DNA of 64,000 bases from Pseudomonadota bacterium (GTDB lineage Bacteria > Desulfobacterota > DSM-4660 > Desulfatiglandales > Desulfatiglandaceae): positions 11,380-75,379 of the forward strand of contig JAZDES010000221.1 of assembly GCA_043808585.1 (NCBI GenBank), written 5' to 3'. This document shows, one piece after another, positions 1-64,000 of the stretch. Positions within the stretch are counted from its first letter, which is position 1; each line of letters begins with the position of its first letter. The position numbers were made by a program, and so were the translations under genes. The notes under the pieces were generated by a model. It did not search any database and had not been told where the DNA came from. It saw nothing but the letters and a program-made list of their open reading frames with translations.

Positions 1-344
1 TGTGCAAGTTCGAGGGTGCAGACCGCTTGCTCCAGACCAGAATCTATTACCTTATAGGCTTCGCCTGGTTGAATCAGCCCCAATACAAGGATGGGGGCGA
101 CGATACCCGCCTTTCTAAGCTGTTCACCTTCCTCTGGCAGGGCAACACCCAGACAATTGGCCCCGCTTCCAAGGGCCGAAACGCTCACCTCCACTGCGCC
201 ATGACCATATCCATCGGCCTTTACCACCGCCATCAGATCCCTCTCCTTTCCAATCCTTTTTCTAATTTCGGCGATGTTGTGGGATATGGCCCTGAGATCA
301 ATAAGTGCTAGGGTTGATCTTTGTACATTCCTGTTTGTTTTCAC
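1..344 (-). CDS. alr: alanine racemase, N-terminal part (gene continues past window start)
   Basis: The minus-strand frame is open to the window edge and is missing from the ORF track for that reason. My translation from GTG at 344 reads VKTNRNVQRSTLALIDLRAISHNIAEIRKRIGKERDLMAVVKADGYGHGAVEVSVSAL... The AVVKADGYGHG block is the PLP-lysine motif of alanine racemase. Confidence 0.8.
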   Translation of the reverse strand, partial: MKTNRNVQRSTLALIDLRAISHNIAEIRKRIGKERDLMAVVKADGYGHGAVEVSVSALGSGANCLGVALPEEGEQLRKAGIVAPILVLGLIQPGEAYKVIDSGLEQAVCTLELA

Positions 345-426
345 CTTAGACTAATTGCCCTTTTTGTGTCGTGCACGAAACTAGCCTGTTTTTGTCCCCT
401 TGCAACACTTTGAAACAAAGGCAGAG

Positions 427-645
427 GACCACGAGGGTCTTTTTTCCAAAGGACGTAACCCAAATTCTTCACAGCCGGTGGTACGCCCCCGTAGCTTTAA
501 ATACAGTCTCTGCAAGGCAGGGGAGAGGTTTCTTCATAGGGACATCCTCTTACGGGGCTGTTCCGTGACGAGTTTTAAGACCTCACTGCCGTTCTTTGAA
601 GTGATGCCGTCCTTTACGTCCTTTGGAAAAAAGACCCTCGCGGTC
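427..645. repeat. 219-bp unit bounded by 32-bp inverted repeats (MITE-like element or long-hairpin RNA)
   Basis: 427-458 gaccacgagggtcttttttccaaaggacgtaa is the reverse complement of 614-645 ttacgtcctttggaaaaaagaccctcgcggtc, with one mismatch. A weaker inverted repeat continues outward (ctttgaaaca near 408-417 against tgttttcaaag at 664-674). The unit is intergenic between alr and the NIL-ferredoxin gene. Confidence 0.6.
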
Positions 646-767
646 GGTCATGGGACTCATCACTGTTTTCAAAGCACTAAATTATTACCAAATGGGAAGA
701 TTTCGCAAGAAGCTTTATCCAGGACAGGGGAGAGGTGGCTTGGCGTACATCTTACGGGAAGTTCTCA

Positions 768-1190
768 CTAGACAAGACCCCTGTTGAATTTCACCTTCAT
801 CGCCCTGGCAGGGCAGGCTGAGACGCACAATTCGCAAGCGCTGCAACTATCCCCATCAAAGATGACCTCCATATCAGGTCTTTTTATATGAAGGGCCCCT
901 GTGGGACAAACGGCAGTGCACGCCCCACATTGGAAGCAGGCCTCTTCGTCACGCTTGATATCCTGCCCGATGCTCTCAACCTTGATTCCGAGGCTCTGCA
1001 GATAACGAACACCCTCCTGAAAATTCTTTCGATGCCCGCTTAGCTCCAGGACCATAAGGCCTTCCTTTCTCGGGTAAATGGTGGCCTTGAGAATATTGAA
1101 GGTGAGGTCGAATTTCCTCACAAGATTCACGGTTATTGGCTCATTGACTACCTTTTTTGGAAATCTCAATGAGAGCATCTTCGAATACAT
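768..1190 (-). CDS. NIL-domain / 2x[4Fe-4S] ferredoxin-domain protein
   Basis: The N-terminal half (EPITVNLVRKFDLTFNILKATIYPRKEGLMVLELSG) looks like a NIL domain. The C-terminal half has CFQCGACTAVCP and CSACELCVSACP cluster motifs. An RBS (aggggggat) lies upstream of the ATG at 1190. Confidence 0.75.
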   Translation of the reverse strand: MYSKMLSLRFPKKVVNEPITVNLVRKFDLTFNILKATIYPRKEGLMVLELSGHRKNFQEGVRYLQSLGIKVESIGQDIKRDEEACFQCGACTAVCPTGALHIKRPDMEVIFDGDSCSACELCVSACPARAMKVKFNRGLV

Positions 1191-1228
1191 AGCTCAATCC
1201 CCCCTTTGTGCATTCAGGGTGATGCCTT

Positions 1229-2419
1229 TCACTTGGCGGGCTTCACCTTTTTGATGGCCTTCTCAAATCCGGGCAAGGCCAGGCTAATTACGTCCTCTGA
1301 AACACAGTAGGCGATTCTGAAATGGCCAGGCCCCCCAAAACCGCTGCCCGGTACAGTAAGGATATTTTCCTCCTGAAGAGATGCGACAAACGCCACATCG
1401 TCTTCGATAGGGGTCCTTGGGAAGAGGTAAAAGGCGCCCCCGGGTTTTACAAAATCATACCCGAAGGAGGCCAGTGATCCGCAAAGCATGTCCCTTCTTT
1501 TCTGGTATACCAAGACGTCTACGCTTTCCTCCAGCAGGAAGGGTATCGCCCTCTGCATCAATGCAGGCGCGTTGACATAGCCCAGGACCCTGTTTGATAG
1601 AATCATTCCTGCTACCAGCATCTTCTTGTCCGACATTTCTGGATTTGCGGCCGCGTAGCCGATCCTTTCCCCTGGGAGAGAAAGATCTTTGGAAAAGGAA
1701 GTTACCACAAAGCTCTCCTTATAAAGGTCAAAGATGCTGGGGACAGAAATTCCGTCATATATGATCTTCCTGTAAGGCTCATCCGAGATCAGGTATATGG
1801 GTTCGCCCAATTTCTGGCTGTAATGGGAAAGCAACCGGGCCAGTTCCCTCAGCTCCCCTTCCTGGTAAACCTTACCCGTTGGATTATTTGGGGAATCTAT
1901 AAGGATAGCCCTGGTTCTCTCTGTGACTGCTCCCGAAATGGCGTCAAAGTCAAGGGAGAAATCTCCCTTTGTTGCAACTGGTCTGGGGACCCCCTGATGG
2001 TTATCAAGATAGAAGTCATATTCGACAAAATAGGGTTTTGGGATGACTACCTCATCCCCTGGGTTCAGAATTGTCTTAAGTACGACGTTAAGGGCACCTC
2101 CTGCACCTACTGTCATCACGATATCATCCGGGGTGAAACTGGACCTGTTATATTTATTGAGATAGCCAGCGACCGCCTGCCTGGTTTCTAATAGCCCGGC
2201 ATTGGGCATATAGGCATGCCGACTTGGCGAAGGGTCATTGATGAGATCTTTCAGGACCTCCATGAACCTCGCGGGGGGTGGAAGATCCGGGTTTCCAAGG
2301 CTGAAATCAAAGACATTTTCTGCCCCATACTTTACCCTTCTCAGGTTCCCTTCCTCAAACATCTTTCTGATCCATGAGGACCTCTCAATGGAGGCCTGAA
2401 TTTTCTTGGAAGCAGGCAT
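1229..2419 (-). CDS. PLP-dependent aminotransferase, class I/II (aspartate-aminotransferase-like)
   Basis: It has the SFSKDLSLPGERIGY PLP-lysine motif and NPTGKVY, with family-typical length. The start is moved to the ATG at 2419 (MPASKK...), which has a GGGGGA RBS 7 nt upstream. The ORF track starts 6 codons earlier. Confidence 0.85.
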   Translation of the reverse strand: MPASKKIQASIERSSWIRKMFEEGNLRRVKYGAENVFDFSLGNPDLPPPARFMEVLKDLINDPSPSRHAYMPNAGLLETRQAVAGYLNKYNRSSFTPDDIVMTVGAGGALNVVLKTILNPGDEVVIPKPYFVEYDFYLDNHQGVPRPVATKGDFSLDFDAISGAVTERTRAILIDSPNNPTGKVYQEGELRELARLLSHYSQKLGEPIYLISDEPYRKIIYDGISVPSIFDLYKESFVVTSFSKDLSLPGERIGYAAANPEMSDKKMLVAGMILSNRVLGYVNAPALMQRAIPFLLEESVDVLVYQKRRDMLCGSLASFGYDFVKPGGAFYLFPRTPIEDDVAFVASLQEENILTVPGSGFGGPGHFRIAYCVSEDVISLALPGFEKAIKKVKPAK

Positions 2420-2460
2420 AACCAATCCCCCTTGCATTTATTAGCCTAATAAACTTATCC

Positions 2461-2488
2461 TTTTGTGTAGACTTGTCAACACAAAATC
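2461..2488. promoter_or_regulatory. 8-bp inverted repeat (ttttgtgt-N12-acacaaaa) in divergent promoter region
   Basis: The sequence ttttgtgtagacttgtcaacacaaaa lies between the divergently transcribed aminotransferase and pfk genes. It is a candidate operator only. Confidence 0.25.
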
Positions 2489-2554
2489 GAAGTAAACCCC
2501 GATGTTGCAAAAAAACCGGCGGAGGGGCACATCTCAACACATGCTGGAATCATC

Positions 2555-2583
2555 TTGACAGGGTAGTCCTGTTTCCTTAATTT
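2555..2583 (+). promoter_or_regulatory. candidate sigma-70 promoter for phosphofructokinase gene
   Basis: TTGACA (2555-2560), a 17-nt spacer, then TAATTT (2578-2583), about 35 nt upstream of the ATG at 2619. Confidence 0.3.
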
Positions 2584-2618
2584 AGATGCGCCCTTCAGGA
2601 TTCCAATCATAGCAGGAT

Positions 2619-3803
2619 ATGGATCTTATGAAAAAGAAGACAAAGCGGAAACTTAACATTGCGATCTTGACAGGCGGTGGGGATGTCCCTGGACTTAATC
2701 CTTGCATCAAGGCCCTGGTATACAGGGCGGCAACCGAGGGAATTAATGTTATTGGTATCAGGAGGGGGTGGGCCGGACTGTTGGAGTATGACCCTGATGA
2801 TCCAGGGACATCAGGAAGTTGTTTCCAAAAACTTGAGCCAGCAGAGGTCCGGACTATAGACCGTTACGGCGGCACCTACCTGCATACATCGAGAATAAAC
2901 CCGGCTGCTGCCAAGGAAAGAGACGTCTCCCAGTCCCAGAGAAAGCTCTTCAAGAAGGGAGAATCCGTTAAGGACTTCACCCCCTATGTCCTGAAGAATC
3001 TTGAACTCCTGAAGATTGATGCTGTCATTCCCATAGGCGGGGACGATACACTCAGCTACGCGGAAAGATTACACAGGGAAGGATTCCCGGTTATCGGTAT
3101 CCCGAAGACAATGGACAACGATGTATTCGGGACAGATTACTGCATTGGCTTTTCCACCGCTATTACAAGGGGGGTGAGCCTGATACATTCCCTGAGGACC
3201 TGCGCCGGTTCCCATGAAAGAATTGCAGTCATAGAGCTCTTTGGTCGCAATTGCGGCGAGACCTCTCTGATATCCGCGTACCTGGCGGGAGTGGATAGGG
3301 CGATTATATCTGAAGTGCCCTTTGATCCGGCTAGGCTGGCCGAGCTGGTCATGAAGGATAAAAGGGCTAATCCCAAGAACTATGCAATGATTACGGTCTC
3401 CGAAGGTGCCCGGATGATCGGGGGCGAGATACTGACGTCAGGTGAAAAGGATGCATACGGTCACCTCAAACTCGGAGGGGTAGGGGAAGAGACCGGCGAA
3501 ATTCTCAAGAGGCTGACCGGGGAAGATGTCCTCAATCAAAGGCTATCCTATCTTATGAGGAGCGGTGCACCCGATTCCCTGGATCTCATGGTGGCAGTCA
3601 ATTTTGCCAATATGGCCATTGATCTTTTTCTAAGGTCCATATTTGGTCGCCTCGTTGCCCTGAGCCGGGGAATCTATACGGATATACCCTTGAGTACTAT
3701 AACGACCGGTCAAAAACGGGTAGATGTAAGAGAGCTTTATGACGTGGAAGAATATCGGCCCAAGGTAATGCACGTAAGCGGTAAGCCAATGTTCCTGTAC
3801 TAG
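2619..3803 (+). CDS. 6-phosphofructokinase (PfkA family; GGDD motif suggests PPi-dependent type)
   Basis: Motifs [28 protein letters not shown] and IPKTMDNDV are the PFK-family signature blocks. Confidence 0.85.
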
Positions 3804-3874
3804 GCTCCCAACTTCCTTTTGCCCCCATTGTTGGTGCTCAATTTTTCCCCAAGAGAAGTCTCATTGGACATCGG

Positions 3875-3916
3875 TTGACGATTGACCACTGAATATTGAC
3901 TATTGAAAATTGAACT
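3875..3916. repeat. six tandem heptamers TTGAnnA
   Basis: The run reads ttgacga ttgacca ctgaata ttgacta ttgaaaa ttgaact. It is intergenic and sits next to the REP-like palindrome at 3982. Confidence 0.7.
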
Positions 3917-3981
3917 ATATTACTCCTATTTAAACTAAAAAAGACCAGATTGTAACATTTCAATAAATAGTGGTTTGGCCC

Positions 3982-4008
3982 CTGGATTCCCGCCTTCGCG
4001 GGAATGAC
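3982..4008. repeat. REP-like palindrome (ctggattcccgc-cttc-gcgggaatgac)
   Basis: It is the reverse orientation of the gtcattcccgcgaaagcgggaatccag unit also found at 35693, 46033 and 46153. Confidence 0.8.
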
Positions 4009-4079
4009 AAAAAAGGGGGCATTTCGGACTTTTTACGAGATTGTCAATATTCAATTTCCGGTTTATCCGGCTTAGGCAT

Positions 4080-5141
4080 ATGGAACCAAAAAGAAAAACT
4101 ACGCGTCAGATATATGTAGGTGAGGTCCCGATTGGCGGAGGTGCCCCGGTCGTGGTTCAATCCATGACGAACACCGACACCAGAGATATCCCCTCAACAA
4201 TTGATCAGATCAGGAGGCTCTGCGAGGCAGGTTGTGAAATCGTTCGTCTGGCCATACCTGATAAGGCCTCTATTTCTGCCTTTGAGGCCATCAAGTCAAA
4301 GGTTAAGGTCCCATTAATTGCAGATATTCACTTTGATCACCGCCTTGCCATTGAGGCCTTGGGCGCCGGGGCCGATGGACTCAGGATCAATCCCGGGAAT
4401 ATCGGCAGCCGAAAGGCTGTTGAGAAGGTGGTAAAGGAGGCCCTAAGGATGGGCATCCCCATTCGGATTGGGGTCAATGCCGGGTCTCTTGAAAGAGAGA
4501 TCCTGAAAAAACACGGTAGGCCATCGCCAGAGGCGATGGTTGAAAGCGCAATGAAGCAAGTAGAACTCTTTGAGGCCTTGGGATTTGACAAGATAAAGGT
4601 ATCATTGAAATCCTCAAATGTATTAAATACCATAAGGGCATATGAACTCCTGAGCGACAGGATCGATTACCCACTTCACTTGGGTGTAACCGAGGCAGGT
4701 ACCCTCATATCAGGCACGGTAAAAAACACGCTGGGCATTGGGTATTTATTGGCTCATGGAATCGGAGATACCTTCAGGGTCTCACTCACAAGGGACCCCG
4801 TTGAAGAGATAAAGGTTGCATATGAAATCCTGAGGGCATTGGGGCTCAGAGAACGCGGGCCCGAGATCATTGCCTGCCCTACTTGCGGGCGATGTGAAAT
4901 AGACCTTTTCAGTCTTGTTGAAGAGGTAGAAAGGGCCCTGGGGGATATTAAGGCCTCACCAAAGGTGGCAATTATGGGTTGCGTGGTAAATGGCCCGGGT
5001 GAGGCCAGGGAGGCCGATATCGGGGTTGCTGGCGGTCGGGGTCAGGGGATTCTTTTTAAGAAGGGGAAATTAGTAAGGAAGATTCCGGAAGACAAACTTG
5101 CCGAGGTCCTGATTAAAGAGGTTAAGAAGCTGGTCCAGTAA
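4080..5141 (+). CDS. ispG: 4-hydroxy-3-methylbut-2-en-1-yl diphosphate synthase (IspG/GcpE)
   Basis: TRQIYVGEVPIGGGAPVVVQSMTNTDTRD and the C-terminal CPTCGRCEIDL...GCVVNGPGEAREADIG motifs are present. The start is set at the ATG at 4080 (MEPKRK). The ORF-track TTG start at 4041 reads through repeat DNA. Confidence 0.9.
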   Translation: MEPKRKTTRQIYVGEVPIGGGAPVVVQSMTNTDTRDIPSTIDQIRRLCEAGCEIVRLAIPDKASISAFEAIKSKVKVPLIADIHFDHRLAIEALGAGADGLRINPGNIGSRKAVEKVVKEALRMGIPIRIGVNAGSLEREILKKHGRPSPEAMVESAMKQVELFEALGFDKIKVSLKSSNVLNTIRAYELLSDRIDYPLHLGVTEAGTLISGTVKNTLGIGYLLAHGIGDTFRVSLTRDPVEEIKVAYEILRALGLRERGPEIIACPTCGRCEIDLFSLVEEVERALGDIKASPKVAIMGCVVNGPGEAREADIGVAGGRGQGILFKKGKLVRKIPEDKLAEVLIKEVKKLVQ

Positions 5142-5171
5142 TTAATCAAGAGAAAGGGGTTATTGGTTCTG

Positions 5172-6899
5172 ATGCGATATTCCAAGTATTTCCTTCCAAC
5201 CTATAGAGAGATTCCTTCAGAGGCTGAGGTGATCAGCCATCAATTAATGTTAAGGGCAGGTATGATCAGGAAACTGACAGCCGGTATCTATACATATCTC
5301 CCCATAGGCCTAAAGTCCATAAAGAAAGTGGAGAATATTATCAGGGAAGAGATGAACCGTGCCGGTGCCATAGAGCTGTTGATGCCGGCTGTCCAGCCGG
5401 GAGAGCTCTGGCAGGAAAGTGGGAGATGGGAGTATTATGGTCGGGAGCTTTTGAGATTCAAAGACCGGCACTCTCGAGAGGCATGTCTCGGTCCGACGCA
5501 CGAGGAAGTCATCACAGACCTGGTGAGGAGGGAGATCCAATCATACAAACAGATGCCAGTGAACTTCTATCAAATCCAGACCAAGTTCAGGGACGAGATC
5601 CGCCCCCGTTTCGGAGTGATGCGAGCACGTGAGTTTATAATGAAAGACGCTTATAGCTTTGATGTGGACGAAGAGGGTGCAAACCGAAGCTATGGGGCCA
5701 TGTATGAGGCATACAGCAGGATCTTTCAGAGGTGCGGGCTCAGATTCAGGGCCGTGGAGGCAGATACGGGTGCTATTGGCGGGAGTTATTCCCACGAGTT
5801 TATGGTGCTGGCCGAGACAGGCGAAGATCAGATGATCAACTGTACAAGGTGCAGCTATGCGGCCAACCTGGAAAGGGCCGAGATCAGGCAAGGGGAAGAC
5901 CTTACTGAGGCCGATAATGCCCTGATGGAGCCTTTAGAAGAGGTGGATACCCCCGGGATGAGGAGCGTCCAAGAGGTGACATCATTTCTGGGAATTTCTG
6001 AGGACCAGCTCATCAAGACCCTTATCTTAGTGGTTGACGGTCAGGCGGTCGCCGCCCTGGTGAGAGGGGATCATGAGCTGAACGAGGCCAAACTTAAGAA
6101 TGTGCTAGGCGCCCAAATGGTGGAACTGGCAAGCCCTGAAATGGTGGCAGATACCACGGGCGCTCCTATGGGTTTTGCCGGTCCTGTGGGACTCAAGATC
6201 AAGATGGTGGCCGACATTGCAGTTCAAGGCATGAGGAATTTCGTAACCGGGGGAAATAAGAATGACCTCCACCTCATGAACGTAAACATGGGCAGAGACT
6301 TCAGTGTAGATTGTTTTGGCGACCTGCGAACGATAACGCCGAATGACCCCTGTCCAAGGTGTGGGGGGGAGATAGGGTTTGGGAGGGGAATTGAGGTCGG
6401 ACATATTTTCAAATTGGGTACAAAATATAGCAAGGCCCTGAGGGCAGTCTTTCTTGATGAGCAAGGAAAGGAGAGGCCCATTATTATGGGGTGTTACGGC
6501 ATAGGGGTCGGAAGAACCGTAGCAGCGGCCATCGAACAGAATCACGACAAGGATGGCATCATTTTCCCTATCCCCATATCACCATTTGAAGTGACCATAC
6601 TCCCCCTTCAGATGCATGATGGAGCGGTGCTTGAGGCAGCCGAGAAGATCTATAGGGGACTCTTGGAACGCGAGCTCGACGTACTCCTGGATGACAGGGA
6701 TGAAAGGGCAGGGGTAAAGTTCAAGGATGCGGACCTGGTCGGTATACCGGTTAGGGTGACCGTAGGATCAAGGAAGGTCAGGGACGGACAAATGGAGATA
6801 AAGCTCAGATCTCAACGCGAAAGCCTGAATGTGCCCGTTGGAGATGCCACGGGTATCATAGAAGGAAAAGTCAAAGAACTATATGATTCGCTTAAATGA
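5172..6899 (+). CDS. proS: proline--tRNA ligase
   Basis: [35 protein letters not shown] is a near-canonical bacterial ProRS N-terminus. Class II motifs and an INS editing region are present. Confidence 0.92.
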
Positions 6900-9024
6900 C
6901 ATTACAGAACAGATTCTCAACTATCACCAAAATGCAAATATCGAGCTGGTTGAAAAGGCCTATGTCTATTCGGCCAAGGCCCACCAGGGCCAGATTCGGC
7001 TTTCTGGAGAACCCTACCTCTCTCACCCGCTGGAAGTTGCATTCATCCTCGCCCAAATGAAGATGGATGTGGTGTGTCTCGTGGCTGGGCTCCTCCATGA
7101 TACCTTAGAGGATACTGATGCGGGGATAGAGGAAATAGCCCGCCTTTTTGGTGAAGAAACCGCCAATATCGTCAATGGGGTCACCAATATCAGCAAGATG
7201 CAGTTTACAAGCCACAAGGAGCGCCAGGCCGAGAATGTCAGGAAAATGATCCTTGCCATGTCCACGGACATTCGAGTCATTCTTGTCAAATTGGCGGATC
7301 GGCTTCACAATATGCGGACGTTGGGTTACCAACCCCCCGAAAAACAGCGGAGAATCGCTGAGGAGACCTTGGAGATCTATGCCCCTTTAGCAGGCAGAAT
7401 GGGGATTTTTTGGATAAAATCCAGGCTGGAAGACCTCTGTCTGTATTATCTCGAGCCCGAGATCTATGAGAAGATAAAGACCGAGATAGCCCAGAGAAGG
7501 GATGAGAGGGAGAAATTTATCCGAGATGTTAAGGAACTCCTCTCCAAGAAACTACTCGAATTCGATATTGAAGCAACCATCAGTGGCAGGCACAAGCACT
7601 TTTACAGTATTTACAAGAAGATGGTAGATCAGAACCTAACGGTCAAGCAGGTCTACGATGTCGTGGCATTCCGAGTAATCTTGAGGAACATAAAAGAATG
7701 TTATGAGGCACTTGGACACATACACTCCATGTGGAAACCGGTCCCTGGGCGTTTTAAGGATTATATCTCTGTTCCAAAGGCGAACATGTACCAGTCACTG
7801 CACACCACCGTAATCGGACCATTAGGACAGAGGATGGAGGTGCAAATCCGGACCTGGGAGATGGACAGGGTTGATGAGGAAGGGATAGCGGCCCACTGGA
7901 AATACAAGGAAGGCGCGTTAGCAAGCAAGGCCGACGAAGAACAGTTCTCGTGGCTCCGCCAACTACTGGAATGGCAGCGAAGCCTCAAGGACCCTGCAGA
8001 ATTCCTGGATAGTGTCAGGATGGACCTATTTCCTGATGAGGTCTATGTCTTTACTCCCAAGGGAGAGGTGAAGGCATTTCCGAAGGGTGCCACCACGATC
8101 GATTTTGCATACAGCGTCCACTCGGAGGTGGGGGAAAAGTGCACGGGAGCCCGGATAAACGGAAGAATGGTCCCCCTGCGATACGAACTAAGGAATGGGG
8201 ATCTCGTAGAGATCATTACCTCCCCAAAACAGCATCCCAGCAGCGATTGGCTCAAATTTGTAAAGACTCCACGGGCAAAGACCAAGATCAGGCACTGGGT
8301 AAAGGCCCAGGAAAGAGAGGAAAGCATTAGCTTGGGTAAGGAAATCTTTGAGAAGACGCTTGCGCAGACGCATCTGAACCTGCCCAATATAATGAAAAAC
8401 GACCAGGTCGCCGCCGTTGCGAAAGAATTCTCCTTTCAATCAGTAGAGGACCTGCTTGCCCAGATAGGCTTTGGCAAGGTTTCTGCAAGGCACGTGGTTG
8501 GGCGCCTCAAACCCATGCTGGGCATAAAGAAGGAAAAACCTCCCGGGATTGTGAGCAAGGTGGTGGGCCGCATAAAGCGGAGAAAGGTGGAGCACGGGAT
8601 AAAGGTAAAAGGGATCAGTGAGATGTTGATTCGTTTCGCCAATTGCTGCCATCCAGTTCCAGGGGAAAAGGTCATCGGGTTCATGACACGGGGCAGGGGT
8701 ATCACGGTCCACCATGAGGAGTGCAGACATATTGTTAACGCAGACCCCGAAAGATTGGTGGAGATCTCGTGGGAGGCCTCCCCGCATGATACCTATCTGG
8801 CGAAACTGAGAGTAACCAGTATTGAGAGGAAGGGCGTCCTCGCAGATGTAAGCACCATTATGACTCAGAAGGATGCCAATATCGTCCACGCAGAAGTCAG
8901 AACGACAATGGACCAGAAAGGCATTGCCCTTTTTACTATCGAGGTGGAGGATTACAAGCAGCTTCAGGATATCATGGGCGCCATTAAAAAGGTAAGGAAC
9001 GTTTTGGTTGTTGAGAGGCTTTGA
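6883..9024 (+). CDS. relA: bifunctional (p)ppGpp synthetase/hydrolase, RelA/SpoT family
   Basis: It has an HD hydrolase domain (LLHDTLEDT), a synthetase block ([14 protein letters not shown]), and TGS and ACT-like C-terminal regions. Confidence 0.92.
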
Positions 9025-9036
9025 AAGATCGAAGGG

Positions 9037-9231
9037 TCAGCGCATGGGCTTCACAACCCGGCCTGATTTGATACAGCTTGTACAGGCCTTTATCCTCTTT
9101 GTCTGACCGTTTTGAACACACCTTACCGTCTGAAGATTTGGGTACCAGCGTTTCTTTGTCTTGTTATGGGCATGGCTCACATTATATCCGACCGTTGGTC
9201 TCTTGCCACATATATCACAAACTTTCGCCAT
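9037..9231 (-). CDS. rpmB: 50S ribosomal protein L28
   Basis: [29 protein letters not shown]... is typical of L28 in both sequence and length. Confidence 0.9.
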
Positions 9232-9376
9232 TAGGCTGTCTCCTTCTCAAGCGGATATTTAAACTTTAATATTTAGCTTGTATTGAGAAAAATATCAAGC
9301 ATTTTTTCGAGCGTGTCTGAAAAAGGGAAACCGTGCCCAGGTAAGCTGCCAGTAACCAATACGAAATTCATCAATC

Positions 9377-10900
9377 ATGCCATCTAACCGGACAATAGAA
9401 TCAACTCGAAATTACTGGCAAAAAGACAAGGGAGGACTTTCCCCCGAGCTTAACCTTGTCCCAGGAGATCTCCATCACATCCACCTGATGGGTATATGCG
9501 GGACAGGGATGTCATCCCTTGCGGGGATGTTGAAACAAAACGGATTTCAGGTGACCGGTTCAGATCAAAACATTTACCCCCCCATCAGCACCTTGTTAGA
9601 GGGGTTGTCCATCCCTGTATTGAGTGGATACAGGCCGCAAAACTTGAAACCCAAGCCTGATCTGGTCGTGGTGGGAAATGTGATAACCCGGAACAATCCA
9701 GAGGCGCTGGAGCTTTCTCGTCTGGGACTCCCTTATGTCTCATTTGCTCAGGCAATCAGACACTTTGCATTAAAGGGAAAACGATCGGTCGTTGTCAGTG
9801 GCACCCATGGCAAAACCACGGTCTCCGCCGCAATCGCCTGGATCCTGGAAAGGACTGGGATGGACCCAGGGTTCATGATAGGAGGGATTCCACGGGCATT
9901 TCAGAAGAACTTCAAAATGGGAAAAGGAACCTATTTTGTCATCGAGGGGGATGAGTACGATACGGCATTTTTTGACAAAGGCCCTAAGTTCTTGCATTAC
10001 AACCCGTGGGTGACCATTCTTACCAGCATAGAATTTGATCATGCCGATATCTACCGTGACCTGGATCATGTTGTGGAAAGCTTTAGGAAATTGATCGCTT
10101 TTACTCCCACGGAAGGGCTTATCATTGGAAACAGTGATGACCCCATGGTGGCGCAAGAAATTCGGGGGACAAGATGCCCTGTGATCACCTATGGCCTGTC
10201 CGGTGAACCGGGATGGAAGGCCGTTGATATTTCCGTTGGAGAGGATTTTACTTCCTTCAGGGTAATTGCCAAGGGGGAAGAATATGCAAGTTTTCTGACT
10301 CCCCTATACGGGAATTACAATATATCCAATCTGCTCTCCGTTGTGGTCTTGGCCGACTTCCTTGGGATCCCCAAAACAATCGTTCATGAGGCCTTGAAGG
10401 ATTTTACAGGGGTCAGGCGAAGGCAGGAGATCGTCGGCAAGGAGCGAGGAATTCTCGTCCTGGATGATTTCGCTCATCATCCCTCGGCGGTCAAAGAGAC
10501 CGTCACGGCGGTGAGGGAAAAATATAGAGGACGAAGATTAATCGCTGTGTTTGAACCCAGATCTAACTCCAGCCGGAGAAATGTCTTTCAAGATCGATAT
10601 GCGTCATCGTTTGACAACGCAGATCTTGTCATGATCCCGGAACCCCCTCTGATGGAAAAGATACCGGCAGACAAAAGGTTTTCCTCCCAGCGGCTGGTAG
10701 AGGACCTGAGAAAAAAAAGCCTCAAAGCGCACTATTTTCCGACCACTGATCGCCTCCTGGAGGCCTTGATGACAGAGGTTCGGTCGGGAGACGTTGTCCT
10801 GTTCATGTCCAACGGTGGGTTTGATAACCTGCCGGAAAGATTAGTGGGGGGTCTACACGAATTCCCCCTAACCCTGTCAGAGCGACAGCTCAATTCTTAG
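9377..10900 (+). CDS. mpl: UDP-N-acetylmuramate:L-alanyl-gamma-D-glutamyl-meso-DAP ligase (Mpl) / Mur ligase family
   Basis: HIHLMGICGTGMSSLAGML, VSGTHGKTT and EGDEYDTAFFDK are characteristic of Mpl. Confidence 0.8.
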   Translation: MPSNRTIESTRNYWQKDKGGLSPELNLVPGDLHHIHLMGICGTGMSSLAGMLKQNGFQVTGSDQNIYPPISTLLEGLSIPVLSGYRPQNLKPKPDLVVVGNVITRNNPEALELSRLGLPYVSFAQAIRHFALKGKRSVVVSGTHGKTTVSAAIAWILERTGMDPGFMIGGIPRAFQKNFKMGKGTYFVIEGDEYDTAFFDKGPKFLHYNPWVTILTSIEFDHADIYRDLDHVVESFRKLIAFTPTEGLIIGNSDDPMVAQEIRGTRCPVITYGLSGEPGWKAVDISVGEDFTSFRVIAKGEEYASFLTPLYGNYNISNLLSVVVLADFLGIPKTIVHEALKDFTGVRRRQEIVGKERGILVLDDFAHHPSAVKETVTAVREKYRGRRLIAVFEPRSNSSRRNVFQDRYASSFDNADLVMIPEPPLMEKIPADKRFSSQRLVEDLRKKSLKAHYFPTTDRLLEALMTEVRSGDVVLFMSNGGFDNLPERLVGGLHEFPLTLSERQLNS

Positions 10901-10942
10901 AGGGACAATGAACATCCTGTATAGACCCCCATGAGGATGTTG

Positions 10943-12316
10943 TTATTTTTCAAGGCCATATCTCTTCATTTTCCTCCAGAGGGAAACGCGGTCAATGCCC
11001 ATAGTCTTGGCCGCCTTGGTCTTATTCCCTTCGCATTTTTCCAGTATCCATTGTATATAATGTTTCTCCTGATCTTCCAGGCTGGGAATGGCAGAACGGG
11101 TGCGGCGGTAGGTCTCTATGGAGAGATTTCGGATGTAATCAGGAAGGTCGGCGACGAGAATAGAGGTCCCGTTTTCCAGGGCAACGGCCCTTTCAACGAC
11201 ATTTTCCAATTCTCTCACATTTCCAGGCCAGCCGTATTGACATAGTAGGTCCATTGCCTCCCGTTCGATTTCTCGGATGTCTTTTTTCATGGCTTGAGTT
11301 TTTTGAGCCAAGAAATAATTAGCGAGCAAGGGAATATCCCCGTTCCGGTCCGCTAGGGGTGGAAGCTGAATGGTGATTACATTGAGGCGGTAAAAAAGAT
11401 CCTGCCGAAAATAACCGTTTTTCACGTCTTCCTTGAGATCGCGGTGAGTTGCGGCGATGAAGCGTACATCCACGGGAATAGGGTCCACACCCCCTACACG
11501 GAGGAATGTCTTCTCCTGAATGACTCGCAATAGCTTTACCTGCATGGTCAACGGCATGTCACCGATTTCATCCAAGAATACCGTTCCGCCATCCGCCACT
11601 TCTATCAATCCAGCTTTTTCTTTGGTGGCCCCGGTGAATGCGCCTTTTTCATGACCGAATAGTTCATTTGCCATCAACTCTTCCGTGAATGATCCACAAT
11701 TAAATGCTATGAATCTTTTTTCCGAACGAGCGCTCAGATGATGTATCGCCTTCGCCACCAGCTCTTTCCCGGTTCCACTTTCGCCCAATATCAATACATT
11801 GATATCTGAGGAGGCAATCTGCTCAATGGTTTTTTGAACAGAGATCATTGCCTCGCTTTTCCCCACAATAAAGGGAACCCGTTGCATCTTTTTCAGCGAC
11901 TCTTTCAGTTCAAGATTTTCCAGAAGGAGCCTGCGCTTAGTGAGGGCCTCTTTTACAATTTTACGGACCTCATCGATTTTATATGGTTTGGCAATATAAT
12001 GATAAGCCCCCTCCTTCATGGCCTTTACCGCAGAATCAACGGTAGCATATCCCGTGATCATGATCACTTCCGTATGGGGCTGCAGTTCCCGGCTTTTCTC
12101 TAAAACCTGCATCCCACCCACCTTCTCCATCTTGAGATCCGTAATGACCAGATCGAAGGTTTTTGAATTGAGCATTTCTAGGGCCTTCATTCCGTTATCC
12201 ACAGAAATGACGCCATACCCCTCTTTTTTGAGGATATGCTCCAGATTCTTCCGTGCTATAGCCTCATCTTCCACAATAAGTATCATTTCTTCGGTATCTG
12301 CCAGCGCTCCTAACAT
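10943..12316 (-). CDS. sigma-54-dependent response regulator (REC + AAA+ + Fis-type HTH; NtrC family)
   Basis: The REC domain has DLVITDLKM and AKP. The AAA+ domain has GESGTGKE, the GAFTGA loop (EKGAFTGA) and the RVGG/ATHRDL blocks. The C-terminal HTH is [22 protein letters not shown]. Confidence 0.9.
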
Positions 12317-12363
12317 TTGAGACTCGTTACGATTCCAGAATAGGCAGGTGGAGTGGTACTATT

Positions 12364-13884
12364 TCAATTGCCGTCTCTTATCGTGCTTCTCGGATCATGA
12401 AGGTGAATAGGCAAAAAGACGGTAAATGTTGTGCCCCTATCTTGTTTACTTTCAACTTGTATTCGACCTCCATGTTGTTCAATAATGCCATGGGTTATAG
12501 AAAGGCCTAAACCGGTGCCTTTCCCCACCTCTTTGGTGGTGAAAAATGGATCAAAGATTTTTGAGAGATCTTCTTCACGTATTCCTTTACCACTATCTTG
12601 AACCCTAAAACAGAGCTCTCCTTTGACTTCGTTTTTGCAGGTATAGATCTTCAGGACTCCCCCGTTTTCCATGGCCTGAACACCATTGAGGATCAGGTTG
12701 ACCAGGACCTGTTGGATTCGCCGAGGATCCAATTCTAACCGAATATCCTCCGGTACCTCAACCCTTAGTTCTACATTGGGCGGCATCTCACCCTTGATCA
12801 GTTTGAGGGTATCATCCACCAGGTCCTTAAAACGAACCTCTTTTAGGCTAAATGATCTTTCTCTGGAAAATTCGAGTAGTGCTTTTACAATATCCCTGGT
12901 CCTTTCTACCTGTTTTTCTGTTTCGACCAGTAGCTCTTTTTTGTATTCCAGGTTACCCTCTTCCAGTTCTTCGAGCAGGATTTGAACAGAAGTGGAGATG
13001 TTATTCAGGGGGTTGTTCAATTCATGGGCTACACCTGAAGTTAAGGTCCCTAGAGAAGCCAACTTTTTGGCCTGTACAAGCTGTTCGTTGCGTTTGTTTA
13101 GTTCGTCGATCATATTGTTCAAGCTGTTCACCAGAGATTCAAATTCGTCTCCGGTAGATATGGGAGGTATATTCGCGTAATCTCCCACGGCGATCTTGTG
13201 AATGGCATCCTCAATAGACTTTAAGGGGCGATTGACATTGAAGATAAAAAAGAGGACAGCAAAGATAGATAGGACAAAAATTCCCAACAGGGCCAAAAAG
13301 TGATAATTCCTCGATTCCCTGATGAGCTGATTCACATAGCGGCGCTCCTGGGTGAGGATGGCCTCCATATCCTCTGTAATTTTTTTGCCGACGCCTCTGA
13401 TGATCTCTTGGTGCTGTGAAAAGCCCTTAATCAGATCTTGGCTGATCTCGGGGGAGCCCCTTAGCTGATGGAGTTTGAGTAGAGTGGACAGGGCCTTTTC
13501 GTATTTTCGAAGGTCATCGAGTCTTTCTTCCAGATTCTTTGAGAGGGTGAACCGGCCATAATCGTGAATGATGTTGGTCAGTTTTTGTTCTCCCTTGCGC
13601 GCATAAGATAAGGCTTCTTCCAGATTCTTAGGTTCCATATAGAGGAAATAGTTTTTCTCGTATCGACGGGCCTCAAGAATAGTATTGAAAAGGTCATCTT
13701 TCTTTTCCAAAATCCGAAGTTTTTGATTCAGGAGGTGGTGTTTATAGTAGTTCAAAAACCACATGGATCCACCAAGGATCAGGAAAAGCGAGATAGCGAT
13801 AATGATCTTTTTTCTCATACTGAGCTTTATATTTGACCCTTGTAGCTTCTGCAAACAGTCATGGACTGATTTCACTAAAGGCAA
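12364..13884 (-). CDS. sensor histidine kinase (helical periplasmic sensor, TM, HAMP, HisKA, HATPase_c)
   Basis: The H-box is SGVAHELNNPL, the N-box LVNLILNGVQAM and the G-boxes QDSGKGI and GTGLGLSI. It sits immediately upstream of the NtrC-type regulator. Confidence 0.88.
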   Translation of the reverse strand: MPLVKSVHDCLQKLQGSNIKLSMRKKIIIAISLFLILGGSMWFLNYYKHHLLNQKLRILEKKDDLFNTILEARRYEKNYFLYMEPKNLEEALSYARKGEQKLTNIIHDYGRFTLSKNLEERLDDLRKYEKALSTLLKLHQLRGSPEISQDLIKGFSQHQEIIRGVGKKITEDMEAILTQERRYVNQLIRESRNYHFLALLGIFVLSIFAVLFFIFNVNRPLKSIEDAIHKIAVGDYANIPPISTGDEFESLVNSLNNMIDELNKRNEQLVQAKKLASLGTLTSGVAHELNNPLNNISTSVQILLEELEEGNLEYKKELLVETEKQVERTRDIVKALLEFSRERSFSLKEVRFKDLVDDTLKLIKGEMPPNVELRVEVPEDIRLELDPRRIQQVLVNLILNGVQAMENGGVLKIYTCKNEVKGELCFRVQDSGKGIREEDLSKIFDPFFTTKEVGKGTGLGLSITHGIIEQHGGRIQVESKQDRGTTFTVFLPIHLHDPRSTIRDGN

Positions 13885-13887
13885 TTA

Positions 13888-14748
13888 TCAATAATAATAG
13901 GGGAGGTCAATATCGCATATGGCGTCTTTAACGCCCGGGATCTTTTTCACGATTTGCAATATCTCCTTGGTCAAATCCTCTCTGATCTTTTCGCTAACTT
14001 GATCCTGCAAATTTGGGCTGGCAAAACCCGTTTTTTTGAGCCTCTGGGCCTTGACATGGATATGGACCACGCCATCATTTGCAGTCACTTCCGCTTCACA
14101 GACCTCTTGAATACCGGCCTGCACATGGCTACTCATGGCGAGATTATGGATAGCCTTTTCTGAATCCGAAGTTGCCTTGTAGGTATCACTTCTTGCTGCT
14201 GTGCAGATGATCTCGCAGGCATCCCGAAGCGTCAACCTCCCTATGCCTATATGCAAAACCATATCGTATAAGACTGGGTCACTCATATCGGCCTTAAAAA
14301 AATAGTGATTCCAATCAGCCCGTTCCCTGTCTTCCCTTTCAATAAATTTTATGGCTTCATCTCTGGATATATTCCTGTTTTTCTGTAGGAGAGCGATCCG
14401 GTCTTCCACTTCGGCAATCACCCGCACCTTCAGTACATGGGAGATTCCTGGAATGAGAACATGCCCTGCATAGCCATGATAGACGACGCTATCCTTCTTC
14501 ACATGTTCCAGCAAGGCTGCCTGGATGCAAGACAGAAACTTGTCCCTGGCGTGGGTTATTTTCTCTAAGATCGTAGGGGCATCATGAATGGAAGCCATCA
14601 GTTTCGCATCAGGGATATGAAAAAACTGAGAGGCCTCATCAATGACGACCTCCTGGCTCACACATTCGTAATTAAGGGTCCCCGCCACTCTCTCAGCGAT
14701 CTCCTGACCATGGCTGAAACATCCCCGCGAAATCGTTATTATCGCCAT
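13888..14748 (-). CDS. cytidylate-kinase-like family protein with C-terminal extension
   Basis: MAIITISRGCFSHGQEIAERVA... plus the VKVRVIAEVEDRI and RERADWNHYFF blocks resemble the Cytidylate_kin2-type family. Function is unknown. Confidence 0.55.
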   Translation of the reverse strand: MAIITISRGCFSHGQEIAERVAGTLNYECVSQEVVIDEASQFFHIPDAKLMASIHDAPTILEKITHARDKFLSCIQAALLEHVKKDSVVYHGYAGHVLIPGISHVLKVRVIAEVEDRIALLQKNRNISRDEAIKFIEREDRERADWNHYFFKADMSDPVLYDMVLHIGIGRLTLRDACEIICTAARSDTYKATSDSEKAIHNLAMSSHVQAGIQEVCEAEVTANDGVVHIHVKAQRLKKTGFASPNLQDQVSEKIREDLTKEILQIVKKIPGVKDAICDIDLPYYY

Positions 14749-14774
14749 AGACGCCTCCTTGCCAATTCTCTATA

Positions 14775-16586
14775 TTAAATCCCATAGAAGAAATAGAGTA
14801 TGGAAAGCTCCACCGTTAAAAAGATCACGGTCATGATGGCGCCTGCTTTCGCATAGTCCACTGTGCGATATCCTCCGGGCCTCATAACCAGTGCATTGAC
14901 TTGGTGAGTGGGCAAAACGAAGGTGTTGGAAGCCGACAGTCCCACAACCAGCGCGGCCATCCGGGGATCTCCTCCGGCCATAACCGTCATATTCATACAG
15001 AGTGGGACCAGCAGGACAGTTGCCCCCACATTGGAAATCACAAGTGTGAAAAAAGAGGTCATGATGCCTACCACAGAAAGAAGCACAATGGGTGTGGGAT
15101 GGCCAAGCAATCCCAGGACCTTATGAGCAATGAAGGCCGCCGTCCCTGTTTTTTCAAAGGCAATTCCAAGGGGTATCAGTCCGGCCAATAGAAAGACGGT
15201 CATCCAATCCACAGCCCGGTATGCTTCATCCACTGAGAGCACGCCTGTGAGGATCATCCCCAATGCCCCGGACATGAGCGCAACGGAAAGCTGAACCTTA
15301 AAGAAAATGATCTGAAACAGGGCTGCCCCAAGCCAGAATATAGCAAGCTTGGCCTTATGGGGGCGCATAATTTCACCCTCAAGGGGGGTGGCAAAGGTGA
15401 GGGCTCTTGGCTGGGGGCGATTTTTCAAGATATGAAATCTCTCCCATGGCCCCTGCAGCAATAAGGTATCTCCCATTTGCATCCGGATACGTGTTAGGCC
15501 GCTATAGTATATCTTGTTGCCCTTGAATAAGGCCACAGGGTTGACCCCATAGAGTTCTTTGAAATTGATTTCGCTCATGGTTTTACCGATCAATTCCGAC
15601 CTAGGAGATACGACCGTTTCCGCCATTCCAGCGTTGGTTCGAGACAGAGTTTCGGCAAACACCTCAAGGCTGTCTTTTAGGCGCCAGCCATATTCGTCAA
15701 CAAGTCTCCGAATATTTTTCTCTCTTCCAACCACTGCAAGATCGTCATTTGCCTGGATTTTATCTGTACTACGGGGCACAAAGTTCTTCTCCTTTTTCTC
15801 TGAATGGCTGATGGCCACTACAGTTACGAGAAACCTTGCCCTGATGCCCAGTTCCTCCAAGGTCTTGGGGCCGCTGAAATTCCCTGATACGTGCAATTCA
15901 AAAATGGTATCCAGCGCTCGATATTCCTCAATCAAGGAAGCGGTGATCCCCTTGTCCGCTTCTCCTCCTCCACTCGGGAGGACAAATTTACCAAATATCG
16001 TAAAATATGCAATGGCGCTCACGAGCAGACATAGCCCTATTGGCGTCTGCGTAAATAGGCCAAAAGGTTCTAATTTTTTCCCTCCCAGCACCATCAGGTC
16101 GTTCAACAGGATGGTGGGACTAGCTCCCACCAAAGTGATGGTCCCCCCTATGATAGCGCAGAAGCCCATCGGCATAAGAATCCTGGATACAGGTACCTCC
16201 ATTCTCTTCGCGATACGTTGGGCCGCAGGCAGGAAAAGGGCGGCAGCTCCGATATTTTGCATCATACTTGAGATCAATCCAACGGTTCCGGAGACCAAGG
16301 TAATGACCCGTTTTTCACTCCTTCCTGCCAGTTTTATGATGGGGCCGGCCACCTGGTTCATCACGCCCGTCTTATCCAGCCCTGCTCCGATAATAATAAC
16401 CGCAATGATGGAACAAACCGCATTGCTGCTCAGGCCAACAAAGGCCTCCTTAGGGGAAATAAGGCCGGTAAGAGGGAGCAACACCATCATGATGATCCCC
16501 ACGACATCCACCCTGACCCACTCAAAGATAAAAAGAACAATCGCAAAGGCAAGTACCATCATCGTCAACAGCATTTCAGGCGTCAT
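14775..16586 (-). CDS. SLC13/DASS-family permease with two central TrkA-C domains
   Basis: Multi-TM halves flank two soluble RCK_C-like segments (GKTMSEINFKELYGVNPVAL...). The architecture is typical of this family. Confidence 0.8.
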   Translation of the reverse strand: MTPEMLLTMMVLAFAIVLFIFEWVRVDVVGIIMMVLLPLTGLISPKEAFVGLSSNAVCSIIAVIIIGAGLDKTGVMNQVAGPIIKLAGRSEKRVITLVSGTVGLISSMMQNIGAAALFLPAAQRIAKRMEVPVSRILMPMGFCAIIGGTITLVGASPTILLNDLMVLGGKKLEPFGLFTQTPIGLCLLVSAIAYFTIFGKFVLPSGGGEADKGITASLIEEYRALDTIFELHVSGNFSGPKTLEELGIRARFLVTVVAISHSEKKEKNFVPRSTDKIQANDDLAVVGREKNIRRLVDEYGWRLKDSLEVFAETLSRTNAGMAETVVSPRSELIGKTMSEINFKELYGVNPVALFKGNKIYYSGLTRIRMQMGDTLLLQGPWERFHILKNRPQPRALTFATPLEGEIMRPHKAKLAIFWLGAALFQIIFFKVQLSVALMSGALGMILTGVLSVDEAYRAVDWMTVFLLAGLIPLGIAFEKTGTAAFIAHKVLGLLGHPTPIVLLSVVGIMTSFFTLVISNVGATVLLVPLCMNMTVMAGGDPRMAALVVGLSASNTFVLPTHQVNALVMRPGGYRTVDYAKAGAIMTVIFLTVELSILYFFYGI

Positions 16587-16649
16587 CTGGGATACTCCTT
16601 TCCCTTCTACAATCTAATCCAGGACGTCTCTTCTCTAAGGACCATCCGT

Positions 16650-16754
16650 CTATTCTGCCCGGTCCGTTTTTTTCCTATTTCCTTTTCTGAACCAGAAACA
16701 CAAAAGAAATGTAAAGACGATGAGTGCTAAAGAAAAATAGAAATGGGCGCCCAT
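16650..16754 (-). CDS. possible 34-aa single-TM mini-protein upstream of the SLC13 gene
   Basis: An internal ATG with a strong RBS (agggaggaaaaaATG) gives the product MGAHFYFSLALIVFTFLLCFWFRKGNRKKTDRAE. No homology evidence is available. Confidence 0.3.
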   Translation of the reverse strand: MGAHFYFSLALIVFTFLLCFWFRKGNRKKTDRAE

Positions 16755-16993
16755 TTTTTCCTCCCTAATATTGATAAAATAAAAGCCCCCTCGCAAAATC
16801 GTGAAGCAAGAGGAGGCGGATGTATCTTTACACAAATAAACAGAAAACCCCACATGTCTTATGAAGACCGTAGGAGATTCTGTCTATGAAGAAATACTTG
16901 AATCTAAAGCGTTATGAAAACTGCCCCGAGTCAGCCAAAACAAAGGAAAAGCCTTACACTATTTGCCTTAAGCGCCGATCCTTTTGCCTTATC

Positions 16994-17554
16994 CTATACC
17001 ATTGAATAGACAAACATCTCACGCCTTGGCCTTTCACCCTCCTCCGCCCTGTTGGCTATCTGTTCTTCCTCAGCCTCTGAAACCACAAACTCGATATCCT
17101 CATACTCTCGCTTTATCTCTTGAAGGGCCTCATCCGGTTCACTGAATTTGACGACATGGGAAAAAGAAATCCCCATTTTTTCGGCCTCTTCCTGAAATAC
17201 CCTGACGTTTTTTTTTGAGATATCCCGAAATTCCTCACAGAGCTTGTTTCTTGAAAATGAAAACAATTTGAAGCTCTCGCAGGAGAGGGGGGCAGTGTTC
17301 AGGGCCAATATCTCGTAGGACATCCTTGCGGCCATCTCCAGGGCATAATCGATGATCTCTCTGGAGAATGTGCCTTCCCTTCCAACAACGAGCAGCTTTG
17401 CAGGCGTTTCTTCAATCCTTTCTTCTTTGGTAATCAGGCCCGTGGCATGTTCCTGCTGGCCCACCTCGGCAAATGTGACGGCTTCATGGTATTGGTCCAT
17501 CTTGTCTGTAAGCCTGCGTGCCCTATTTGTTAATTTTCCAAACAGTCCGCTCAT
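16994..17554 (-). CDS. USP-like protein with N-terminal FAEAGE-type module
   Basis: The N-terminus carries YHEAVTFAEVGQQEHATGLI (nt 17432-17482). The remainder resembles a universal stress protein fold (LLVVGREGTFSREIIDYALEMA...DIEFVVSE). Confidence 0.6.
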   Translation of the reverse strand: MSGLFGKLTNRARRLTDKMDQYHEAVTFAEVGQQEHATGLITKEERIEETPAKLLVVGREGTFSREIIDYALEMAARMSYEILALNTAPLSCESFKLFSFSRNKLCEEFRDISKKNVRVFQEEAEKMGISFSHVVKFSEPDEALQEIKREYEDIEFVVSEAEEEQIANRAEEGERPRREMFVYSMV

Positions 17555-17558
17555 CTTC

Positions 17559-18116
17559 TTAGATCCTCCTCTCAGAATGTCTGCAATGATTTAGCGCTGG
17601 ATACTCCTTCATCATCACAATAGGAGTAGATAGGTTTTTCCTTATCTTTCTGGGCAGAATCTTTTTCTTTCTTCCCGTTGGAGCCTCCTTGCCTTCTTCC
17701 TCGGAAGCATCATAGATGGTAAGAACGATATCCCGATGATCATTCACATAACTCAAAATCTCTTGATCTGGACTTCCTGATCTCATCGTTAGGTGCCAGG
17801 GAATGCCTGCCCTTTTCGATTCAGGGAGCAATTGGTTGATATTCCTTAAGGCTTCGGCCTTCATCTCTTTCATCTCTTTAGCCATCTCATGCTCACCGGC
17901 CTCTGCAAAGGTAGCCGCAATCATGGCTCCTTCAATATACCTTTTGGCATGATGAGACCCTTGACGGACTTTTTTTGCGTACCGGCTATAGGTTCTCAGC
18001 CTGATGATCTGCAGGATATCAAGTTCTGTCTTAATGCGTTTGCAGAGTTCCACCGCATAGCTGAATACCCTTCTATCCGGTGTCATCCCGTCGATGGCCA
18101 GCAAGACCTTCTTCAT
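17559..18116 (-). CDS. universal-stress-protein-like protein with internal FAEAGE-type module
   Basis: MKKVLLAIDGMTPDRRVFSYAVEL... and ...DIVLTIYD...STPIVMM are USP-like. The insert AMIAATFAEAGEHEMAKEM lies at nt 17871-17924. Confidence 0.65.
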   Translation of the reverse strand: MKKVLLAIDGMTPDRRVFSYAVELCKRIKTELDILQIIRLRTYSRYAKKVRQGSHHAKRYIEGAMIAATFAEAGEHEMAKEMKEMKAEALRNINQLLPESKRAGIPWHLTMRSGSPDQEILSYVNDHRDIVLTIYDASEEEGKEAPTGRKKKILPRKIRKNLSTPIVMMKEYPALNHCRHSERRI

Positions 18117-18153
18117 CGCTCTTTTCCCCCTATTGTGGAACGGTCCACCACTT

Positions 18154-18339
18154 TTAGGCCCTTAGTACCGGACGCTGTTCTTCCCGTTTTATGACCCTAT
18201 ATTTGACCCGCTTTCGATTCTTCTTCCTTGGTGACTGGTTCATCATCTCCAGGGCGGTCTCCCGTTCTCCGGCCTGGGCAAACGTGGCCGCCATCATCCA
18301 TTGATCAAACGTATTAATCCTGGCTTTGATATTGAACAT
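18154..18339 (-). CDS. 61-aa mini-protein consisting mainly of the FAEAGE-type module plus a basic tail
   Basis: The product is MFNIKARINTFDQWMMAATFAQAGERETALEMMNQSPRKKNRKR... The start is moved to the second ATG (18339), which has an AGGAGG RBS 9 nt upstream. The ORF-track ATG at 18375 lies only about 5 nt after the -12 element of the sigma-54 promoter. Confidence 0.6.
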   Translation of the reverse strand: MFNIKARINTFDQWMMAATFAQAGERETALEMMNQSPRKKNRKRVKYRVIKREEQRPVLRA

Positions 18340-18380
18340 CTTAGATCGCCTCCTTTTTTGGACCTTTGTTACCATGGTTC

Positions 18381-18396
18381 AGCAATTTCTGTGCCA
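18381..18396 (-). promoter_or_regulatory. sigma-54 (-24/-12) promoter
   Basis: The minus strand reads TGGCACagaaaTTGCT, an exact TGGCAC-N5-TTGC consensus. It heads the operon 18339 to about 16994. Confidence 0.75.
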
Positions 18397-18695
18397 CCAT
18401 CTTAAAATAGTAGTGTATCCAGTTGATATCATTTATATATTGGCTATAAATGATGAAAATGAAAAATAGTGGCTGGTGTTACAATTTGCAACAAACGAAA
18501 GGGGATATTCCAATTATCTAACAATATTAATGCATTAATAACCATTACAAAAACAAATGAGATGTTTCGAAATGCAACGGAGGCAGACGTTTCGAGCTTC
18601 TGAGGGGTGAAGGGGATCCTGACTGCGCAACCCTTTGAGTTGCGATTCATCTTGAAAAGATTTATAGTCCTACCCATTTCAGAAGGAGTCACCAC

Positions 18696-20696
18696 ATGCG
18701 GATATTTAAGAAAAAAGGGGGGGAGCTTGAGGTAGTCACAGAGATAGGAGAGTTGAAGGATACGGTAAAGGACGCACATATGCCCGAGGATGTGGAAAAG
18801 GTGGCCCTAAACGAAATCGAGAGAATCGCTAAGATGGGTCCTTCTACTGCCGAATACACCATCGGGATGAACTACATCCACTACTTGGTGACCCTCCCGT
18901 GGAACAAAACGACCAAAGATCACTTAGATATTAAGACCGCCGAATCCATTCTTGATGACGCGCATTATGGCCTGTCAGAGATCAAAGATCGGATCGTAGA
19001 ATATTTGGCCGTCAGGGTATTAAAGGCCTCCCATAAGCACAGGATGCTGGTGGTGGATGATGAAAAGTTGACGAGAATGAACCTGGAACATGTCCTTACA
19101 AAGGAAGGATACCTTGTTCTTACTGCCGCCGACGGGGTCGAGGCCCTTGAGCTTCTGGAAGAAAACAGCTTTGATGTCATCTTGACTGATCTAAAGATGG
19201 AGAAGGTAGACGGAATGGGGGTCCTGGAGAAGGCCAAAAGTCTGAACCCCAATACGGAAGTGATTATGATTACGGGTTATGCCACAGTGCCTACAGCCGT
19301 TGAGGCCATGAAAAAGGGATCCTACCAGTTCCTTGCCAAGCCCCTCAAACTGGATGAAATCAGATCCAGCGTCCGAATGGCCCTATCTAAGAAAACGGCC
19401 CAATTAACCTCAAGAGGGCCGATTCTATGTTTTGTAGGTCCACCGGGTACCGGAAAGACGTCACTAGGAATGTCTATTGCACGTAGCCTTCACAGAAAAT
19501 TTATCCGTATCTCTCTGGGCGGGATGAAAGACGAGGCCGAAATAAGGGGGCATCGCAGAAGCTATGTGGGCGCCTTGCCCGGCAGAATAATCCAGGAAAT
19601 TCGCCGTGCCGAATCAAAAAACCCGGTCTTTATGCTGGATGAACTGGATAAGATCGGGCAGGATTTTAAGGGTGATCCAGCATCTGCCCTCCTGGAAGTC
19701 CTTGACCCAGAGCAGAATGCCCATTTCATGGACCACTATCTGGACGTGCCTTTTGATCTATCAAAGGTCATGTTTCTTGCCACGGCAAATACCGTTGATC
19801 CCATACCTGGCCCACTCCTGGACAGATTGGAGGTCTTGAGGCTTTCTGGGTATACCGAGCAGGAAAAGGAGCAGATCGCCTTCAGGTATCTTATCCCCAG
19901 AGAGATGGAGGAGGCTGGCCTTTCAGAGCACCCAGTTCAATTCACCCCTGATGCCGTCCACAAGATCATCAGGGAATACACCCGGGAAGCAGGTCTAAGG
20001 AACCTCCAGAGGCAAATCGCCGCCATATGCCGTAAAATGGCCAGGGACATTCTGTGCCAAGACGGAAAAGAAAGGACAGACCTGATCACCCCGGAGCTTG
20101 TGGAAACCTTGCTCGGGCCCCGAAAATTCTATTTTGAGGTTGCAGAAGCCAAGGAAAGAATAGGGGTCGCAACCGGGCTGGCATGGACGGAGACAGGGGG
20201 AGAGATCATATTTATCGAGGCCACAAAGATGAAAGGAAAAAACCGCCTCATCCTGACAGGTTCTCTTGGTGATGTGATGAAAGAGTCTGCTCGGGCGGCA
20301 TTGAGTTATATCCGAAGCAATACGGATCTATTTAATATTCCCGAAGACTTCTTCGATAACCATGACATACATATTCACGTCCCTGCCGGGGCCATACCCA
20401 AAGACGGTCCGTCGGCAGGCCTGACCATTGCTATCGCCCTGCTTTCACTGTTAACCAACCGTCCCAGCAGGAGAGATACGGCTTTGACAGGGGAATTGAC
20501 GTTGACCGGAAGGATACTTCCGGTCGGCGGAGTGAAAGAAAAAGTCCTGGCTGCCCATCGCGCTGGGGTAAAATCAGTGGTCTTTCCGGCCAAAAACGAG
20601 GCGGATCTCAAAGATATTCCTGATGATATAAAAAAGGATCTGGAAATCATTACGACAGATGAATTAGGAAAAACTGTTGATTTGGTTCTCAAGTAA
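18696..20696 (+). CDS. lon: Lon-family ATP-dependent protease lacking the N-terminal substrate domain and carrying an inserted receiver (REC) domain
   Basis: The Lon helical linker ([17 protein letters not shown]) is followed by a REC domain of about 120 aa (MLVVDDE...ILTDLKM...LAKP). Next come the AAA+ Walker [17 protein letters not shown] and Walker [10 protein letters not shown], then the Lon_C domain with the catalytic Ser (PKDGPSAG) and Lys (GGVKEK). An RBS (gaaggag) lies 8 nt before the ATG. Confidence 0.85.
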
Positions 20697-20952
20697 TCGC
20701 TCTGCCTGCATATCTCGCTGATATTGTCCGGGGCAATACTTTTAGATTCTTACACGTTCATTCTGAGAGTTCATCCCTCACGATCAATAATTGGTTGATT
20801 ATTCAGGATGTTGTAGAGAGCTCCTGCTTTCAGTGTTCAGGTTTCAGGAAGACGCCCCTGACACCTGAAACCCGAAATCTGTCACCTCATTGAGGGAGCA
20901 GAGCTCAAATTTCAAATATCTTTGGTTAGATATTTGCAAACACTTGGGTCGG

Positions 20953-21408
20953 TTACTTATCCTTGTCTCGCTCCAGGATTTCCTTAGCCGTCTTATAGTC
21001 GCCAGCTTCAGCAAAGGCCGCTGCTGCCATGGGGCCTTCGATCTTGCTCCTGTAAGCCTTTCTAATGGTCTGAACAAGCCTCTCAATCTCCACCGGTTTC
21101 TGGAGGTATTCAAAGGCACCCAAGCGGCGAGCCTCTTTTTCGTCTTTCTCCGTACCATGGCCCGTTAGAATGATGACCTGAACCTTGGGATAGGCCTTCT
21201 TGATCCGCCGAAGAACCTCCATGCCATCAATACCAGGCATCTTCAGGTCCAGCACCATCACATCGGGGACCTGATTATCAACGATCTTGAGGGCCTGTTC
21301 TCCGTTGAGCGCAATATCCGGCCCAAGATCCCGCATCTGAATCCGTTCGGCAAGCGTCTTTACAAATTCCTCTTCATCGTCCACCAGAAGGATCTTGATC
21401 TGTTCCAT
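20953..21408 (-). CDS. single-domain response regulator (REC) with C-terminal FAEAGE-type module
   Basis: It is a canonical REC (LLVDDEEEF, VMVLDLKMPG, ILTGHG, LQKP) followed by the tail GPMAAAAFAEAGDYKTAKEILERDKDK (nt 20974-21030). Confidence 0.85.
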   Translation of the reverse strand: MEQIKILLVDDEEEFVKTLAERIQMRDLGPDIALNGEQALKIVDNQVPDVMVLDLKMPGIDGMEVLRRIKKAYPKVQVIILTGHGTEKDEKEARRLGAFEYLQKPVEIERLVQTIRKAYRSKIEGPMAAAAFAEAGDYKTAKEILERDKDK

Positions 21409-21585
21409 TTCCTGCTCCTTAAAGAGAATTGATCTGTGAAGGGGACTCTCCCTATTATTCTAATGTATAAGCAATTACGTCGTGATGCAACATTTTTCCA
21501 ATGTCCGTGAATTGAAGCCCCCTACCGTGAGACTTCACCGAACTCAGTCGAACCATCTCTTGAAGCATTCGGTCACGGGTATGAA

Positions 21586-22131
21586 TCAACTGGCCTTTGT
21601 CCTTGAGGTTGTTGCTCCGGTTGGGAGGCCTTTTTCTTTGGGGAGGAATTCCCTGGCTATGTCCGGCTCACCTGCCTCTGCAAAGGTAGCGGCAACCATA
21701 ACGTCTTGATAACGTCGGAGCAATGACTTCTTTGTCTTTTCATTTTTCTTTTTTAGCCGGTATGCTTCCTGAATTCGCTCAGCCAGTGAATCCATGTTAA
21801 GGGGCAAAAAGACATCGTCAAAGGCGCCTAGCTTCATGCCTTCTATGGATAGTGAGAGGTACTCTGATGTATTTATGATGATAACTTCGGTGAGGGGGCG
21901 AATCTTCTTGATCCTTTCGAGGAGCAAAAGACCTTGCCGCTTCAGTCCATTTAGGCCCAGCAATACGACATCGATCTTTTTTCTCTCAAGTATCTTTCTG
22001 GCATCAGCTTGTTGCTCTGCTTCAAAGACCCGATACCTTTGGAGGCGGAGACGCCGAGACAGATTCAGACGAAATAGGCCATCCGCTTCTACGATCAAGA
22101 GATTGATTCCCATAAACACAAAGGGGGACAT
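21586..22131 (-). CDS. pseudo-receiver domain protein with C-terminal FAEAGE-type module
   Basis: The protein has a REC-like fold. The acidic pair reads VEAD, the phospho-acceptor position reads VVLLGLNG (Gly in place of Asp), and the conserved Lys position reads FLPL. The tail is VMVAATFAEAGEPDIAREFL (nt 21643-21702). Confidence 0.7.
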   Translation of the reverse strand: MSPFVFMGINLLIVEADGLFRLNLSRRLRLQRYRVFEAEQQADARKILERKKIDVVLLGLNGLKRQGLLLLERIKKIRPLTEVIIINTSEYLSLSIEGMKLGAFDDVFLPLNMDSLAERIQEAYRLKKKNEKTKKSLLRRYQDVMVAATFAEAGEPDIAREFLPKEKGLPTGATTSRTKAS

Positions 22132-22139
22132 TCCGAGAG

Positions 22140-22331
22140 TTAAACCCGTGCCAACCCATACGATACGCGAACGTTCGATAACCCCACCGTCTCCAAAAAG
22201 GTCTCTAAAGATTGATGCCTTTTTGGGGCTAGTCTCTTCCCCAAGAATTCCTTGGCCATTTCAGGACATCCAGCTTCTGCAAAAGCGACCGCTGCAAAGT
22301 CTCTTTCTATCCGTTTTAGCCATTTCTTCAT
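22140..22331 (-). CDS. 63-aa mini-protein with FAEAGE-type module
   Basis: The product is MKKWLKRIERDFAAVAFAEAGCPEMAKEFLGKRL... An RBS (caaggagga) lies 7 nt upstream. It is the first gene behind the sigma-54 promoter at 22384-22399. Confidence 0.6.
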   Translation of the reverse strand: MKKWLKRIERDFAAVAFAEAGCPEMAKEFLGKRLAPKRHQSLETFLETVGLSNVRVSYGLARV

Positions 22332-22383
22332 GACGTTGTCCTCCTTGCTTTGTTGGGTATAATGATTCTCTTTTCTTTCTTAA

Positions 22384-22399
22384 AGCAAAAGGTGCGCCA
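22384..22399 (-). promoter_or_regulatory. sigma-54 (-24/-12) promoter
   Basis: The minus strand reads TGGCGCaccttTTGCT, with correct GG-N10-GC spacing, about 50 nt upstream of the ATG at 22331. Confidence 0.65.
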
Positions 22400-22467
22400 A
22401 ACTAATTTTTCAATTATTTCAAATTGTTGTTCGATTGAATGGAATAACAAAGGAAGAAATGACACAT

Positions 22468-22502
22468 AATGAAACATTATCCATAAACCAAAATGAAACA
22501 TT
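22468..22502. promoter_or_regulatory. two copies of palindrome AATGAAACATT, candidate enhancer (UAS) for a sigma-54 activator
   Basis: aatgaaacatt occurs at 22468-22478 and 22492-22502, 24 bp apart and 70-120 bp upstream of the sigma-54 promoter. A related atgtttcgaaatgca occurs at 18562-18576, upstream of the other sigma-54 promoter. Confidence 0.3.
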
Positions 22503-22644
22503 GTGGTACATTTGCTGATACTTCAGGCCGCTTGTGTCTCTCGTTGGTGCCGCGGATTTATGTCTGTTATCCTCGACATATTTTTTGGGTAGGCGCACTC
22601 TATTCGATCGTGAAGCAACCTTATTAGGAGGCTGGAGGGGCCGG

Positions 22645-23013
22645 TTATGTACCTTTTACGGCCTCCTGCATCTTCACAATTAACTCATCAAGCTTTAATG
22701 GCTTCATCAGATAATCAAAAGCGCCCAGGCGCATCCCCTCAATACCTTCTCTAGTGGATCCTCGTCCCGTCAAGAGAATCACAGGCAGCTGGGGATTTCC
22801 AACTTTGATAAGACGAAGGACTTCAAGCCCTCCCAAGCCTGGCATCAGCACATCTAAGACGACCACCTGAGGAGGGTCGGCCTCAATGAGACGCAATGCT
22901 TCTTCACCGGATGTCGCAGTCTTGACCTGAATCCCTCTCAGTTCGAGTCTTTCTGCGAGGGTTGTGACGAATTCCTCCTCGTCATCTACAAGTAACACCT
23001 TCCACTTATCCAT
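22645..23013 (-). CDS. single-domain response regulator (CheY-like REC)
   Basis: LLVDDEEEFVTTLAERL, VVVLDVLMPG, LLTGRG and LMKP are present, with a GGAGGAG RBS. Confidence 0.88.
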   Translation of the reverse strand: MDKWKVLLVDDEEEFVTTLAERLELRGIQVKTATSGEEALRLIEADPPQVVVLDVLMPGLGGLEVLRLIKVGNPQLPVILLTGRGSTREGIEGMRLGAFDYLMKPLKLDELIVKMQEAVKGT

Positions 23014-23031
23014 TTTACTCCTCCAGCCCTA

Positions 23032-23394
23032 CTAGGCCTCCGTTTTTCCCAGACCCTTCCGCCTATAAAGTATATCGCCCGCCCGAAGGGCGCCTTTTCT
23101 AAAATGCTCCAGCACAGATTCATAAGGACCGATCACCGAATCCAGAACCCTTACTCTTTTCCAAGTGATGTACTGATAATACTCCTCCTCTATGCCTCCG
23201 CAAATGACCAGCTGGACGCCTTCGGTGAGAATCAGGTGACAAAGTTGTTCTCCAGAGGCCTGAGGGAGCACCACCATCTTTTCATCAGTCTTCTCTCCCT
23301 TTTCATCCGTAGAAACAATAACTGCCTCTGTCGCCAAATCAAACCGTGGTGCTACCTCATTACCGTACAAAGGAATAAGCAATTTTTGAGACAT
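23032..23394 (-). CDS. NifB/NifX-family (dinitrogenase FeMo-cofactor-binding domain) protein
   Basis: EVAPRFDLATEAVIV...GVQLVICGGIEEE...RVRVLDSV match the Nitro_FeMo-Co fold pattern in both size and layout. Confidence 0.6.
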   Translation of the reverse strand: MSQKLLIPLYGNEVAPRFDLATEAVIVSTDEKGEKTDEKMVVLPQASGEQLCHLILTEGVQLVICGGIEEEYYQYITWKRVRVLDSVIGPYESVLEHFRKGALRAGDILYRRKGLGKTEA

Positions 23395-23501
23395 GAAGAA
23401 ACCTTACCTGAACTTTTCAGCTCCTTTTCTGTGTTTGATTCTCCTCTTGGAAGACCTGTCTGGACCCGCATCTGTCAGGTGCTCGTTTGAACCTATGGCG
23501 T

Positions 23502-24920
23502 TCATGAGCTTATCCCATACTCTTTCATTTTTCTCCACAGGGTGCTTCTTCCCCAACCCAAAAGGGCTGCGGCCTTGGTCCTCCGGCCTCTCGCCTTGAT
23601 GAGTGCTTCCATGATCATTTTCTTTTCAGTTGATGACCAGGTCTCTGTTTCCCATTTCCTTCTTAGATCCTCTACCCCTGGCTGCACGGAAATCGAGGCC
23701 CAATTCTCTCCGACCCCTCTCTCCTGGAGCTCAAGCCCCTTTTCTGTTAGATAGGTAGGAAGGTGTTTTGGATGAATGAGTCCTCCCTGGGAGATATTTA
23801 CTGCATATTCAATAATATTTCTCAGTTCTCTCACATTACCAGGGTAGTGGTAGTCCGACAGGATTCGAAGGGCCTTGCTCGAAAACCCTCCAATATCCTT
23901 TTTGAATTGGGTGGCGAAGGTGTTGAGAAAGTGATCGATCAGGAGCCTGACGTCGTCATCCCGCTCTCTCAGGGGAGGCAGGTGAAGACGGACTACGTTG
24001 AGCCTGAAGAGGAGATCTTCCCTGAAACCTCCGTCTCCAACCATTTGTTCAAGGTTTCGGTGGGTTGCGGCGACAATTCTCACATCAGCCTGAAAGCCCC
24101 TAGTACTCCCCAATGGATAGATCACCCTGTCATCCAGGAAGGTCAGCAGTTTGACCTGGAGGGAGGGAGGGAGGTCACCGATTTCCGTAAGATAAAGCGT
24201 GCCATGGTGGGCCAGACGAAATCGCCCCGGTTTGTTCTCAACGGCCCCGGTGAAGGCCCCTTTCTGGTGCCCGAAGAGCTCTGATTCCAGCAAGGTTTCA
24301 GGTAATGCCCCGCAATTGAGCTTGATAAAAGGCCCCTTGGCCCTGCTTGAGGCCTGGTGAATTGTCTCTGCAACCAGGTCTTTGCCCGTACCGGTCTCAC
24401 CGGTGATGAGTACAGAAGAATCGCTCTGGGCAAGAACAGGGAGAATCTGAAAGATCTTTTCGATTTGTGGACTCTTGCCGATCAGAGGTCCAAAACTATA
24501 GGCTTGCCCGGTCTTTCCCTCCAGCCTGCGAAGGGGACGCATGTCTTCTACCGTTTCCAAAAAACCGACTAACTCACTTTCAATGTCTTTGAGGGGGGCC
24601 ATCGTAATACGTACAGGAATTTTCTGGCGGGCGCGGTTGATGAGGTCGCTTTCAACACACGGCGGTTCAGCTTCTGCGTTTAGATTCAAGGCAGGGCAAC
24701 CTTGGACGCATATCCTGTTTCGTAGGACATGATAACAGGGAATGCCCCGGGCTTCTTCCCTGGAAAATCCGGTGAGAGCTTCCAAGGCTCGATTCAAGAA
24801 GATGACCGTGCGCTCCACATCAAGCACCACGACACCAAGAGGGATTTCATCAACCAGTGAGCGGAAGGCAACGGGCAGAGAAAAGAGCCCTATGACTTCT
24901 GGCAAATGGCTCGTGTACAA
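23502..24920 (-). CDS. sigma-54-dependent transcriptional activator with N-terminal PAS domain and Cys-rich segment
   Basis: A PAS-like N-terminus carries CYHVLRNRICVQGCP...PPC. The AAA+ domain has GETGTGKD and GAFTGA (QKGAFTGA). The C-terminal HTH is KAAALLGWGRSTLWRKMKEYGI. Confidence 0.88.
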   Translation of the reverse strand: MYTSHLPEVIGLFSLPVAFRSLVDEIPLGVVVLDVERTVIFLNRALEALTGFSREEARGIPCYHVLRNRICVQGCPALNLNAEAEPPCVESDLINRARQKIPVRITMAPLKDIESELVGFLETVEDMRPLRRLEGKTGQAYSFGPLIGKSPQIEKIFQILPVLAQSDSSVLITGETGTGKDLVAETIHQASSRAKGPFIKLNCGALPETLLESELFGHQKGAFTGAVENKPGRFRLAHHGTLYLTEIGDLPPSLQVKLLTFLDDRVIYPLGSTRGFQADVRIVAATHRNLEQMVGDGGFREDLLFRLNVVRLHLPPLRERDDDVRLLIDHFLNTFATQFKKDIGGFSSKALRILSDYHYPGNVRELRNIIEYAVNISQGGLIHPKHLPTYLTEKGLELQERGVGENWASISVQPGVEDLRRKWETETWSSTEKKMIMEALIKARGRRTKAAALLGWGRSTLWRKMKEYGISS

Positions 24921-25322
24921 GATCCTGTTTCTCCATTAATGACCGAAGTTAAAACCTTGACTGAGTGATACAACATCCTCTAACTCAAATAGATCACTTT
25001 GTGTCCGCTCAATAACCCAGGGAAATGATAGAGGCCCGCCACCCATCCATTTTCCCTTGAAAAGGGGGGCCTGGGAGAGGGTGAATTTCCTGCCGATTAT
25101 TGGACAAGTACACACCTTTGAGGTAGGCTATCAGAAAACCAGATTGAAATAAAGTAAGGATTAATCTCTTGACTGATCACCATATATCACATATTGTTCC
25201 CGCGTGAATCCATGAGGGTATTCAGGGCGTTAAAAGTGAAAACGGCAACAGAGGGGTGAAAGAAAAGCGCCCTTTTTCATCTGAGAAATGGTGTCCAAGA
25301 ATTAAGGTAGGGAGGTCGATGG

Positions 25323-26285
25323 ATGATACAATCCGCGAAGACATGGTTCACGGCTTTGTTGAGCATCCTCTTATTTTTTGCTTTGGCATGTGCTGTAGGT
25401 GCAACAGAACTGTCTCAAACTCCTGAAGCCTCGGCCCCTATGCATCCTTGGTGGTTCTGGCCTCTAGTCTTGCTGATTGTAACCTTTTTGATGGGTATAT
25501 TCGCCGTTCTTGGCGGGGTTGGAGGAGGTGTCCTGTTCGTTCCCATCATCAGCGGATTCTTTCCTTTCCACCTGGACTTCGTCCGCGGGGCAGGGCTGCT
25601 AGTGGCCCTCTCCGGGGCCCTAGCCGCCGGGCCCGGCCTTCTCAAAATGAACCTAGCGAGTCTCAGGCTTGCCATCCCGGTTGCCCTCATTGCCTCAACC
25701 TGTGCCATAATTGGGGCCATGATCGGGCTGGCCTTGCCCACCAACATTGTGCAGATTTCTCTGGGAGGCACCATCGTCGGTATCTGCGTGCTCATGTTGA
25801 AAGCAAAGAAGTCAGAGCTCCCTGATGTACCAGAGGCGGATAGACTTTCTTCGGCACTCAGGATCTACGGAGTCTACCAGGAGAGGAGTACGGGAAAGAT
25901 CATCGACTGGAAAATCCACCGGACTCCGCTGGGTCTGGGTTTATTTATTATGATCGGTATTATGGCCGGCATGTTTGGCCTAGGAGCAGGCTGGGCAAAT
26001 GTGCCCGTATTGAACCTCCTGATGGGAGCACCTTTGAAAATCAGCGTGGCGACCAGTAAATTTCTGCTATCCATCACGGACACCTCCGCCGCCTGGATCT
26101 ATATGAATCAGGGATGCGTCATCCCCATGATGGTAGTGCCTTCCCTGGTGGGAATCATGCTTGGCTCCTTTGTAGGCGTCCGGCTTCTCGCCATGGCCAA
26201 ACCCGGTGTTATCCGGTGGATCGTGATCGGAATACTGGCCTTTGCCGGTATAAAGGCCCTTTTAAAGGGCTTGGGTGTAGGATAG
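25323..26285 (+). CDS. TauE/SafE-family (sulfite/anion exporter-like) membrane protein
   Basis: It is a polytopic membrane protein with repeated GGVGGGVLFVP and GLGAGWANVP-type glycine-rich helices typical of the family. Confidence 0.7.
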   Translation: MIQSAKTWFTALLSILLFFALACAVGATELSQTPEASAPMHPWWFWPLVLLIVTFLMGIFAVLGGVGGGVLFVPIISGFFPFHLDFVRGAGLLVALSGALAAGPGLLKMNLASLRLAIPVALIASTCAIIGAMIGLALPTNIVQISLGGTIVGICVLMLKAKKSELPDVPEADRLSSALRIYGVYQERSTGKIIDWKIHRTPLGLGLFIMIGIMAGMFGLGAGWANVPVLNLLMGAPLKISVATSKFLLSITDTSAAWIYMNQGCVIPMMVVPSLVGIMLGSFVGVRLLAMAKPGVIRWIVIGILAFAGIKALLKGLGVG

Positions 26286-26352
26286 CCCCTCAGAGGAGAT
26301 TTTTCTTCAAAAGAGAAGTGGCCTTCAGAACGTCCAGTAAGGAGGAAAGATC

Positions 26353-26778
26353 ATGACTGATAAATTGGAAGCGACGCTTGAAGCAAGCCCGGAACAGGTC
26401 CGTTATGCCGGTATCCTCGAAAAGGGGATGTATATCGGATTATTGTTGCTTCTTATCACCTTTGCCATTTATGCCTTCGGTATTATGAAGCCCTATATCC
26501 CTCTGGATAAGATCTCCAAGTTCTGGAACATGAACGTACATGATTACCTGCGGCATACCAACATTAAGAACGGGTGGGGTTGGCTTGCGATGCTTAAGTA
26601 CGGGGACTTTATTAATTTTATCGGGGTGGCGATTTTGGCTGGAGTGACCATCATTTGCTATCTGACTATTATTCCGATCCTCCTGAGAAACGACGACAAG
26701 GTCTATGCCCTATTGGCGTTTCTCGAAGTAGTAATCCTCTCCCTGGCGGCCAGCGGGATTCTTGCTGTGGGGCACTGA
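26353..26778 (+). CDS. integral membrane protein, unknown function (about 3 TM)
   Basis: Hydrophobic segments are evident and the gene is tightly linked downstream of the TauE-like gene. It may be a DUF1634-type partner, but I cannot verify this. Confidence 0.5.
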   Translation: MTDKLEATLEASPEQVRYAGILEKGMYIGLLLLLITFAIYAFGIMKPYIPLDKISKFWNMNVHDYLRHTNIKNGWGWLAMLKYGDFINFIGVAILAGVTIICYLTIIPILLRNDDKVYALLAFLEVVILSLAASGILAVGH

Positions 26779-26840
26779 GAAAGGGCGTGGCGAGAAAGAA
26801 ATCGAAAGCGATCCATTTTGAAGATCAAGGAGGATAGACC

Positions 26841-27389
26841 ATGTTTATCAAGAAGAAGGTAAGAGACCTGATGATCCCTCTCCACAGATACTCGGTGGTG
26901 AGCCCCAATAGCACCTTACGAGAGGCGGTAGTGAGCTTGAGAAGGTCATACTGTCAATTGGAAACGGGCATGTGTACCGAGGTAGGCCCCCGCTCCGTCT
27001 TGGTGGTTGATGACCACGGGAAACTTGCAGGGATACTCGATTTCCGAAGTATACTCAGGACCCTTATTCCTGAGGTAGCCGGTGGGTTGACTGCCAGATT
27101 AGAAGCGCTCGAAGTAACCATCGCTTTTGCCCAGGCGGATTCCCCATCCCTGGATGAGGCGCGAGCCGACTTCAACGCACGAGTAATAAGGAATGCAGGT
27201 GTAAAGATAAAGGACATCATGCTCAAAACGAGGGGAACAATTCAGGCCGATGCCAGCCTCACCGAGGCGCTCAAGTTGATTTTTCGCAATAAGATAACCA
27301 AACTCCCTGTGCATGAGGGGAATAAACTGGTAGGGATTATCCGCGATACGGACCTTTTCCTGGCCGTTGCTGATATATTGGCGGAGTAA
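26841..27389 (+). CDS. CBS-domain pair protein
   Basis: There are two CBS-like units (VRDLMIP...VLVVDDHGKLAGILDFRSIL and IKDIMLK...LPVHEGNKLVGIIRDTDL). Confidence 0.8.
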   Translation: MFIKKKVRDLMIPLHRYSVVSPNSTLREAVVSLRRSYCQLETGMCTEVGPRSVLVVDDHGKLAGILDFRSILRTLIPEVAGGLTARLEALEVTIAFAQADSPSLDEARADFNARVIRNAGVKIKDIMLKTRGTIQADASLTEALKLIFRNKITKLPVHEGNKLVGIIRDTDLFLAVADILAE

Positions 27390-27679
27390 CTTTTTGCACG
27401 ACCTGGTCCTGGTCTGATTCAGCTCCGCATTCTTGAACCTTCCCTCATCGCCGTTCGGAGCCCGTTTATCCATAAAGTCCGCGACCCCAGTTCGTTGCCC
27501 TCTATTTTTGCTCCTGCACGACCTCATCGACGGCAATTCACCTACTTCGCGATCCTTTTTCCGTTTACAGGCAGCGGCCTCTTTTTATATACTAGCCTCA
27601 TCAGAAAGGATTGACTCGAATAACCGGCCCTTCTAGCCTTATGAAAGATTGATGTCTCTACTTTATTCTGGATATCGAG

Positions 27680-29452
27680 GTGATTGAAGGACGAAAACCT
27701 CTAAGGTTTGCATGGGATATGTCAATACGTGTGAGACTGAAACCGAAATTCTGGGACTACCACGATGCAGCGGCAGGCCCGTACAAACCTCTGTTCAATT
27801 TCCGCCGAATCTGGAAGATGGCAGTCCTCCTTACGTCCGGCGTGGTTCTCTTGCCGCTGATTTTCATAACTGTTGTTGACTACCTCGTGACACAACATGC
27901 CATAGAGTCCGAAATCCTCTTGCGCACTGCTCGGCTCGTCTCCAATACCCGCCGGACCTTCTCTTACTTCCTGGATGAACGCATGGCCGCACTAGATTTC
28001 ATTGACAGGGACAACACGTTCGAAGCGCTGAACGATCCGACCCGGCTTGCCACTATCCTGGAAAACCTGAAGAAGGGGTTTGGTGGATTTGTGGACCTCG
28101 GAGTGATAGATTCCCTGGGCAGACAGAGGACCTATGTGGGGCCATACAGGCTTGAAGGAAAGAACTACAGCGAGCAGGAGTGGTTTAAACACGTCTTAGA
28201 CCGAGGCGTGTACATCAGCGATGTGTTCTTAGGGTTCCGGAACGTTCCGCATCTTATCATTGCAGTCAAGCACAACCGGCCAGACGGCTCCTTCTATTTG
28301 CTTCGGGCCACCCTGGATACCGAGCGCTTTAAGGATATTCTCTCAAGACTTGAGGTGAGCGGGCTGGGTGATTTCTTTATCATCAACCGGCAGGGTGCGC
28401 TCCAGACTCCGTCCCTTTACCATGGCAAGGTTTTCGAAAAGCTCTCATTGCCCGTACCAGAATACGCACCGGAAACTCGCGTGTTCGAATGGAAAAACGC
28501 CGAAGGGCCCCCCCTCATTATCGGATACAGGTATATTGAAGATACCCCTTTTATCCTTATGGTGGTCAAACAGAAAGAGGCGCTCATGAGGCCCTGGTAC
28601 GAGACCCGCATGAAACTTATCGGGTTTCTTGCTGCCAGCATCGTCGCCATTCTGATAGTGATCTTGGGCGGGACAACCTATCTTGTGGATCAGCTCTATG
28701 AGGCGGACCAGAGGCGGATCACAACCCTGCACCAGGTGGAATACTCCAACAAGTTGGCCTCCCTCGGCCGATTGGCAGCGGGCGTGGCCCACGAGATCAA
28801 CAACCCACTGGCCATTATCAATGAGAAGGCGGGACTTATTAAGGATCTTTTCACGCTCAAGGATGACTATGCTAAGGACCAGAAGCTGGTAGGTCTGGTT
28901 GGTTCAGTGTTGACGTCTGTGGAGCGGTGTGCGACCATCACCAGGAGACTTTTGGCCTTTGCGCGGCACATGGAGACAAGCATCAAGCAACCGATCAACT
29001 TGAGGGACCTCATCCATGATGTACTCGGCTTTTTGGCCAAGGAGGCAGAGTATAGATCCATTTCGGTCACCGTAGATGTGCCCGACAACATCCCTCAATT
29101 CGAAAGCGATCGAGGCCGGCTGCAACAAATTCTTCTCAATATATTCAATAACGCCTTCGCGGCCATGAGCGACGGTGGGCGTCTTGAGATTACTGCCAGA
29201 GCCGAGGATAAGAACTTTGTTTCGGTCTCGATCGCAGACAACGGATGCGGAATCCCTGAGGAAGACCTCAAACGCGTCTTTGAACCGTTTTTTACCACCA
29301 GAGCAAACAAGGGCGGGACAGGTCTCGGCCTATCCATTACATACGGTCTCGCCGAGGAACTGGGGGGGAGCATTAGCGTAAAAAGCGAGGTGGGGAAGGG
29401 AACGACTTTCATCGTTTTTTTGCCGCTTATCAGGGAGAAAAAGGAAGGCTGA
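27680..29452 (+). CDS. sensor histidine kinase with extracytoplasmic Cache-like domain
   Basis: Two TM segments flank a sensor of about 270 aa. The H-box is AAGVAHEINNPL, the N-box LLNIFNNAFAAM and the G-boxes ADNGCGI and GTGLGLSI. The exact start (GTG at 27680 or a downstream ATG) is uncertain. Confidence 0.85.
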   Translation: MIEGRKPLRFAWDMSIRVRLKPKFWDYHDAAAGPYKPLFNFRRIWKMAVLLTSGVVLLPLIFITVVDYLVTQHAIESEILLRTARLVSNTRRTFSYFLDERMAALDFIDRDNTFEALNDPTRLATILENLKKGFGGFVDLGVIDSLGRQRTYVGPYRLEGKNYSEQEWFKHVLDRGVYISDVFLGFRNVPHLIIAVKHNRPDGSFYLLRATLDTERFKDILSRLEVSGLGDFFIINRQGALQTPSLYHGKVFEKLSLPVPEYAPETRVFEWKNAEGPPLIIGYRYIEDTPFILMVVKQKEALMRPWYETRMKLIGFLAASIVAILIVILGGTTYLVDQLYEADQRRITTLHQVEYSNKLASLGRLAAGVAHEINNPLAIINEKAGLIKDLFTLKDDYAKDQKLVGLVGSVLTSVERCATITRRLLAFARHMETSIKQPINLRDLIHDVLGFLAKEAEYRSISVTVDVPDNIPQFESDRGRLQQILLNIFNNAFAAMSDGGRLEITARAEDKNFVSVSIADNGCGIPEEDLKRVFEPFFTTRANKGGTGLGLSITYGLAEELGGSISVKSEVGKGTTFIVFLPLIREKKEG

Positions 29453-29457
29453 GATAT

Positions 29458-29817
29458 ATGCGGGTATTGTTGGTGGACGACGAAAAAGAACTGGTCTCCA
29501 CGCTGGCAGAGAGGCTGGAGCTTCGAGGAATCGAAGCGGGCTGGGTTATCAGTGGGGAAGAGGCACTGAAACAGGTGGAAACCGAGACTTACGATGTAGC
29601 TGTCCTAGACGTAAAGCTCCCCAGGATCGACGGGATTAGGCTAAAGAAAAAACTGGAGGAAAAAAGTCCTAACATGAAATTCATCTTCATGACCGGGCAC
29701 GGCTCGGAAGATGATTACAGGGTCGGTTCTATGGAGGCTGGAGCGGAGTATTACCTGGTGAAGCCGGTCAATATCGAGCTCCTGGTCAAGAAAATGAGGG
29801 AGATCCTCAAAGAGTGA
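29458..29817 (+). CDS. single-domain response regulator (REC)
   Basis: LLVDDEKELVSTLAERL, VAVLDVKLP, FMTGHG and LVKP are present. Confidence 0.88.
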   Translation: MRVLLVDDEKELVSTLAERLELRGIEAGWVISGEEALKQVETETYDVAVLDVKLPRIDGIRLKKKLEEKSPNMKFIFMTGHGSEDDYRVGSMEAGAEYYLVKPVNIELLVKKMREILKE

Positions 29818-30494
29818 GGAGGGGTGTTGCTATGGGCTTTGAATTGGGTATCCTTGGTGATGCAGGGCTTCAGTTCTTTGGGAAGATGACCGCTTCCATC
29901 TCCCATGAGATCAAAAACGTGCTGGCCATTATCAACGAAGATGCGGGACTTCTGGAGGATCTGGCGTCCTTGGCCGAGAAGGGGAGACCTCTTGAGATAG
30001 AGCGGGTCAAGGTCCTGGCCGGAAAAATGAAGGCCCAAATCAAGAGAGGGGATGAGATCGTAAAGTGGATGAATCGATTTGCCCACAGTATTAATGAACC
30101 CCTTCAGGTGGTGGATTTAGACGAGATCCTGACACTCATGGCATCTCTTGCAGAGCGGCCTTCTTTGATGCGGGAGATCGCGCTGGAGAAGGAGCCTCGC
30201 CGGGGCAGGGTAACGGTCAGGACCAAACCGTTTATCCTGGAAAATCTGATCTGGCTTTGCCTGGATTTCGCCATGGCTGGGGCCGGCGGATCGAAGACCG
30301 TCGTCCTGGGCTGTGAAGCAGGGGAAAATGGGGTGCGGATCAGGATCAAGGGGCTGAAAGGTCTCTCAGAGCTGAGAGGAGAGACCTTTCCAAGAGAGGA
30401 ACATAAGGCCCTTCTCAGAGCCGTTAAGGGAGATCTGGCAGTCGATACGGAGGCAGGAGAGCTTGTTCTAGTATTGCCACCGGATGCCGGGTAG
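29814..30494 (+). CDS. HisKA-containing protein with degenerate ATPase domain (phosphotransfer/phosphatase-like)
   Basis: The H-box TASISHEIKNVLA is present. I cannot find the G1 (DxGxG) or G2 (GxGxGL) boxes in the C-terminal half. Confidence 0.6.
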   Translation: MRRGVAMGFELGILGDAGLQFFGKMTASISHEIKNVLAIINEDAGLLEDLASLAEKGRPLEIERVKVLAGKMKAQIKRGDEIVKWMNRFAHSINEPLQVVDLDEILTLMASLAERPSLMREIALEKEPRRGRVTVRTKPFILENLIWLCLDFAMAGAGGSKTVVLGCEAGENGVRIRIKGLKGLSELRGETFPREEHKALLRAVKGDLAVDTEAGELVLVLPPDAG

Positions 30495-30552
30495 CCAGCG
30501 GTCTGAATGTACTAGAGGAGAAACCATTCATCTTATCGAAGGAGGACTCATC

Positions 30553-30996
30553 ATGAAGACACGGGTCTTAATCGTCGATGACGAGAAGGAATTCACAGAG
30601 GCATTATCTGAGCGTTTGAGGATAAGGGATTACGATGTGACCACATCCCTCAGCGGTGAGGATGCGACTGAGAAGGTCAAGGGCTACAATTTCGACGTTG
30701 TCATTCTGGATGTGGCCATGCCCGGGATGGATGGTATCGCTACGCTGCATGAGATCAAGAAACTCAAACCCCTGACCGAAGTGATCATGTTGACCGGGCA
30801 TGCCACGGTAGACTCAGCCATACAAGGGATGAAGCTCGGTGCCTATGATTACCTCAAGAAACCGTGTGAGACCGAAGAACTGCTTGCCAAGATCAATAAG
30901 GCTTTCGAGAAAAAGGCTGAACATGAGGAGCGTATTCGGGAGGCCAGGGTAAAAGAGATCATCTCTTCACCCAGGGCGGCTTTACGGGAGGATTAG
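30553..30996 (+). CDS. response regulator (REC) with short charged C-terminal extension
   Basis: The start is set at the ATG at 30553 (MKTRVLIVDDEKEF), preceded by an RBS (ggagga). VVILDVAMPGMDG, MLTGHA and LKKP are present. Confidence 0.85.
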   Translation: MKTRVLIVDDEKEFTEALSERLRIRDYDVTTSLSGEDATEKVKGYNFDVVILDVAMPGMDGIATLHEIKKLKPLTEVIMLTGHATVDSAIQGMKLGAYDYLKKPCETEELLAKINKAFEKKAEHEERIREARVKEIISSPRAALRED

Positions 30997-31122
30997 TCTC
31001 GTCCAGGGCCGTGCCCGCACTTAGGCTAAGAGACGGTGGAAGACTGAATTAGATTGACTTTCTTGAGGGATTTTGAACGGACTGGATTGGCTTTAAATGG
31101 TCTCGATAACCCTTTGTCTGGA

Positions 31123-32382
31123 TTAGGGATAGATCCCCCGGAGGGCGTGGGCCTTTGCCACCCTCCCCACACCCAGGACATAGGCCGCTGAGCGCATGGA
31201 GATCTTCTTCTCACTGGCAATGGCAACCACTTCATCAAAACTCCGATGAAGAATATTTTCGAGACGTTCAGATATCTCTGCTTCACTCCACAACAGCTCC
31301 TGTAAATTCTGAAGCCATTCAAAATAGGATACAACGACTCCTCCGGCATTGGCCAAAATGTCGGGAAGTACCGTAATTCCTTTATCGTACAAGACCTGGT
31401 CTGCCTCCAGAGTGGTCGGCCCATTGGCCCCCTCCACAATGAGCTTCGCCCTGATACGGTCTGCGTTCTCTGCTGTAATCACGTTTTCCAAGGCCGCTGG
31501 GACCAAGATATCGCAGTCCAGTTCCAGTATCTCTTCGTTTGTTACTGATTCGCACCCTTTAATCCGTTCTGGCAGAAAAGCGTCGTGTTGCTTCTTACAA
31601 TCCAAGGCCCCCTCCAAGTTAAGGCCTTCCTTCCTGTAAACACCCCCCCTTGAGTCGCTGATGGCGATGACTTTGGCCCCAGCCTTATCAAAATACCGGG
31701 CGGCAATGCCTCCAACATTTCCCGCACCCTGAATAACAACGCGTGCCCCCTCCATGGAGAGCCCCAGATACTGGCAGGCCTTATGAGTGTTAATCACCAC
31801 GCCTTTCCCGGTCGCCTCAAAGCGGCCCAAAGAGCCACCCAGCTCGATTGGTTTCCCGGTCACCACACCCGTGACGGTATATCCTTTCATAATCGAATAG
31901 GTGTCCATGATCCAGGCCATGACCTGGGGATTGGTGTAGACGTCTGGGGCAGGGATATCCACGTCCGGCCCTATAAATAAAGATATCTCCCAGGCAAAGC
32001 GCCTTGTCATGCCCTCGATCTCACGCTCGCTCATTTCCTTGGGGTTGCACTGAACCCCGCCCTTGGCCCCCCCGAAAGGAATGTTGACCACAGCGGTCTT
32101 CCAGGTCATCCACATGGCCAGGGCCCTGATTTCATCTAGATTTACATCCGGGTGATATCTCATCCCCCCCTTGAATGGGCCTCTGGTATCATTGTGCTGT
32201 ACGCGGTATCCAGTAAAGATCTTTAATGATCCGTCGTCCATTTTTACTGGAAAATGTACGATTAACTCTCGGCGGGTACTCTTTATCGTCTCGAGTATAC
32301 CCTCATCCAGCTCCAGATATTTACTAGCAATATCCACCTGTTTCCTTGCCATCTGAAAAGGGTTGATTTTCGGTGCGACCAT
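31123..32382 (-). CDS. gdhA: glutamate dehydrogenase (Glu/Leu/Phe/Val dehydrogenase family)
   Basis: FKGGMRYHPDVNLDEIRALAMWMTWKTAVVNIPFGGAKGGV and the Rossmann GAGNVG motif are present. Confidence 0.9.
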   Translation of the reverse strand: MVAPKINPFQMARKQVDIASKYLELDEGILETIKSTRRELIVHFPVKMDDGSLKIFTGYRVQHNDTRGPFKGGMRYHPDVNLDEIRALAMWMTWKTAVVNIPFGGAKGGVQCNPKEMSEREIEGMTRRFAWEISLFIGPDVDIPAPDVYTNPQVMAWIMDTYSIMKGYTVTGVVTGKPIELGGSLGRFEATGKGVVINTHKACQYLGLSMEGARVVIQGAGNVGGIAARYFDKAGAKVIAISDSRGGVYRKEGLNLEGALDCKKQHDAFLPERIKGCESVTNEEILELDCDILVPAALENVITAENADRIRAKLIVEGANGPTTLEADQVLYDKGITVLPDILANAGGVVVSYFEWLQNLQELLWSEAEISERLENILHRSFDEVVAIASEKKISMRSAAYVLGVGRVAKAHALRGIYP

Positions 32383-32799
32383 GGCTACCCTCCATTTAAA
32401 ATAGAGACGCCCAGTGCCTTTTAGCGCAAAGATCTCTGGGTGTCTACCCGCTTAATATGGCCAAAACCTCGATAAAATGAACCCTTATGCCAGAATAGCA
32501 CCAGGGGCTTAGGGTCCTTAGGATAGCTGAAGAAGCTTCGCATTACAATAGGACTTCTGTTTTCAAGGGGGCTTCGGGCGTCATAATTACGAAGCCGCTG
32601 ATCGTATTATCAGTTTGCGCATGTCTAACTGACCTGGAAATTCCCGGTGTCCTACCCGCATATGCGTTGGGATTTCAATTGGATTGAAAAGGCCATTCTT
32701 TTCCTGTAGAATGACCCTGAAAATAGACGAGTTAGTAGTGTCTGTGAATTGTGCTGGAAGAGGGGGAATCCCGGGAAATCTGATAGGCTCCGGATTGAT

Positions 32800-33510
32800 A
32801 TGGAAAGAATTACCCAAGAGACTTATGACAAATATATAAAGGCACTTACGGACATCAGTCGGGCTATTACTTCCGAGCAGTACTTGGAGGATATACTCAA
32901 GCTGATCGTAATGGTCACGGCCAAGGTGACGGGTGTGGAGATCTGCTCGCTATGGTTGATCGATGACTCAACAGATCCCAGAGTGATCCGTTTGAAGGCG
33001 ACCCAGGCCATAGATCCAGACTATGTAAAGGACCGTTCCCTGCGGATGGAGGAGGGGGTTGTAGGCTATGTGGCTACCCATAATGAGCCTCTCATAGTCA
33101 GAGATGTCTTGAAGGAGCCCCGGTTCAAAGAAAAGGAAATGGCAAAAAAATTGGGGCTGGTATCCATGCTGGGTATCCCTTTACAGGTAAAGGATAAGGG
33201 GGTCATTGGGGTACTCAATTGCTTTACTTCAGAACCCCATGAGTTCTCTGTTACCGAGATAAACCTTGTTACTGCTGTTGCCAATCAGGCTGCTGTCGCA
33301 ATCCTAAATACAGAGCTTATGGTCAAGACCCAGGTCATCCAGGAGGAACTGGAGACCCGGAAGCTTGTTGAGCGGGCCAAGGAAGTTCTTATGCGCCGCC
33401 GCAACATGACCGGTGAACAGGCCTACCGCTGGTTGCAAAAGCGCAGCATGGATTCCCGGAAATCCATGCGTCATGTGGCCGAAGCCGTTCTTATCTCTGA
33501 CGAGATCTGA
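32800..33510 (+). CDS. GAF + ANTAR RNA-binding antitermination regulator
   Basis: A GAF-like N-terminus (LEDILKLIVMVTAKVTGVEICSLWL...) precedes a C-terminal ANTAR helix bundle (ELETRKLVERAKEVLMRRRNMTGEQAYRWLQKRSMDSRKSMRHVAEAVL). The start is moved to the ATG at 32800. Confidence 0.85.
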   Translation: MERITQETYDKYIKALTDISRAITSEQYLEDILKLIVMVTAKVTGVEICSLWLIDDSTDPRVIRLKATQAIDPDYVKDRSLRMEEGVVGYVATHNEPLIVRDVLKEPRFKEKEMAKKLGLVSMLGIPLQVKDKGVIGVLNCFTSEPHEFSVTEINLVTAVANQAAVAILNTELMVKTQVIQEELETRKLVERAKEVLMRRRNMTGEQAYRWLQKRSMDSRKSMRHVAEAVLISDEI

Positions 33511-33604
33511 TCGTTATTACAGGACCCGGCAGTGCCGGAGCCGAATGGCGTTTCTAAGGCGTAAGTTCCTTGAATAAAAAAATCGGCGCTTCAATAAATA
33601 TTTC

Positions 33605-33632
33605 TTGACAAAAGAGAAAAAAGTGATATGTA
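33605..33632 (+). promoter_or_regulatory. candidate sigma-70 promoter (extended -10)
   Basis: TTGACA at 33605-33610, a 16-nt spacer, then tgaTATGTA (-10 at 33627-33632). Confidence 0.35.
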
Positions 33633-33656
33633 AAGAATTTCATATTACTTGAGAGA

Positions 33657-33712
33657 GGCTCTCCACAATGATGTGTGGAGCCTCGGAACCATAAGGGACA
33701 AAGGCGTCTTTT
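33657..33712 (+). promoter_or_regulatory. candidate ANTAR dual-hairpin target in leader RNA
   Basis: P1 is ggctctccaca-AUGAUG-tgtggagcc (33657-33682). P2 is agggac-AAAGGC-gtcttt (33694-33711). The P2 hexaloop has A at position 1 and G at position 4, and its 3' arm overlaps the 5' arm of the terminator. The P1 loop matches only the A1 rule. Confidence 0.4.
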
Positions 33713-33740
33713 CCCGTAATCGGGAAGGCGCCTTTTTTTA
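33700..33740 (+). terminator. intrinsic terminator in the leader of the glutamate-synthase-like gene
   Basis: The stem aaaggcgtcttttcccg-taat-cgggaaggcgcc is followed by ttttttt. It lies 50 nt upstream of the ATG at 33789 and directly downstream of the ANTAR gene. Confidence 0.65.
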
Positions 33741-33788
33741 TTCGAATATTATGCTCGAAAACTACATTACGAAAAGGAGGAAAAAGTC

Positions 33789-35354
33789 ATGTCATTTAGC
33801 AAGCCGAACCGTAGTGCTGCAACCGTAACCACAACCCGTGTGGAACCGGCGCCTATCTCGGGGATCTGCGTCACCTGTCTGGATGGGTGTGAAGGCCCTT
33901 GTGAGATAGGACGCTCCGCCCTCAAGGGACGGGAGATGCTTTACCCCCAGCCTTACGGAAAAATTACCGCAGGGGCTGACAAGGATTATCCGGTAGATCT
34001 TTCCCACTTTAACATTCTGGGGACCTGTGTAGGGGCCGTAGGCGTGGATGCCGATCCGGATCTGGCAACATTTCCCGCGGTTGACTGCACAACCACCGCG
34101 GGTGCGGACGGAGGCATCAAACTCGATTTTCCCGTTGTGACCGGTGCCCTGGGATCGACGGACGTTGCTAGGATTAACTGGGAAGACATGGCGGCTGGAG
34201 CGGCCATATCTGGCATCATCCTTGTAGCCGGAGAGAACATCTGCGGAATGGACCCCAAGGCGGAGTTCCAGAACGGCAAGATAGCCAAATCACCCGAAAT
34301 GGAACGTCGTGTGAATATCTATAAGAGGTGGTATGACGGCAAGGGTGGGCTCGTTGTCCAGGCCAATGTGGAAGACATCAAACTCGGCGTCCCTGAATAC
34401 GTCATTGAGAAGCTGGGTGTGGAGATCTTCGAATTAAAGTGGGGGCAGGGTGCGAAGGATATCGGCGGTGAGGTCAAGCTGCCTACACTGGAGCGGGCCC
34501 TACAATTGAAAGAACGGGGGTATATCGTACTCCCCGATCCGACAAGCCCTGCCGCGCAAGAGGCCTTCAAGTCTGGTGGGATCACCGAGTTTGAAAGACA
34601 CTCAAGGCTAGGGATGGTGGACGAAGAGGCATTTCACAAGATGGTAGAGTATCTTCGGAGCGTAGGCGCCAAGTACGTCACCCTCAAAACCGGCGCCTAT
34701 CGGCCGGCAGACCTCGCTCGCGCCATTAAGTATTCTTCCGATGCAAAAATCGACCTTTTGACCATTGACGGCGCCGGTGGCGGAACAGGCATGAGCCCAT
34801 GGCGGATGATGAATGAATGGGGAATTCCTACCGTCGAGTTGGAGTGTCTGACACATCAGATGTGTGAACGCCTGAGAGCCAAGGGCGCCTATATCCCCCC
34901 GATCGCCGTTGGCGGGGGATTATCACTCGAAGACCACATGTTTAAGGTCCTCGCATTGGGTGCGCCTTATGTCAAGGCGGTTCTATTCGGACGGGCCGTT
35001 ATGACCGCAGCCATGGTGGGCAAGACCCATGGAAAAATGATGGCGGAAAAGTTGGAACTGGAAGGAGAGGATGCCGATGTCGGATATTTGAAACTATTTT
35101 CCGTTGGCACGCAGCTCAAGGAGCGGTTTGGTAAAGACTTTGCGGAGCTCCCGGCCGGCGCCATCGGCATGTATTCCTATCTCGATCGCTTGAAGCAGGG
35201 GCTACAGCAACTGATGGCCGGTGAGAGGAAATTCGCACTGAAATATATAGAGAGAAATGACCTTGTGGCCCTGACCAGGGAGGCGGCCGAAATATCGGGA
35301 ATTCCGTATGTAATGGATGCCGACAAGGAAGAGATTGATAAAATATTGGGATAG
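33789..35354 (+). CDS. FMN-binding glutamate-synthase-family protein (GltB domain-2-like) with N-terminal Cys cluster
   Basis: CVTCLDGCEGPCEIG lies at the N-terminus. Blocks typical of the Glu_synthase FMN barrel are present (LKWGQGAKDIGGEVK, TIDGAGGGTGMSPW, VGGGL). Confidence 0.75.
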   Translation: MSFSKPNRSAATVTTTRVEPAPISGICVTCLDGCEGPCEIGRSALKGREMLYPQPYGKITAGADKDYPVDLSHFNILGTCVGAVGVDADPDLATFPAVDCTTTAGADGGIKLDFPVVTGALGSTDVARINWEDMAAGAAISGIILVAGENICGMDPKAEFQNGKIAKSPEMERRVNIYKRWYDGKGGLVVQANVEDIKLGVPEYVIEKLGVEIFELKWGQGAKDIGGEVKLPTLERALQLKERGYIVLPDPTSPAAQEAFKSGGITEFERHSRLGMVDEEAFHKMVEYLRSVGAKYVTLKTGAYRPADLARAIKYSSDAKIDLLTIDGAGGGTGMSPWRMMNEWGIPTVELECLTHQMCERLRAKGAYIPPIAVGGGLSLEDHMFKVLALGAPYVKAVLFGRAVMTAAMVGKTHGKMMAEKLELEGEDADVGYLKLFSVGTQLKERFGKDFAELPAGAIGMYSYLDRLKQGLQQLMAGERKFALKYIERNDLVALTREAAEISGIPYVMDADKEEIDKILG

Positions 35355-35436
35355 TGTGGAACCAGAGGATTGCGATCAATAAATTAATATAGAATGTTGC
35401 CGAGCAAGGCGTAGCGGAAATGAAAGGAGAAAAAAG

Positions 35437-35643
35437 ATGCTCAACGTGATTTGCCCCCACAACTGCAAGGACTGTTACGCGATGAGGGTATGTGCGGTTC
35501 GCGCTATAAAAGACCAGCAGGGCTCCATCTATGTGGAGACCGATGATTGTATCGGCTGCGGCTGCTGTAAAACCTCGTGCATTACCTTTGGGTACAAGGC
35601 CCTGGAGCAGAAGACTCCTCAATGGCTAATGGGAGCTGCATAG
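35437..35643 (+). CDS. small 2x[4Fe-4S] ferredoxin
   Basis: CPHNCKDCYAMRVC and CIGCGCCKTSC motifs in 68 aa. Confidence 0.7.
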   Translation: MLNVICPHNCKDCYAMRVCAVRAIKDQQGSIYVETDDCIGCGCCKTSCITFGYKALEQKTPQWLMGAA

Positions 35644-35692
35644 GCAATTGAATATTGATTAATTCGTAAAAACACATTAACAGCCACTTTTT

Positions 35693-35765
35693 GTCATTCC
35701 CGCGAAAGCGGGAATCCAGTGGTTTTGTGTTGTTATGGACTGCCGCCTGCGCGGGAGTGAGGAGA
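35693..35765. repeat. REP-like palindrome pair
   Basis: gtcattcccgcgaaagcgggaatccag (35693-35719) is followed by the degenerate second unit ctgccgcctgcgcgggagtga. Confidence 0.8.
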
Positions 35766-35793
35766 AAGGGGGGTTTTTACGGAAGCATCAATA

Positions 35794-35821
35794 TTGATTA
35801 TTGAAGATTGATGGTTGTTGG
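35794..35821. repeat. four tandem heptamers TTGnnnn
   Basis: The run reads ttgatta ttgaaga ttgatgg ttgttgg and lies next to the REP-like unit. The ORF-track start at 35808 reads through it. Confidence 0.65.
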
Positions 35822-35885
35822 ATTAGCGATTTTCTTAGATCGTCAATCTCCAATCGAAAATCGTCAAGAAACCTGGAGTCAAAAC

Positions 35886-37697
35886 ATGAACGGCTGGACC
35901 GGTCGATGCCTCAGGGTAAACCTGACGAATGGTCGTTTTCAACATGAAGATATCCCCTATGAGCTTATGGAAGGGTATCTTGGAGGGCGCGGCCTTGGCG
36001 CCAAGGTCCTTTCAGACGAAATCGATCCTTCAGTTGACCCTCTTTCCCCTGACAATAAAGTGATATTTGTTTCAGGTCCGCTGGTGGGCACTGGCGCGAT
36101 AACCGGTGCCTCCTGCAATGTCCTGACCAAGAGTGCCCTGTCCGGCACCATCGCATGCGCCAAGGTCAGGGGGCACTTTGGGGCCGAACTAAAGTTTTCA
36201 GGATTCGACATGGTGATCCTGGAAGGTCGGTCAGAATCACCCGTGATCCTTACCATTATGGATAACAAGGTAGATATCCTGTCTGCCGTTGAGTACTGGG
36301 GGCGGAGTACCTCGGAGACAGAGGATCTCTTCATGAGGAAACTGACCGACAAGTGGGCGGCTCGAGAAACCTATCTCCTGACCATCGGTCCGGCAGGAGA
36401 AAGACTGGTGCCCCTCGCGAATATCATTAATGATGGTTTTCTGTCTGTTGGGGGTGCTGGCATTGGCGCCGTTCTGGGCTCTAAGAACCTCAAGGCCATT
36501 GCCGTCAAGGGGAGCCGGTCGGTAACCGTTGCTGATGGAAACCGTTTTGTTCAGGTAATCACCACCCTCATTAACAAACTGAACAGCGCCGCTTTGACCT
36601 CTCAGTCGATGTCATCCTGGGGGTCTGCGTTTTTTGTCGGTCTTTGTTATCAGAAGGGGATATTGCCTTTCAAGAACTTCCAAAGCTCCTCCTTTGGAGA
36701 ATCCAAGAGTGTGGGGACCCAGTCCCTTTCAAATGCCTTTGCCTTGAGAAGCAGGGGATGCTTTGCATGTCCGATCGCATGCATAAAGAAGACCGATGTG
36801 AATAACCCGCTCTTTAGGGGAAAGGGCATGGCTCCAACCTATCTGGCAGTCGGAGCTTTGGGTCTTAATTGCGGCATCACTGACCTGACGACGATCGGAA
36901 TGGCAAATATGATTTGCGCAGAGATGGGCCTGGATCCCATGGCAACGGGGGGGACAGTTGCCGCTGCCATGGAACTCGGTGAGAAAGACGTTATATCAAA
37001 GGACGATCTCAAACTTGATCTGAGGTTCGGTCACGGGGAAGACCTCCTTCAGGCCTTGACGCTGATGGCGACCAAGAAGGGGCATGCCAAACGGTTGGGG
37101 CAGGGGGGTGATGCCCTGGTTAAGGAATATGGACAGCCCAAATTATTTATGGGTGTCAAAGGTCTGCCCATGGCGCCGTTTGATCCGAGGTGCATTCAGG
37201 GGATGGGTCTTCACTTCGCCACCTCCAATTACGGACCCCACCATCTTTATGCCTACACCTTTATTGATGAGGTGCTGAACGTTCACGAAAACCTGAATCC
37301 GTGGACCACCGAAGGCAAACCGGAACTGGTCAAGCGGTACCAGGACATAACAGCGGTGATGGATTCGTTGGGGCTATGCAACTGGCCATTGATGGGGCTT
37401 AAGTTCAACAATTTTGTTCCAATGGTAAACAGCTGCCTGGGCACCAGTTACAAGGCAGAGGATCTGCTCAAGATTGGGGAGCGGATATGGGATCAAGAGC
37501 GGATGTTCAATATCAGGGCGGGTTTTGATCGGAGCCATGACACCCTTCCCCAGAGGTTCTTCGAGCCCATGCCCGATGGGCCGGCCAGGGGACAGGTCAG
37601 CAGGGTTCCCGAGATGCTCGGGGAATACTACAGACTTCGTGATTGGGACGAAGAAGGCCAACCCCGGTCCCTAACCTTAAGTGAATTGGAGGAATAG
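35886..37697 (+). CDS. aor: aldehyde:ferredoxin oxidoreductase family (tungstopterin) enzyme; BamB-like position in cluster
   Basis: MNGWTGRCLRVNLTNGRFQHEDIP...GGRGLGAKVL is the classic AOR N-terminus. The CFACPIAC [4Fe-4S] ligand region is present. The start is set at the ATG at 35886. Confidence 0.88.
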   Translation: MNGWTGRCLRVNLTNGRFQHEDIPYELMEGYLGGRGLGAKVLSDEIDPSVDPLSPDNKVIFVSGPLVGTGAITGASCNVLTKSALSGTIACAKVRGHFGAELKFSGFDMVILEGRSESPVILTIMDNKVDILSAVEYWGRSTSETEDLFMRKLTDKWAARETYLLTIGPAGERLVPLANIINDGFLSVGGAGIGAVLGSKNLKAIAVKGSRSVTVADGNRFVQVITTLINKLNSAALTSQSMSSWGSAFFVGLCYQKGILPFKNFQSSSFGESKSVGTQSLSNAFALRSRGCFACPIACIKKTDVNNPLFRGKGMAPTYLAVGALGLNCGITDLTTIGMANMICAEMGLDPMATGGTVAAAMELGEKDVISKDDLKLDLRFGHGEDLLQALTLMATKKGHAKRLGQGGDALVKEYGQPKLFMGVKGLPMAPFDPRCIQGMGLHFATSNYGPHHLYAYTFIDEVLNVHENLNPWTTEGKPELVKRYQDITAVMDSLGLCNWPLMGLKFNNFVPMVNSCLGTSYKAEDLLKIGERIWDQERMFNIRAGFDRSHDTLPQRFFEPMPDGPARGQVSRVPEMLGEYYRLRDWDEEGQPRSLTLSELEE

Positions 37698-37699
37698 GG

Positions 37700-38074
37700 A
37701 TGGCGAGAATAAAGATCGATCACACCAAATGCACCGGTTGTAGACATTGCGAGACGGCCTGTTCTCTCAACCATGTGGCGGGTGTCTGCAATCCGAGACG
37801 AGCGCGAATCAGGGTCTTCAGAGAAGGGCATACCTATTTTCCGACCATTGCCGGGCCTTTTGTAGATGCTGCGTGCACCTCCAAGAACGACTTGGTTGTC
37901 GGTGACCAGAGATACAACATGTGCCTGGTCTGCCGGGCATCATGTCCGGAGAAACCCTTTTTTATTGAAGCTGAAACCGGTTTTCCCCTGAAATGTGATT
38001 TCTGTGGGATCCCACCAAGCCCCTCCTGTGTCAGGTGGTGCAATAGCGGTGCCCTGGAATTAATAGAAGATTAG
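37700..38074 (+). CDS. 4Fe-4S ferredoxin-domain protein (AOR partner; BamC-like position)
   Basis: CTGCRHCETAC, CLVCRASCP and CDFCG...CVRWC motifs are present. It starts 3 nt after the AOR stop. Confidence 0.75.
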   Translation: MARIKIDHTKCTGCRHCETACSLNHVAGVCNPRRARIRVFREGHTYFPTIAGPFVDAACTSKNDLVVGDQRYNMCLVCRASCPEKPFFIEAETGFPLKCDFCGIPPSPSCVRWCNSGALELIED

Positions 38075-38176
38075 CAAAAAGCCTTCATATGCGAAACTGG
38101 AGACTCTGAACACCGAGAATGCCTTCTTGTCCGTCGGCTTCACGTTCGGAGTTTTCAGTCTCGGAGCCATATTCGT

Positions 38177-41100
38177 ATGAATCGGATCAAGAGCAAAGGG
38201 GATCTCATTGGAGCCGTGTTGGTTGTCGGTGGAGGGATTGCCGGTATACAGGCCTCGCTCGACCTGGCTGAATTGGGCTACTATGTCTATCTGTTAGATA
38301 AGCATACCTCTATAGGAGGTGTGATGGCGCAGTTGGACAAGACGTTTCCGACCAATGATTGCGCCATCTGAATCCTGGCACCCAAACTGGTGGAGGCCGG
38401 TCGGTCTCCAAACATTGAGATCATTACCAAAGCGGAATTATTGTTGATTGAGGGTGAAGTCGGCAATTTCACTGCAAGGGTGCGCCGTCTGCCCCGCTAT
38501 GTGGACGAAGACCTGTGCACAGCCTGCGGCACGTGCACCGGTTACTGCCCGATGCCTGTCGAGGACGTTTACAATGAAGGGCTTTCCTACACCAAGGCCG
38601 TACACATTGATTACCAGCAGGCCATTCCCGCCGCCTTTCATATAGATGAGAAGGCCTGTCTATTCCTGACAAAAAAAGAATGCAAACAATGCGAGAGGGT
38701 CTGCCTTGCCAAGGCCATCGACCTTAATCAACAACCCCGGGATATGGATCTTCATGTGGGTGCAGTAATCCTGTCTCCTGGGTTTGGCCATATCCGAAAA
38801 GATGTACTGGCAAAATATGGTTATGGGAGATTCCCTGATGTGGTAACCGGTTTGGAATTTGAGCGTTTGACATCGGCCTCCGGACCCTTCATGGGCGAGA
38901 TTATCAGACCATCAGATAGGGAACACCCTGAAAGGATCGCCTTTCTCCAATGCATCGGCAGCAGAGACCTGTCAAGCGGCAATGGGTATTGTTCGTCGGT
39001 CTGCTGTATGTATGCAATCAAAGAGGCCTTAGTGGCTAAGGACCACAACCCAAATCTGGATATAGTCATTTTCCATATGGACATGCGTACCCATGGGAAG
39101 GAATTCGATAATGCCAGGATCCGAGCCAAAGAGAAGGGCATCCGCTTTGTGAGAAGCCGATTTGGAAGTATTCGGCCCAAGGGTAAAGGCCTTGAACTGA
39201 AATACGTGAAAGAGGAGGGGGAGCATTGCAGAGAGACGTTTGACATGGTGGTGCTTCCTGAAGGGCTTGAATCCCCTGAAGACGCGCGTCCTTTATCAAA
39301 GGCCGCTGGTATCGATCTGAACCATTATGATTTTTGCAGGACCCAGGGTTTTTCCCCGCTGGAAACTTCCCGCCCCGGTGTCTTTGTAGCGGGTGCCTTT
39401 CAGGGCCCCAAGGATGTGCCGGAAAGCGTTACCGATGCGAGCGGTGCAGCCGCCCTTGCCGCCGAGGCCCTCTCTCAGGCGCGAAACACGAAAGTCGAAG
39501 TGAAGGTCTATCCAGATGAAATGGAGATAAGGGAATCGCCTCGTATCGGCGTGTTTGTCTGCTCTTGCGGCAGCAATATCGGCGGCGTTGTTGATGTCCC
39601 GGACGTGGCAGATTATGCTGCAACTCTGGAAAATGTGGTCTTTACAGATACGAATCTTTATAGCTGTGCCCAGAACACTCAGGAACTCATTACAACGAAG
39701 ATTAAAGAGAACCGGCTGAATCGGGTGGTGGTGGCGGCGTGTACGCCACGCACCCATGAGCCCCTGTTTCAGGAAACCCTGAAGAATGCCGGCCTGAACA
39801 GGTCCCTGTTTGAGATGGCCAATATCAGGGATCATTGCTCATGGGTCCATTCCCATCTCCCTGAAGAAGCAACGGAAAAGGCCAAAGACCAGGTCAGAAT
39901 GGCTGTGGCTAAGGCCCGCTTGTTACGTCCTTTACCGGAACAGAGGATTGCAGTCACTCCAAAGGCGCTGGTCATTGGAGGGGGTCTTTCAGGGATTACG
40001 TCTGCCTTGAGCATAGCTCGACAAGGATTCGAGTGCTTTTTGGTGGAAAGATCATCAGAGCTGGGAGGCAATCTCAGGGATGTCAAGTTCATGCTCAGCG
40101 GTGATGATCCCCGTCTATTTCTGAAGGGTCTCATAGAGGAAGTCATGTCCCATGAACTGGTGCAGGTTTATACCAACGCCCATATAAAGGAAATCTCAGG
40201 CTACGTTGGCAACTATGCCACCACGCTTCAAACCAAGGAAGGGACCAAGACCTTACAGCACGGAGTTATTGTGGTGGCCACCGGGGGGAGGCCGTATGAG
40301 CCCAAACAATATCTGTATGGTAAATCGAGTCACGTGGTTACGCAACTCGAACTGGAGGAGATGTTGGCGGGCTCTAATCGTATCAAGACGACAAACAGTA
40401 TTGTCATGATTCAGTGTGTAGGCTCCAGAGGAGAAGACCTGTCCTACTGCAGCAAAGTGTGTTGCGGTCAGGCCGTTAAGAATGCCATTCAGATTATGGA
40501 CTGCAACCCGTCGGTCGACATAACCGTTCTCTTCAGAGACATGCGGACTTACGGGTTCATGGAGGACGCCTACAACCTGGCCCGTGAAAAAGGGGTCAGT
40601 TTCATCCATTTTGATGGAAATTATCCTCCGGATGTGACTGAACAAGACGGGAGACTCCGTGTAGAATTTTGGGACAAGCTTTTGGAAGAGAAGATGACCC
40701 TTGAGCCTGATCTCCTTGTCTTGGGTGTGGGCATCGTACCTGCAGAAACAGAGGGGTTGGCAAGGATTCTCAAGACCCCGCTCACCGAGAGTGGGTTCTT
40801 TTTGGAGGCCCATGCGAAGCTTCGGCCCGTGGAGTTTTCAGTAGACGGGGTTTACCTCTGCGGTCTTGCTCATTCCCCCAGGCCTATCTCCGAGTCCGTT
40901 GCCCAAGCCAAGGCCGCTGCCGGTAAGGCATGTATCCATTTAGCCAGGGGATATATTGCAGTAGAGCCGATCGTTTCTTCGGTGGATCAGGAGATCTGTA
41001 TCGGATGCGGAATATGTGAAAGCCTCTGCCCTTACAATGCCATTCAGATGACAAGGGTTGGAAATAAGAAAAAGGCGGACACGGTCTCGGCATCATGTAA

Positions 41101-41209
41101 GGGATGCGGGATTTGCGCATCCCATTGCCCTGCACTGGCCATATACATGGGAGGTTTCAGCAGCGAACAGATTATGGCCCAGATAAGGGCCTATGGAGAA
41201 CGCGGCTAG
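38177..41209 (+). CDS. hdrA: HdrA-like FAD/FeS protein, double-length (about 1010 aa), selenocysteine at TGA 38369-38371
   Basis: ORF-track pieces 38177..38371 and 38390..41209 are in the same frame. The joined sequence reads [31 protein letters not shown], where HdrA proteins have ...DC(S/A)(M/I)CI(L/M)(A/S)PK. There are two GxGxxG FAD folds ([10 protein letters not shown] and [10 protein letters not shown]) and four ferredoxin-type CxxCxxCxxxCP motifs. Confidence 0.85.
38392..38409 (+). promoter_or_regulatory. candidate bacterial SECIS hairpin for hdrA-like UGA
   Basis: ggaggcc-GGUC-ggtctcc forms a 7-bp stem (one G-U pair) with a GGUC apical loop. The loop lies about 30 nt after the UGA. 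GGUC is also the loop sequence of the E. coli fdhF SECIS. Confidence 0.5.
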
Positions 41210-41230
41210 TTATTGGAGGTTTTTCTTTAA

Positions 41231-41848
41231 ATGACAGGTAAGAAATCATTTGAGCCAAGAATCCTGGGTTTCCTTTGTAACTGGTGCTGTTATGCGGCAG
41301 CGGATTCTGCGGGGATTTCCCGTTTTCAGTATCCACCCAATATAAGGGTCATCAGGATTATGTGTACCGGTAGAATGGATCCCCTGTTCATTATTGAAGC
41401 CTTCTGCTCAGGTGCTGACGGTGTCTTTGTGGGCGGCTGACAACTCGGGGAATGCCATTACCAGGTTGGTAATTATGACGCCATCTTCACCGCTCATTTC
41501 GCCCGGAGGATTCTTAAAGAGGCAGGCGTCCATCCAAACAGGGTTGCCCTTGACTGGGCCTCTGCCGCTGAGGCCCCGCTTTATGTGAAATTGATAACGG
41601 AATTCACCAAGCACATAAGAGAATTGGGCCTGCTCGGAGAAACAGAGGGAATGCCCTTAGAGAAACTCAAATTGAGGTTATCCGCGGCCAGGTCTGTTGC
41701 AGCGAATCTTAAATTGCGTACGCGGTTTGCCAGGGTCGCCGTGGAACTGAGAAAGGCAGATGATTATTCCTCTCAGGTGATAGAAGCCAAGATGTCAGAA
41801 AAGTTGGACGAGGCCATTTCTCGCGAAATGGAAAACTGTCACCGTTAA
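41231..41848 (+). CDS. mvhD: MvhD-like (methyl-viologen-reducing hydrogenase delta subunit family) protein, selenocysteine at TGA 41438-41440
   Basis: Pieces 41231..41440 and 41585..41848 lie in one frame with an open frame between them. The joined sequence reads [25 protein letters not shown]...WASAAEAP, against the family consensus G(C)HxGDCHYxxGN. Confidence 0.8.
41457..41473 (+). promoter_or_regulatory. candidate SECIS hairpin for mvhD-like UGA
   Basis: attacc-aGGUu-ggtaat. The loop lies about 26 nt downstream of the UGA. Confidence 0.45.
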
Positions 41849-42187
41849 AAGACCAGTTGACAGGATAACTGGATAGACATGATTCAAATGTATCTTCTCA
41901 ATAAATCGGGGCAACTGCTTTCTAAGACCCCTTTTCTGGATTGCCGCCACTCATTGAGCTGTTACATTCAAATCCAGCTCACCCTGTTAAATTTCCCGAA
42001 GGGAGCCCTATTTAACAGGGTAAATCAATACTATTTATGGCAACCCCTGGCCAGACCTGTTTATCCCAGAGGTTAGGCGTGAAATCAAGGACTTAACATA
42101 GCGAATCAGCAAGAAAAAAACTGTCATGTCTATCCTGTTTATCTTGTCCAAAAACGGCTGTAAGCGGATAAGGAGTGGCCTTTCACA

Positions 42188-43954
42188 TTGACAAGCACTC
42201 ATTTCCAACCGAGATTCAAATCCGAAGTCAGTGCCATACCGGGCGGAGAGCTGGTCAGTCGGTGCTTCGGCTGCGGCAGCTGTGCAGGTGTATGTCCGGT
42301 CAGTGAATCAGGAACCGGCTTTGATCCGAGAAAAATCCTTCATATGATTCAAATGGGCCTCAAGGATAGGCTCCTGAGCTCCCCCACGATTTGGCACTGC
42401 ACCCATTGTGATTCGTGTGCGGTTGTCTGTCCCCAGGATATCCGGTTTAGCTCTGTTGTGGATGTGCTTCGAGAAATGGTCATGGGTGAGGAATATCCTG
42501 GCGGAAAGAACGTGGAGAGGTGGGGGACCGCCCCTTGCAAGGCAGCCTGTCCCGCACACATCAGTATCCCCGGTTTTGTGGGCGCTGTTGCAGAGGGGAG
42601 GTATGAAGAAGGGTTGAAGCTCATCAAAGAAGAGATGCCCTTCCCGGCCATATGCGGACGTATATGTCCCCATCCCTGTGAGCTGCAGTGCAATAGGGGA
42701 GGGATCGATAAACCAATCGCCATAGAGTTCTTGAAACGTTTTCTGGCGGATCTGGATATCTCAAAGGAGACTTCCTATGTCCCGAAGAAGAAGCCGGGCA
42801 AGAAAGAGAGAGTTGCCGTCATAGGGGCAGGACCAGCCGGGCTTACGGCAGCCTATTATTTAGCTATCGAAGGCTATCCTGTCACCGTCTTTGAGAAACT
42901 TCCTGCGGCCGGGGGTATGATGGTCCTGGGAATTCCTGAGTTCCGCTTACCTCGAAATATCCTCCAGGCTGAAATTGAGGTGATTAAGAAGTTAGGGGTA
43001 GATATCAGACTCAACGTCGAGGTCGGAAAGGATATCAGTTTTATGGAACTGCAAAGGGAATTCAATGCCATTTTTGTCGGCATTGGATGTCAGCGTGCCA
43101 TAAAGCTCGGTATCCCTAATGAAGATGGGTTGGCCGGCGTTTTCGACGGCCTCACGTTCTTGAGAGACATAAATTTGAAGGACATGCCCGTTTGCGAGGG
43201 CAGAGTGGTTGTTATTGGCGGCGGAAATACTGCGGTTGATTGCGCCCGCGTGGCAAAGCGGTCAGGACCTCAAAGTGTCGCGATCCTTTACAGGAGAACG
43301 CGAGAGGAAATGCCGGCAAGCCCATGGGAACTTGACGAAACCCTGGAGGAGGGAATTGATATCCAGTTCCTGACAGCACCTGTTAAAATCCTGGGCGAGA
43401 ACGGGAAGGTTTCCGGACTTGAGTGCATTCGCATGAGGTTGGGAGAATCCGATAACTCGGGTCGGCGCAGACCTGTACCGATTGAGGGGTCCGAATTCAT
43501 GGTGAAAGCGGAAACTGTGATAATAGCCATCGGTCAGGCACCGGACTTGACCTGTCTGCCCCATGAGTTGGAAATGAATGTTGCCGGAAACGGGCGCTTA
43601 ACCGCCGATCCTCACACTGGGAGGACGCAAATTCCAGGAATCTTCTCAGGGGGGGATGCGGTTTCGGGCCCAGGGACCGTTGTGGAAGCGGTCGCCTTTG
43701 GAAAGGAGGCGGCAAGATCAATAGATCGCTTCTTGAAGGGTGAAGACATCGACGCCAGGCAGAGGCGTGACTGGAAAGGGATTGCGTTTATATCTGAGGA
43801 AGTTGAGTTTCAAGAAAGGGAATCAATGCCCCGCCTCTCCCTGGCAGAACGGAGGAGGACCTTTAAAGAGATCGATCTGGGATTCAGTGAGGAACAGGCC
43901 AGATGTGAGGCTGAACGGTGTTTGAGAACATGCGGGGTCCAATTAAAACCTTAG
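42188..43954 (+). CDS. fusion of HdrC-like 2x[4Fe-4S] domain with GltD/NfnB-like NAD(P)H-dependent FAD oxidoreductase
   Basis: The N-terminus has CFGCGSCAGVCP and CTHCDSCAVVCP. The GltD-type region has CPAH...CGRICPHPCE..C, two Rossmann motifs (VIGAGPAGLTAA and VIGGGNTAVDCA) and GIFSGGDA. The TTG start is uncertain. Confidence 0.8.
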   Translation: MTSTHFQPRFKSEVSAIPGGELVSRCFGCGSCAGVCPVSESGTGFDPRKILHMIQMGLKDRLLSSPTIWHCTHCDSCAVVCPQDIRFSSVVDVLREMVMGEEYPGGKNVERWGTAPCKAACPAHISIPGFVGAVAEGRYEEGLKLIKEEMPFPAICGRICPHPCELQCNRGGIDKPIAIEFLKRFLADLDISKETSYVPKKKPGKKERVAVIGAGPAGLTAAYYLAIEGYPVTVFEKLPAAGGMMVLGIPEFRLPRNILQAEIEVIKKLGVDIRLNVEVGKDISFMELQREFNAIFVGIGCQRAIKLGIPNEDGLAGVFDGLTFLRDINLKDMPVCEGRVVVIGGGNTAVDCARVAKRSGPQSVAILYRRTREEMPASPWELDETLEEGIDIQFLTAPVKILGENGKVSGLECIRMRLGESDNSGRRRPVPIEGSEFMVKAETVIIAIGQAPDLTCLPHELEMNVAGNGRLTADPHTGRTQIPGIFSGGDAVSGPGTVVEAVAFGKEAARSIDRFLKGEDIDARQRRDWKGIAFISEEVEFQERESMPRLSLAERRRTFKEIDLGFSEEQARCEAERCLRTCGVQLKP

Positions 43955-44113
43955 TCACTTCAAGCTGATCCAGCGTACCTTCCAGATACCAAGAAAACAA
44001 ACCACGTCGACTGTGGGTAGTCACTTGACTTGCCCGGAAAGACATGCCATTGATAGGTCGGTTGTCAGGAATGGAGCAGAGCCCGCGGGTACTAGTGAGG
44101 GGGGGTTGAATAA

Positions 44114-45592
44114 ATGGATGGAATTGTTGGTGTATTTGGTATGGATGACGCTGAATTGGTGTGCAAGACATTTCTGGCGACAGGGGCCTGTCAGCACAGG
44201 GGAAAGGCCAGCACCGGGATTGCCATTGGAAACAGCAAAGGCATCTATGTGCACAAGGGTCTGGGAAGGATAGCCGAGGTAATTGACCATGACATAGTCA
44301 GGGTTTTTCAGGATCTGGCGCCCGTGGCAGCAATCGGAAACATCGGTTATACCAAGAGGAGAATAGCCGAAAAGGTCAACGCCGAGCCAATTGAAATCCA
44401 TCCGAGGAATAGCTCCAAATACAAGGTTGTCTTAACGATGGACGGATACCTGATCAAAGAGGATGACCTGAGAGATGAGCTGGAGCCGGACTACAGCATC
44501 CAGACCGATAATAAGACAGAGATCGTAGGTGCCTTGCTGCACAAATACATAACCCAGGAAGGTGTATCCTTTGCTGCCGGGGAGAAGCTGGTTTACAGGC
44601 TGCACGGCAGGGCGACCTTTGCCCTCACAGCGCTGGTTCATGACGGCGGAGAGATTTACCTAATCGCCTTGAATGATGACAGGGCCTTTGAGCCCTTCTG
44701 TTATGCTATGATTGACGGTACATTCGTTGCCAGCTCTGAATCCTGTTCTCACAGGAGGCTAAATGGCGTTACCGAAAAGGAATATGACGGCTCGGAGATG
44801 ACCGTATGCTCGTCTGGGGGGATCGAGACAAGAAGACTGAGAGAGGAATCCCTGATGCCTGATATTTTTCAAGGTGTCTATTTCGGGAATGTGGGGTCCA
44901 TCTTCCGAGGAAAGGAGATATTTCAGCTGAGAAGAGAGCTGGGACTAGAGTTGGTGAAACAGTACGGGGATTCCAAGGCCGATATTGTTATTCCCAATCC
45001 GGAATCAGGGTGGGGTGTTACAGTGGGGATTGCTGAGGGCCTGGGAAAAAATCTGTTCCCCGCACTCATAAAACTCCCGCAGGCCATCAGGACATTTCAG
45101 GAGGGTGAGCAGACGACCCGATCTCAGGAAGTGGGACTCAAGTTCGGGGGAATCGATTCTCTGCTCAAGGGAAAGAATGTCGCAATGGGGGACGACAGCA
45201 TCGTAAGAGGGAGTGTGAGTGAGGGCGGTTCTGTCTGGGTGGTATATAACGCCGGTGCAAAATATATCGAATTTTGGATATCTTACGGCCCGATGTTTTT
45301 CCCTTCCTTTAAAGAATGGCACCGAGGCGTAGAGTGCGTCCAAGAACTTGCAGTCCAGCGAGCCTTCCCAGACGGTAACCCCTATGACAAGACACTGGAT
45401 GAGATCAACAAGGCGGTCGCCAAGTTAGTTGGCGTCGATGAGGTGAGGTACAATTCCCTGGAGAGGATCAGAAAAGTCGCCGGCAACGGATCCTTCCAGG
45501 CACTCGATTCCACCTATCCCATAGCCCGAGAATTTTGGCCTGACTGGTTAAAAAGTGAATATGAAAGATTCGAACGGTATCGTGTGGGCTAG
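44114..45592 (+). CDS. amidophosphoribosyltransferase (PurF)-like protein lacking the N-terminal Cys nucleophile
   Basis: It has the layout of a class-II (Ntn) glutamine amidotransferase followed by a PRTase fold (ADIVIPNPESG, VAMGDDSIVRGS). The N-terminus reads MDGIVGVFG where PurF has MCGI(V/F)G. An in-frame TAA lies directly upstream of the ATG. Confidence 0.7.
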   Translation: MDGIVGVFGMDDAELVCKTFLATGACQHRGKASTGIAIGNSKGIYVHKGLGRIAEVIDHDIVRVFQDLAPVAAIGNIGYTKRRIAEKVNAEPIEIHPRNSSKYKVVLTMDGYLIKEDDLRDELEPDYSIQTDNKTEIVGALLHKYITQEGVSFAAGEKLVYRLHGRATFALTALVHDGGEIYLIALNDDRAFEPFCYAMIDGTFVASSESCSHRRLNGVTEKEYDGSEMTVCSSGGIETRRLREESLMPDIFQGVYFGNVGSIFRGKEIFQLRRELGLELVKQYGDSKADIVIPNPESGWGVTVGIAEGLGKNLFPALIKLPQAIRTFQEGEQTTRSQEVGLKFGGIDSLLKGKNVAMGDDSIVRGSVSEGGSVWVVYNAGAKYIEFWISYGPMFFPSFKEWHRGVECVQELAVQRAFPDGNPYDKTLDEINKAVAKLVGVDEVRYNSLERIRKVAGNGSFQALDSTYPIAREFWPDWLKSEYERFERYRVG

Positions 45593-46008
45593 ACCGCCAT
45601 CCCCTCTGCCTCTTTTTCGCGGACCCTGACTTTTTTATCGAGGCGGCTCGGTTTCGGAAATGGGACGGCTCTCTTCTGAGCGTAGTCCAGTTTCTTCTTT
45701 CCGCTCAAGAGGGCAAGCAGGAGGCCCTCCTCCCGGCAGCGACCCTGATGACCACACGCCTTTCTGGTCTTTTCAAAGTAGTTATAGGGCACAAGACAGC
45801 CGAATGACCTCACGTCAACACTATCATCCAGGCCTGTCTCCCCGTGGTAATTGACCTTCTTTTTCCCCCTCAGTATTTCCTGGCCCAGGCCAAGATCCGG
45901 ACAGTTTTCAAAACGGGGGCATGCATGACACTGCTCAAAGAATTTCAATGGGGTCCCACATTCGAATTCAAGGGCGTGGATCTTTTTCGACTTGGTGCTA
46001 TCCATCAC
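45589..46008 (-). CDS. hypothetical Cys-rich protein
   Basis: It is a 139-aa ORF with CGT...CHACPRFENCP...C...C..GRC spacing and no family I recognise. Its end overlaps the PurF-like stop by 4 nt (convergent genes). Confidence 0.4.
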   Translation of the reverse strand: MMDSTKSKKIHALEFECGTPLKFFEQCHACPRFENCPDLGLGQEILRGKKKVNYHGETGLDDSVDVRSFGCLVPYNYFEKTRKACGHQGRCREEGLLLALLSGKKKLDYAQKRAVPFPKPSRLDKKVRVREKEAEGMAV

Positions 46009-46032
46009 AGGCTCCTTTCACTTGCTTCAATC

Positions 46033-46060
46033 GTTATTCCCCGCAAAAGCGGGAATCCTG
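46033..46060. repeat. REP-like palindrome
   Basis: gttattccccgcaaaagcgggaatcctg. Confidence 0.8.
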
Positions 46061-46152
46061 AAACATCAATACGGTTAATGGTTCAAGATCTCGTTTCCGA
46101 ATCCTCTTAGAATTGATTACCTTCAGATCCAAAATTCTTTATAATCTCACCC

Positions 46153-46235
46153 CTCATTCCCGCGATAGCGGGAATCCAGGAATATCGTTGGGTATGGATT
46201 CGTGCCTTTGCAGGAATGAACAGACTTTGGACTAC
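46153..46235. repeat. REP-like palindrome pair
   Basis: ctcattcccgcgatagcgggaatccag is followed by a second unit, ttcgtgcctttgcaggaatgaacagactttggactac. Its tail (caggaatga-cagaactttggact) recurs at 62959-62981. Confidence 0.8.
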
Positions 46236-46342
46236 GTAATTATTAATACTAAATAATATTATTATATGTTAGCGGTAATAATTGTCAAGATCAAAAAAAG
46301 GCCTCCCGAGATAATCGGGTGCCCGGTGACAATTGTCCTTGA

Positions 46343-47641
46343 CTATTTGATATTGAGCCAGAGCAGTCTGGCCACGCCTGGGCCGGGATTTTTCCACTGG
46401 GAAGGCATTTCAGAGGTCAGATAGATCACATCTCCAGAGCGCACCGTGAATACGGCATTCTGCAGTTTCATTTGCAGCCTCCCAGACATGAGATAGCCAA
46501 CCTCTTCACCCTTGTGGACAAAAAAATGTGAGGGCAAGGTCTGCTCCGGGTGGATTTCGATCAGGTAGGGTTCAGCCTTGGGCTCGAAATCCACAGGGGT
46601 CAAGAGGCGGCCGCTGATACTGCCGGGGGGAAGGTCGGGGAATTTTATGTCAACCGCCTCAGGGCCGGGAAAAATGACCCGGTTCTTTATCTCAGCGGAC
46701 TCCTGAAAAAAGGACGTAATCTGAACGGAGAGCACTTCCGCCATTTTGAGCAATGCTGGCAGAGAGGGGTATATCAGGTTGCTTTCTACCTGGGAGATGG
46801 TACTGGGAGTTACTCCCACAAGCTTGGCCAGTTCAGTCTGCGATAGACCCCGCTTGATGCGAAGCTCTTTCAATCGCATTCCCAGATCGACCCGGCCGGT
46901 GACCCGTTTTTCAATTTCAAATGTGATATTAAGATCTTTGCTCCAATAATTGTAAGGCCGGTTCAACGTATCCAGATTACGCTTTTCAGCCTTGAGAATG
47001 GTCATGGAGGTCTTGCCTCTTCTCACGGAGAGATCGATGGCCACCTGGGCGATTTGATTGATCTGAGCCCTGAGACGGGGAGAATGGGCCCGTTTCTCCA
47101 TAATCCAGTAGGCGATAGTATTCAGTTCGTATAGCCTGGGGCAAGAGTGGGAGTAGAAATTTAGGATATGGTCTTCACCGCCCCAAAGTTCTTGCATACC
47201 GGTCAGGCTTTCAAACACAAACCGGACATCCCCTTCCATGGTGGCGTGGACGCCGTAAAAGGCGTCCATTACCTTATCCACCTTTTGGGGTTCATCTACA
47301 CGGATGATCCTGCATGCCGGTTCTGATTCCTTTTCTTTATAGAATCTGAGAAAGACATCCGAGCCCGACCCCTTCCCGAAGGTGAAACAGTCGAGGATCG
47401 TCAGGAATGGGTTGTCTGCCAGTGGCCCGAGTTTTTCCAAGAGGTTTCGCGGGGATCGGTCAAAGGATACATAAATGAGCGGTCTTTTTTGCGCTTGAGA
47501 TGCCTGGATGAAGTTGAGGCCGAAGACAGCGGCTAGACTGCCGGCATCATCGTGCCATACCACATTGTCACCGATATAAAGCCCCCCCAAGAGACGATCC
47601 AGCTGGTAGACTCCTGAGGCCACTCTAAGTCTTTCTACCAT
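46343..47641 (-). CDS. XRE-family HTH + cupin regulator with N-terminal KaiC/RecA-like domain lacking a P-loop
   Basis: The HTH is LKELRIKRGLSQTELAKLVGVTPSTISQVES. The C-terminal cupin reads HKGEEVGYLMSGRLQM...GDVIYL. The N-terminal 230 aa follow a KaiC-like pattern (GVYQLDRLLGGLYIGDNVVW HDDAGSLA...VFESL), with HDDAGSLA where GPPGTGKT is expected. Confidence 0.7.
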   Translation of the reverse strand: MVERLRVASGVYQLDRLLGGLYIGDNVVWHDDAGSLAAVFGLNFIQASQAQKRPLIYVSFDRSPRNLLEKLGPLADNPFLTILDCFTFGKGSGSDVFLRFYKEKESEPACRIIRVDEPQKVDKVMDAFYGVHATMEGDVRFVFESLTGMQELWGGEDHILNFYSHSCPRLYELNTIAYWIMEKRAHSPRLRAQINQIAQVAIDLSVRRGKTSMTILKAEKRNLDTLNRPYNYWSKDLNITFEIEKRVTGRVDLGMRLKELRIKRGLSQTELAKLVGVTPSTISQVESNLIYPSLPALLKMAEVLSVQITSFFQESAEIKNRVIFPGPEAVDIKFPDLPPGSISGRLLTPVDFEPKAEPYLIEIHPEQTLPSHFFVHKGEEVGYLMSGRLQMKLQNAVFTVRSGDVIYLTSEMPSQWKNPGPGVARLLWLNIK

Positions 47642-47714
47642 TGCTTCTCCCCATTTCCGCTGAAAACGTCGCCTAAATAAAATAACCGATTTTACTGTAA
47701 ATGAGATTAATAGA

Positions 47715-47736
47715 ATTCTTGACCCACGTCAAGAAT
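47715..47736. promoter_or_regulatory. perfect 9-bp inverted repeat attcttgac-N4-gtcaagaat
   Basis: It lies 74 nt upstream of the XRE/cupin regulator start and 29 nt downstream of the cyclase stop. It could be an operator or a terminator stem. Confidence 0.35.
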
Positions 47737-47764
47737 AGAGATATGTTAATAGGGCATGTGACCT

Positions 47765-49552
47765 CTATGAAGCTACGGGAAAGGCGGGGGGAACCAACTC
47801 TGTGGGGCCTTTCGAGGCATGTTGCCGGTGCGCCTGTAAATATGATCTCACCTCCGGCGGAACCGCTGTGAAACGAATTATGTGGGGATTTCCACGATCC
47901 CCAGCATTCCCTATCACCTTGCCATAGAAGACCTTATTCATCAGGTCTTCATCGACTCCTCTCAGGTTCATCTTTAGGTTGGTCAAAAGCTCAACGGGTT
48001 CGTCGAGGTTAATCTCAGCGGATTTTTTTGAGAGTTTGACCATAAAGCCCTCGATGCCCTTTCTCCCCACGTGCTTGCCCTCGAGCACCGTGTATCGCAC
48101 CGGAATTTGTCGCACCAGGGTAACAGGAGCAGGGTCCATCTCCTCCAGGGCGAGATTGAAGCCCCCGGCTATGCCTCCCACCTCGTAGATTTTTAACGGC
48201 GTTTCAGCTCCTTTAGGAAATACCTCTCGCTGGGCGTCAATTCGCAGGATCTCGCCTGCCTGTTCATATAGGGATTCCGAGACTAGTATCTGCCCACCGA
48301 CCGTATAGGACTCAATCCGACTTGTCATGTTAACGCCGCTCCCCACCACGGCATACTTGCTTCTCTTGCTGGATCCGATGTTCCCGACTATTACCTCGGC
48401 CTCGTTGAGACCAATCCCCATTTCCAGCTCTGGAAGCCCGTTAGTGCGGTTCTCCCTGTTTACCTCGGCCATGGCGTTTTGCATGGCAATGGCACATGCA
48501 ATGGCTCGATGGGCCCGGTCCGGCATCTCCTGTGGTGCACCAAAGATGACAAGGAGGGCGTCGCCGATGATTTCATTTATGGTTCCGTTGTATTTAAGGA
48601 CCACCTCCACCATGACCTCGAAGTAGGAGTTGAGCAACTGAACGACCCGCTCAGGCTCAAGACGCTCTGAGAGGGCAGTAAATCCCCTCAGGTCTGTCAT
48701 CATAATCGTGACTCTACGCTTCTCGCCCCCTAATTCAAGGGCCGAAGGGTTCTCAATGAGGGAATTCATGACCTCTGTGGAAAGGTAGCGGCCGAACATC
48801 TTCTTGAGAAGATCGGTCATCTCAGCCACCTTTGCCTCCCGGTCCCTCCACCGGATGAAGATGTAGGCAGTGAGCAGGAGCATGAGGAGAAAGACCACCA
48901 TCACAATAGCGAGGGTCCCAGCAAAATAATAGGTCTCTATCCTTCCGCCCGTAAAGGGAGATGATGAAAAGAGGGGTGCGTATGGTATGAGTCCAGCCCA
49001 CGTAGCTATTGATGAACCCAGGGTGAGGGCTGTGAAGGTGACGGCCCATGGCAGGGCGATTTTCGTTTCGAAGAGGAGGAAGTTAAGGGTCCCAAAGGCC
49101 ATCGCTAAGAGAAACGGCCCGGGGTGGGTCACAGACCCAAAGGCGTAACATACCAGTGACACATGAACTGCGTTATATTGAATAACAATGTGTGCAAAGG
49201 CCCTGCTTTCCGGAGAGCGCCGGCGTAACCATAGGCCTAAAAGCAAGAGGAGTATCCAGGGAATCCCGACAATTCGATTTAACTGATAGCCCAATTGAAT
49301 AATATTCCAATTGATCCAGGGCAAGCGCTCAAAATACTTTGATATCGCAATGTTCATGACGAGATTGCTGGCCCCTCCCACGAAGCAAAATAGGGCAATG
49401 AGAAGGAGGCAACGGTCGATCGTGCACCATTCCAAGGGGTTCTTGTTTTTCCGATTATATCGGAGAAGCAACACCCCGGTAAGAAACGCAAACGCCCAAG
49501 GGAATGCGGTTTGGGAAAACTGCTTGACCCATATTCCTTCCATGGCCAACAC
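47765..49552 (-). CDS. membrane-anchored class III adenylate/guanylate cyclase with C-terminal PilZ-like region
   Basis: An N-terminal domain of about 6 TM segments precedes the cyclase core (VTIMMTDLRGFTALSE, INEIIGDALLVIFGAP, GIGLNEAEVIVGNIGS, YAVVGSGVNMTSRIES). The C-terminal 120 aa are beta-rich with a loose PilZ resemblance, which is tentative. Confidence 0.82.
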   Translation of the reverse strand: MLAMEGIWVKQFSQTAFPWAFAFLTGVLLLRYNRKNKNPLEWCTIDRCLLLIALFCFVGGASNLVMNIAISKYFERLPWINWNIIQLGYQLNRIVGIPWILLLLLGLWLRRRSPESRAFAHIVIQYNAVHVSLVCYAFGSVTHPGPFLLAMAFGTLNFLLFETKIALPWAVTFTALTLGSSIATWAGLIPYAPLFSSSPFTGGRIETYYFAGTLAIVMVVFLLMLLLTAYIFIRWRDREAKVAEMTDLLKKMFGRYLSTEVMNSLIENPSALELGGEKRRVTIMMTDLRGFTALSERLEPERVVQLLNSYFEVMVEVVLKYNGTINEIIGDALLVIFGAPQEMPDRAHRAIACAIAMQNAMAEVNRENRTNGLPELEMGIGLNEAEVIVGNIGSSKRSKYAVVGSGVNMTSRIESYTVGGQILVSESLYEQAGEILRIDAQREVFPKGAETPLKIYEVGGIAGGFNLALEEMDPAPVTLVRQIPVRYTVLEGKHVGRKGIEGFMVKLSKKSAEINLDEPVELLTNLKMNLRGVDEDLMNKVFYGKVIGNAGDRGNPHIIRFTAVPPEVRSYLQAHRQHASKGPTELVPPAFPVAS

Positions 49553-49574
49553 TCCTTTTCTTAATAACCCCTAT

Positions 49575-50069
49575 TCAGACCAAAGGTCTTTCGAATGTAT
49601 CCAACTTCCCGACATCCTTTTCTTCATTGACCGAAATGTTAAAATGGATTGGAATACAATTCCTGATTGTACGGGTAAGGTGGCAATACTCCTTCATCAG
49701 CTCCAGGCACCTTTCGCCGATTTTCATCTCACCTTTTTCAACCACTATCTCCCCGGAGACAGTAATATCCGTGATAATATACCCCCTACCGTCAAATCCC
49801 ACAGTGGCCTTACCCTGAAGGTTCAACAAGACGAGCTGGATGTCGAAACCCGTTTGAAAGTCAAGGAATGTATTGTTCAGACATCCAAGAATGGCTGAGA
49901 CAAACAATTCATCAGGGCAGATCCCTTTTCCCATGCCACCAAATGTCTCGGGTGTGTCAAAGGCAATTTTGCGGCCCTGACTTATTGTTGCAGTACCGCC
50001 TGTCTTACCGTCCCAGACGCTGTCTGCGTGGAACGTGAGGAGCTTTGGATATCTAAATCTCAGATCCAT
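49575..50069 (-). CDS. OsmC/Ohr-family protein
   Basis: GICPDELFVSAILGCLNN and a later CHLT Cys fit the OsmC fold pattern. The size is typical, with a short tail. Confidence 0.65.
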   Translation of the reverse strand: MDLRFRYPKLLTFHADSVWDGKTGGTATISQGRKIAFDTPETFGGMGKGICPDELFVSAILGCLNNTFLDFQTGFDIQLVLLNLQGKATVGFDGRGYIITDITVSGEIVVEKGEMKIGERCLELMKEYCHLTRTIRNCIPIHFNISVNEEKDVGKLDTFERPLV

Positions 50070-50213
50070 TGCCTTGCTCCTTCCGCAGGATGTTATCGAT
50101 TTGATAACTACTTGTTTTTGTCAAAAGAAGGGTAGATAAATCGCGGCTCTATGTCAATTCACAGTTCATAGGGAGCCGAGCGGGCGGAAGGCCGGATGCA
50201 TTGATTGGCTGAA

Positions 50214-50248
50214 TTCGTTGTTCGTTGCTGGTTGCTCGTTACTCGTTA
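50214..50248. repeat. five tandem heptamers (ttcgttg ttcgttg ctggttg ctcgtta ctcgtta)
   Basis: A period-7 repeat in the intergenic region between the OsmC-like and SMC-head genes. Confidence 0.65.
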
Positions 50249-50487
50249 ATAATGACTTTAGGTCACTTGAAGAAGAACTGGCCCAGGACTTTGCAAGGGG
50301 CGATTTACCCACCGAGACTGTCCACCTTTCAACCGGGCAGGGGAAGATGTTGCACTTGCTACGTTTGGAGCCATGGTGGGGCCTTCACTTGAGGCGGCAG
50401 AGATCTTGAGCCAGCTGCGTACCCTTTTGCCGTGTGACTGGGCTACGGTCCTGCGCTCGGTGGTCAAGACCGGGACATTCATCACTC

Positions 50488-51510
50488 CTAGCAGCACTTG
50501 TAAAGCCTCAAAAGGCGCTCGTCCATAACAAAGTAGAACTTCATAAATGAAGAGCCGTCCCATCGTGTCCTTACCCCGTGGACCGTATTTGCGAGCGCTA
50601 TGGTGCTGCGCAGGTGGGTGATCATAATGAGTTGCTTATTTTGGGCCATAGTCTTTAGAAGGGCCTGCATGGACTTGTGATTTGTATAATCAAGAGATGG
50701 TTCCACTTCATCTAGCAGGTAAAAGGGGCTGTCCAACTGCCCGAAAATGGCCAATTTCAGGGCAAGGCTCGTTACCGACTTTTCCCCGCCGGATAGTTGG
50801 TGAGATTTGCGCCTTCGGTTCCCCGGTAATGTAACCTCAACCTCTAACCCGCTTCGGCCATTCTGCTCAATGACTTTTAGGTGGCCCTCGCCCAATGGGA
50901 ACAGGAAATCCAGATACTGACGAAAAAGGGGATCTATCTCCTCATAGATGCGTTCGCCCAGATCTGGCCTCTTGCCTGTGGACAATAATTCCTCAACCCA
51001 ACGAAAACGTCTCCAGGGATCCAAAAGGATCATATCATTAATCTGTTCCTGTCTTATAATCGACCTTAGGGCATGGGGCAGTTTCAGATTTATCAACTCC
51101 TGCTTGTACTGTTCCCTTTGATGAAGTTCATCTTGAACCCAATAGGCATCCTTTCCATCCTTTGTCATCTCTCGTATCAGGCGTATGGTGGGCGCCTTCT
51201 TTTCCGTCCCCTGTTTAAAGATCAGCTCGACCCGAATCCGTGAGGCTGGAGGATAGTCCTTGCTGCCGCAGAAGAATAACTCGTCTTTTTCATAGCATCT
51301 GAGCCGGTTGAGATCATCTTCCCCCAGTGCCCAAACGATTGCATCCAATATGTTAGATTTCCCGACCCCGTTATTGCCTATAATTACGCCAATACCTGTT
51401 TGAAAACCCATATTCGTTAGCTCTGAAAAGGATTTGAACCCTTCAATATTTACATCCTCTAAGTAGAAGTCTTTCGATGTCTTGATTGCCTTCTCTTCTG
51501 GTGAATCCAT
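50488..51510 (-). CDS. SMC-head-only ABC-type ATPase (no coiled coil or hinge)
   Basis: The N-terminal head half has FKSF...GVIIGNNGVGKSNILDAIVWALGE...LRC...ELFFCGS and RQEQINDMILLDPWRRFRWVEEL. About 40 aa later comes the C-terminal head half: LSGGEKSVTSLALKLAIF (signature), FYLLDEVEPSLD (Walker B), MITH (H-loop) and GVRTRWDGSS. The start is set at the ATG at 51510, with a GGGAGG RBS. Confidence 0.75.
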   Translation of the reverse strand: MDSPEEKAIKTSKDFYLEDVNIEGFKSFSELTNMGFQTGIGVIIGNNGVGKSNILDAIVWALGEDDLNRLRCYEKDELFFCGSKDYPPASRIRVELIFKQGTEKKAPTIRLIREMTKDGKDAYWVQDELHQREQYKQELINLKLPHALRSIIRQEQINDMILLDPWRRFRWVEELLSTGKRPDLGERIYEEIDPLFRQYLDFLFPLGEGHLKVIEQNGRSGLEVEVTLPGNRRRKSHQLSGGEKSVTSLALKLAIFGQLDSPFYLLDEVEPSLDYTNHKSMQALLKTMAQNKQLIMITHLRSTIALANTVHGVRTRWDGSSFMKFYFVMDERLLRLYKCC

Positions 51511-51540
51511 TACCCTACCTCCCTGACACATTGGATGAAC

Positions 51541-51834
51541 TCAGGCACTATTCCTATTAAGGTGTCGCCGGCGTATCTCATCGCTCAGTTCCTCCTGCCC
51601 TGGGATTATGGCCTCGTATACCAATTCTCCATCCAGTGCGACGCTGGGCAAAGACCTGGCCTTAAGTTCTCGGAAGCGCTGAATCCCTTCGCGCGTGCGC
51701 ATATCCCATTCCCTTACCTCTATAAGATCTTGAATCTCTTCCGGTAAGACCCTTACCGACTCCGCCATATAGACGCAGGCAAGTCATTGATTAAAGTCTG
51801 TCAGAAGCACATCAACAACAACCTTTTCCGCCAT
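51541..51834 (-). CDS. thioredoxin-fold selenoprotein, U-x-x-C motif (Sec at TGA 51784-51786)
   Basis: My translation from the ATG at 51834 (RBS agagga) reads MAEKVVVDVLLTDFNQ-U-LACVYMAESVRV... It then continues into ORF-track ORF 51541..51768 in the same frame. The cis-Pro-type block LPSVALDGELVY is present. It is a paralogue of 52817..53110. Confidence 0.75.
51742..51758 (-). promoter_or_regulatory. candidate SECIS hairpin
   Basis: The minus-strand RNA cgguaag-GGU-cuuaccg forms a 7-bp perfect stem (or 6 bp with a GGGUC loop). The stem starts 26 nt after the UGA. Confidence 0.45.
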
Positions 51835-51849
51835 ATTAATTTCCTCTAA

Positions 51850-52827
51850 TCATCTCACTTCCATGATTTTGAAGGCGATCTCTTCACCTCTTCGCTCTAA
51901 CAGGCCCCAGGCCGGCCCGTTAACGCCCAAGGCCGGTCCTAGACTGATGAAATCTATTCCTCCCACAGTCCAGTGCCCCCATTCCTTTGACTGGCTGAAT
52001 GCAATAATCTCTGCTTCGAACTGCGGTGCCATGGCCTCGAGTGCAGGAAATACTGTCTCATCATGTAAGAACTGGGTTAAACCGCACACCATATTTATTT
52101 CAAGGGCAAATGGTTCGAAGTCCGAAAATCCGGGGAGATCCTGGAGGTATTTTCCAAAAAAGGCCATCCCTCTCTTTTGAGCAATCTGGAATAAAAGGAC
52201 CTGGGGAAGACAGGTAAGGTAGTCTCTCTCCTTCTGCTCTAGATCGGGCAGTTTTTGTGACTCCATTCCCTGCCCATACTGCCAGTCCAGTTCTCCCTGA
52301 ATGGCCAGGAGTCCTTGTTTTCTTATCAGCCCGAGAATATCGCTACTATTCGATAATCGACCCGTAAGGTTTCCCAGGCAGTAGACCGTCTCAACCCCCT
52401 CTTTGCGGATCGCGTCAATAAGGCCTTGTAAGACATCGCTGCGTCCCTCCAGGTCGCCTATCAGGCCTGCGCGGTCTCTAAGCCCTGTGTCCTTGTATAC
52501 CCGAAATGAGTGCGCTGGAGCAAGGGTACCGTCTTGTACTGCCAACAAGGCCTTGGTCAGTTGATCCGGGCATGAGGTGTCATTCCTGCACCGGATGTCT
52601 TTGATCAGCTCCAATACCTCTTTTATGGGTCTTTGTCTCAAGAGCCGGCTCACTGCCTGGGCGTTGCCCGGGCAACCTCCACCTACGAAGCGTACTTCCT
52701 TGAGGACGTCCTCTTGCGTCTGGAAATGGATCTCCGGCGGACATACGCCCTTTGTTTGGTAAACAAACCGCAAGGTTTCATTGTTCGATTTCACTTGTCG
52801 TTTCCCGAATCCGCTTTCAATCGGCAT
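51850..52827 (-). CDS. TSCPD-domain (TIGR03905-like, 4-Cys) fused to a degenerate calcineurin-like metallophosphoesterase domain
   Basis: The N-terminal 90 aa read GVCPPEIHF...VRFVGGGCPGNAQAVSRL...RNDTSCPDQLTKAL, with the literal TSCPD motif. The C-terminal domain follows the MPE layout, but motif I reads GDLEG (not DxH) and motif II reads LGN (not GD). Confidence 0.7.
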   Translation of the reverse strand: MPIESGFGKRQVKSNNETLRFVYQTKGVCPPEIHFQTQEDVLKEVRFVGGGCPGNAQAVSRLLRQRPIKEVLELIKDIRCRNDTSCPDQLTKALLAVQDGTLAPAHSFRVYKDTGLRDRAGLIGDLEGRSDVLQGLIDAIRKEGVETVYCLGNLTGRLSNSSDILGLIRKQGLLAIQGELDWQYGQGMESQKLPDLEQKERDYLTCLPQVLLFQIAQKRGMAFFGKYLQDLPGFSDFEPFALEINMVCGLTQFLHDETVFPALEAMAPQFEAEIIAFSQSKEWGHWTVGGIDFISLGPALGVNGPAWGLLERRGEEIAFKIMEVR

Positions 52828-53110
52828 CTGCTATGATGCGTTCGATACAGGCCCTCAGTTCCTCCTGACCGGGGGTTTGAGCGAATACAAGTTCCCCTTC
52901 AATAAAGATGCTCGGAACAGGCGCTGGCCGCCCCAGGGCCTTGGAAATCTCATTGTACCGGGTTGCACCTTCAAGCTGTTTGGTGATGACCTTTTCCACT
53001 CTGAGGGCGTCACCGAAATCTGGTGCCACGGAATCGACCACCCTGGCCATGTACACACAGGGGATTCAGTGTTCCCCTTCATGGAGAAGTACCAAGCGTA
53101 TTGGTTTCAT
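52817..53110 (-). CDS. thioredoxin-fold selenoprotein, U-x-x-C motif (Sec at TGA 53066-53068)
   Basis: My translation from the ATG at 53110 (RBS gggagg 7 nt upstream) reads MKPIRLVLLHEGEH-U-IPCVYMARVVDS... It continues into ORF-track ORF 52817..53056 in the same frame. The cis-Pro block VPSIFIEGELVF is present. Confidence 0.78.
53033..53050 (-). promoter_or_regulatory. candidate SECIS hairpin
   Basis: The minus-strand RNA auggcc-AGGGU-ggucgau has one bulged G. The loop lies about 22-26 nt after the UGA. Confidence 0.4.
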
Positions 53111-53243
53111 CTCATGCCTCCCTCAGGAAGTTGAAGCGCAATAATGCTCTTTCCAATTAAAGCGTTATTACGGAATTTAGCTCCGGTTGGAAATCGTCCA
53201 AGGGACGATTTATCCAAACAAAGTAGATGATAATAAAATGGGG

Positions 53244-54044
53244 CTAAAAGCGCAATAGGGGAGCAGATACCTTCTTAAGGGCGTCCTGAAGGCTGGTTTC
53301 TGTAGCGGTGTTTACGATTTCTTTGATTACTGCATATTTGAGCAGCACGGTCTTTTTCATGCCCAAAGCAAATGAGGTCACAAGAAAACTGAAGTCAGAA
53401 TGATATTCCTCCTCGAATCGGGTTTGCAGGTCGCCCAGGGGTCTCCCGAGGTCATATACCCTTTTTAAAAGCTCCATTATCCCTTCGTCTGAAAGAGGTT
53501 CAGGTGACTGGATTTGGACCTTGCTGCAATAATCCATCTCGAATTCAACAACATCGGCAGGAAGCTCCACACCGTACCTCTTCCACATCTCCTTCAAGGC
53601 CTTTTTCCCGTTACGGTTTTCCATGGTCCGGGTCTTGCCCATTTCCTGGCTCCACAGACCATAGGATCGGCACCCGAATGTCCGGTATTTGTATATTGTG
53701 CACAGGCCGTCGGCCATAAATGGACACCCTCTAAGGCGGGCCGGATTGGTGAGGTAGAATTCCGCGAACCTTTTAAGCAGGACGGTCGACTCGGGCTCAG
53801 GCATTGCCTGCAGGAGCTTGAGCCATTGAAAGGCCTCAAGCACTGTCATCTCCGGCAGAAATATGCAGCAGAGTCCCGGCTCCTTGCACATACATTGGGT
53901 CTCAGGCAACCGGCTATAGAGGTCTTGCAACCGTCCGAAAAGCGGTTCTGCAACTGGCATAAACGATCTCAGATCTTCCAGGGTGATCATCCGAATCCCC
54001 ATGAATTGGGCTACCAGCCAAATTGGATCAGAACCCGATTGCAA
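53244..54044 (-). CDS. YkgJ-family (CxxCxxCC-type) zinc/iron-chelating Cys-cluster protein
   Basis: CMCKEPGLCCIFLPEMTVLE...GCPFMADGLCTIYKYRTFGCRSYG follows the UPF0153/YkgJ pattern. The start codon is uncertain because several in-frame Met codons are available. Confidence 0.65.
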   Translation of the reverse strand: MQSGSDPIWLVAQFMGIRMITLEDLRSFMPVAEPLFGRLQDLYSRLPETQCMCKEPGLCCIFLPEMTVLEAFQWLKLLQAMPEPESTVLLKRFAEFYLTNPARLRGCPFMADGLCTIYKYRTFGCRSYGLWSQEMGKTRTMENRNGKKALKEMWKRYGVELPADVVEFEMDYCSKVQIQSPEPLSDEGIMELLKRVYDLGRPLGDLQTRFEEEYHSDFSFLVTSFALGMKKTVLLKYAVIKEIVNTATETSLQDALKKVSAPLLRF

Positions 54045-54111
54045 AAGAAAGAAAGAAGTTGAAGGTAGTAGTAAAAGACATGCCTGGTTGTTGGCGTATC
54101 TCTCTCAAGGC

Positions 54112-54498
54112 TCAATGCACTGAACCGGAGGTGATAATCTCCTCCTGCAACATCATCTTGAGCCTGGTCTTCCACAGGGAGTAAAGGTCGGCCAAGGCCT
54201 TATCACAGTCCATAGATCTCCCCAGATACTTAAGTTGCCCGAGGCAGTAACCCAATTCCAGGGAGAGTATGATGCTGACCGGTATTGCTAATTCTTGTCC
54301 AATCTCTGCAGGGAGACGACCTTTTTCTACCTCTTGGAGGAACGTCTTTTTATCAAATTCCGGCCCCAGTAATTGAAAAACCCGCTCTACGATGGCCTTC
54401 AGCATGGCTTCGTAAAAGTCGCTTCGATCTGCGTCTATTATGATCTTTTCTCCAAGCAGCGCGATCTTCGAATCCATGGCTTCGGCCAAAACCCCCAT
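54112..54498 (-). CDS. hypothetical protein (helical, 128 aa)
   Basis: It is an ORF in the same operon orientation with tight spacing to its neighbours. I recognise no motif. Confidence 0.45.
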   Translation of the reverse strand: MGVLAEAMDSKIALLGEKIIIDADRSDFYEAMLKAIVERVFQLLGPEFDKKTFLQEVEKGRLPAEIGQELAIPVSIILSLELGYCLGQLKYLGRSMDCDKALADLYSLWKTRLKMMLQEEIITSGSVH

Positions 54499-54517
54499 TA
54501 GTTTTCCTGCTAAACAC

Positions 54518-55162
54518 CTACAATCTTTCCAGACCGGTTATGACCCCGTGGCAGCGGCACGCCGTGCTCAGAAGAAGCTGACCCCCGGCCTTATCCACCT
54601 GGTCCATCAACGAGCGAAGCTCCTTGGGGCGGTAACCGCCGACACCCGGCGCAAGTTGGCGGCTCCTGATGGCGAGCGGCCGATAAGGGAGAAACCTTAT
54701 GTCCCCAAGGATCTCAAACATGTTCTGTTTTCTCTTTTCTCCTGTAGCCGTACAGATATCACGCGGTTCCGCACAATCATCAGGACACCTGAAATCGGCG
54801 TGGCTAACATATATGTTCCCGTCGGTTCCGCGAATGGAATTAGGGAGAAGTGGCTCAATACCATGTGGCAGGGTGACGCGTCGAAGCCGCCCAGGGCCTA
54901 GGCGGGCCAGAATCCACTCAGCGGCCAGGTGAACGGGCAAGGCGGGAATAATCCAGTCCGGGTTGCCGTGGGTGAAGAGGTTTTCCTTGAGAAAGTCTAC
55001 CCCATCGGCCTTTTCGAAGGTAGAATAGGGGCCCTTGCACCGAGAAAGATTCTCCTCAACCGGATCTACCAGTACAAAACGCCTCGTTTTTCTTGTTTTC
55101 GAGAGCCTCTGGTAAGCTATCGATCCAAACCGGCCCACACCGATTATCCATATCTCTTCCAT
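54518..55162 (-). CDS. Rossmann-fold protein with C-terminal Cys motif, unknown function
   Basis: The N-terminal IWIIGVGRFGS...VLVD is a dinucleotide-binding motif. A later CPDDCAEPRDIC and a C-terminal CRCHG are present. Confidence 0.55.
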   Translation of the reverse strand: MEEIWIIGVGRFGSIAYQRLSKTRKTRRFVLVDPVEENLSRCKGPYSTFEKADGVDFLKENLFTHGNPDWIIPALPVHLAAEWILARLGPGRLRRVTLPHGIEPLLPNSIRGTDGNIYVSHADFRCPDDCAEPRDICTATGEKRKQNMFEILGDIRFLPYRPLAIRSRQLAPGVGGYRPKELRSLMDQVDKAGGQLLLSTACRCHGVITGLERL

Positions 55163-55283
55163 AATAGTGAGTTTAATACCACACTACCGTGTCTGCCTTC
55201 AACTCATCCCTCAATTTCTCATTTGAACTTCGTTCAATTCGTGGTAGTCTTCGTAGAGGATATCTTATGCGGGGGCCCTATTA

Positions 55284-55475
55284 ATGGATCAAGAGATGAT
55301 TGAATGTCTTATTCGTGAGGAAATAAACGCCTATTGTTCTTGTCCTAAGATTGACTGTGAAAGACACGGCCTTTGTTGTCAGTGTATCGTGGCACACAAG
55401 AACAGGTTGGATACTGAATTCATAAAACGTTTCCCGCACTGTCTGAGAGGGCTTGTCGAAGAAGTGATGGGTTGA
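55284..55475 (+). CDS. small Cys-rich protein (CxC-x5-C-x5-CCxC-x3-H pattern)
   Basis: CSCPKIDCERHGLCCQCIVAHKN...PHC resembles small cytoplasmic Cys-rich proteins of anaerobes (DUF6485-like). This comparison is from memory and is unverified. Confidence 0.45.
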   Translation: MDQEMIECLIREEINAYCSCPKIDCERHGLCCQCIVAHKNRLDTEFIKRFPHCLRGLVEEVMG

Positions 55476-55703
55476 TGGCCCAAACGGCTTGATGCCCCTG
55501 GGAGCAATTCCTCTCCTCAGAACTCTATCCCTTTTTGGGCCTTGATTCCCGTGCTGTAGGGATGTCTTATTTCTCTCATCTCTGTGACAAGATCTGCAAT
55601 CTCAATTATTTCTCTCCTTGCTCATCACTGCTGGAACCCCAGGTGCGGACTATAATTTCGGTTCTTGAAGAGATTAGGGTGCCGTTACCGGTCTCTTGAA
55701 CAC

Positions 55704-57464
55704 TCAAGGAATTGTTTTTCCGAAGGATTTTCCACAGGCTATGCATACCCACTTAAATGCTTCATCTACAGTCGAAACATGAACTGGGAAACTAAAGTTT
55801 GCCAGCCCATGAGCCATTTGTGTGATTTGAGGCAGTTTCAATCCAGCCCTTTTCATAAGCTCTGCTTTGGCTAAGGCCATACGGATTGGAGCATCCAGGA
55901 CGATCCGACCCTCATCAAGCATGACCACTCGCTCGACATCCTGAGTTAAAAGTCGCATGTTGTGGGTAATAAGGATAATGTTTTTGCCCGAAGCGTTCAG
56001 ATTTCGGAGAATTCGCATCAATAAGTCCGATAACCCTTTATCCTTGCAGGAAGACGGTTCATCCACGATGAGAATATCCGGCTGCATGGCCAGTACCGAT
56101 GCCAGGGCAATCTTTTGCCGAGCGGCTTCTCCTAATGAGAAAACCGGAAAATTAAGAGGGTAGGCTAACTCTACCGCGATCAGGGCATCGTGCACTCGTC
56201 TCTCTATCTCCTCGGGTCTTAGCCCCAAGTTCTTCAAGCCATAGGCCACCTCCTCTTCAATCGTTGTGCAGAACAACTGGTGATCCGGATTCTGAAAGAT
56301 GTACCCGACTCTGGTGACAAGTTCTTTTGTCGAGACCTGCCTGGTATCAACCCCGTGTATCGTGACTTGGCCACTTGTGGGTCTTAGCAGACCGAGGGAA
56401 TGCTTAGCCAGGGTGGTTTTCCCGCTCCCATTTTTCCCCAAGAGAGCGATATATTCGCCCCGGCCTATGACTAGGTTTATGTCACGCAGTGCTTCGCTGC
56501 CATCAGGATAGGCGTAGGATAGGTGTCTGATTTCTATGGCCAGGTCGTTGGATATCTGGAAAGGCCGAGCAAAAAGGTGAGGGATAGAAAGTGTAGGAGC
56601 GGATTGGCTCTTACCAGTAACCAAACTCCCTATCATGTCCTGAGCTGCCTCCAGGGTCACTGGTAATTCCTCTTTCCAAAGCCCACTTTCCGATAATCGG
56701 TAGCCCAGTTCTGTCACTTGAGGTAACCAGACACCATTTGCTGCTGTTGAATCCATTCCTTGAAAGAACCTTTGGGGTGCTTCTATGTGTAAGATCCCTC
56801 CCTTGTTCAGCAGGACGAGGCGATCCACCAAATTAATCAGTTCCTCTGTGTTGTGTTCCACGATGACTGCGGTCGTTCCAAATGTCTCTTTAAGGTCATG
56901 GATGGTCGAGAACACCTCTTCCTGGCTTGGTCCATCTAAATTGGAGAGAGGTTCATCGAGAACTAATACGTTAGGTCGAAGGGCAAGTATGGATGCCAGC
57001 GCCAGCCTCTGTTTCTGTCCGCTGGAAAAGGCCAGAGGGTGCTTATCCTCGTATCCGGAAAGGCCAACCACTTTTAGGGCCCATTGGATCCGGCTCAACA
57101 TCTCCTCATATGAATAGCCGAAGTTCTCCAGGCCAAATGCTACCTCATCCAATACGCTCATGGATACAAACTGGGACTCGGGATTCTGAAAAAGCATACA
57201 AACCCGCCTAACAATTTCTTTCAAGGTTACAGTCTTGGTCTCTACTCCTGCCACGTACACCGAACCGTTCATCTTGCCGGTCACAGCGTGGGGTATCAAG
57301 CCTGCTATTGCCAAACATAGGGTGGTCTTCCCAGCTCCGGTAGGGCCAATGACTCCTACTACTTCTCCCTCGCCAATTTCCAGATCGATCCCTTTCAGAA
57401 CCCAGTCTTCACCGTCTTCATATCTCCACCACAGATCCTCTATGATGACCATCTTGCCATTCAT
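55704..57464 (-). CDS. ECF-transporter duplicated ATPase (EcfA-EcfA' fusion, CbiO-like)
   Basis: There are two complete ABC cassettes (GPTGAGKTT/FSSGQKQR/LVLDEP and GKNGSGKTT/FSLGEAARQK/LIVDEP). The start is probably the ATG at 57464 (MNGKMVIIEDL). Confidence 0.88.
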   Translation of the reverse strand: MNGKMVIIEDLWWRYEDGEDWVLKGIDLEIGEGEVVGVIGPTGAGKTTLCLAIAGLIPHAVTGKMNGSVYVAGVETKTVTLKEIVRRVCMLFQNPESQFVSMSVLDEVAFGLENFGYSYEEMLSRIQWALKVVGLSGYEDKHPLAFSSGQKQRLALASILALRPNVLVLDEPLSNLDGPSQEEVFSTIHDLKETFGTTAVIVEHNTEELINLVDRLVLLNKGGILHIEAPQRFFQGMDSTAANGVWLPQVTELGYRLSESGLWKEELPVTLEAAQDMIGSLVTGKSQSAPTLSIPHLFARPFQISNDLAIEIRHLSYAYPDGSEALRDINLVIGRGEYIALLGKNGSGKTTLAKHSLGLLRPTSGQVTIHGVDTRQVSTKELVTRVGYIFQNPDHQLFCTTIEEEVAYGLKNLGLRPEEIERRVHDALIAVELAYPLNFPVFSLGEAARQKIALASVLAMQPDILIVDEPSSCKDKGLSDLLMRILRNLNASGKNIILITHNMRLLTQDVERVVMLDEGRIVLDAPIRMALAKAELMKRAGLKLPQITQMAHGLANFSFPVHVSTVDEAFKWVCIACGKSFGKTIP

Positions 57465-57474
57465 CTTCAGACAC

Positions 57475-58335
57475 CTAGGATACTGAGAGATAGCCGTAAA
57501 CATATCTATCTACAGTCACGACAATGAAAAGCGCGGATGTGGAGGCCAACAGGACATAGTCGTAGATATTCCATTTTAAGTGCCTGAAACAGGTTCTGTG
57601 TGTGGTTTGAAGGGTGAAGCCGCGTGCCTGAAGAGCTAGGTCTACCTTTTTTATATTGATGAACATATTGGCAAGTAGAGGAGATGCCAATTCCGACAGC
57701 CTTTTCATTCGCTCTATCAGGGAGCCGCTAAACTCCATCCCTCGTGCCCGCTGGGCCTCGACCAAGGCCCACCAACCATCAATAAGGGTCGATATAAGGC
57801 GTAGGATGAAGGCAGAGGCAAAGCAAACCACATAGGGCAAGCGAAGAAAACGCATAGCCATTATGACATCAGCCTCCCGTGTGGTGCACAGGAAGATGAG
57901 GCTGATAAATGAAGCAGTCAAGAACCGGGAATAGAAGGTCACGATGACCAAGAGGGTCCTCTCTGTAAAATACGAGCCCCATGGCAGGGTGAAAAAAGTG
58001 ATGCGGCCAGGGACTTGGCTGAAAAAGGCGTGGGAGAGGGCTGCAATCAAAAGCAAGCCTGACATGGCCACAACGATCTTTTTCAAAAATACCCCTGGCA
58101 TGCGTGCCAACAGTAAACCACCACAGACCAGGGACAGCAAGAGTAGGCTGGCGTATATGTTCTCAATCATAAAGGCCACTGCACCCAGGAAGACTACCAT
58201 CACTAATTTGGTCAGAGAATTTATACGTTGGAGAGGAGAGTCGGGAGAGAAGTAATAGAGAAAAGACCTGATTTTGCTGCCTTTTCCTAATGCCGCCGAC
58301 CTTGCTTTATCTCCGCAAGCGCAATAGGTTGTCAT
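57475..58335 (-). CDS. ECF-transporter transmembrane component (EcfT/CbiQ family)
   Basis: It is a polytopic protein with the C-terminal ARG-type coupling motifs (AQRARGMEF...ALQARGF). Confidence 0.8.
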   Translation of the reverse strand: MTTYCACGDKARSAALGKGSKIRSFLYYFSPDSPLQRINSLTKLVMVVFLGAVAFMIENIYASLLLLSLVCGGLLLARMPGVFLKKIVVAMSGLLLIAALSHAFFSQVPGRITFFTLPWGSYFTERTLLVIVTFYSRFLTASFISLIFLCTTREADVIMAMRFLRLPYVVCFASAFILRLISTLIDGWWALVEAQRARGMEFSGSLIERMKRLSELASPLLANMFINIKKVDLALQARGFTLQTTHRTCFRHLKWNIYDYVLLASTSALFIVVTVDRYVYGYLSVS

Positions 58336-58347
58336 ACTACGGTCCTG

Positions 58348-58968
58348 CTAAGTCAAGAAACCTTTGGCATAGGCTCCTGTTGTCCGGGCAAATTTGGTGA
58401 AGCCCTTCAAAATGAGTGGAGTGATAAACCCAAGGAGCAGCAGAGATGCGATTACATATTGCACCCATATGACAGCTACGGCTCCGCTGGGCCAGATGCC
58501 GAAATAGACCGGGATCCAGGTCCCCCAGGTGCAAGCGATCAGGGTGTTGATTAAGACGCCAAAAATGATGAAGATCACCCAATCGCGTCTCGTGTTCAAG
58601 CCAGGGTCACCTTTTAGAAGCCTGAATGCAAGCAACGGGATGCCTGCCATAAAAACATCGTTGATAACCCAGGGCAGAGCCACTATCACTGGCGTGCCTT
58701 TAAGAATACCGCCTATAGCACAACCGATATAGGCGGCAGCCACGCCCCATGCTCCAAACCACAGGGCGAAAGGGACCATCAGTGGCACAGCGGGACAAAA
58801 CCCCAGAGGCAGACCGGGTATCACCGCGAATAGGAAGCCAGCAGCCGTGCAAAGGATGGCCATGACAGCCGTACAAAAGGCAAATGTCACGATATGGGTC
58901 GTTTTCAACTTCGGTGTGTTGTCTCGATTTTGTACATTCATTATCTTATCCCTCCTTTCCATAGACAA
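58348..58968 (-). CDS. putative ECF substrate-capture (S) component
   Basis: It is a membrane protein of about 6 TM segments located directly upstream of ecfT and ecfA. The substrate is unknown. Confidence 0.55.
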   Translation of the reverse strand: MSMERRDKIMNVQNRDNTPKLKTTHIVTFAFCTAVMAILCTAAGFLFAVIPGLPLGFCPAVPLMVPFALWFGAWGVAAAYIGCAIGGILKGTPVIVALPWVINDVFMAGIPLLAFRLLKGDPGLNTRRDWVIFIIFGVLINTLIACTWGTWIPVYFGIWPSGAVAVIWVQYVIASLLLLGFITPLILKGFTKFARTTGAYAKGFLT

Positions 58969-59021
58969 AGAAAGTTGTAATAGATGGTGATGGCTCTATT
59001 AATAAAGTTGCAAATAGGATA

Positions 59022-59273
59022 TTAACCCTTAAGAAGGCTGACTATTCTTTCCACACCGTACACCTTTCCCTGGGCTACCAGCACACCATCTATAGCAAGG
59101 GCAGGGCTGAGTGGCAGACCATATTTCTTTCGTACTTCTTCTGAAAGGACCCACAGCTTTACTACCTCTGCTTCTATCCCGGCCTCTACCGCTGCCTTCT
59201 TTGCGTTTTCCAACAGTTCAGAGCACTTTTCACACGGCGGCTCCAGGCCTATGACCTCTATTCGCATCAACAA
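59022..59273 (-). CDS. small thioredoxin-fold protein with CxxC (Thioredoxin_3 / MTH895-like)
   Basis: IEVIGLEPPCEKCSELL...SPALAIDGVLV. It is the Cys counterpart of the two UxxC proteins further upstream in the window. Confidence 0.7.
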   Translation of the reverse strand: MLMRIEVIGLEPPCEKCSELLENAKKAAVEAGIEAEVVKLWVLSEEVRKKYGLPLSPALAIDGVLVAQGKVYGVERIVSLLKG

Positions 59274-59296
59274 TCTCCCTTTCTTTCACTTTAGCC

Positions 59297-60436
59297 TTAT
59301 TGCTCCCTCATTAGATATGGGGGATCCGGGTAGGCAGGGCTGAAACACTGCAGATCCACGGTCTCGAACTTCATTCCCTGGTCTTTGAATAGCCTGGCAA
59401 CCGATTCTCGCACAATCCGTTCCAGATCCTCTGGATCAAGCCTTACCCGTGCATTCAGGATGAGGGAACCCTTAGAGACCTCGCCCAATTGGTAGCCACC
59501 AACGACAGGCCCTGCAGAGAGGTGCGTGATGTTTGTCCACAGGGTTTTCCCGGCACTGGTGATCACAAACTTTAAGTGCCCGATTTCGCTGTCTCGTTTC
59601 CTGAAGGCATCCCTGAGCTCCACGGCCAGGGCATTGGCGAATTGAGCGGCATTGAAGGGCACACTGGCCTTGAATGTAAATGCGGCATTGAGCCAGCCCA
59701 AAACCGCCTCTGCCGTTGCATACCGGTCATAATCGATCTGCCTCAATACAGTGCCTGCCCCTGGCCTGCCTGATAAAAGGTCCTCCAACCATGCATCCAT
59801 TCCATGACCCTCTGTGGCTGAGACAGCTGTTACGGTCTTTTCCGGAAATGTCTCTTTGAGGCGCGACAGGATCCTTTCGGTTTCCTCGTGTGAAAGGAGG
59901 TCAATCTTGTTTAGGACGATGACATCCGCCTCTTCCAACTGCTTTTGAAAGAGGTAAGAGACCTCCTCGGGAAAGGCTGTGGGTGTTTCATGGAACAGGA
60001 GCTCGCGAGCACGCTGGGGGTCGACCATGATGGAGAAGGGGGCAAACCGGAACGCGTCCTTATAGTGGATCTTTATGGGATTGGCTACCGCAGCCACGAA
60101 ATCGGTGCAGCTGCCGACCGGTTCGCCCATAAGGATATCAGGTTTGTGAGCCAGGATCTTTTCCACCTGCTTGATCAGGTCGTCGAACTTGCAACAGAAG
60201 CACCCCTCTACCACCTCTTCCACTGGGATTCCAAGTTCGCTGAGCATCTGCTTTACAATCACCGTGTCCACAAGGTTTTCGCTCTGGTCGTTGGTGATTA
60301 TGCCCACTCTCATGCCGCGGCGAATCAAATCCTTTGCAAGGGCTGCCAGGGCCGTTGTTTTTCCAGAACCCAGAAATCCGCCTGCAAAGATCAACTTCAC
60401 AGGCCTTTCCACGGTTAGTTGCCTGGGGACTCTCAT
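59297..60436 (-). CDS. G3E-family P-loop GTPase (COG0523/CobW-like metallochaperone type)
   Basis: GGFLGSGKTT (P-loop), EGCFCCKF (GCxCC-like metal motif) and VLNKIDLL (NKxD) are present. Confidence 0.7.
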   Translation of the reverse strand: MRVPRQLTVERPVKLIFAGGFLGSGKTTALAALAKDLIRRGMRVGIITNDQSENLVDTVIVKQMLSELGIPVEEVVEGCFCCKFDDLIKQVEKILAHKPDILMGEPVGSCTDFVAAVANPIKIHYKDAFRFAPFSIMVDPQRARELLFHETPTAFPEEVSYLFQKQLEEADVIVLNKIDLLSHEETERILSRLKETFPEKTVTAVSATEGHGMDAWLEDLLSGRPGAGTVLRQIDYDRYATAEAVLGWLNAAFTFKASVPFNAAQFANALAVELRDAFRKRDSEIGHLKFVITSAGKTLWTNITHLSAGPVVGGYQLGEVSKGSLILNARVRLDPEDLERIVRESVARLFKDQGMKFETVDLQCFSPAYPDPPYLMREQ

Positions 60437-60447
60437 CTTATCACCTC

Positions 60448-60873
60448 CTATGGTTCAAGGTTTCCTTGATCTCTTGTAGTTTTTGCGGTCCTGTGCTCCT
60501 CAAAAGGAAAAACGCTCCTTGCCTTATGGAAAAACCTCGTAATCAGTTCCTTCTGGATGGTCAGGGTCTGGACCCATCGCCAGAGGCACTCTTTTCCCAT
60601 TTCAGTAAGATAGTATTGCCGCTTGGCAGGGCCTTTATCCGGCGTATCCCATCTGGAGGACAACATCCCCCTCAGTTCAAGGAGTTTGAGATGCCGGTAT
60701 AAGCCTGTAATATTAATTGTAATTTTAAGGTCATCCATATTTTTTTTCAAAATTTGCTTTATTTTATAACCGTGGGTTCCCTCATGGTTATAAAGCGTCA
60801 AGAGTATCCATGGGGCCGTGAAGTAGCTCATATTTTTCCCGGAACAGGGGCAATCCTCAAACCTAATAGACAT
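60448..60873 (-). CDS. PadR-family transcriptional regulator with N-terminal CPC motif
   Basis: MSIRFEDCPCSGKNMSYFTAPWILLTLYNHEGTHGYKI...GLYRHLKLLELRGML...KRQYYLTEMG. The start is set at the ATG at 60873, with an AGGGAGG RBS. Confidence 0.75.
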   Translation of the reverse strand: MSIRFEDCPCSGKNMSYFTAPWILLTLYNHEGTHGYKIKQILKKNMDDLKITINITGLYRHLKLLELRGMLSSRWDTPDKGPAKRQYYLTEMGKECLWRWVQTLTIQKELITRFFHKARSVFPFEEHRTAKTTRDQGNLEP

Positions 60874-60969
60874 GGTAAGATAACCTCCCTTATCAATTAT
60901 TATACCATGTATACTATAACCTAAATTCTTTTTCAACTCAAAAAGAACGTAATGGTGTAATGACTTCTG

Positions 60970-61017
60970 GGTTCCGGCCCCTGTTCAAGCCAGGGGCAGG
61001 CTTTTGGCGGGGATCAT
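60970..61017. repeat. nested-palindrome REP-like unit (variant)
   Basis: ggttccggcccctgttcaagccaggggcaggcttttggcggggatcatc. The core cccctgttcaa(g/a)ccagggg is shared with 62929-62950. Confidence 0.7.
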
Positions 61018-61157
61018 CGCTTGGACCTTGGGCACCTGTTGCTAGGGAAGGAAGATGTGACTGGGTCGATAAGTCGGTATGTAGACTTAACTCAGGTGAT
61101 TCACATTCACGGGGTGAGGGGGTATGAGGATTCAGGGGCAGGAATGGATCAGGTGCC

Positions 61158-62858
61158 TTATGAGGCGTTCAACATCTTTTCTCTCAACAGCTCTCCCAGA
61201 TTAGAGGTAGCCTTTTCCTGATTGTCGACGTAGCTCTTATGAACACCTCTTTTCGAGGTTTTTCCCAGTCTTCGGGTGGAAAGCTCAATCCTCTTATCCT
61301 CCTGCGAGACATTAACAACCTCGGCCTCTATTTCATCCTTAATCTGAAATCCCTCCATGGGATTGCCATCTTTGCGCTTGGGCAATTGGGATACGTGAAT
61401 CAGGCCCTCTATACCTTTTTCTAGTTCAACGAAGAGGCCGAAATCGGTGATGTTGATCACGGTACCGGAAACTCGGGTGCCGGGTTTGTATTTTTCTGGG
61501 ACGTCATTCCATGGGTCTGGCGTTAGTTGTTTGATTCCCAATGAAAAATGCTGATTCTTCTTGTCAATGTCCAGAATAATTGCCTGGACTTTTTCGCCTT
61601 TTTTGTAAAGCTCCGAAGGGTGATTTGTCTGTCTGGTCCATGACAGGTTAGATGTGTGGACTAGGCCATCGATCCCTTCATCAATGCCGATAAATATACC
61701 GAAATCCGTTATATCTTTTATCTTTCCCTCTATAACGGCCCCTACGGGATAGTTTTCAGCAATGGAATCCCAGGGATTTGGCTCAAGCTGCTTGATACTT
61801 AAGGCAATCCGCTCTTTGGCAACATCGATGTCTAAGACAATTGCCTCCACCGTGTTACCGGTGCTCAAGACCTCGGAGGGATGTCGAATCTTTCTTGTCC
61901 AAGACATTTCAGATATGTGAACCAGGCCTCCCACCCCTTCTTCCAGTTCCAAGAAGGCCCCGTACTTTTTCAGGCTCGCGACACGTCCTGTGACTCTGGT
62001 CCCCACTGGATATTTATCTTCAACTATGCTCCATGGGCTGGGGGTTAGCTGTTTGATGCCGAGGGACACCCTTTTCCTCTCTCTATCGATGTTCAGAATC
62101 TTGACCGTGACCTTGTCACCAATCTTATATGCCTCTGAAGGATGGCCGACCTTGCCCCAAGACATGTTGGTAATATGAACATGGCCGTCAATGCCGCCCA
62201 GATCGATAAACAAACCATAATCGGTAATGCTTGTAACCGTCCCGGGAATCGCAGAACCCTCCTCGAGGCTTTCAAGAGTTTCTTCCAGCAAGGCCATCCT
62301 CTCCGCCTCTAAAACGGCCCGGCGGGATACCACGATATTCCCTTGTTCTTTTTCGTACTTTATGATCCTAAAATCGTGCTCCGTGCCAATCAGGCGATCC
62401 AAGTTTTTGACTGGCGGCAAATCGGCCTGAGATCCTGGCAAGAAAGCCCGCAGACCAATATCTACAAAAAGTCCGCCTTTAACCTTTGAAATGATTTTCC
62501 CTCTTACAATACCCTCCGTTTTATAGGCATTTTCTATGTCATCCCATAGCTTGACTTTCGCTGCCTTCTCCTTGGAGAGAATGACCCGCCCTTCTTCATC
62601 CTCTTTTCGCACCAAAAGGACTTCTATTTCGTCACCCACCGTGGCTGTCACATGACCATCAGAATCAATAAATTCAGCGATCCGAACTGTTCCTTCTGAT
62701 TTGTAACCAATATCAACCAGAACATATTCCTGGTCTATTTGAAGGATCTGCCCTTTGACAACTTTCCCCTCCTGGATGCTCTTGAAGCTCTCTTCGTATA
62801 ATTCCATAAAGTTAGAGCTGGCTGGGGTGTTTTCCAAGGAAAATCCGTTTTCTGCCAT
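61158..62858 (-). CDS. rpsA: 30S ribosomal protein S1
   Basis: There are six S1 OB-fold repeats (e.g. GKVVKGQILQIDQEYVLVDIG, GTRVTGRVASLKKYGAFLEL). The start is set at MAENGFSLEN (62858). The ORF-track N-terminal extension reads through the REP-like repeat. Confidence 0.92.
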   Translation of the reverse strand: MAENGFSLENTPASSNFMELYEESFKSIQEGKVVKGQILQIDQEYVLVDIGYKSEGTVRIAEFIDSDGHVTATVGDEIEVLLVRKEDEEGRVILSKEKAAKVKLWDDIENAYKTEGIVRGKIISKVKGGLFVDIGLRAFLPGSQADLPPVKNLDRLIGTEHDFRIIKYEKEQGNIVVSRRAVLEAERMALLEETLESLEEGSAIPGTVTSITDYGLFIDLGGIDGHVHITNMSWGKVGHPSEAYKIGDKVTVKILNIDRERKRVSLGIKQLTPSPWSIVEDKYPVGTRVTGRVASLKKYGAFLELEEGVGGLVHISEMSWTRKIRHPSEVLSTGNTVEAIVLDIDVAKERIALSIKQLEPNPWDSIAENYPVGAVIEGKIKDITDFGIFIGIDEGIDGLVHTSNLSWTRQTNHPSELYKKGEKVQAIILDIDKKNQHFSLGIKQLTPDPWNDVPEKYKPGTRVSGTVINITDFGLFVELEKGIEGLIHVSQLPKRKDGNPMEGFQIKDEIEAEVVNVSQEDKRIELSTRRLGKTSKRGVHKSYVDNQEKATSNLGELLREKMLNAS

Positions 62859-62907
62859 TTGATCTGTTCCTCTTCCCATCAACGCGAGTACCCCCCAAAA
62901 TTTATCT

Positions 62908-62983
62908 GTGATTCCTGCGAAAAGCCTGCCCCTGTTCAAACCAGGGGCAGCCTCTTCGCAGGAATGACAGAACTTTGGACTGT
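62908..62983. repeat. nested-palindrome REP-like unit
   Basis: The outer arms are attcctgcgaa / ttcgcaggaat, the inner arms ctgcccctg / caggggcag, and the tail is gacagaactttggact. Confidence 0.8.
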
Positions 62984-62999
62984 CTAGTTTCTAAGATTT

Positions 63000-63040
63000 G
63001 AAATAAAAGGGCATCTCGTATCAACGCGACAAGATGCCCT
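63000..63040 (-). terminator. intrinsic terminator downstream of cspA
   Basis: The minus-strand stem agggcatct-N15-agatgccct is followed by ttttattt. Confidence 0.6.
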
Positions 63041-63061
63041 AAATAATCGAATTGAAGCGAA

Positions 63062-63262
63062 TTACAATCTATTAACGTTCTTGGCCGCAGGTCCTCGGGT
63101 GCCTTCTTCTATCTCAAAGCTGACCCGCTCACCCTCACCTAGGCTCTTGAATCCGGCCATGTTGATGGCTGAGTGGTGAACAAATACGTCACCGCCGTCT
63201 TCCCGCTCAATAAAACCGAATCCCTTTTTGTCGCTGAACCACTTCACGGTTCCTTTTTCCAT
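63062..63262 (-). CDS. cspA: cold-shock protein (CspA family)
   Basis: [33 protein letters not shown] carries the RNP1/RNP2 motifs. The start is set at the ATG at 63262, with an aggagg RBS. Confidence 0.92.
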
Positions 63263-63401
63263 AGGGCTAACCTCCTTTCTGAGAATCCATGCTCCCAAAA
63301 AATCAGGTTGCCGTTCTGGTCAAGGACCCCTTGAAAGCAGTGTACAACCCTCGAAACAACTAAAAACTAATCGTTCGAACAAATTTTTGAAGCAATAATA
63401 C

Positions 63402-63432
63402 ATTATATTAACCATATAATCTTGAATGTCAA
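63402..63432 (-). promoter_or_regulatory. candidate sigma-70 promoter of cspA with long 5' UTR
   Basis: The minus strand has TTGACA (63427-63432) and TATAAT (63402-63407). The 19-nt spacer is longer than optimal. The implied UTR of about 130 nt is typical for csp genes. Confidence 0.35.
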
Positions 63433-63690
63433 CACAAAAACCCAAAAGACAGCACTCCGAAATTGGCCCGTTGCTTGACCTTCACAAAGAAACCATAAAT
63501 TCCAGCACCTGACCCTTTCTAACATCCACCAAACCTTCTTCAGAAAGCCGCAAGAATGGGATCGAAATCCCAGGGCCGCGGCCTTCTCCTGAATCCGCCT
63601 TAACCCACGAGCCAGTGCCTCGATGACGTGGGTATCGGGCCCATATGTTTTGGTTCCTGATCCTTTATGTTCTTGTTTCTTCCTGTTCTT

Positions 63691-63718
63691 CAATCGACAA
63701 TCGACAATCGTCAATCCT
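63691..63718. repeat. four tandem heptamers (caatcga caatcga caatcgt caatcct)
   Basis: This period-7 repeat is the reverse complement of the ATTGnCG type seen at 3875 and 35794. Confidence 0.7.
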
Positions 63719-64000
63719 ATAGAGACCCGGTGAAATTGTGACAGCAAAGACTGGACTATAATCCCGTTATTTTCAATCCCTTAATTAATCGTTCAAACCT
63801 TCAGCTATGCTGATGGTCCGAGCTTTGCCATATTGAAGAATGGCCCGCACAACGATTAGCGGAACCGTTTCCATGTCAGCAACAACGTTGACATTATCCA
63901 TGGGGCACTATACCTTCTGTTTCTACTCCTACGGGTGACGAAAAACGGGTGATCAGGCATTGGTGGTTTCAGATATGCCTCAGCATCCCGACATCCATGG

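Follow-up and report, generated by a model that had tools for sequence, protein, structure and literature searches.

The closest described system is the "three-component" general-stress system encoded by DVU3298-DVU3305 in D. vulgaris Hildenborough (Rajeev et al. 2011, PMC3333781; Kazakov et al. 2015, PMC4641369; Trotter et al. 2023, PMC10102598). It consists of a Lon protease carrying a receiver domain (REC-Lon), a histidine kinase (HK), and a sigma-54-dependent response regulator (RR), together with a divergent UspA operon (PMC3333781, PMC10102598). The Lon, HK, and RR show cofitness of >0.9 (PMC10102598), and the divergent UspA operon is stress induced and a direct target of the RR (PMC3333781). 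In the window, the whole 64-kb stretch of DNA that was analyzed, operon 1 together with a REC-Lon, an HK, and a REC-sigma-54 enhancer-binding protein (REC-EBP) matches this type of system. All parts are present, with DVU3303, DVU3304, and DVU3305 being analogous to the REC-Lon, the HAMP HK, and the REC-EBP, respectively (PMC3333781), and the divergent sigma-54 operon likewise encodes UspA-type, membrane/transporter, and hypothetical proteins. Orthologs were described in Thermodesulfovibrio and Thioalkalivibrio, lineages in which the module reported below was also found. However, DVU3303 to DVU3305 are described as one operon, whereas the Lon of the window is a single divergent gene. Furthermore, although the REC-Lon/HK/sigma-54 RR system with its divergent UspA operon is already published, the module within it was not noted there, the published accounts mentioning neither a shared peptide module nor mini-proteins.

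Six copies of an unannotated module

The segment shared by six neighboring proteins of the window is a real, unannotated module of ~30 residues. A six-frame regex scan of the 64 kb with [AV][ATV]FA[EQ][AV]G gave exactly six matches, all on the minus strand (17459-17479, 17895-17915, 18268-18288, 21001-21021, 21670-21690, and 22269-22289), compared to none in 50 shuffles, that is, 0 expected by chance. Each match lies within the coordinates given in the preliminary description and within the six open reading frames (ORFs) named there, so its claim of six copies stands. With a 30-column HMM trained on unrelated family members, the copies scored 52.6, 50.7, 41.5, 36.1, 33.0, and 15.5 bits, and nothing else in the window rose above noise. 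The weakest copy, FAEVGQQ in a 186-aa protein (15.5 bits), is genuine because its orthologs in the related loci L084 and L087 have ITLAEAGQ and ITFAEAGE at the same place. The similarity of two copies at the DNA level, also claimed earlier, held for a 33-nt core (30/33) but not over 60 nt, where only 42/60 positions agree, about the level that identical residues and shared codon usage would give.

Profile comparison with Pfam and NCBIfam gave no model covering the module, in line with the earlier remark that it could not be assigned to a described domain. As modeled, it is a diverged, stand-alone TPR-type repeat of ~30 residues, a predicted helix-turn-helix (AlphaFold2 [AF2] pLDDT ~83) in which a helix of 13 residues is joined by an A-G-E turn to one of 9 residues. 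In tandem arrays, the spacing between copies peaks sharply at 34 residues, and matches to the Pfam models TPR_4/6/12/14 are in consistent register, although sub-threshold (best score, 24.8 bits compared to a gathering score of 27, which the module never reached). Foldseek matches were weak, mostly to TPR and PPR proteins. The AF2 fold, the 34-residue period, and the TPR register thus agree with the single TPR-like hairpin proposed earlier. Like TPRs (Pfam TPR_1, 2, 4, 6, 12, and 14), the module is a helix-turn-helix unit with a 34-residue period in tandem, in which TPR positions 7, 8, 11, 20, and 24 are small or hydrophobic and the turn reads G15-[DE]16. Unlike TPRs, of which a domain needs at least three, it occurs mostly as a single copy, it is inserted into or appended to USP, REC, and PPDK folds, and the conservation of its signature, A-x-x-F-A-E-A-G-E, goes far beyond that of an ordinary TPR. 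The core residues A-3, F, A, E, G, and A+9 are 94 to 99% conserved across phyla.

The acidic residues E-8, E+2, and E+5 are near invariant as well. Plain TPR stacking would not require them, and they may serve a different, basic ligand. TPR domains classically bind C-terminal peptides, e.g., EEVD or SKL, and by analogy the module could be a peptide-binding unit, its acidic face (E-8, E+2, E+5, and E+7) accommodating basic peptides, for example, the tails of the mini-proteins or their C-terminal LRA. These tails are basic (median net charge of +5 over ~25 aa), and an LRA-like tripeptide near the C terminus is conserved in 98 of 117 mini-proteins. However, one hairpin alone is not large enough for a TPR groove and many mini-proteins have nonbasic tails, making such binding very improbable.

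Two separately conserved systems in the window

Operon 1 and the other parts of system A, except Lon, lie on the minus strand. The operon starts with a sigma-54 -24/-12 promoter, TGGCACAGAAATTGC (18382..18396), a perfect TGGCAC-N5-TTGC, followed by a 61-aa mini-protein (18154..18339; 50.7 bits) that consists of one module and a basic tail ending in RPVLRA. The ATG at 18339 is the right start since a longer, 73-aa ORF would begin under the promoter, and an AAGGAGG-type ribosome binding site precedes this mini-ORF as well as the 63-aa one of operon 2. The 61-aa protein (family entry P0012) has an ortholog at the same position in L084. Next are a 185-aa USP protein (17559..18116), in which the module is inserted at aa ~60 to 90 (nt 17871-17924; 33.0 bits) and the PF00582 alignment (33.8 bits) spans the insertion, and the 186-aa protein (16994..17554), in which a degenerate module at the N terminus precedes a divergent USP-like domain and which clusters with USP-like proteins having N-terminal modules. 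The operon also encodes a CitMHS/TrkA_C anion transporter (14775..16586) and a cytidylate-kinase-like protein (PF13189; 13888..14748), both Pfam assignments that recur in L084. Downstream of operon 1 are the HAMP HK (HAMP, HisKA, and HATPase_c; 12364..13884), which occupies the same position in L084, and the REC-EBP (Response_reg, Sigma54_activat, and HTH_8; 10943..12316).

The REC-Lon protease (Pfam and NCBIfam; 18696..20696, plus strand) has a short helical N-terminal region, a REC domain inserted before the AAA+ module, and an S16 protease domain; no LAN N-domain was found with Pfam or NCBIfam. The phospho-site residues of its REC domain are invariant in the alignment (A5). The protease is probably switched by phosphorylation of its own receiver.

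Operon 2, also on the minus strand, starts with the sigma-54 promoter TGGCGCACCTTTTGC (22385..22399), a TGGCGC-N5-TTGC with one mismatch; the equivalent place in L169 has a perfect box. Both operons thus open with a motif-only mini-protein behind a sigma-54 promoter, as described earlier. The 63-aa mini-protein of operon 2 (22140..22331; 52.6 bits), with relatives in L167 and L169, consists of one module and a conserved C terminus, FLETVGLSNVRVSYGLARV. It is followed by a 181-aa pseudo-receiver with a C-terminal module (21586..22131; Response_reg, 50.8 bits; motif, 41.5 bits), which also has orthologs in L167 and L169 and whose sequence reads as having lost the phospho-site (DD to EA, acceptor D to G, and K to L). 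The third protein is a canonical receiver of 151 aa (20953..21408; Response_reg, 101.7 bits), the C-terminal module of which is continuous with helix alpha-5; its AF2 model (pLDDT 88) has a helix at residues 108 to 134, a turn, and a helix at residues 138 to 150, and the module is kept in 102 of 102 close relatives. The upstream part of this system B cassette (22645..24920, minus strand) encodes, by Pfam, a PAS-sigma-54 EBP (23502-24920), a Nitro_FeMo-Co-like protein (23032-23394), and a stand-alone receiver (22645-23013), in a gene order kept in L167 and L169. A TauE exporter (25323-26285) and a dCache HK (27680-29452), both Pfam assignments on the plus strand, adjoin the cassette in L167-L169.

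The trio of mini-protein, pseudo-receiver, and tailed receiver is conserved as one unit, and in other loci no REC-Lon was found within 10 kb of the operon 2 cassette. The earlier picture of two operons around the REC-Lon holds in that both have a sigma-54 promoter and are mini-protein led, but they belong to two separately conserved systems. An EBP and an HK are common to both systems of the window; Lon belongs to only one.

The module family and its genomic neighbors

The module family comprises 1,601 clusters at 50% identity (E ≤ 1e-3) and 1,951 clusters at 90% identity (E ≤ 10), that is, more than 1,000 small and stress-related proteins of anaerobic bacteria, the majority of the clusters being 55- to 61-aa "hypothetical" mini-proteins. 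The module stands alone in mini-proteins of 55 to 100 aa. In other proteins, one to four copies are found N-terminal to or within USP-like domains (the insertion type of the 185-aa protein recurs in 20 proteins of related loci), a C-terminal copy forms a rigid extension of helix alpha-5 in single-domain receivers, and an internal copy is present in a PEP-utilizing (PPDK-like) enzyme. The multi-module relatives P0246 and P0260 match Usp at ~20 bits. The portability claimed for the module was thus seen on unrelated folds at N-terminal, internal, and C-terminal positions, and its conservation in orthologous loci, set as a test, extends across phyla.

A module without a common function, i.e., one that emerged several times over as a generic piece of a TPR or an Ala-rich helix of low complexity, would fit the weak match of the profile to one ordinary TPR protein, P0362. 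Against it are the zero matches in 783 kb of control loci, the conservation of the core across phyla and of the module in all close relatives of the 151-aa receiver, and the strong synteny; given such specificity and conservation, this explanation is in effect refuted.

Three trends were apparent in the genomic neighborhoods. First, module genes are grouped, typically two to four per locus, with at least two module ORFs in 70 of 80 loci. Second, they are found behind sigma-54 promoters with the mini-protein gene first. In related loci, 42 of 89 sigma-54 boxes were located upstream of motif ORFs compared to 3.1 expected, a ~13-fold enrichment that bears out the proposed sigma-54 link. Third, a link to REC-Lon was seen in both directions. 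Of 80 motif loci, 36 have a REC-Lon within 10 kb, as do 17 of the 30 with full flanks (median gap, 272 nt). Conversely, the motif occurs in 5/5 REC-Lon loci compared to 0/75 canonical Lon loci (Fisher P ~4e-8), a test with only five REC-Lon loci, one of which (L088) is a probable assembly chimera. L085 has the minimal pair, a tandem mini-protein and REC-Lon, with no EBP or HK within 10 kb. Nevertheless, Lon is not an obligatory neighbor, since both the system B cassette elsewhere and 13 of the 30 loci with full flanks lack a REC-Lon within 10 kb. Tail type correlates weakly with the presence of Lon (basic tails, 35/62; other tails, 15/37). Co-regulation in one regulon, and not physical contact, could account for the co-occurrence.

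One explanation of these trends is that REC-Lon recognizes the module directly as a degron or docking tag, replacing the missing N-domain logic, so that each module protein would be a direct client or regulator and pairing between modules would be unneeded. The reciprocal co-occurrence, the L085 pair, the Lon without a substrate-binding N-domain, and a core conservation exceeding the need of a structural hairpin are all consistent with this. However, three module proteins sit in the system B cassette with no Lon nearby, and the one to four copies with a 34-residue period point to packing of the units against each other; we consider the direct tag unlikely.

It is also unlikely that the hairpins do nothing but stack mutually, generating hetero-oligomers of USP-like proteins, receivers, and mini-proteins, with REC-Lon a merely co-regulated member of the regulon that never contacts them. 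The frequent presence of at least two module proteins per locus, the TPR-like tandem period, and the trio cassette without Lon favor such assembly, and regulation of both operons by the D. vulgaris RR would explain the synteny (PMC3333781). On the other hand, the mini-protein is alone beside Lon in L085, the module distinguishes REC-Lon from canonical Lon loci, and packing between modules was not confident in AF2, the model of the tandem mini-protein lacking confident packing between its two modules (pTM 0.37).

Analogs and proposed function

In the PspA-PspF feedback, a sigma-54 operon encodes, as its first gene, an inhibitor of its own activator. The mini-proteins are similarly small, helical, and encoded first behind sigma-54 promoters, as part of a stress regulon, but they have no homology to PspA, and the module is also found on USP, REC, and PPDK proteins. 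If the target of the module were the HK or the sigma-54 activator, which is an AAA+ ring, first-gene mini-proteins would feed back on their own promoters in the manner of PspA and PspF, and receivers tagged with the module would be anchored to the kinase. The mini-proteins are first genes in both systems, 47 of 80 motif loci contain an EBP, and both systems of the window have an EBP and an HK compared to one with Lon. Yet the sensory domains of the EBPs differ between the systems (REC versus PAS), L085 has neither an EBP nor an HK nearby, and the module on USP-like and PPDK-like proteins would be left unexplained, so feedback docking of this kind is improbable.

AAA+ proteases have regulators and adaptors, such as LarA and HspQ for Lon; CpdR, RcdA, and RssB for ClpXP; and SspB. 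The resemblance lies in small dedicated proteins encoded or induced with the protease, in a folded handle with a disordered tail, and in phospho-receiver logic over proteolysis. The mini-proteins share no sequence similarity with any of these, and the receiver here is built into Lon and the putative handle is common to many co-encoded proteins.

Given its tight linkage to sigma-54 promoters and REC-Lon, the module is probably a docking handle that wires the proteins of the stress operons together. In its fuller form, in which the module is a protein-protein association handle and mini-proteins link clients to Lon as the presumed binding partner, this reading is the likeliest of those considered but tentative and somewhat short of an even chance. 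Like TPR units, module copies would pair among themselves, in cis within tandem arrays and in trans across co-encoded proteins. The near-invariant acidic residues and the absence of confident packing in the AF2 model of the tandem mini-protein speak against this. Where REC-Lon is part of the system, module-only mini-proteins would connect this network to a Lon that has no N-terminal substrate-binding domain: the constant module of the mini-protein would bind the module of the client, and its variable tail, mostly basic and disordered, would contact the protease in the role of an adaptor or pseudo-substrate. A change in signaling could then lead to the removal or restraint of USP-like proteins and receivers induced by stress.

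Module copies in the window and their relation to TPR units

All six minus-strand ORFs named in the preliminary description as carriers of a shared peptide module (core FAEAGE) exist in the window. A six-frame scan of the 64-kb window with the pattern [AV][ATV]FA[EQ][AV]G gave exactly six matches, one at each of the segments that had been proposed; shuffled window sequence gave none. With a 30-column motif HMM built from family members outside the window, the six copies, one in each protein, scored 52.6, 50.7, 41.5, 36.1, 33.0, and 15.5 bits, and the rest of the window was noise. The weakest copy, in a 186-aa protein, was confirmed by orthologs in two related loci from other genomes, L084 and L087. 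The host folds were also as described: the 185-aa protein is a USP (PF00582, 33.8 bits versus a gathering threshold of 24) with the motif within the domain, the 151-aa protein is a canonical receiver, and the 181-aa protein is a receiver in which the acidic pocket, the acceptor Asp, and the Lys are all replaced. For the 186-aa protein, "USP-like" is a weaker assignment because it has no Pfam match; it groups with USP-like proteins carrying an N-terminal module in BLAST clustering, and its multi-module relatives reach ∼20 bits on Usp. The likeness of two copies at the DNA level holds for a 33-nt core (30/33) and is lost over 60 nt (42/60). This drop means that there is no sign of a recent DNA duplication between them.

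The segment had been called a single TPR-like hairpin outside the described domains, and both points stand. Pfam, NCBIfam, and PADLOC all lack a model of it, and the PADLOC defence models gave zero matches to the four module proteins tested. Across 182 instances taken from species-representative genomes, the core reads h-x3-[FLI]-E-x-[ILV]-[MF]-x-A-[IVA]-[TA]-F-A-E-A-G-E-[HF]-[ED]-T-A-[RK]-E-[IL]-[LM], with A(-3), F, A, E, G, and A(+9) each 94 to 99% conserved. In AF2 models, each copy forms a 13-residue helix, a 3-residue turn, and a 9-residue helix (pLDDT, ∼83); in a tandem mini, a module-only small protein with two copies, the helices span residues 7 to 19 and 23 to 31, and then 43 to 55 and 59 to 67. 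Among the top 144 representatives, single-copy proteins number 42, two-copy proteins 81, and those with at least three copies only 21, and the copies of multi-copy proteins show a sharp spacing mode at 34 residues, which is the TPR period. These proteins also give sub-threshold matches to TPR_4, TPR_6, TPR_12, and TPR_14 in the expected register. When the tandem-mini model was run through Foldseek, no match reached E<1, and its weak matches were mostly TPR/PPR proteins. Together, the hairpin, the spacing, the sub-threshold TPR matches, and the weak Foldseek matches point to a diverged TPR-type unit that is usually single.

The module does not qualify for any curated TPR family. None of these families reached its Pfam gathering threshold, the best being TPR_4 at 24.8 bits versus 27 (in the module protein P0254), and hhalign against CTPR3 found the expected register at a probability of only 0.8%. 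Of the TPR consensus positions expected to be small or hydrophobic (8, 11, 20, 24, and 27), A8, F11, A20, and [IL][LM] at 23/24 fit, and position 27 is charged. What is shared with the TPR clan is a helix-turn-helix unit of ∼34 residues; superhelical arrays of three or more repeats are not its typical form, and the module usually stands single, as it does in all six window proteins. Two other identities were rejected. For an RHH (CopG/ParD) antitoxin, the best PDB sequence match was 5ceg (E=0.15), over the second helix only, and for an E-x-x-E-H metal site, the His occurs in only 41% of instances and Phe in 35%.

Family size and host proteins

In a set of 5.8 billion proteins, the motif profile matched 1,951 clusters (90% identity, E≤10). 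When a mini-protein alignment was used for an exhaustive HMMER search, 1,601 clusters (50% identity) passed E≤1e-3, 304 of them at E≤1e-10. The best matches were nearly all "hypothetical proteins" of 53 to 86 aa from Desulfobacterota, Nitrospirota (Thermodesulfovibrionia), Acidobacteriota, and a few gammaproteobacterial MAGs. The module is present in 180 ORFs of 80 loci centred on homologs of the mini-proteins. When the larger hosts were classed after masking of the module, 63 proteins had an N-terminal module and a USP-like domain (both window USP-like proteins included), 20 had the module inserted within a USP-like domain, and 7 had a receiver followed by a C-terminal module (both window receivers included). 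The other classes were an 888-aa PPDK_N/PEP-utilizers enzyme, whose module is an insertion at residues 193 to 216, and tandem-module proteins plus a few others. One and the same USP-like domain is preceded by anything between 1 and 4 copies.

The window protein consisting of a receiver and a module tail belongs to a large family in which the module is kept in 102 of 102 close relatives; ∼250-aa forms are fusions of the window's two adjacent receiver genes. In its model (pLDDT, 88; pTM, 0.80), module helix 1 continuously extends receiver helix α5. By established receiver biology, we infer that the position of the module would be mechanically coupled to the receiver face that changes on phosphorylation. 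The module might have no common function at all; given how sharply its core positions are conserved, we find this barely credible.

Two further observations concern the hosts. First, PPDK_N/PEP-utilizers enzymes of ∼870 to 890 aa recur in several loci (L024, 13776-16448, minus strand; L038, 3593-6271, minus strand; L086, 6989-9613; L168, 16674-19280). In L024 and L038 the module lies at residues 193 to 216, in the ATP-grasp part, and in L086 the gene lies between a REC-Lon gene and a mini. Second, a contig of 60% GC (L091, 8909-9643, minus strand) encodes a 244-aa USP-like protein, divergent from REC-Lon, in which a long linker rich in Pro and Ala lies between two degenerate modules (AAAAFAERN... 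and LSLAEAGETDLAREIL). This means that the module degenerates in some lineages.

Promoters, REC-Lon, and two module-using systems

Module genes are clustered, with at least two module ORFs within 10 kb in 70 of the 80 loci. In the window, the sigma-54 -24/-12 boxes that had been reported are perfect at 18382-18396 (minus strand) and have one mismatch at 22385-22399 (minus strand), and a mini-ORF with a strong RBS follows each. In 2.15 Mb, 42 of 89 sites matching TGGCAC-N5-TTGC with at most one mismatch were located no more than 400 nt upstream of a module, compared to 3.1 expected, and these came from 35 loci. Among the related loci L008-L082, putative sigma-54 promoters in Nitrospirota mostly have TTGA or TTGT as their -12 element, not TTGC (TGGCACG-N4-TTGA), so scans with the TTGC consensus undercount them.

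The window REC-Lon (18696-20696, plus strand), a Lon with a receiver before the AAA+ domain, matches Response_reg, AAA, Lon_lid, and Lon_C, and its phospho-site residues are invariant. No LAN domain is present: the protein runs from a short helical N-region through REC and AAA+ to the S16 protease, an unusual architecture for a Lon. The PADLOC match of the window Lon to BrxL covers the protease domain only. A REC-Lon gene was present in 36 of the 80 module-centred loci and in 17 of the 30 with full flanks, at a median gap of 272 nt from the nearest module ORF. The reverse test, a metagenome scan with the REC-Lon N-part, yielded 5 true REC-Lon loci and 75 canonical Lon loci. Adjacent module ORFs were found in 5/5 of the former versus 0/75 of the latter (783 kb), a difference with a Fisher p of ∼4e-8 by our own calculation, from only five REC-Lon loci of which one, L088, is a probable chimera. 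L085 is a minimal pair, where a tandem mini is convergent with REC-Lon and there are no other module genes nearby. In L088 (251-2215), REC-Lon (N-region, REC, and AAA+) reads into a mini, which would be Rosetta-stone evidence. The frame, however, breaks within the protease domain and the Lon C terminus is on the opposite strand, so this does not look like a true fusion; L088 is probably an assembly chimera, or looks like an inversion across convergent genes.

System A of the window resembles the three-component stress system DVU3303-3305 of Desulfovibrio vulgaris, in which a response regulator fused to a Lon protease, an associated histidine kinase, and a sigma-54-dependent REC activator occur together. 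All three have counterparts in the window: the REC-Lon, a HAMP histidine kinase assigned by Pfam (12364-13884), and a REC-Sigma54_activat-HTH_8 protein (10943-12316). The divergent operon is also present, with the box at 18382-18396, a mini, two USP-like genes, and a CitMHS/TrkA_C transporter, followed by a cytidylate-kinase-like protein; L084 matches it gene for gene. Encoded downstream of the mini and the USP-like genes, the transporter, kinase-like protein, histidine kinase, and REC activator form, together with the divergent REC-Lon, the layout described for D. vulgaris. There, the targets bound by DVU3305 are its own operon and, divergent from it, DVU3302-3298 (PMC3333781; regulon table in PMC4641369), whose products are membrane, hypothetical, and UspA-type proteins (PMC3333781). 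High pH, heat shock, and stationary phase induce the system genes, which have orthologs in Thermodesulfovibrio, Thioalkalivibrio, and Dechloromonas (PMC3333781). In transposon fitness data, DVU3303-3305 have pairwise cofitness above 0.9 (PMC10102598). These three papers do not mention the shared module, and a full-text literature search with the motif string and "REC-Lon" names returned nothing relevant.

Both the window (16650-16754, minus strand; MGAHFYFSLALIVFTFLLCFWFRK...) and L084 (11485-11580; MNAHFIYSMALILFAFFLCFWYRN...) have a gene for a conserved small membrane protein of 31 to 34 aa, located after the 186-aa USP-like gene and before the CitMHS transporter. It may be a small transporter subunit.

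System B has the order PAS-sigma-54 enhancer-binding protein, Nitro_FeMo-Co-like protein, receiver, sigma-54 box, mini, pseudo-receiver, and receiver with module tail, often accompanied by TauE and dCache-HK genes. This cassette is conserved in L167-L169, where mini, pseudo-receiver, and tailed receiver all carry the module and REC-Lon is absent within 10 kb. The bracketing of Lon by two operons is therefore not a conserved feature; the window juxtaposes two module-using systems, and the operons around Lon are a local coincidence of arrangement. Cassettes of this kind would suit pure assembly by the module, with Lon merely co-regulated; against the adjacency seen in the reverse test, we consider this unlikely. 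Both systems also include an enhancer-binding protein and a histidine kinase, on either of which the module might dock for feedback; such docking seems quite improbable. The small Nitro_FeMo-Co-like protein (dinitrogenase cofactor-binding fold; window 23032-23394, minus strand; L167, 8030-8383; L169, 8149-8511) keeps its position between the PAS-sigma-54 activator and the stand-alone receiver, and may be a ligand or redox sensor of system B.

Mini-protein tails and possible roles of the module

The tails of the minis are variable and mostly basic (median charge, +5), with an LRA-like end in 98 of 117. Basic tails could be bound as peptides by an acidic face of the module; we regard this as highly improbable. 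Among the mini-proteins P0006-P0122 and the window mini at 18154-18339 (minus strand), most of those of system A end in a conserved [LM]-R-A, terminal or within ∼10 residues of the end, after ∼25 aa of ∼35% Lys+Arg, and this end could be a terminal recognition signal. System-B minis have a second conserved C-terminal element, [FL]L-x2-VGL-x2-V-x-[VI]-x-Y-G/V-x-A-x-[VI], which is distinct from the basic LRA tails and matches no assigned family (window 22140-22331, minus strand; P0004, P0005, P0018, P0025, P0036, and P0254; L167, 8857-9072; L169, 9112-9411).

The carriers of this conserved, portable TPR-like hairpin are co-encoded behind sigma-54 promoters, and one set of carriers shows a specific link to a REC-Lon with an intact phospho-site and without the usual substrate-binding N-domain. 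The module may be an association handle. Its copies might pack on each other; this is suggested by the 34-residue spacing of tandem copies, by loci that hold several carriers, and by the trio cassette that does without Lon. Judging from synteny, the module-only minis might link carriers to REC-Lon, with a constant handle and variable tails. We hold this combined model tentatively, at somewhat under an even chance but ahead of its rivals. Its main weaknesses are that AF2 gave no confident packing between the modules of the tandem mini (pTM, 0.37), that there are only five REC-Lon loci, and that tail type correlates only weakly with Lon presence. The module could also act as a direct Lon tag with no module pairing; weighed against the cis period and the Lon-less cassettes, this is just as unlikely as pure assembly. 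A stronger version of the combined model is possible, with the balance against it: the minis would be a new class of small-protein adaptors or trans-acting degrons for an N-domain-less, phospho-switchable Lon. In this "Velcro" code, any single-repeat carrier (USP-like proteins, receivers, or the PEP-utilising enzyme) would pair with a mini, whose disordered tail would feed the paired complex to the protease. If true, a two-component signal would set both the synthesis (sigma-54) and the removal (REC-Lon) of the same stress proteins.

The regulatory framework has been described before, and so has the TPR-like fold class. The novelty lies in recognising one sharply conserved, single-repeat module as the hallmark of a large and so far unannotated family of mini-proteins and as an addition to USP-like, receiver, and PPDK-like proteins in these systems; its specific association with REC-Lon is likewise new. 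First, well over 1,000 "hypothetical" small proteins thereby receive a name and a role that can be tested, and so do the unexplained extensions that USP-like proteins and receivers carry in sulfate reducers, Nitrospirota, and relatives. Second, mini-ORFs heading sigma-54 operons can be real, conserved proteins. Third, with a conserved candidate docking module as neighbour of an N-domain-less Lon, substrate choice by such Lon variants becomes directly testable. Finally, D. vulgaris DVU3298-3305 is a published and genetically tractable system whose mechanism is unexplained, and the module adds a missing piece to it.

What the first reader, a model, noticed from the sequence alone, without database searches (positions are those of the whole stretch)
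18696..20696. Lon protease with the N-terminal substrate domain replaced by nothing and a receiver domain spliced between the helical linker and the AAA+ module
The protein begins inside the long Lon linker helix (...[26 protein letters not shown]...[17 protein letters not shown]), so the roughly 240-aa PUA-like LON substrate-binding domain is absent.

In canonical Lon, the segment after EYLAV leads directly into GPILCLVGPPGVGKT. Here a complete REC domain is inserted first (MLVVDDE...[16 protein letters not shown]...MITGYA...LAKP), and [16 protein letters not shown] follows it. The protease Ser (GPSAG) and Lys (GGVKEK) are both intact.

The inserted REC is closest to the REC of the NtrC-type regulator at 10943-12316. 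By my hand alignment about 68 of 117 positions are identical. Both share the unusual DLKMEKV(D/G)GM acceptor loop and the [11 protein letters not shown] block. This suggests domain recruitment from that regulator and possible control by the kinase at 12364-13884.

The architecture implies phosphorylation-gated proteolysis. I do not know of a characterised example.
Basis: partly seen in the sequence, partly recalled or inferred. Interest (0 to 1): 0.72.

Follow-up and report, generated by a model that had tools for sequence, protein, structure and literature searches.

The report
Receiver-domain Lon protease, DVU3303 family
This gene encodes a Lon protease that has lost its usual substrate-binding head and carries a phosphorylation-switch (receiver) domain inside its ATPase module; it is real and conserved, but it belongs to a family first noted in Desulfovibrio vulgaris in 2011 (DVU3303), whose biochemistry is still untested.

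Summary
ORF 18696-20696 (+, 666 aa) is a LonA-type protease with no N-terminal substrate domain. A complete receiver (REC) domain, residues about 111-237, sits between the last pre-Walker helix and the first strand of the AAA+ module. All REC, ATPase and protease catalytic residues are intact and invariant across the family.

It is not an artefact. Hundreds of about 665-680-aa homologues share the layout in Desulfobacterota and Nitrospirota.

It is not new. Rajeev et al. 2011 described DVU3303 as a response regulator "containing a lon protease" in a three-component system with kinase DVU3304 and sigma54 regulator DVU3305, and proposed phosphorylation-dependent proteolysis. Trotter et al. 2023 found cofitness above 0.9 for the three genes.

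The window carries the whole system:
- a HAMP kinase and a sigma54 regulator;
- two DVU3305-type operators;
- a perfect sigma54 promoter driving a divergent small-protein/Usp/anion-transporter operon.

The two REC domains are old paralogues that co-vary within loci, which points to one shared kinase rather than a recent splice. I found no biochemical or structural study.

Side finding: a TPR-like "AAxFAEAGE" mini-motif protein family belongs to this system's gene neighbourhood in some lineages.

The parts
18696..20696 (+). REC-Lon coding sequence (666 aa plus stop)
   Evidence: identical protein P0001 in NCBI, named 'endopeptidase La'
18696..19025 (+). N-terminal helical region (residues 1-110). 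It equals Lon residues about 237-344: the three-helix bundle plus the pre-Walker helix [17 protein letters not shown]. No globular N-domain or long helix precedes it.
   Evidence: alignment; AF2 helices 16-26, 31-45, 52-66, 79-89, 94-111
19026..19406 (+). Inserted receiver (REC) domain, residues 111-237. Acidic pair D121/D122 at 19056-19061, T193 at 19272-19274, K215 at 19338-19340.
19188..19190 (+). Codon of D165, the predicted phospho-acceptor aspartate (TDLKM)
   Evidence: invariant; coordinates
19407..20084 (+). AAA+ alpha/beta and lid domains, residues 238-463. Walker A K254 at 19455-19457, pore-loop Y290 at 19563-19565, Walker B D315/E316 at 19638-19643.
20085..20693 (+). Lon_C (S16) protease domain, residues 464-666. 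Catalytic S573 at 20412-20414 and K616 at 20541-20543.
18640..18668 (+). Sigma70-like promoter candidate (TTGCGA-17-TATAGT) in front of REC-Lon. No good sigma54 promoter faces this gene (best score 14.5 of 19.5).
   Evidence: consensus match only
18564..18578 (.). DVU3305-type operator GTTTCGAAATGCAAC
   Evidence: motif from Rajeev 2011 Table S9; the motif recurs beside REC-Lon in all loci
18478..18492 (.). DVU3305-type operator GTTACAATTTGCAAC
18382..18396 (-). Perfect sigma54 promoter TGGCACAGAAATTGC, driving the divergent operon
18154..18339 (-). 61-aa small protein with the AATFAQAGERETALEMM motif. The start is re-set to ATG 18339 (RBS AAGGAGG); the ORF listing gave 18375, which overlaps the promoter.
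   Evidence: (61-aa orthologue called in L001)
17559..18116 (-). Usp-domain protein (185 aa) with the motif inserted
16994..17554 (-). 186-aa protein with an N-terminal motif and a remainder that looks Usp-like by eye (no Pfam match)
14775..16586 (-). CitMHS/TrkA_C anion transporter, the counterpart of the DVU3299-type target
13888..14748 (-). Cytidylate-kinase-like protein (Cytidylate_kin2), in the same gene row
12364..13884 (-). TM-sensor-TM-HAMP-HisKA-HATPase histidine kinase (likely start Met at 13818). Candidate shared kinase, the DVU3304 counterpart.
10943..12316 (-). REC-sigma54 activator-HTH_8 response regulator, the DVU3305 counterpart
20953..22399 (-). Right flank: REC protein 20953-21408 and REC-like protein 21586-22131, each ending in the motif; 63-aa motif protein 22140-22331; one-mismatch sigma54 promoter 22385-22399. 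Membership in the same system is uncertain because this flank is not conserved in L001.

Best explanation
The gene encodes a response-regulator form of LonA, in the same family as DVU3303 of Desulfovibrio vulgaris.

What it is (shown). It is a working ATP-dependent Ser-Lys protease. It has lost the globular N-domain and the long helix that canonical Lon uses to select and unfold substrates. A phospho-accepting REC domain is wired rigidly into the AAA+ module, between the pre-Walker helix and strand beta1.

Where it sits (shown). It is one of two outputs of a conserved three-component system. The other output is a sigma54 regulator, and the shared neighbour is a HAMP histidine kinase.

How it most likely works (inferred). 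The kinase at 12364-13884 phosphorylates both response regulators. The sigma54 regulator at 10943-12316 binds the two GTTRC-N5-GCAAC operators and fires the sigma54 promoter at 18382-18396. That promoter drives the divergent small-protein/Usp/anion-transporter operon. REC-Lon appears to be made from its own sigma70-like promoter, and phosphorylation of D165 switches its ATPase, ring assembly or pore access. One signal would then control both synthesis and proteolysis.

Direction of the switch (inferred, weakest step). I favour activation by phosphorylation, by analogy with NtrC-type REC-AAA+ proteins, but the direction is not established.
For: Architecture and intact chemistry.

Purifying selection on both switch and machine. 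D121, D122, D165, K215, Walker A and B, pore-loop Y290, S573 and K616 are invariant in 35 members at 48-86% identity.

Rigid coupling. Both junctions have invariant length across those members, 14 and 26 residues. The AF2 model has a confident (beta-alpha)5 REC (pLDDT 85-92). Helix 94-111 enters REC beta1 after 4 residues, and a long alpha5 (219-237) enters AAA+ beta1 (243-245) after 5 residues.

A real family. All 240 top clusters from two searches carry REC and are mostly 660-690 aa. About 25-30 representatives at 50% clustering match in a single stretch. Members occur in Desulfobacter, Syntrophobacter, Desulfobulbus, Desulfopila, Desulfuromusa, Solidesulfovibrio and Nitrospirota. The window protein is collinear with the Solidesulfovibrio protein: 50% identity over residues 20-666 with 2 gaps.

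System context. REC-Lon, kinase and sigma54-RR are adjacent in L001-L006 and L082.

Shared kinase. Lon-REC and RR-REC form one clade, 46-61% identical to each other against 23-39% to other RECs. Within-locus identity exceeds cross-locus identity: 1 of 720 permutations reach the observed value over all columns, and 10 of 720 for the kinase-docking alpha1 helix.

Cis elements. Two DVU3305-type operators lie in the 320-bp spacer, against 1.28 matches expected in the whole window. There is a perfect sigma54 promoter. The same operator recurs beside REC-Lon in all eight loci.

Literature. Rajeev 2011; Trotter 2023, cofitness above 0.9 for DVU3303-3305. A MtaLon mutant lacking residues 1-243 fails on a folded substrate, so a natural N-domain-less Lon needs another way to engage substrates (PMC8519571).
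Against: No experiment shows phosphotransfer to this REC or any effect of phosphorylation on proteolysis. The direction of the switch is a guess.

The D. vulgaris cofitness could partly reflect polarity, because DVU3303 is the first gene of the DVU3303-3305 operon. That caveat is my inference.

The AAA+ part of the AF2 model is poorly predicted (residues 326-383 have pLDDT below 50), and no hexamer model could be made.

The sigma70-like promoter is only a consensus match.

DVU3303 itself could not be fetched. The link to the published family rests on the Solidesulfovibrio orthologue (the genus now holding D. magneticus, by my recollection of the reclassification; D. magneticus DMR_10810 is in Rajeev's ortholog table), on the shared operator motif and on synteny.
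Confidence: 0.7

Rival explanations
1. The switch has the opposite sign. Unphosphorylated REC-Lon is the active protease and phosphorylation turns it off, as for CpdR, which primes ClpXP only when unphosphorylated. Proteolysis would then clear the regulon's products once the signal stops.
For: NCBIfam finds similarity to CpdR-type receivers (1.2e-20). The closest solved RECs are those of NtrC1, where the unphosphorylated REC is the regulatory state (mechanism from my own knowledge). In Trotter 2023, system mutants are beneficial in chlorate while the target transporter mutant is detrimental. That sign pattern is hard to fit to a pure transcriptional activator, but it does not fix the direction of the protease switch.
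Against: Nothing in the sequence distinguishes the two directions. The Lon, kinase and regulator mutants behave alike, which is more simply explained if the kinase activates both outputs.
Confidence: 0.2
2. The REC mainly replaces the lost N-domain. It would serve as a docking site for substrates or adaptors, or as an oligomerisation element. Alternatively it acts as a phosphate sink that tunes the sigma54 regulator. In either case phosphorylation would not gate catalysis.
For: The N-domain is needed for substrate handling in canonical Lon and is absent here, so something must take over. Branched pathways with sink receivers are known (my own knowledge).
Against: A pure sink would not need ATPase and protease residues to stay invariant. 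Insertion with fixed-length junctions directly next to the P-loop strand suggests allosteric coupling rather than a tethered docking module.
Confidence: 0.08
3. The gene is an artefact: a frameshifted, truncated or chimeric Lon gene, or a decaying pseudogene.
For: DVU3303 was originally annotated 'ATP-dependent protease La, truncation'. One family representative (P0125) is a broken assembly.
Against: The same start (F4 invariant), length and domain order recur in hundreds of independent assemblies, including complete genomes. No N-domain remnant exists in any frame. Catalytic residues are invariant.
Confidence: 0.01

Closest known systems
DVU3303 of Desulfovibrio vulgaris Hildenborough and its orthologues (Rajeev et al. 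2011, PMC3333781; Trotter et al. 2023, PMC10102598)
   Same: It is a response regulator with a Lon protease output and was annotated as a truncated Lon. It lies with a histidine kinase and a sigma54 regulator whose operator is GTTGC-N5-GCAAC. A divergent Usp/membrane/anion-transporter operon sits next to it. The published hypothesis is the same: phosphorylation-dependent proteolysis.
   Different: The gene order differs. Here the kinase and regulator sit at the end of the divergent operon rather than downstream of Lon. The transporter is CitMHS/TrkA_C, where the Solidesulfovibrio (L082) and Nitrospirota (L003) loci have a TauE-type protein. This lineage adds several TPR-like motif proteins. 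DVU3303's own sequence was not compared directly.
Canonical LonA (E. coli Lon; Thermus and Meiothermus Lon, 7p6u and 7fd4; B. subtilis 3m6a)
   Same: The three-helix bundle, AAA+ module, lid and S16 Ser-Lys protease domain are shared. Seven canonical Lons fetched here are 54-64% identical over the AAA+/protease block. The protein scores above the TIGR00763 cutoff.
   Different: It lacks the globular N-domain and long helix (Lon 1 to about 236) that build the substrate-selecting top layer. It has about 125 residues of REC inserted between the pre-Walker helix and beta1.
NtrC1/NtrC/DctD-type sigma54 activators (REC fused to an AAA+ ATPase)
   Same: The REC is of the same subfamily; the best solved matches are 1zy2, 1ny5 and 4l4u. 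A helical alpha5/linker leads into an AAA+ domain. Those proteins are the precedent for a REC controlling AAA+ ring assembly.
   Different: The output is proteolysis, not sigma54 remodelling. The REC is an internal insertion rather than an N-terminal domain. There is no DNA-binding domain.
RssB and CpdR (receiver proteins that control ClpXP proteolysis)
   Same: Two-component phosphorylation is coupled to AAA+ proteolysis.
   Different: Those act in trans as adaptors for ClpXP. Here the receiver is part of the protease polypeptide.
CheB (REC-regulated methylesterase)
   Same: A REC gates a hydrolase in the same polypeptide.
   Different: The enzyme is unrelated and has no ATPase. REC is N-terminal in CheB.

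Membership tests
LonA (endopeptidase La, TIGR00763 / MEROPS S16) | AAA+ module with Walker A, Walker B and a pore-loop aromatic residue | tested here: met
   GPPGTGKT (K254), D315/E316 and Y290 are present and invariant
LonA (endopeptidase La, TIGR00763 / MEROPS S16) | C-terminal S16 protease domain with a Ser-Lys dyad | tested here: met
   Lon_C 5e-85; S573 and K616
LonA (endopeptidase La, TIGR00763 / MEROPS S16) | N-terminal LON substrate-binding (PUA-like) domain and long helix | tested here: not met
   No Pfam LON_substr_bdg match. The alignment starts at Lon residue about 237. No N-domain in any frame of the window.
LonA (endopeptidase La, TIGR00763 / MEROPS S16) | Score above the curated family cutoff | tested here: met
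   TIGR00763: 756.4 bits against a cutoff of 608, matched in two stretches. The E. coli-type model NF008053 scores 596 against 891, which is not met.
Two-component response regulators | REC fold with the acidic pair, acceptor Asp, Thr/Ser and Lys | tested here: met
   Response_reg 3e-28. D121, D122, D165 and K215 are invariant and T193 is at least 90% conserved. AF2 gives a (beta-alpha)5 fold with pLDDT 85-92.
Two-component response regulators | A cognate histidine kinase | tested here: inconclusive
   A histidine kinase is a conserved neighbour in 7 of 7 related loci, with HAMP seen wherever domains were scanned, and the two RECs co-vary within loci. This is genomic inference only.
Two-component response regulators | Phosphotransfer to the acceptor Asp changes output activity | not testable with these tools
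   Needs biochemistry
DVU3303-3305-type three-component system (Rajeev 2011) | A Lon-containing response regulator adjacent to a histidine kinase and a sigma54-dependent response regulator | tested here: met
   The layout of Lon, then kinase, then regulator is seen in L003, L086 and L088.
DVU3303-3305-type three-component system (Rajeev 2011) | DVU3305-type operator GTTGC-N5-GCAAC upstream of the Lon gene or divergent operon | tested here: met
   Sites at 18478-18492 and 18564-18578; motif table; present in all 8 loci
DVU3303-3305-type three-component system (Rajeev 2011) | Sigma54-driven divergent operon with Usp-type and membrane/anion-transport proteins | tested here: met
   Perfect sigma54 promoter at 18382-18396 (-); Usp and CitMHS/TrkA_C genes
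DVU3303-3305-type three-component system (Rajeev 2011) | Direct sequence orthology to DVU3303 itself | not tested
   The DVU3303 sequence was not obtainable. The Solidesulfovibrio orthologue served as proxy.

The most novel reading that the evidence does not exclude
REC-Lon is a dedicated, kinase-gated protease. Its clients or adaptors would be the co-encoded proteins that carry the portable TPR-like 'AAxFAEAGE-x3-A+E' hairpin: small 56-100-aa proteins with one or two copies, plus Usp and REC proteins with one copy. The motif would replace the lost N-domain as the recognition device, so a single kinase would drive both sigma54-dependent synthesis and phospho-switched degradation of the same protein set.
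Probability: 0.12. Interest if true: 0.75.

Novelty: new member of a known kind. Interest (0 to 1): 0.45.

Why it matters
AAA+ proteases are normally regulated through adaptors, substrate tags or expression level. A Lon whose ATPase module carries its own two-component receiver would be a protease switched directly by a sensor kinase.

The family is widespread in sulfate reducers and Nitrospirota, and it is genetically tractable in D. vulgaris. No biochemical or structural study was found.

The insertion site is mechanistically informative. It lies between the pre-Walker helix and strand beta1, has fixed-length junctions, and keeps the three-helix bundle. Together with the conserved three-component context, this gives a concrete and testable model. 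The window adds no new principle beyond the 2011 observation. It does add a well-resolved example and a candidate set of partner proteins.

Tried and rejected
1. Hidden N-domain or frameshift: rejected.

2. Recent domain capture from the neighbouring regulator: rejected by the REC tree.

3. A sigma54 promoter in front of REC-Lon in the window: none convincing (best 14.5 of 19.5). Only L002 and L005 have a good one on the Lon side.

4. P0125 as a natural 'REC-AAA-motif' fusion: rejected. Contig L083 is broken or inverted. The protease domain lies on the opposite strand at 2243-2569, and the apparent C-terminus is a separate small motif protein.

5. The motif as an obligatory REC-Lon partner: rejected.
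- An HMM finds no copy in five REC-Lon loci (L002, L004, L005, L006, L082).
- One motif locus (L089) has no REC-Lon within 8 kb.

6. Fetching DVU3303 itself: failed.
- It returned only five full REC-Lon loci among canonical Lons and NtrC-type regulators.

7. Curated families for the motif proteins: no significant match in Pfam or NCBIfam. There is only a sub-threshold PPR hit (E 0.026) and TPR_4 on a few relatives.

8. Literature searches for biochemical work on REC-Lon found nothing beyond the D. vulgaris papers.
Full report
**1.

The ORF at 18696-20696 (+) encodes 666 aa. It starts at an ATG preceded by GAAGGAG.

Pfam finds four domains: Response_reg at residues 118-226 (3e-28), AAA at 244-381, Lon_lid at 405-458 and Lon_C at 464-665 (5e-85). 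There is no LON substrate-binding domain. NCBIfam's 'lon' equivalog TIGR00763 matches above its cutoff (756 against 608 bits), but in two pieces.

A search of PDB sequences fixes the geometry. Residues 3-110 align to residues 237-344 of Lon 7p6u. Residues 237-665 align to 349-775. The intervening residues match NtrC1-type receivers.

In Meiothermus Lon, residues 1-206 are the globular N-domain, 207-237 the long helix and 238-243 a hinge. The three-helix bundle that follows belongs to the AAA+ module (PMC8519571). This protein is therefore a natural N-domain-less Lon that keeps the bundle.

The upstream 320 bp are AT-rich intergenic DNA, and the next gene lies on the other strand. Seven canonical Lon N-domains find nothing in any frame of the 64-kb window (best E 0.41). 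The full-length Lons align as two blocks that bracket the REC-coding segment.

BLASTP gives exactly 68/117 identities to the REC of the regulator at 10943-12316, against 31% to another REC in the window.

**2. It is a conserved family, not an accident**

The best 120 clusters found with the window protein are 73-100% identical to it. The best 120 found with a Desulfovibrio-like member are 59-100% identical to that query. All carry PF00072, and most are 660-690 aa.

An exhaustive HMMER search with residues 1-250 found about 25-30 representatives, at 50% clustering, that match in one continuous stretch across bundle, REC and Walker A.

Named sources include:
- Desulfobacter vibrioformis DSM 8776;
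- Syntrophobacter, Desulfobulbus propionicus DSM 2032, Desulfopila, Desulforhopalus and Desulfuromusa;
- Solidesulfovibrio;
- Nitrospirota.

The Solidesulfovibrio protein is collinear with the window protein: 50% identity over residues 20-666, with 2 gaps.

In 35 members spanning 48-86% identity to the window protein, these residues are invariant:
- REC: D121, D122, D165, K215;
- AAA+ module: Walker A, Walker B and pore-loop Y290;
- protease: S573 and K616.

Both junctions have invariant length.

The AlphaFold2 model has mean pLDDT 75.7. The REC is a confident (beta-alpha)5 domain. Helix 94-111, the HYGL...EYLAV helix that precedes the P-loop strand in Lon, enters REC beta1 after four residues. 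A long alpha5 (219-237) enters strand 243-245 just before GPPGTGKT.

I read this as an insertion inside the AAA+ large subdomain, between its N-terminal helix and beta1. A REC conformational change could act directly on the nucleotide site from there. This reading is an inference. The ATPase core of the model is poorly predicted, and no hexamer could be modelled.

**3. The system around it**

The minus-strand gene row, in map order from the left end (transcription runs the opposite way, starting next to REC-Lon), is:
- REC-sigma54 activator-HTH_8 regulator, 10943-12316;
- TM-sensor-TM-HAMP-HisKA-HATPase kinase, 12364-13884;
- cytidylate-kinase-like protein, 13888-14748;
- CitMHS/TrkA_C transporter, 14775-16586;
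- 186-aa protein that looks Usp-like by eye, 16994-17554;
- Usp protein, 17559-18116;
- 61-aa protein, 18154-18339.

The whole row is divergent from REC-Lon.

The spacer holds a perfect sigma54 promoter on the minus strand, TGGCACAGAAATTGC at 18382-18396. It also holds two palindromes, GTTACAATTTGCAAC and GTTTCGAAATGCAAC.

In seven related loci, REC-Lon, a histidine kinase and a sigma54-RR are always neighbours. Those loci span an 86% relative, Desulfobacter, Nitrospirota, Syntrophobacter, Desulfobulbales, Desulfocapsaceae and Solidesulfovibrio. The transporter and Usp genes recur in several of them.

The strong sigma54 promoter almost always faces the small-protein/Usp operon rather than Lon. 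The window has only a sigma70-like match in front of Lon. The protease therefore seems to be controlled mainly after translation.

**4. What is already known**

Rajeev et al. [quoted passage not shown] They place it in a three-component system with kinase DVU3304 and sigma54 regulator DVU3305.

In their account, DVU3305 controls its own operon and DVU3302-3298, which encode Usp-type and membrane proteins. The genes are induced by several stresses. [quoted passage not shown] The TIGR annotation of DVU3303 was 'ATP-dependent protease La, truncation'.

Their Table S9 gives the DVU3305 operator as GTTGC[G/A]AAA[T/C]GCAAC. Examples include GTTGCGAAATGCAACG in D. vulgaris Miyazaki. The table lists Lon-type neighbours in D. 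magneticus, Desulfomicrobium, D. salexigens and Thermodesulfovibrio.

The window's two sites match that motif with one mismatch each. They are the only matches near the system, against 1.28 expected in the whole window. The motif recurs beside REC-Lon in all eight loci.

Trotter et al. 2023 (PMC10102598) report pairwise cofitness above 0.9 for DVU3303-3305. They also report opposite chlorate phenotypes for the system and its transporter target DVU3299. Kazakov et al. 2015 list the regulon.

I found no biochemical or structural work. No PDB chain spans both REC and Lon.

**5. Origin of the REC and the kinase link**

Lon-RECs and RR-RECs from seven loci form one clade. They are 46-61% identical to each other across the two types (one pair 38%), against 23-39% to outgroup RECs.

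Within that clade they never pair by genome. The window's Lon-REC groups with the Lon-RECs of L001 and L002 (80% bootstrap). Its RR-REC groups with other RR-RECs (97%). The deep branches are unresolved.

This argues for an old duplication, not a recent splice. Even so, within-locus Lon-REC/RR-REC identity exceeds cross-locus identity:
- all columns, with the close relative L001 excluded: 0.525 against 0.488, reached by 1 of 720 permutations;
- the alpha1 helix that docks on kinases: reached by 10 of 720 permutations.

That pattern is expected if both receivers co-evolve with one kinase. The sample is small, and shared ancestry could contribute.

**6. Mechanism**

Shown:
- an intact REC, ATPase and protease under purifying selection;
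- a rigid insertion next to the P-loop strand;
- loss of the substrate-selecting N-layer;
- a conserved kinase and sigma54-RR partnership, with shared operators.

Inferred:
- the kinase phosphorylates both receivers;
- the regulator switches on the divergent operon;
- phosphorylation of D165 switches Lon's ATPase, assembly or pore access.

I favour activation by phosphorylation, because the mutant phenotypes of all three genes are alike and by analogy with NtrC. The opposite sign (CpdR- or NtrC1-like) remains possible. Polarity in the transposon data is a caveat.

**7. Side finding: a motif family**

Six proteins within about 2.5 kb of the gene, on either side of it, carry a motif of about 22 aa, '[hydrophobic]xAAxFAEAGE-x3-A[K/R]E[hydrophobic]'. 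About 0.07 copies are expected by chance. The motif occurs alone in the 61- and 63-aa proteins. It is inserted in or prefixed to the Usp-type proteins, and it sits at the C-terminus of two REC proteins.

A profile of the small proteins finds a family of 55-110-aa proteins: 2021 candidates, with a best E-value of 7.5e-29. Many have two motif copies, and a few carry Pfam TPR_4.

I took six members chosen only for lying on long contigs:
- four lie directly divergent from a 664-667-aa REC-AAA-Lon_C gene;
- all six lie beside a histidine kinase, five of them also with the sigma54-RR;
- four have a TauE or CitMHS transporter with Usp.

An HMM finds the motif in 11 of 16 system loci and nowhere in 1.15 Mb of control loci.

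Five REC-Lon loci lack the motif, and one motif locus lacks REC-Lon. The motif therefore belongs to this signalling system's gene neighbourhood in some lineages. It is not an obligatory Lon partner. Whether it is a degron or a docking tag for the N-domain-less Lon is an open, testable idea.

**8. Verdict**

The finding is real and well observed. It is an orthologue of a published but biochemically uncharacterised family, so I rate it a new member of a known kind. Interest is moderate (0.45). A cis phospho-switched AAA+ protease is unusual and experimentally attractive. Neither the architecture nor the hypothesis is new.

Noticed in passing
window 17426-17491, 17865-17933, 18238-18306, 20971-21039, 21643-21708, 22239-22307 (all on the - strand): A TPR-like mini-motif of about 22 aa, 'AAxFAEAGE-x3-A+E', occurs six times around the REC-Lon gene against about 0.07 expected. 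It appears in two small proteins, two Usp-type proteins and at the C-termini of two REC proteins. The small-protein family is large, has no curated model, and lies beside the kinase/sigma54-RR/REC-Lon system in Desulfobacterota and Nitrospirota. It is absent from five REC-Lon loci.
   Followed up: yes
window 22385-22399 (-), upstream of ORF 22140-22331: A second sigma54-type promoter (TGGCGCACCTTTTGC, one mismatch) sits in front of the 63-aa motif protein and the two motif-tailed REC proteins. No DVU3305-type operator is nearby. A PAS-sigma54 activator at 23502-24920 may be its regulator.
   Followed up: partly
window 18154-18375 (-): The mechanical ORF start at 18375 lies inside or next to the sigma54 promoter. 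The likely true start is ATG 18339, behind AAGGAGG, which gives 61 aa. The orthologue in L001 and the NCBI record are called that way.
   Followed up: yes
proteins P0132, P0163, P0185, P0215 (alignment A1): A subgroup of REC-Lon-like proteins has a degenerate Walker A (GPSETGKA, GPSYEAH, TSGSDDRK, TAADAEK). These may be ATPase-dead variants reminiscent of LonC. The REC acceptor residues are kept.
   Followed up: no
L083 1-2632 (protein P0125): The REC-Lon gene is interrupted after the lid domain and runs in frame into a small motif protein. The missing protease domain lies inverted at 2243-2569. This is probably an assembly break or an inversion between two inverted small-protein genes flanking Lon.
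   Followed up: partly
window 16587-16993 (- strand gap between p186 and the transporter): The 407-bp gap contains a hairpin followed by a T-run that looks like a terminator. It also contains a mini-ORF of 34 aa for a hydrophobic peptide (MGAHFYFSLALIVFTFLLCFWFRKGNRKKTDRAE) behind a GGGAGG ribosome-binding site. L001 has a 31-aa ORF at the same place. The operon may be split or attenuated here.
   Followed up: partly
window 6883-9024 (+) and 22645-29452: The surroundings are dense in signalling genes: a RelA/SpoT homologue, a further stand-alone REC, a PAS-sigma54 activator, a TauE exporter, a CBS protein and a dCache histidine kinase.
   Followed up: no
L089 and L007: The kinase/sigma54-RR/motif-protein/TauE/Usp module can occur without a REC-Lon gene within 8 kb (L089). 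It can also occur next to a second kinase/sigma54-RR pair (L007). REC-Lon therefore looks like an accessory output of the system.
   Followed up: partly

Follow-up and report, generated by a model that had tools for sequence, protein, structure and literature searches.

A predicted tungsten- and selenium-containing Hdr-type complex encoded with a GltB-like FMN enzyme in a Desulfatiglandaceae bacterium

Introduction

Class II benzoyl-CoA reductase (BCRII) of Geobacter metallireducens, Bam[(BC)2DEFGHI]2, combines an AOR-family tungsten subunit with a three-cluster BamC-type ferredoxin (4Z3W = BamBC) and an MvhD-type adaptor with selenocysteine (Sec). The layout of its BamE is available from a cryo-EM preprint (10.64898/2026.04.10.717634): a fused-dimer HdrA with an N-terminal Cys pair near position 60, a Lys near 280, and one inserted and one C-terminal ferredoxin domain. 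In WorABCSL (AmWOR1/ElWOR1, the ‘Class IV’ bifurcating tungsten aldehyde oxidoreductase; 9MQX; PMC12318220, PMC13328260), a flavin-based bifurcation module that works with ferredoxin and NAD(P) is attached to an AOR-clade tungsten subunit and an FeS subunit. Glu311 and Tyr423 (AmWorL numbering) are conserved in all solved tungsten enzymes (PMC12318220, section 10). The MvhAGD-HdrABC and FdhAB-MvhD-HdrABC complexes of methanogens (5ODC, 7BKB, 8RVU) contain an MvhD adaptor, an HdrC dicluster domain and Sec at the HdrA CxxC/U site. Among cultured Desulfobacteraceae, Desulfobacterium autotrophicum HRM2 has an Aor5/ferredoxin/Fe-S locus with hdrA (PMC2702500, Fig. 4) and Desulfococcus multivorans an hdrA1-mvhD1-Dmul_C02800 locus (PMC5109826).

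Here we analyze a comparable locus in a 64,000-nucleotide stretch of contig JAZDES010000221.1 (the window). The initial annotation had proposed that five of its genes encode a BamBCEF-like bifurcation module with a different NAD(P)H entry, possibly serving a low-potential reduction of an aromatic ring or a carboxylate/aldehyde.

Gene content of the locus

Five co-directional genes on the + strand were confirmed at 35886-43954, with the content and order first described (AOR homologue, small ferredoxin, double HdrA with Sec, MvhD with Sec, HdrC/GltD fusion). The features of the locus and its surroundings are:

32797..33510, +, GAF-ANTAR regulator of the antitermination type, upstream neighbour (PF01590 77 bits, PF03861 74 bits)
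33594..33745, +, structured 5′ leader with a strong intrinsic terminator (14-bp stem), candidate ANTAR target
33789..35354, +, GltB-like FMN TIM-barrel protein (GltBFMN), first gene of the proposed operon (PF01645 50 bits)
35437..35643, +, Fd68, 68-aa ferredoxin with two [4Fe-4S]-type motifs, a listed ORF overlooked before
35886..37697, +, AOR-clade tungstopterin subunit, 603 aa (PF02730 220 bits, PF01314 362 bits)
37700..38074, +, BamC-like ferredoxin with three [4Fe-4S] clusters, 124 aa (4z3w_E match)
38177..41209, +, fused-dimer HdrA (BamE-like), 1010 aa, one Sec (NCBIfam HdrA2 977 bits, three stretches)
41231..41848, +, MvhD/FlpD-type [2Fe-2S] adaptor, 205 aa, Sec70 (PF02662 161 bits)
41838..42183, no strand, ~330-bp insertion downstream of mvhD and ahead of the fusion gene, not present in relative L013 (93% identical)
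42188..43954, +, fusion of HdrC (2x[4Fe-4S]) with a GltD/NfnB-type FAD/NAD(P)H module, 588 aa (domain matches)
45589..47641, -, convergent neighbours, a 139-aa Cys-rich protein and a 432-aa HTH(XRE)-cupin regulator (conserved synteny)

hdrA and mvhD each contain a single in-frame TGA (38369-38371, motif NDCAIU, and 41438-41440, motif GGUQLGECHY), both kept at the same motif in orthologous loci, and a tRNA-Sec is present on contig C66 of this genome (assembly completeness 85.6%). Neither an HdrB/CCG-domain protein nor a NuoEFG-type gene was found among the cluster genes; as noticed initially, BamD and BamGHI are absent from the cluster and one HdrC-GltD fusion replaces them.

Subunits of the predicted complex

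The AOR homologue scored best with P. furiosus AOR (1AOR, 500 bits), AmWOR1 WorL (461 bits) and AorB (452 bits), and its proposed likeness to BamB (4z3w_A) was rejected at the sequence level, as this match reached only 136 bits. Inspection of its active site, which the initial annotation had suggested as a check, revealed a non-canonical arrangement with Leu320 for Glu, Phe432 for Tyr and NYGPHH for NRGGCH, while the FeS ligands C292, C295, C299 and C498 are retained. Two of the four conserved active-site residues are lost in this protein and in all syntenic orthologues (Glu to Leu/Met/Trp, Tyr to Phe), and it sits in a clade with diversified active-site motifs. Owing to these two replacements a conventional AOR was also rejected, and with this altered site the tungsten enzyme may act on something other than an ordinary aldehyde.

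Its partners agreed well with the first description. The small ferredoxin matched BamC (4z3w_E) with an E value of 7.6e-29 and 104 bits vs. 44 bits for AorA (8c0z_C) and 37 bits for WorS (9mqx_E), and its twelve Cys align with those of BamC. The HdrA-like protein is made of two TrxR-like halves and contains two GxGxxG FAD motifs. C62-x2-U65 and K282 lie in its N-terminal half, as does an inserted 2x[4Fe-4S] domain; the second half has no CxxC pair and is followed by a C-terminal 2x[4Fe-4S] domain, a layout that matches the published BamE. The MvhD-like protein has Sec as in BamF and ends in a C-terminal tail of ~70 aa. In this way a three-cluster wire of BamC type, a fused-dimer HdrA of BamE type and an MvhD adaptor accompany the AOR-clade tungsten subunit.

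In the fusion protein, the HdrC-type dicluster domain spans residues 23-101 (8rvv_C, 64 bits) and the GltD/NfnB-type module residues 114-583 (9bov_A 445 bits, 4ylf_B 357, 5jca_L 321), the latter holding two further [4Fe-4S] clusters. In a sister lineage (family f22, L075) the operon closes with an unfused HdrC and, in place of GltD, a NuoE/NuoF-type flavoprotein. This exchange speaks for the last-gene position being the pyridine-nucleotide port, in keeping with the fusion as a different NAD(P)H entry. Specificity for NADP rather than NAD is suggested by a single feature of the fusion, its YRR motif, which we take to be that of GltD/NfnB.

Upstream genes and regulation

GltBFMN was modelled (AF2) as an FMN-type TIM barrel; its N-terminal Cys4 motif (C27, C30, C34, C38) is invariant, and identity across families is 69-93%. 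Of 301 genomes of the phylum, 162 encode it, in most cases with no AOR gene beside it, indicating independence from the tungsten enzyme. The genome studied here also has, on C64, an archaeal-type GOGAT locus that is more canonical. Fd68 shows weak matches to HycB/ferredoxin, codon-wise conservation and an RBS across five loci, and tblastn placed its matches directly 3′ of GltBFMN in 19 of 29 loci of other genomes. The unit exceeds the five genes first described, as the GltB-like FMN/FeS protein and the 68-aa ferredoxin belong upstream. Besides this GltB-like start and Fd68, the first description had missed the non-canonical active site and the probable ANTAR control.

The leader has a fold z-score of -6.3, and its terminator stem (33700-33735) is followed by a T-run; the terminator and a TCTTGACA box are conserved in five loci, and Rfam gave sub-threshold matches only. 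The GAF-ANTAR gene is syntenic in L014, L019, L021 and L022. Judging from these sequence features, the regulator and the leader terminator probably gate the operon. The convergent neighbours are syntenic in L014, L018-L022 and L030 (in L016 only the regulator), and the HTH(XRE)-cupin regulator also adjoins GltBFMN in other families. The operon is apparently nitrogen-regulated.

The stretch from GltBFMN to the AOR gene showed no terminator-like site, and none was predicted inside the cluster. In the window, Fd68 and the AOR gene are separated by 243 bp, and the insertion downstream of mvhD consists in part of a ~60-bp repeat that occurs dispersed in the genome. Given this gap and the repeat-bearing insertion, internal promoters or separate transcripts may occur.

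Orthologous and rearranged loci

The gene order of the cluster recurs in at least 10 other species-level genomes, with fusion proteins 61-93% identical, which indicates that the arrangement is not due to chance. GltBFMN-Fd68 lies upstream of the AOR gene in 12 of the 12 orthologous loci that reach far enough; the GltB-like FMN/FeS enzyme and the 68-aa ferredoxin are conserved partners heading the operon. The combination is also seen where identity between AOR orthologues falls to about 70%, and where another NAD(P)H module is present. A four-gene cassette, GltBFMN-Fd68-AOR-BamC-like, with an AOR relative, was found in three other genomes: it is tight in L069, which stems from a complete genome (spacers of 3-15 bp, coding end to next start), and gene order is the same in L070 and L071. 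An independent arrangement is seen in L015, where the HdrA2x-MvhD-HdrC/GltD trio lies 18 bp from a canonical AOR and BamC-like pair. In L072, glutamine synthetase and a GXGXG protein are encoded in the same operon as GltBFMN-Fd68.

Interpretation

These data are best read as an Hdr-type bifurcating or confurcating complex through which a tungsten site, NADP(H) and ferredoxin are connected with nitrogen metabolism. We give a probability of roughly 0.55 to the whole of this explanation, in which a W/Se/flavin/FeS complex on the BamB-C-E-F plan would be encoded by a seven-gene operon that starts with GltBFMN (33789), finishes with the HdrC-GltD fusion (end 43954) and is probably gated by ANTAR/terminator. 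Subunit contacts are suggested by homology to Hdr and BCRII only. In the low-potential branch, electrons would pass between the inserted ferredoxin domain, the BamC-like subunit and the tungsten site; in the high-potential branch, they would run through the HdrC clusters, the GltD clusters and GltD-FAD to NADP(H). Fd68 would be the third partner and could also serve the GltB-like enzyme. In the confurcating direction, a very low-potential donor at the tungsten site and NADPH would together reduce ferredoxin, which would feed the GltB-like, probably ammonia-assimilating, enzyme. In the bifurcating direction, reduced ferredoxin would drive a tungsten-site reduction below -500 mV, with NADP+ taking the downhill electron. 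We lean slightly towards confurcation, given the nitrogen context and the minimal cassettes without Hdr genes. We found no description of the operon's function in the searchable literature.

An Hdr-type counterpart of WorABCSL, oxidizing ordinary aldehydes and splitting electrons between ferredoxin and NADP+ with the GltB-like gene as a mere neighbour, would fit the similarity to AOR, WorL and AorB, and also L015, where the same Hdr trio joins an AOR with a canonical active site. Moreover, D. multivorans has hdrA1 beside mvhD1 and a gene for a pyridine nucleotide-disulfide oxidoreductase, and its HdrA1 was seen in cells only when they grew on n-butanol, 1-propanol or butanoate (PMC5109826). 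Yet aldehyde-based models leave the loss of the catalytic Glu and Tyr in the protein and all orthologues without explanation, and the constant GltBFMN-Fd68 pair before the AOR gene also speaks against this reading, which we regard as unlikely. It is more doubtful still that the locus comprises two or three merely adjacent units, namely a ferredoxin-dependent GltB-like enzyme under an ANTAR regulator, an AOR with a ferredoxin link and a distinct Hdr module with an NADPH link. The long intergenic distances in the window, 243 bp and about 340 bp, would agree with it, and GltBFMN-Fd68, the Hdr trio and AOR-Fd pairs are each found alone in other genomes; however, the combination persists in diverged loci, spacers shrink to a few bases in L069 and to 18 bp in L015, repeat insertions specific to this lineage make up the long gaps here, and no internal terminator is predicted.

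A BCR-like reductase that splits the electrons of reduced ferredoxin between NADP+ and a tungsten-site reduction, Birch-type or otherwise of sub-ferredoxin potential, appears quite improbable. As part of this reading, the substrate would be aromatic, heteroaromatic or otherwise inert, possibly nitrogen-containing, and the GltB-like FMN enzyme would process a C=N or C=C product. The BamC- and BamE-like partners, the hydrophobic residues replacing polar catalytic ones and the diversified motifs of the clade speak for it. The suggested genome search for benzoyl-CoA pathway genes yielded Oah, Had and a Dch-like gene, with no recognizable BamB or class I BCR among the paralogues tested; still, a true bam cluster may be unassembled, as the assembly is incomplete and the ring-pathway contigs are short fragments. 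Against it stand the low BamB score, regulators and neighbours indicative of nitrogen assimilation, and a conservation and spread of GltBFMN too great for a niche substrate. CoA ligase and ring-pathway genes are absent nearby, the Oah/Had/Dch-like genes lie on other contigs, and nothing ties the locus to aromatic or CoA-ester metabolism. The complex is not a benzoyl-CoA reductase: of the BamBCEF-like module proposed initially, the C/E/F-like subunits and the missing BamD and BamGHI stand, while the BamB likeness and the aromatic link do not. Returning to the Hdr-type complex linked to nitrogen metabolism, an operon starting with the GltB-like enzyme and Fd68 under probable ANTAR control likely shifts the physiology from aromatics towards nitrogen metabolism.

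Comparison with known systems

The locus shares with BCRII the AOR-family subunit with its three-cluster ferredoxin, the BamE-type HdrA with Cys pair, Lys and both ferredoxin domains, the Sec-containing adaptor, and the BamB-C-E-F gene order. Unlike in BCRII, the tungsten subunit is far closer to P. furiosus AOR than to BamB, BamD (the HdrB/CCG part) and BamGHI are missing, and the pyridine-nucleotide port is an HdrC-GltD fusion, or HdrC with NuoE/F in the sister lineage. A GltB-like FMN enzyme and a mini-ferredoxin are added, the regulators are nitrogen-type, and aromatic-pathway neighbours are lacking.

The cultured Desulfobacteraceae loci, compared here by their description and only drawn or listed in the genome papers, with no function or complex put forward, likewise place Sec hdrA and mvhD beside an AOR, ferredoxin or pyridine nucleotide-disulfide oxidoreductase gene. 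WorABCSL resembles the locus in its AOR-clade subunit, FeS subunit and bifurcation module, but this module is Bfu-type (WorABC) vs. Hdr-type (HdrA-MvhD-HdrC) plus GltD here, its small subunit has four clusters vs. three, and its Glu311 and Tyr423 are replaced here; no class of the 2026 WOR classification has the subunit set of this locus. With the methanogen complexes it shares the MvhD adaptor, the HdrC dicluster domain, the Sec site and an HdrA scoring 659 bits to 5odc_A. In contrast to them, it has no HdrB and so no heterodisulfide site, its HdrA is duplicated and fused, its HdrC is fused to a GltD module, and the electron partner is a tungsten enzyme instead of a hydrogenase or formate dehydrogenase.

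Composition of the core cluster

The initial annotation had described five co-directional genes resembling part of class II benzoyl-CoA reductase (BCRII, BamBCDEFGHI). Their positions and identities were reproduced, all on the plus strand, and are listed below together with the genes preceding them.

Predicted features of the locus (window coordinates, strand, product and supporting matches)
32797-33510: GAF-ANTAR regulator, upstream of the leader
33789-35354 (+): GltBFMN, a GltB-like FMN/FeS protein, 521 aa, invariant N-terminal Cys4 motif; weak match to PF01645 (50 bits)
35437-35643 (+): Fd68, a 68-aa ferredoxin
35886-37697 (+): AOR homologue, 603 aa, AFOR_N and AFOR_C (PF02730, 220 bits; PF01314, 362 bits)
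37700-38074 (+): BamC-like ferredoxin, 124 aa, three [4Fe-4S] clusters
38177-41209 (+): HdrA-like protein (HdrA2x), 1010 aa, TGA at 38369-38371 read as selenocysteine (Sec; NDCAIU); NCBIfam HdrA2, 977 bits in three stretches
41231-41848 (+): FlpD/MvhD, 205 aa, TGA at 41438-41440 read as Sec (GGUQLGECHY); PF02662, 161 bits
42188-43954 (+): fusion protein, 588 aa, HdrC-type dicluster domain (residues 23-101) and GltD/NfnB-type module (residues 114-583), by profile matches

Both TGA codons are kept in identical motifs at every orthologous locus, and a tRNA-Sec gene is present in the genome. HdrA2x matched M. wolfeii HdrA (5odc_A) with 659 bits. In agreement with the reported lack of BamD- and BamGHI-like genes, neither a CCG-domain nor a NuoEFG-like match was found among the cluster proteins; an HdrB-type CCG domain (the disulfide-reducing site) is absent from 33789-45592, a stretch in which HdrA, MvhD and an HdrC domain are present.

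The Bam counterparts proposed for the partner proteins were borne out. The 124-aa ferredoxin matched BamC (4z3w_E) with an E-value of 7.6e-29 and 104 bits, vs. 37–44 bits for AorA, the small subunit of the tungsten oxidoreductase (WOR) WOR5 and WorS (AorA 44, WorS 37), and twelve of its Cys, not sixteen, aligned with those of BamC, corresponding to three [4Fe-4S] clusters. According to a cryo-EM preprint on BCRII, two HdrA copies are fused in BamE, whose N-terminal TrxR domain holds the bifurcating FAD beside a Cys59-Cys62 pair and Lys280; the inserted ferredoxin domain of BamE passes electrons to BamC and on to BamB, while the C-terminal ferredoxin domain is the input. BamF contains Sec and is more than 100 aa longer than the MvhD adaptors described earlier, and the HdrBC-like BamD receives the high-potential electron (10.64898/2026.04.10.717634). 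Judged by the published description of BamE, HdrA2x agrees feature for feature: it has two TrxR-like halves, a C62-x2-U65 motif, K282 in CCMYAIK, an inserted 8-Cys domain (residues 114-176) and a C-terminal 8-Cys domain (residues 941-984). Its second TrxR-like half is 32% identical over the core and does not carry the CxxC pair. The window MvhD is, like BamF, a Sec-bearing adaptor of the MvhD type, as indicated by the PF02662 match and the conserved TGA at residue 70, although at 205 aa it seems shorter.

Two lineage-specific insertions were seen in the operon spacers (35650-35880 and 41838-42183). The latter holds a perfect 11-bp-arm hairpin (41980-42021) and a ~60-bp element that recurs on 15 or more further contigs of the genome, and the insertion has altered the last mvhD codons relative to locus L013.

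The tungsten subunit

The AOR homologue had been likened to BamB through its place in the gene order, a likeness that its sequence does not bear out. Among solved structures, the protein scored 500 bits with P. furiosus AOR (1aor_A), 461 with AmWOR1 WorL and 452 with AorB, vs. 136 bits with BamB (4z3w_A), where only residues 5-385, the N-terminal two thirds, were matched. Membership of a conventional aldehyde-oxidising clade combined with separate transcription of the flanking genes had been named as evidence against the original proposal; the similarity to P. furiosus AOR corresponds to one half of this pair.

The [4Fe-4S] ligands are kept (C292, C295, C299, and C498, equivalent to C288, C291, C295, and C494 of P. 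furiosus AOR). Tyr310, Glu311, His444, and Tyr423 (AmWorL numbering) are conserved across all tungsten enzymes of known structure (PMC12318220, 2025), and phmmer alignments place them at Y319, L320, H453, and F432 of the window protein. Its active site has retained Y319 and H453, with Glu replaced by Leu320, Tyr by Phe432, and NRGGCH by NYGPHH. Met or Trp occupies the position of Leu320 in orthologues; M-A-P-T-[YF]-[LMW]-A and NYGPHH are common to all syntenic orthologues. G-P-E-Y-E is retained in the AOR of locus L015 and in most other AOR paralogues of the genome (18 AFOR_C matches in total, the full-length ones aligning at the motif being compared). The orthologue group comprises at least 120 clusters, 72–93% identical and all from uncultured Desulfobacterales; at 50% clustering, the nearest representatives were 54% and the next 44–45% identical. 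In a FastTree phylogeny of 174 sequences, the group was nested in a clade of 26 tips (support 0.99), within which both active-site motifs have degenerated in differing ways and outside which the canonical AORs fall. Judged from these sequence comparisons, the tungsten subunit is neither BamB nor a standard AOR. With Glu and Tyr lost, the tungsten site may perform reductive, BCR-style chemistry on a substrate other than an aldehyde.

Two divergent AOR-family paralogues of the genome (C198:3678-5603 and C204:11938-13965), 35% identical to one another, do not carry the EYE and RGGCH motifs and are near no solved tungsten enzyme (best 199–223 bits; BamB 158–209 bits).

Benzoyl-CoA pathway genes

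The suggested link to an aromatic substrate found no support, as no aromatic- or CoA-related genes occur near the locus and the benzoyl-CoA ring-pathway genes Oah/BamA, Had, and a Dch-like gene lie on other, short contigs (C132 and C241). In the 85.6%-complete assembly, a BamB orthologue was not found, and the best match to class I BCR reached 151 bits vs. a cut-off of 421. The window protein and the divergent AOR paralogues C198, C122, and C204_11995 gave only 136–222 bits with 4z3w_A; the remaining full-length paralogues aligning at the motif have mostly canonical EYE. Since Oah/Had/Dch-like genes exist on short contigs, a canonical bam cluster may be unassembled in this 85.6%-complete assembly.

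A GltB-like protein and a mini-ferredoxin at the operon head

Fd68 was found by aligning the 530-bp "intergenic" region 5′ of the AOR gene from five loci. The ORF has an RBS, third-position variation and the motifs CxxCxxCxxxC and Cx3Cx2Cx5C, and is predicted to encode a mini-ferredoxin. The GltBFMN-Fd68 pair precedes the AOR gene at all Desulfobacteraceae loci that are long enough (5/5) and in all genomes of the sister family f22 (6/6), and no terminator-like site was predicted within the stretch that runs from GltBFMN to the fusion gene's 3′ end. At loci L069 (a complete 2.5-Mb genome), L070 and L071, a GltBFMN-Fd68-AOR-BamC-like cassette (AOR 41%, BamC-like protein 60% identical) occurs without any Hdr gene; in L069 its spacers, from coding end to next start, measure 3–15 bp. 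GltBFMN itself is present in 162 of the 301 sampled genomes of the phylum (45–84% identity). The AF2 prediction for it (pLDDT 73) has the FMN TIM-barrel fold, and the structures matched to it by Foldseek and VIA-align are generic members of this fold (alpha-hydroxy-acid oxidases, IDI-2, IMPDH, OYE, and GltS, the last with Z 15.7) that do not discriminate between functions. Of the GltD, GltB FMN, amidotransferase and GXGXG domains that make up an NADPH-dependent glutamate synthase (GltBD or archaeal split GOGAT), the last has no gene in the cluster. The annotations "aldehyde ferredoxin oxidoreductase" and "glutamate synthase domain 2" probably hide one complex.

Nitrogen-related context and neighboring genes

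The leader after the GAF-ANTAR gene is structured (z = -6.3) and contains a terminator with a 14-bp stem (33700-33735); five loci share this terminator together with a promoter-like box. Searches of the leaders for a riboswitch or known RNA gave only sub-threshold Rfam matches, on the ANTAR leader. At locus L072, the operon that holds GltBFMN and Fd68 also encodes glutamine synthetase and a GXGXG protein and lies 3′ of a GAF-sigma54 activator, and an HTH-cupin regulator accompanies GltBFMN in many lineages. As a more canonical split GOGAT adjoins glnD on contig C64 of the same genome, GltBFMN represents a second, divergent type. The C64 locus (C64:17568-27847, L076) encodes GlnD, an 877-aa GXGXG protein, a canonical GltB FMN-domain protein, a second Glu_synthase+Fer4 protein, MetF, and MetV; this archaeal-type split GOGAT directly adjoins the methylene-THF reductase genes.

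A PurF-like gene (44114-45592, +), the only amidotransferase-like gene, was considered as the missing amidotransferase. Its product matches TIGR01134 with 136 bits, far under the cut-off, and starts with MDGIVG, the Ntn nucleophile Cys1 being changed to Asp. As the gene is absent 3′ of the fusion gene at all related loci, it is a lineage-specific insertion outside the conserved unit. The GDH gene (31123-32382) was rejected as a member of the unit, showing no synteny elsewhere. Two genes on the minus strand are conserved convergent neighbors of the operon: one for a 139-aa Cys-rich protein that matches no Pfam family (45589-46008) and one for a 432-aa regulator with HTH_3 and cupin domains, whose N-terminal 250 residues match nothing (46343-47641). 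In other families, too, this regulator is a neighbor of GltBFMN.

Synteny and module rearrangements

Species-representative genomes were searched with the fusion protein, and the window's proteins were then mapped onto the loci found. The order AOR-Fd-HdrA2x-MvhD-HdrC/GltD was recovered at L014, L018, L019 (Eth-SRB1), L020, L021, L022, and L030, and in part at L016 and L017. These loci belong to Desulfobacteraceae metagenome-assembled genomes, with fusion proteins 61–72% identical; at L013, a 93% relative, the contig ends upstream of hdrA. The more distant loci L023-L031 (50% identity) keep HdrA2x-MvhD-...-HdrC/GltD without an AOR gene. At L015, another AOR (42% identity), whose active site is canonical, lies 18 bp downstream of the HdrA2x-MvhD-HdrC/GltD trio and is accompanied by a BamC-like ferredoxin (54%). 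The trio has therefore come together with AOR-ferredoxin pairs on at least two occasions, in arrangements that differ. The wiring is shared by numerous uncultured sulfate reducers of marine origin, among them bacteria that partner alkane-oxidising archaea.

The 3.4-Mb genome has more than 10 further HdrA/MvhD loci (C2, C32, C73, C113, C116, C122, C133, C139, C153, C192, and C205), and at several of the HdrA loci a GltD module is inserted in HdrA (HdrL-like). On C122, a second double-length HdrA (42%) adjoins an AOR paralogue and a BamC-like ferredoxin.

A probable pyridine-nucleotide port

The N-terminal 100 residues of the fusion protein match HdrC (8rvv_C, 64 bits). Its GltD part is nearest to the NADPH modules of Bfu-type Nfn/Stn (9bov_A, 445 bits; 8oh5_C) and to NfnB (4ylf_B, 5jca_L), and scored 386 bits with TIGR01316, under the equivalog cut-off of 472. 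At locus L075 of f22 (AOR 70% identical), the operon ends instead with a stand-alone 194-aa HdrC and a 656-aa NuoE/NuoF-type flavoprotein, with no GltD. Two unrelated NAD(P)H modules occupy the same last position, which supports its reading as the NAD(P)H port, in line with the differing NAD(P)H entry proposed initially. The NuoE/NuoF module makes the sister lineage more Bam-like still. By homology, the HdrC domain would dock to HdrA where BamD docks in BCRII, at the high-potential side, and the fusion protein would thus most likely exchange the high-potential electron with NADP(H). The NuoE-NuoF fusion of this locus (L075:5107-8054, genome G061) bears two extra 4Fe-4S motifs, and the ~390 bp between it and HdrC could hold a further small gene.

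Proposed mechanism and comparison with known systems

Alongside the observed parts list, family relations, conserved order and module swaps, we infer that the complex bifurcates electrons at a flavin in the Hdr manner and has three ports. The tungsten site, connected via the BamC-like protein, would be the low-potential port and NADP(H), via HdrC-GltD, the higher-potential one, with MvhD and the C-terminal ferredoxin domain leading to the third, ferredoxin/Fd68. GltBFMN would act as a ferredoxin-dependent consumer, probably assimilating ammonia. The machinery could run in either direction, and we slightly prefer confurcation, in which the tungsten-site donor and NADPH would together yield reduced ferredoxin for the GltB-like enzyme, over bifurcation. 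This preference stems from the Hdr-less cassette, which is thermodynamically sensible only if the tungsten site gives electrons and the FMN site takes them up, and from the apparent nitrogen gating of the whole operon. Taken as a whole, we give a chance of about one in four to a nitrogen-regulated W/Se confurcating machine that would pass electrons of very low potential from the substrate of the tungsten site, together with those of NADPH, through a dedicated mini-ferredoxin to glutaminase-free, GltB-like ammonia assimilation, a new ATP-sparing route whose tungsten subunit would represent an unrecognised AOR clade minus the canonical aldehyde-oxidising site.

Full-text literature searches retrieved no description of this gene combination. 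A 2026 classification of WORs has no class with this subunit set and mentions HdrA for BCR only (PMC13328260); in publications of the D. autotrophicum and D. multivorans genomes, similar neighborhoods are drawn or listed only (PMC2702500, PMC5109826). Should the model hold, it would extend the "modular recombination" principle recently proposed for BCRII, define a tungsten-enzyme clade with probable non-aldehyde chemistry, and might account for the way in which anaerobes short of energy cover the cost of ferredoxin-dependent ammonia assimilation.

In place of BamD and BamGHI of BCRII, the cluster has just the HdrC half, joined to GltD; a NuoE/F-type protein was seen only in the sister lineage, at L075. 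Unlike class IV WOR (WorLS and WorABC), the cluster is without Bfu-type WorA/B/C genes, and its small subunit has three clusters, not four. To our knowledge, flavin-based bifurcation by tungsten enzymes is known from two systems only, the Bfu-type WorABCSL and the one-megadalton benzoyl-CoA reductase. The locus would represent a third wiring, which combines BamC/E/F-type parts with an AOR-clade subunit whose active site has been remodelled and with either GltD or NuoEF as the port, and which gene order and regulators tie to nitrogen metabolism. It would belong, as a variant, among the Hdr-type bifurcating tungsten enzymes.
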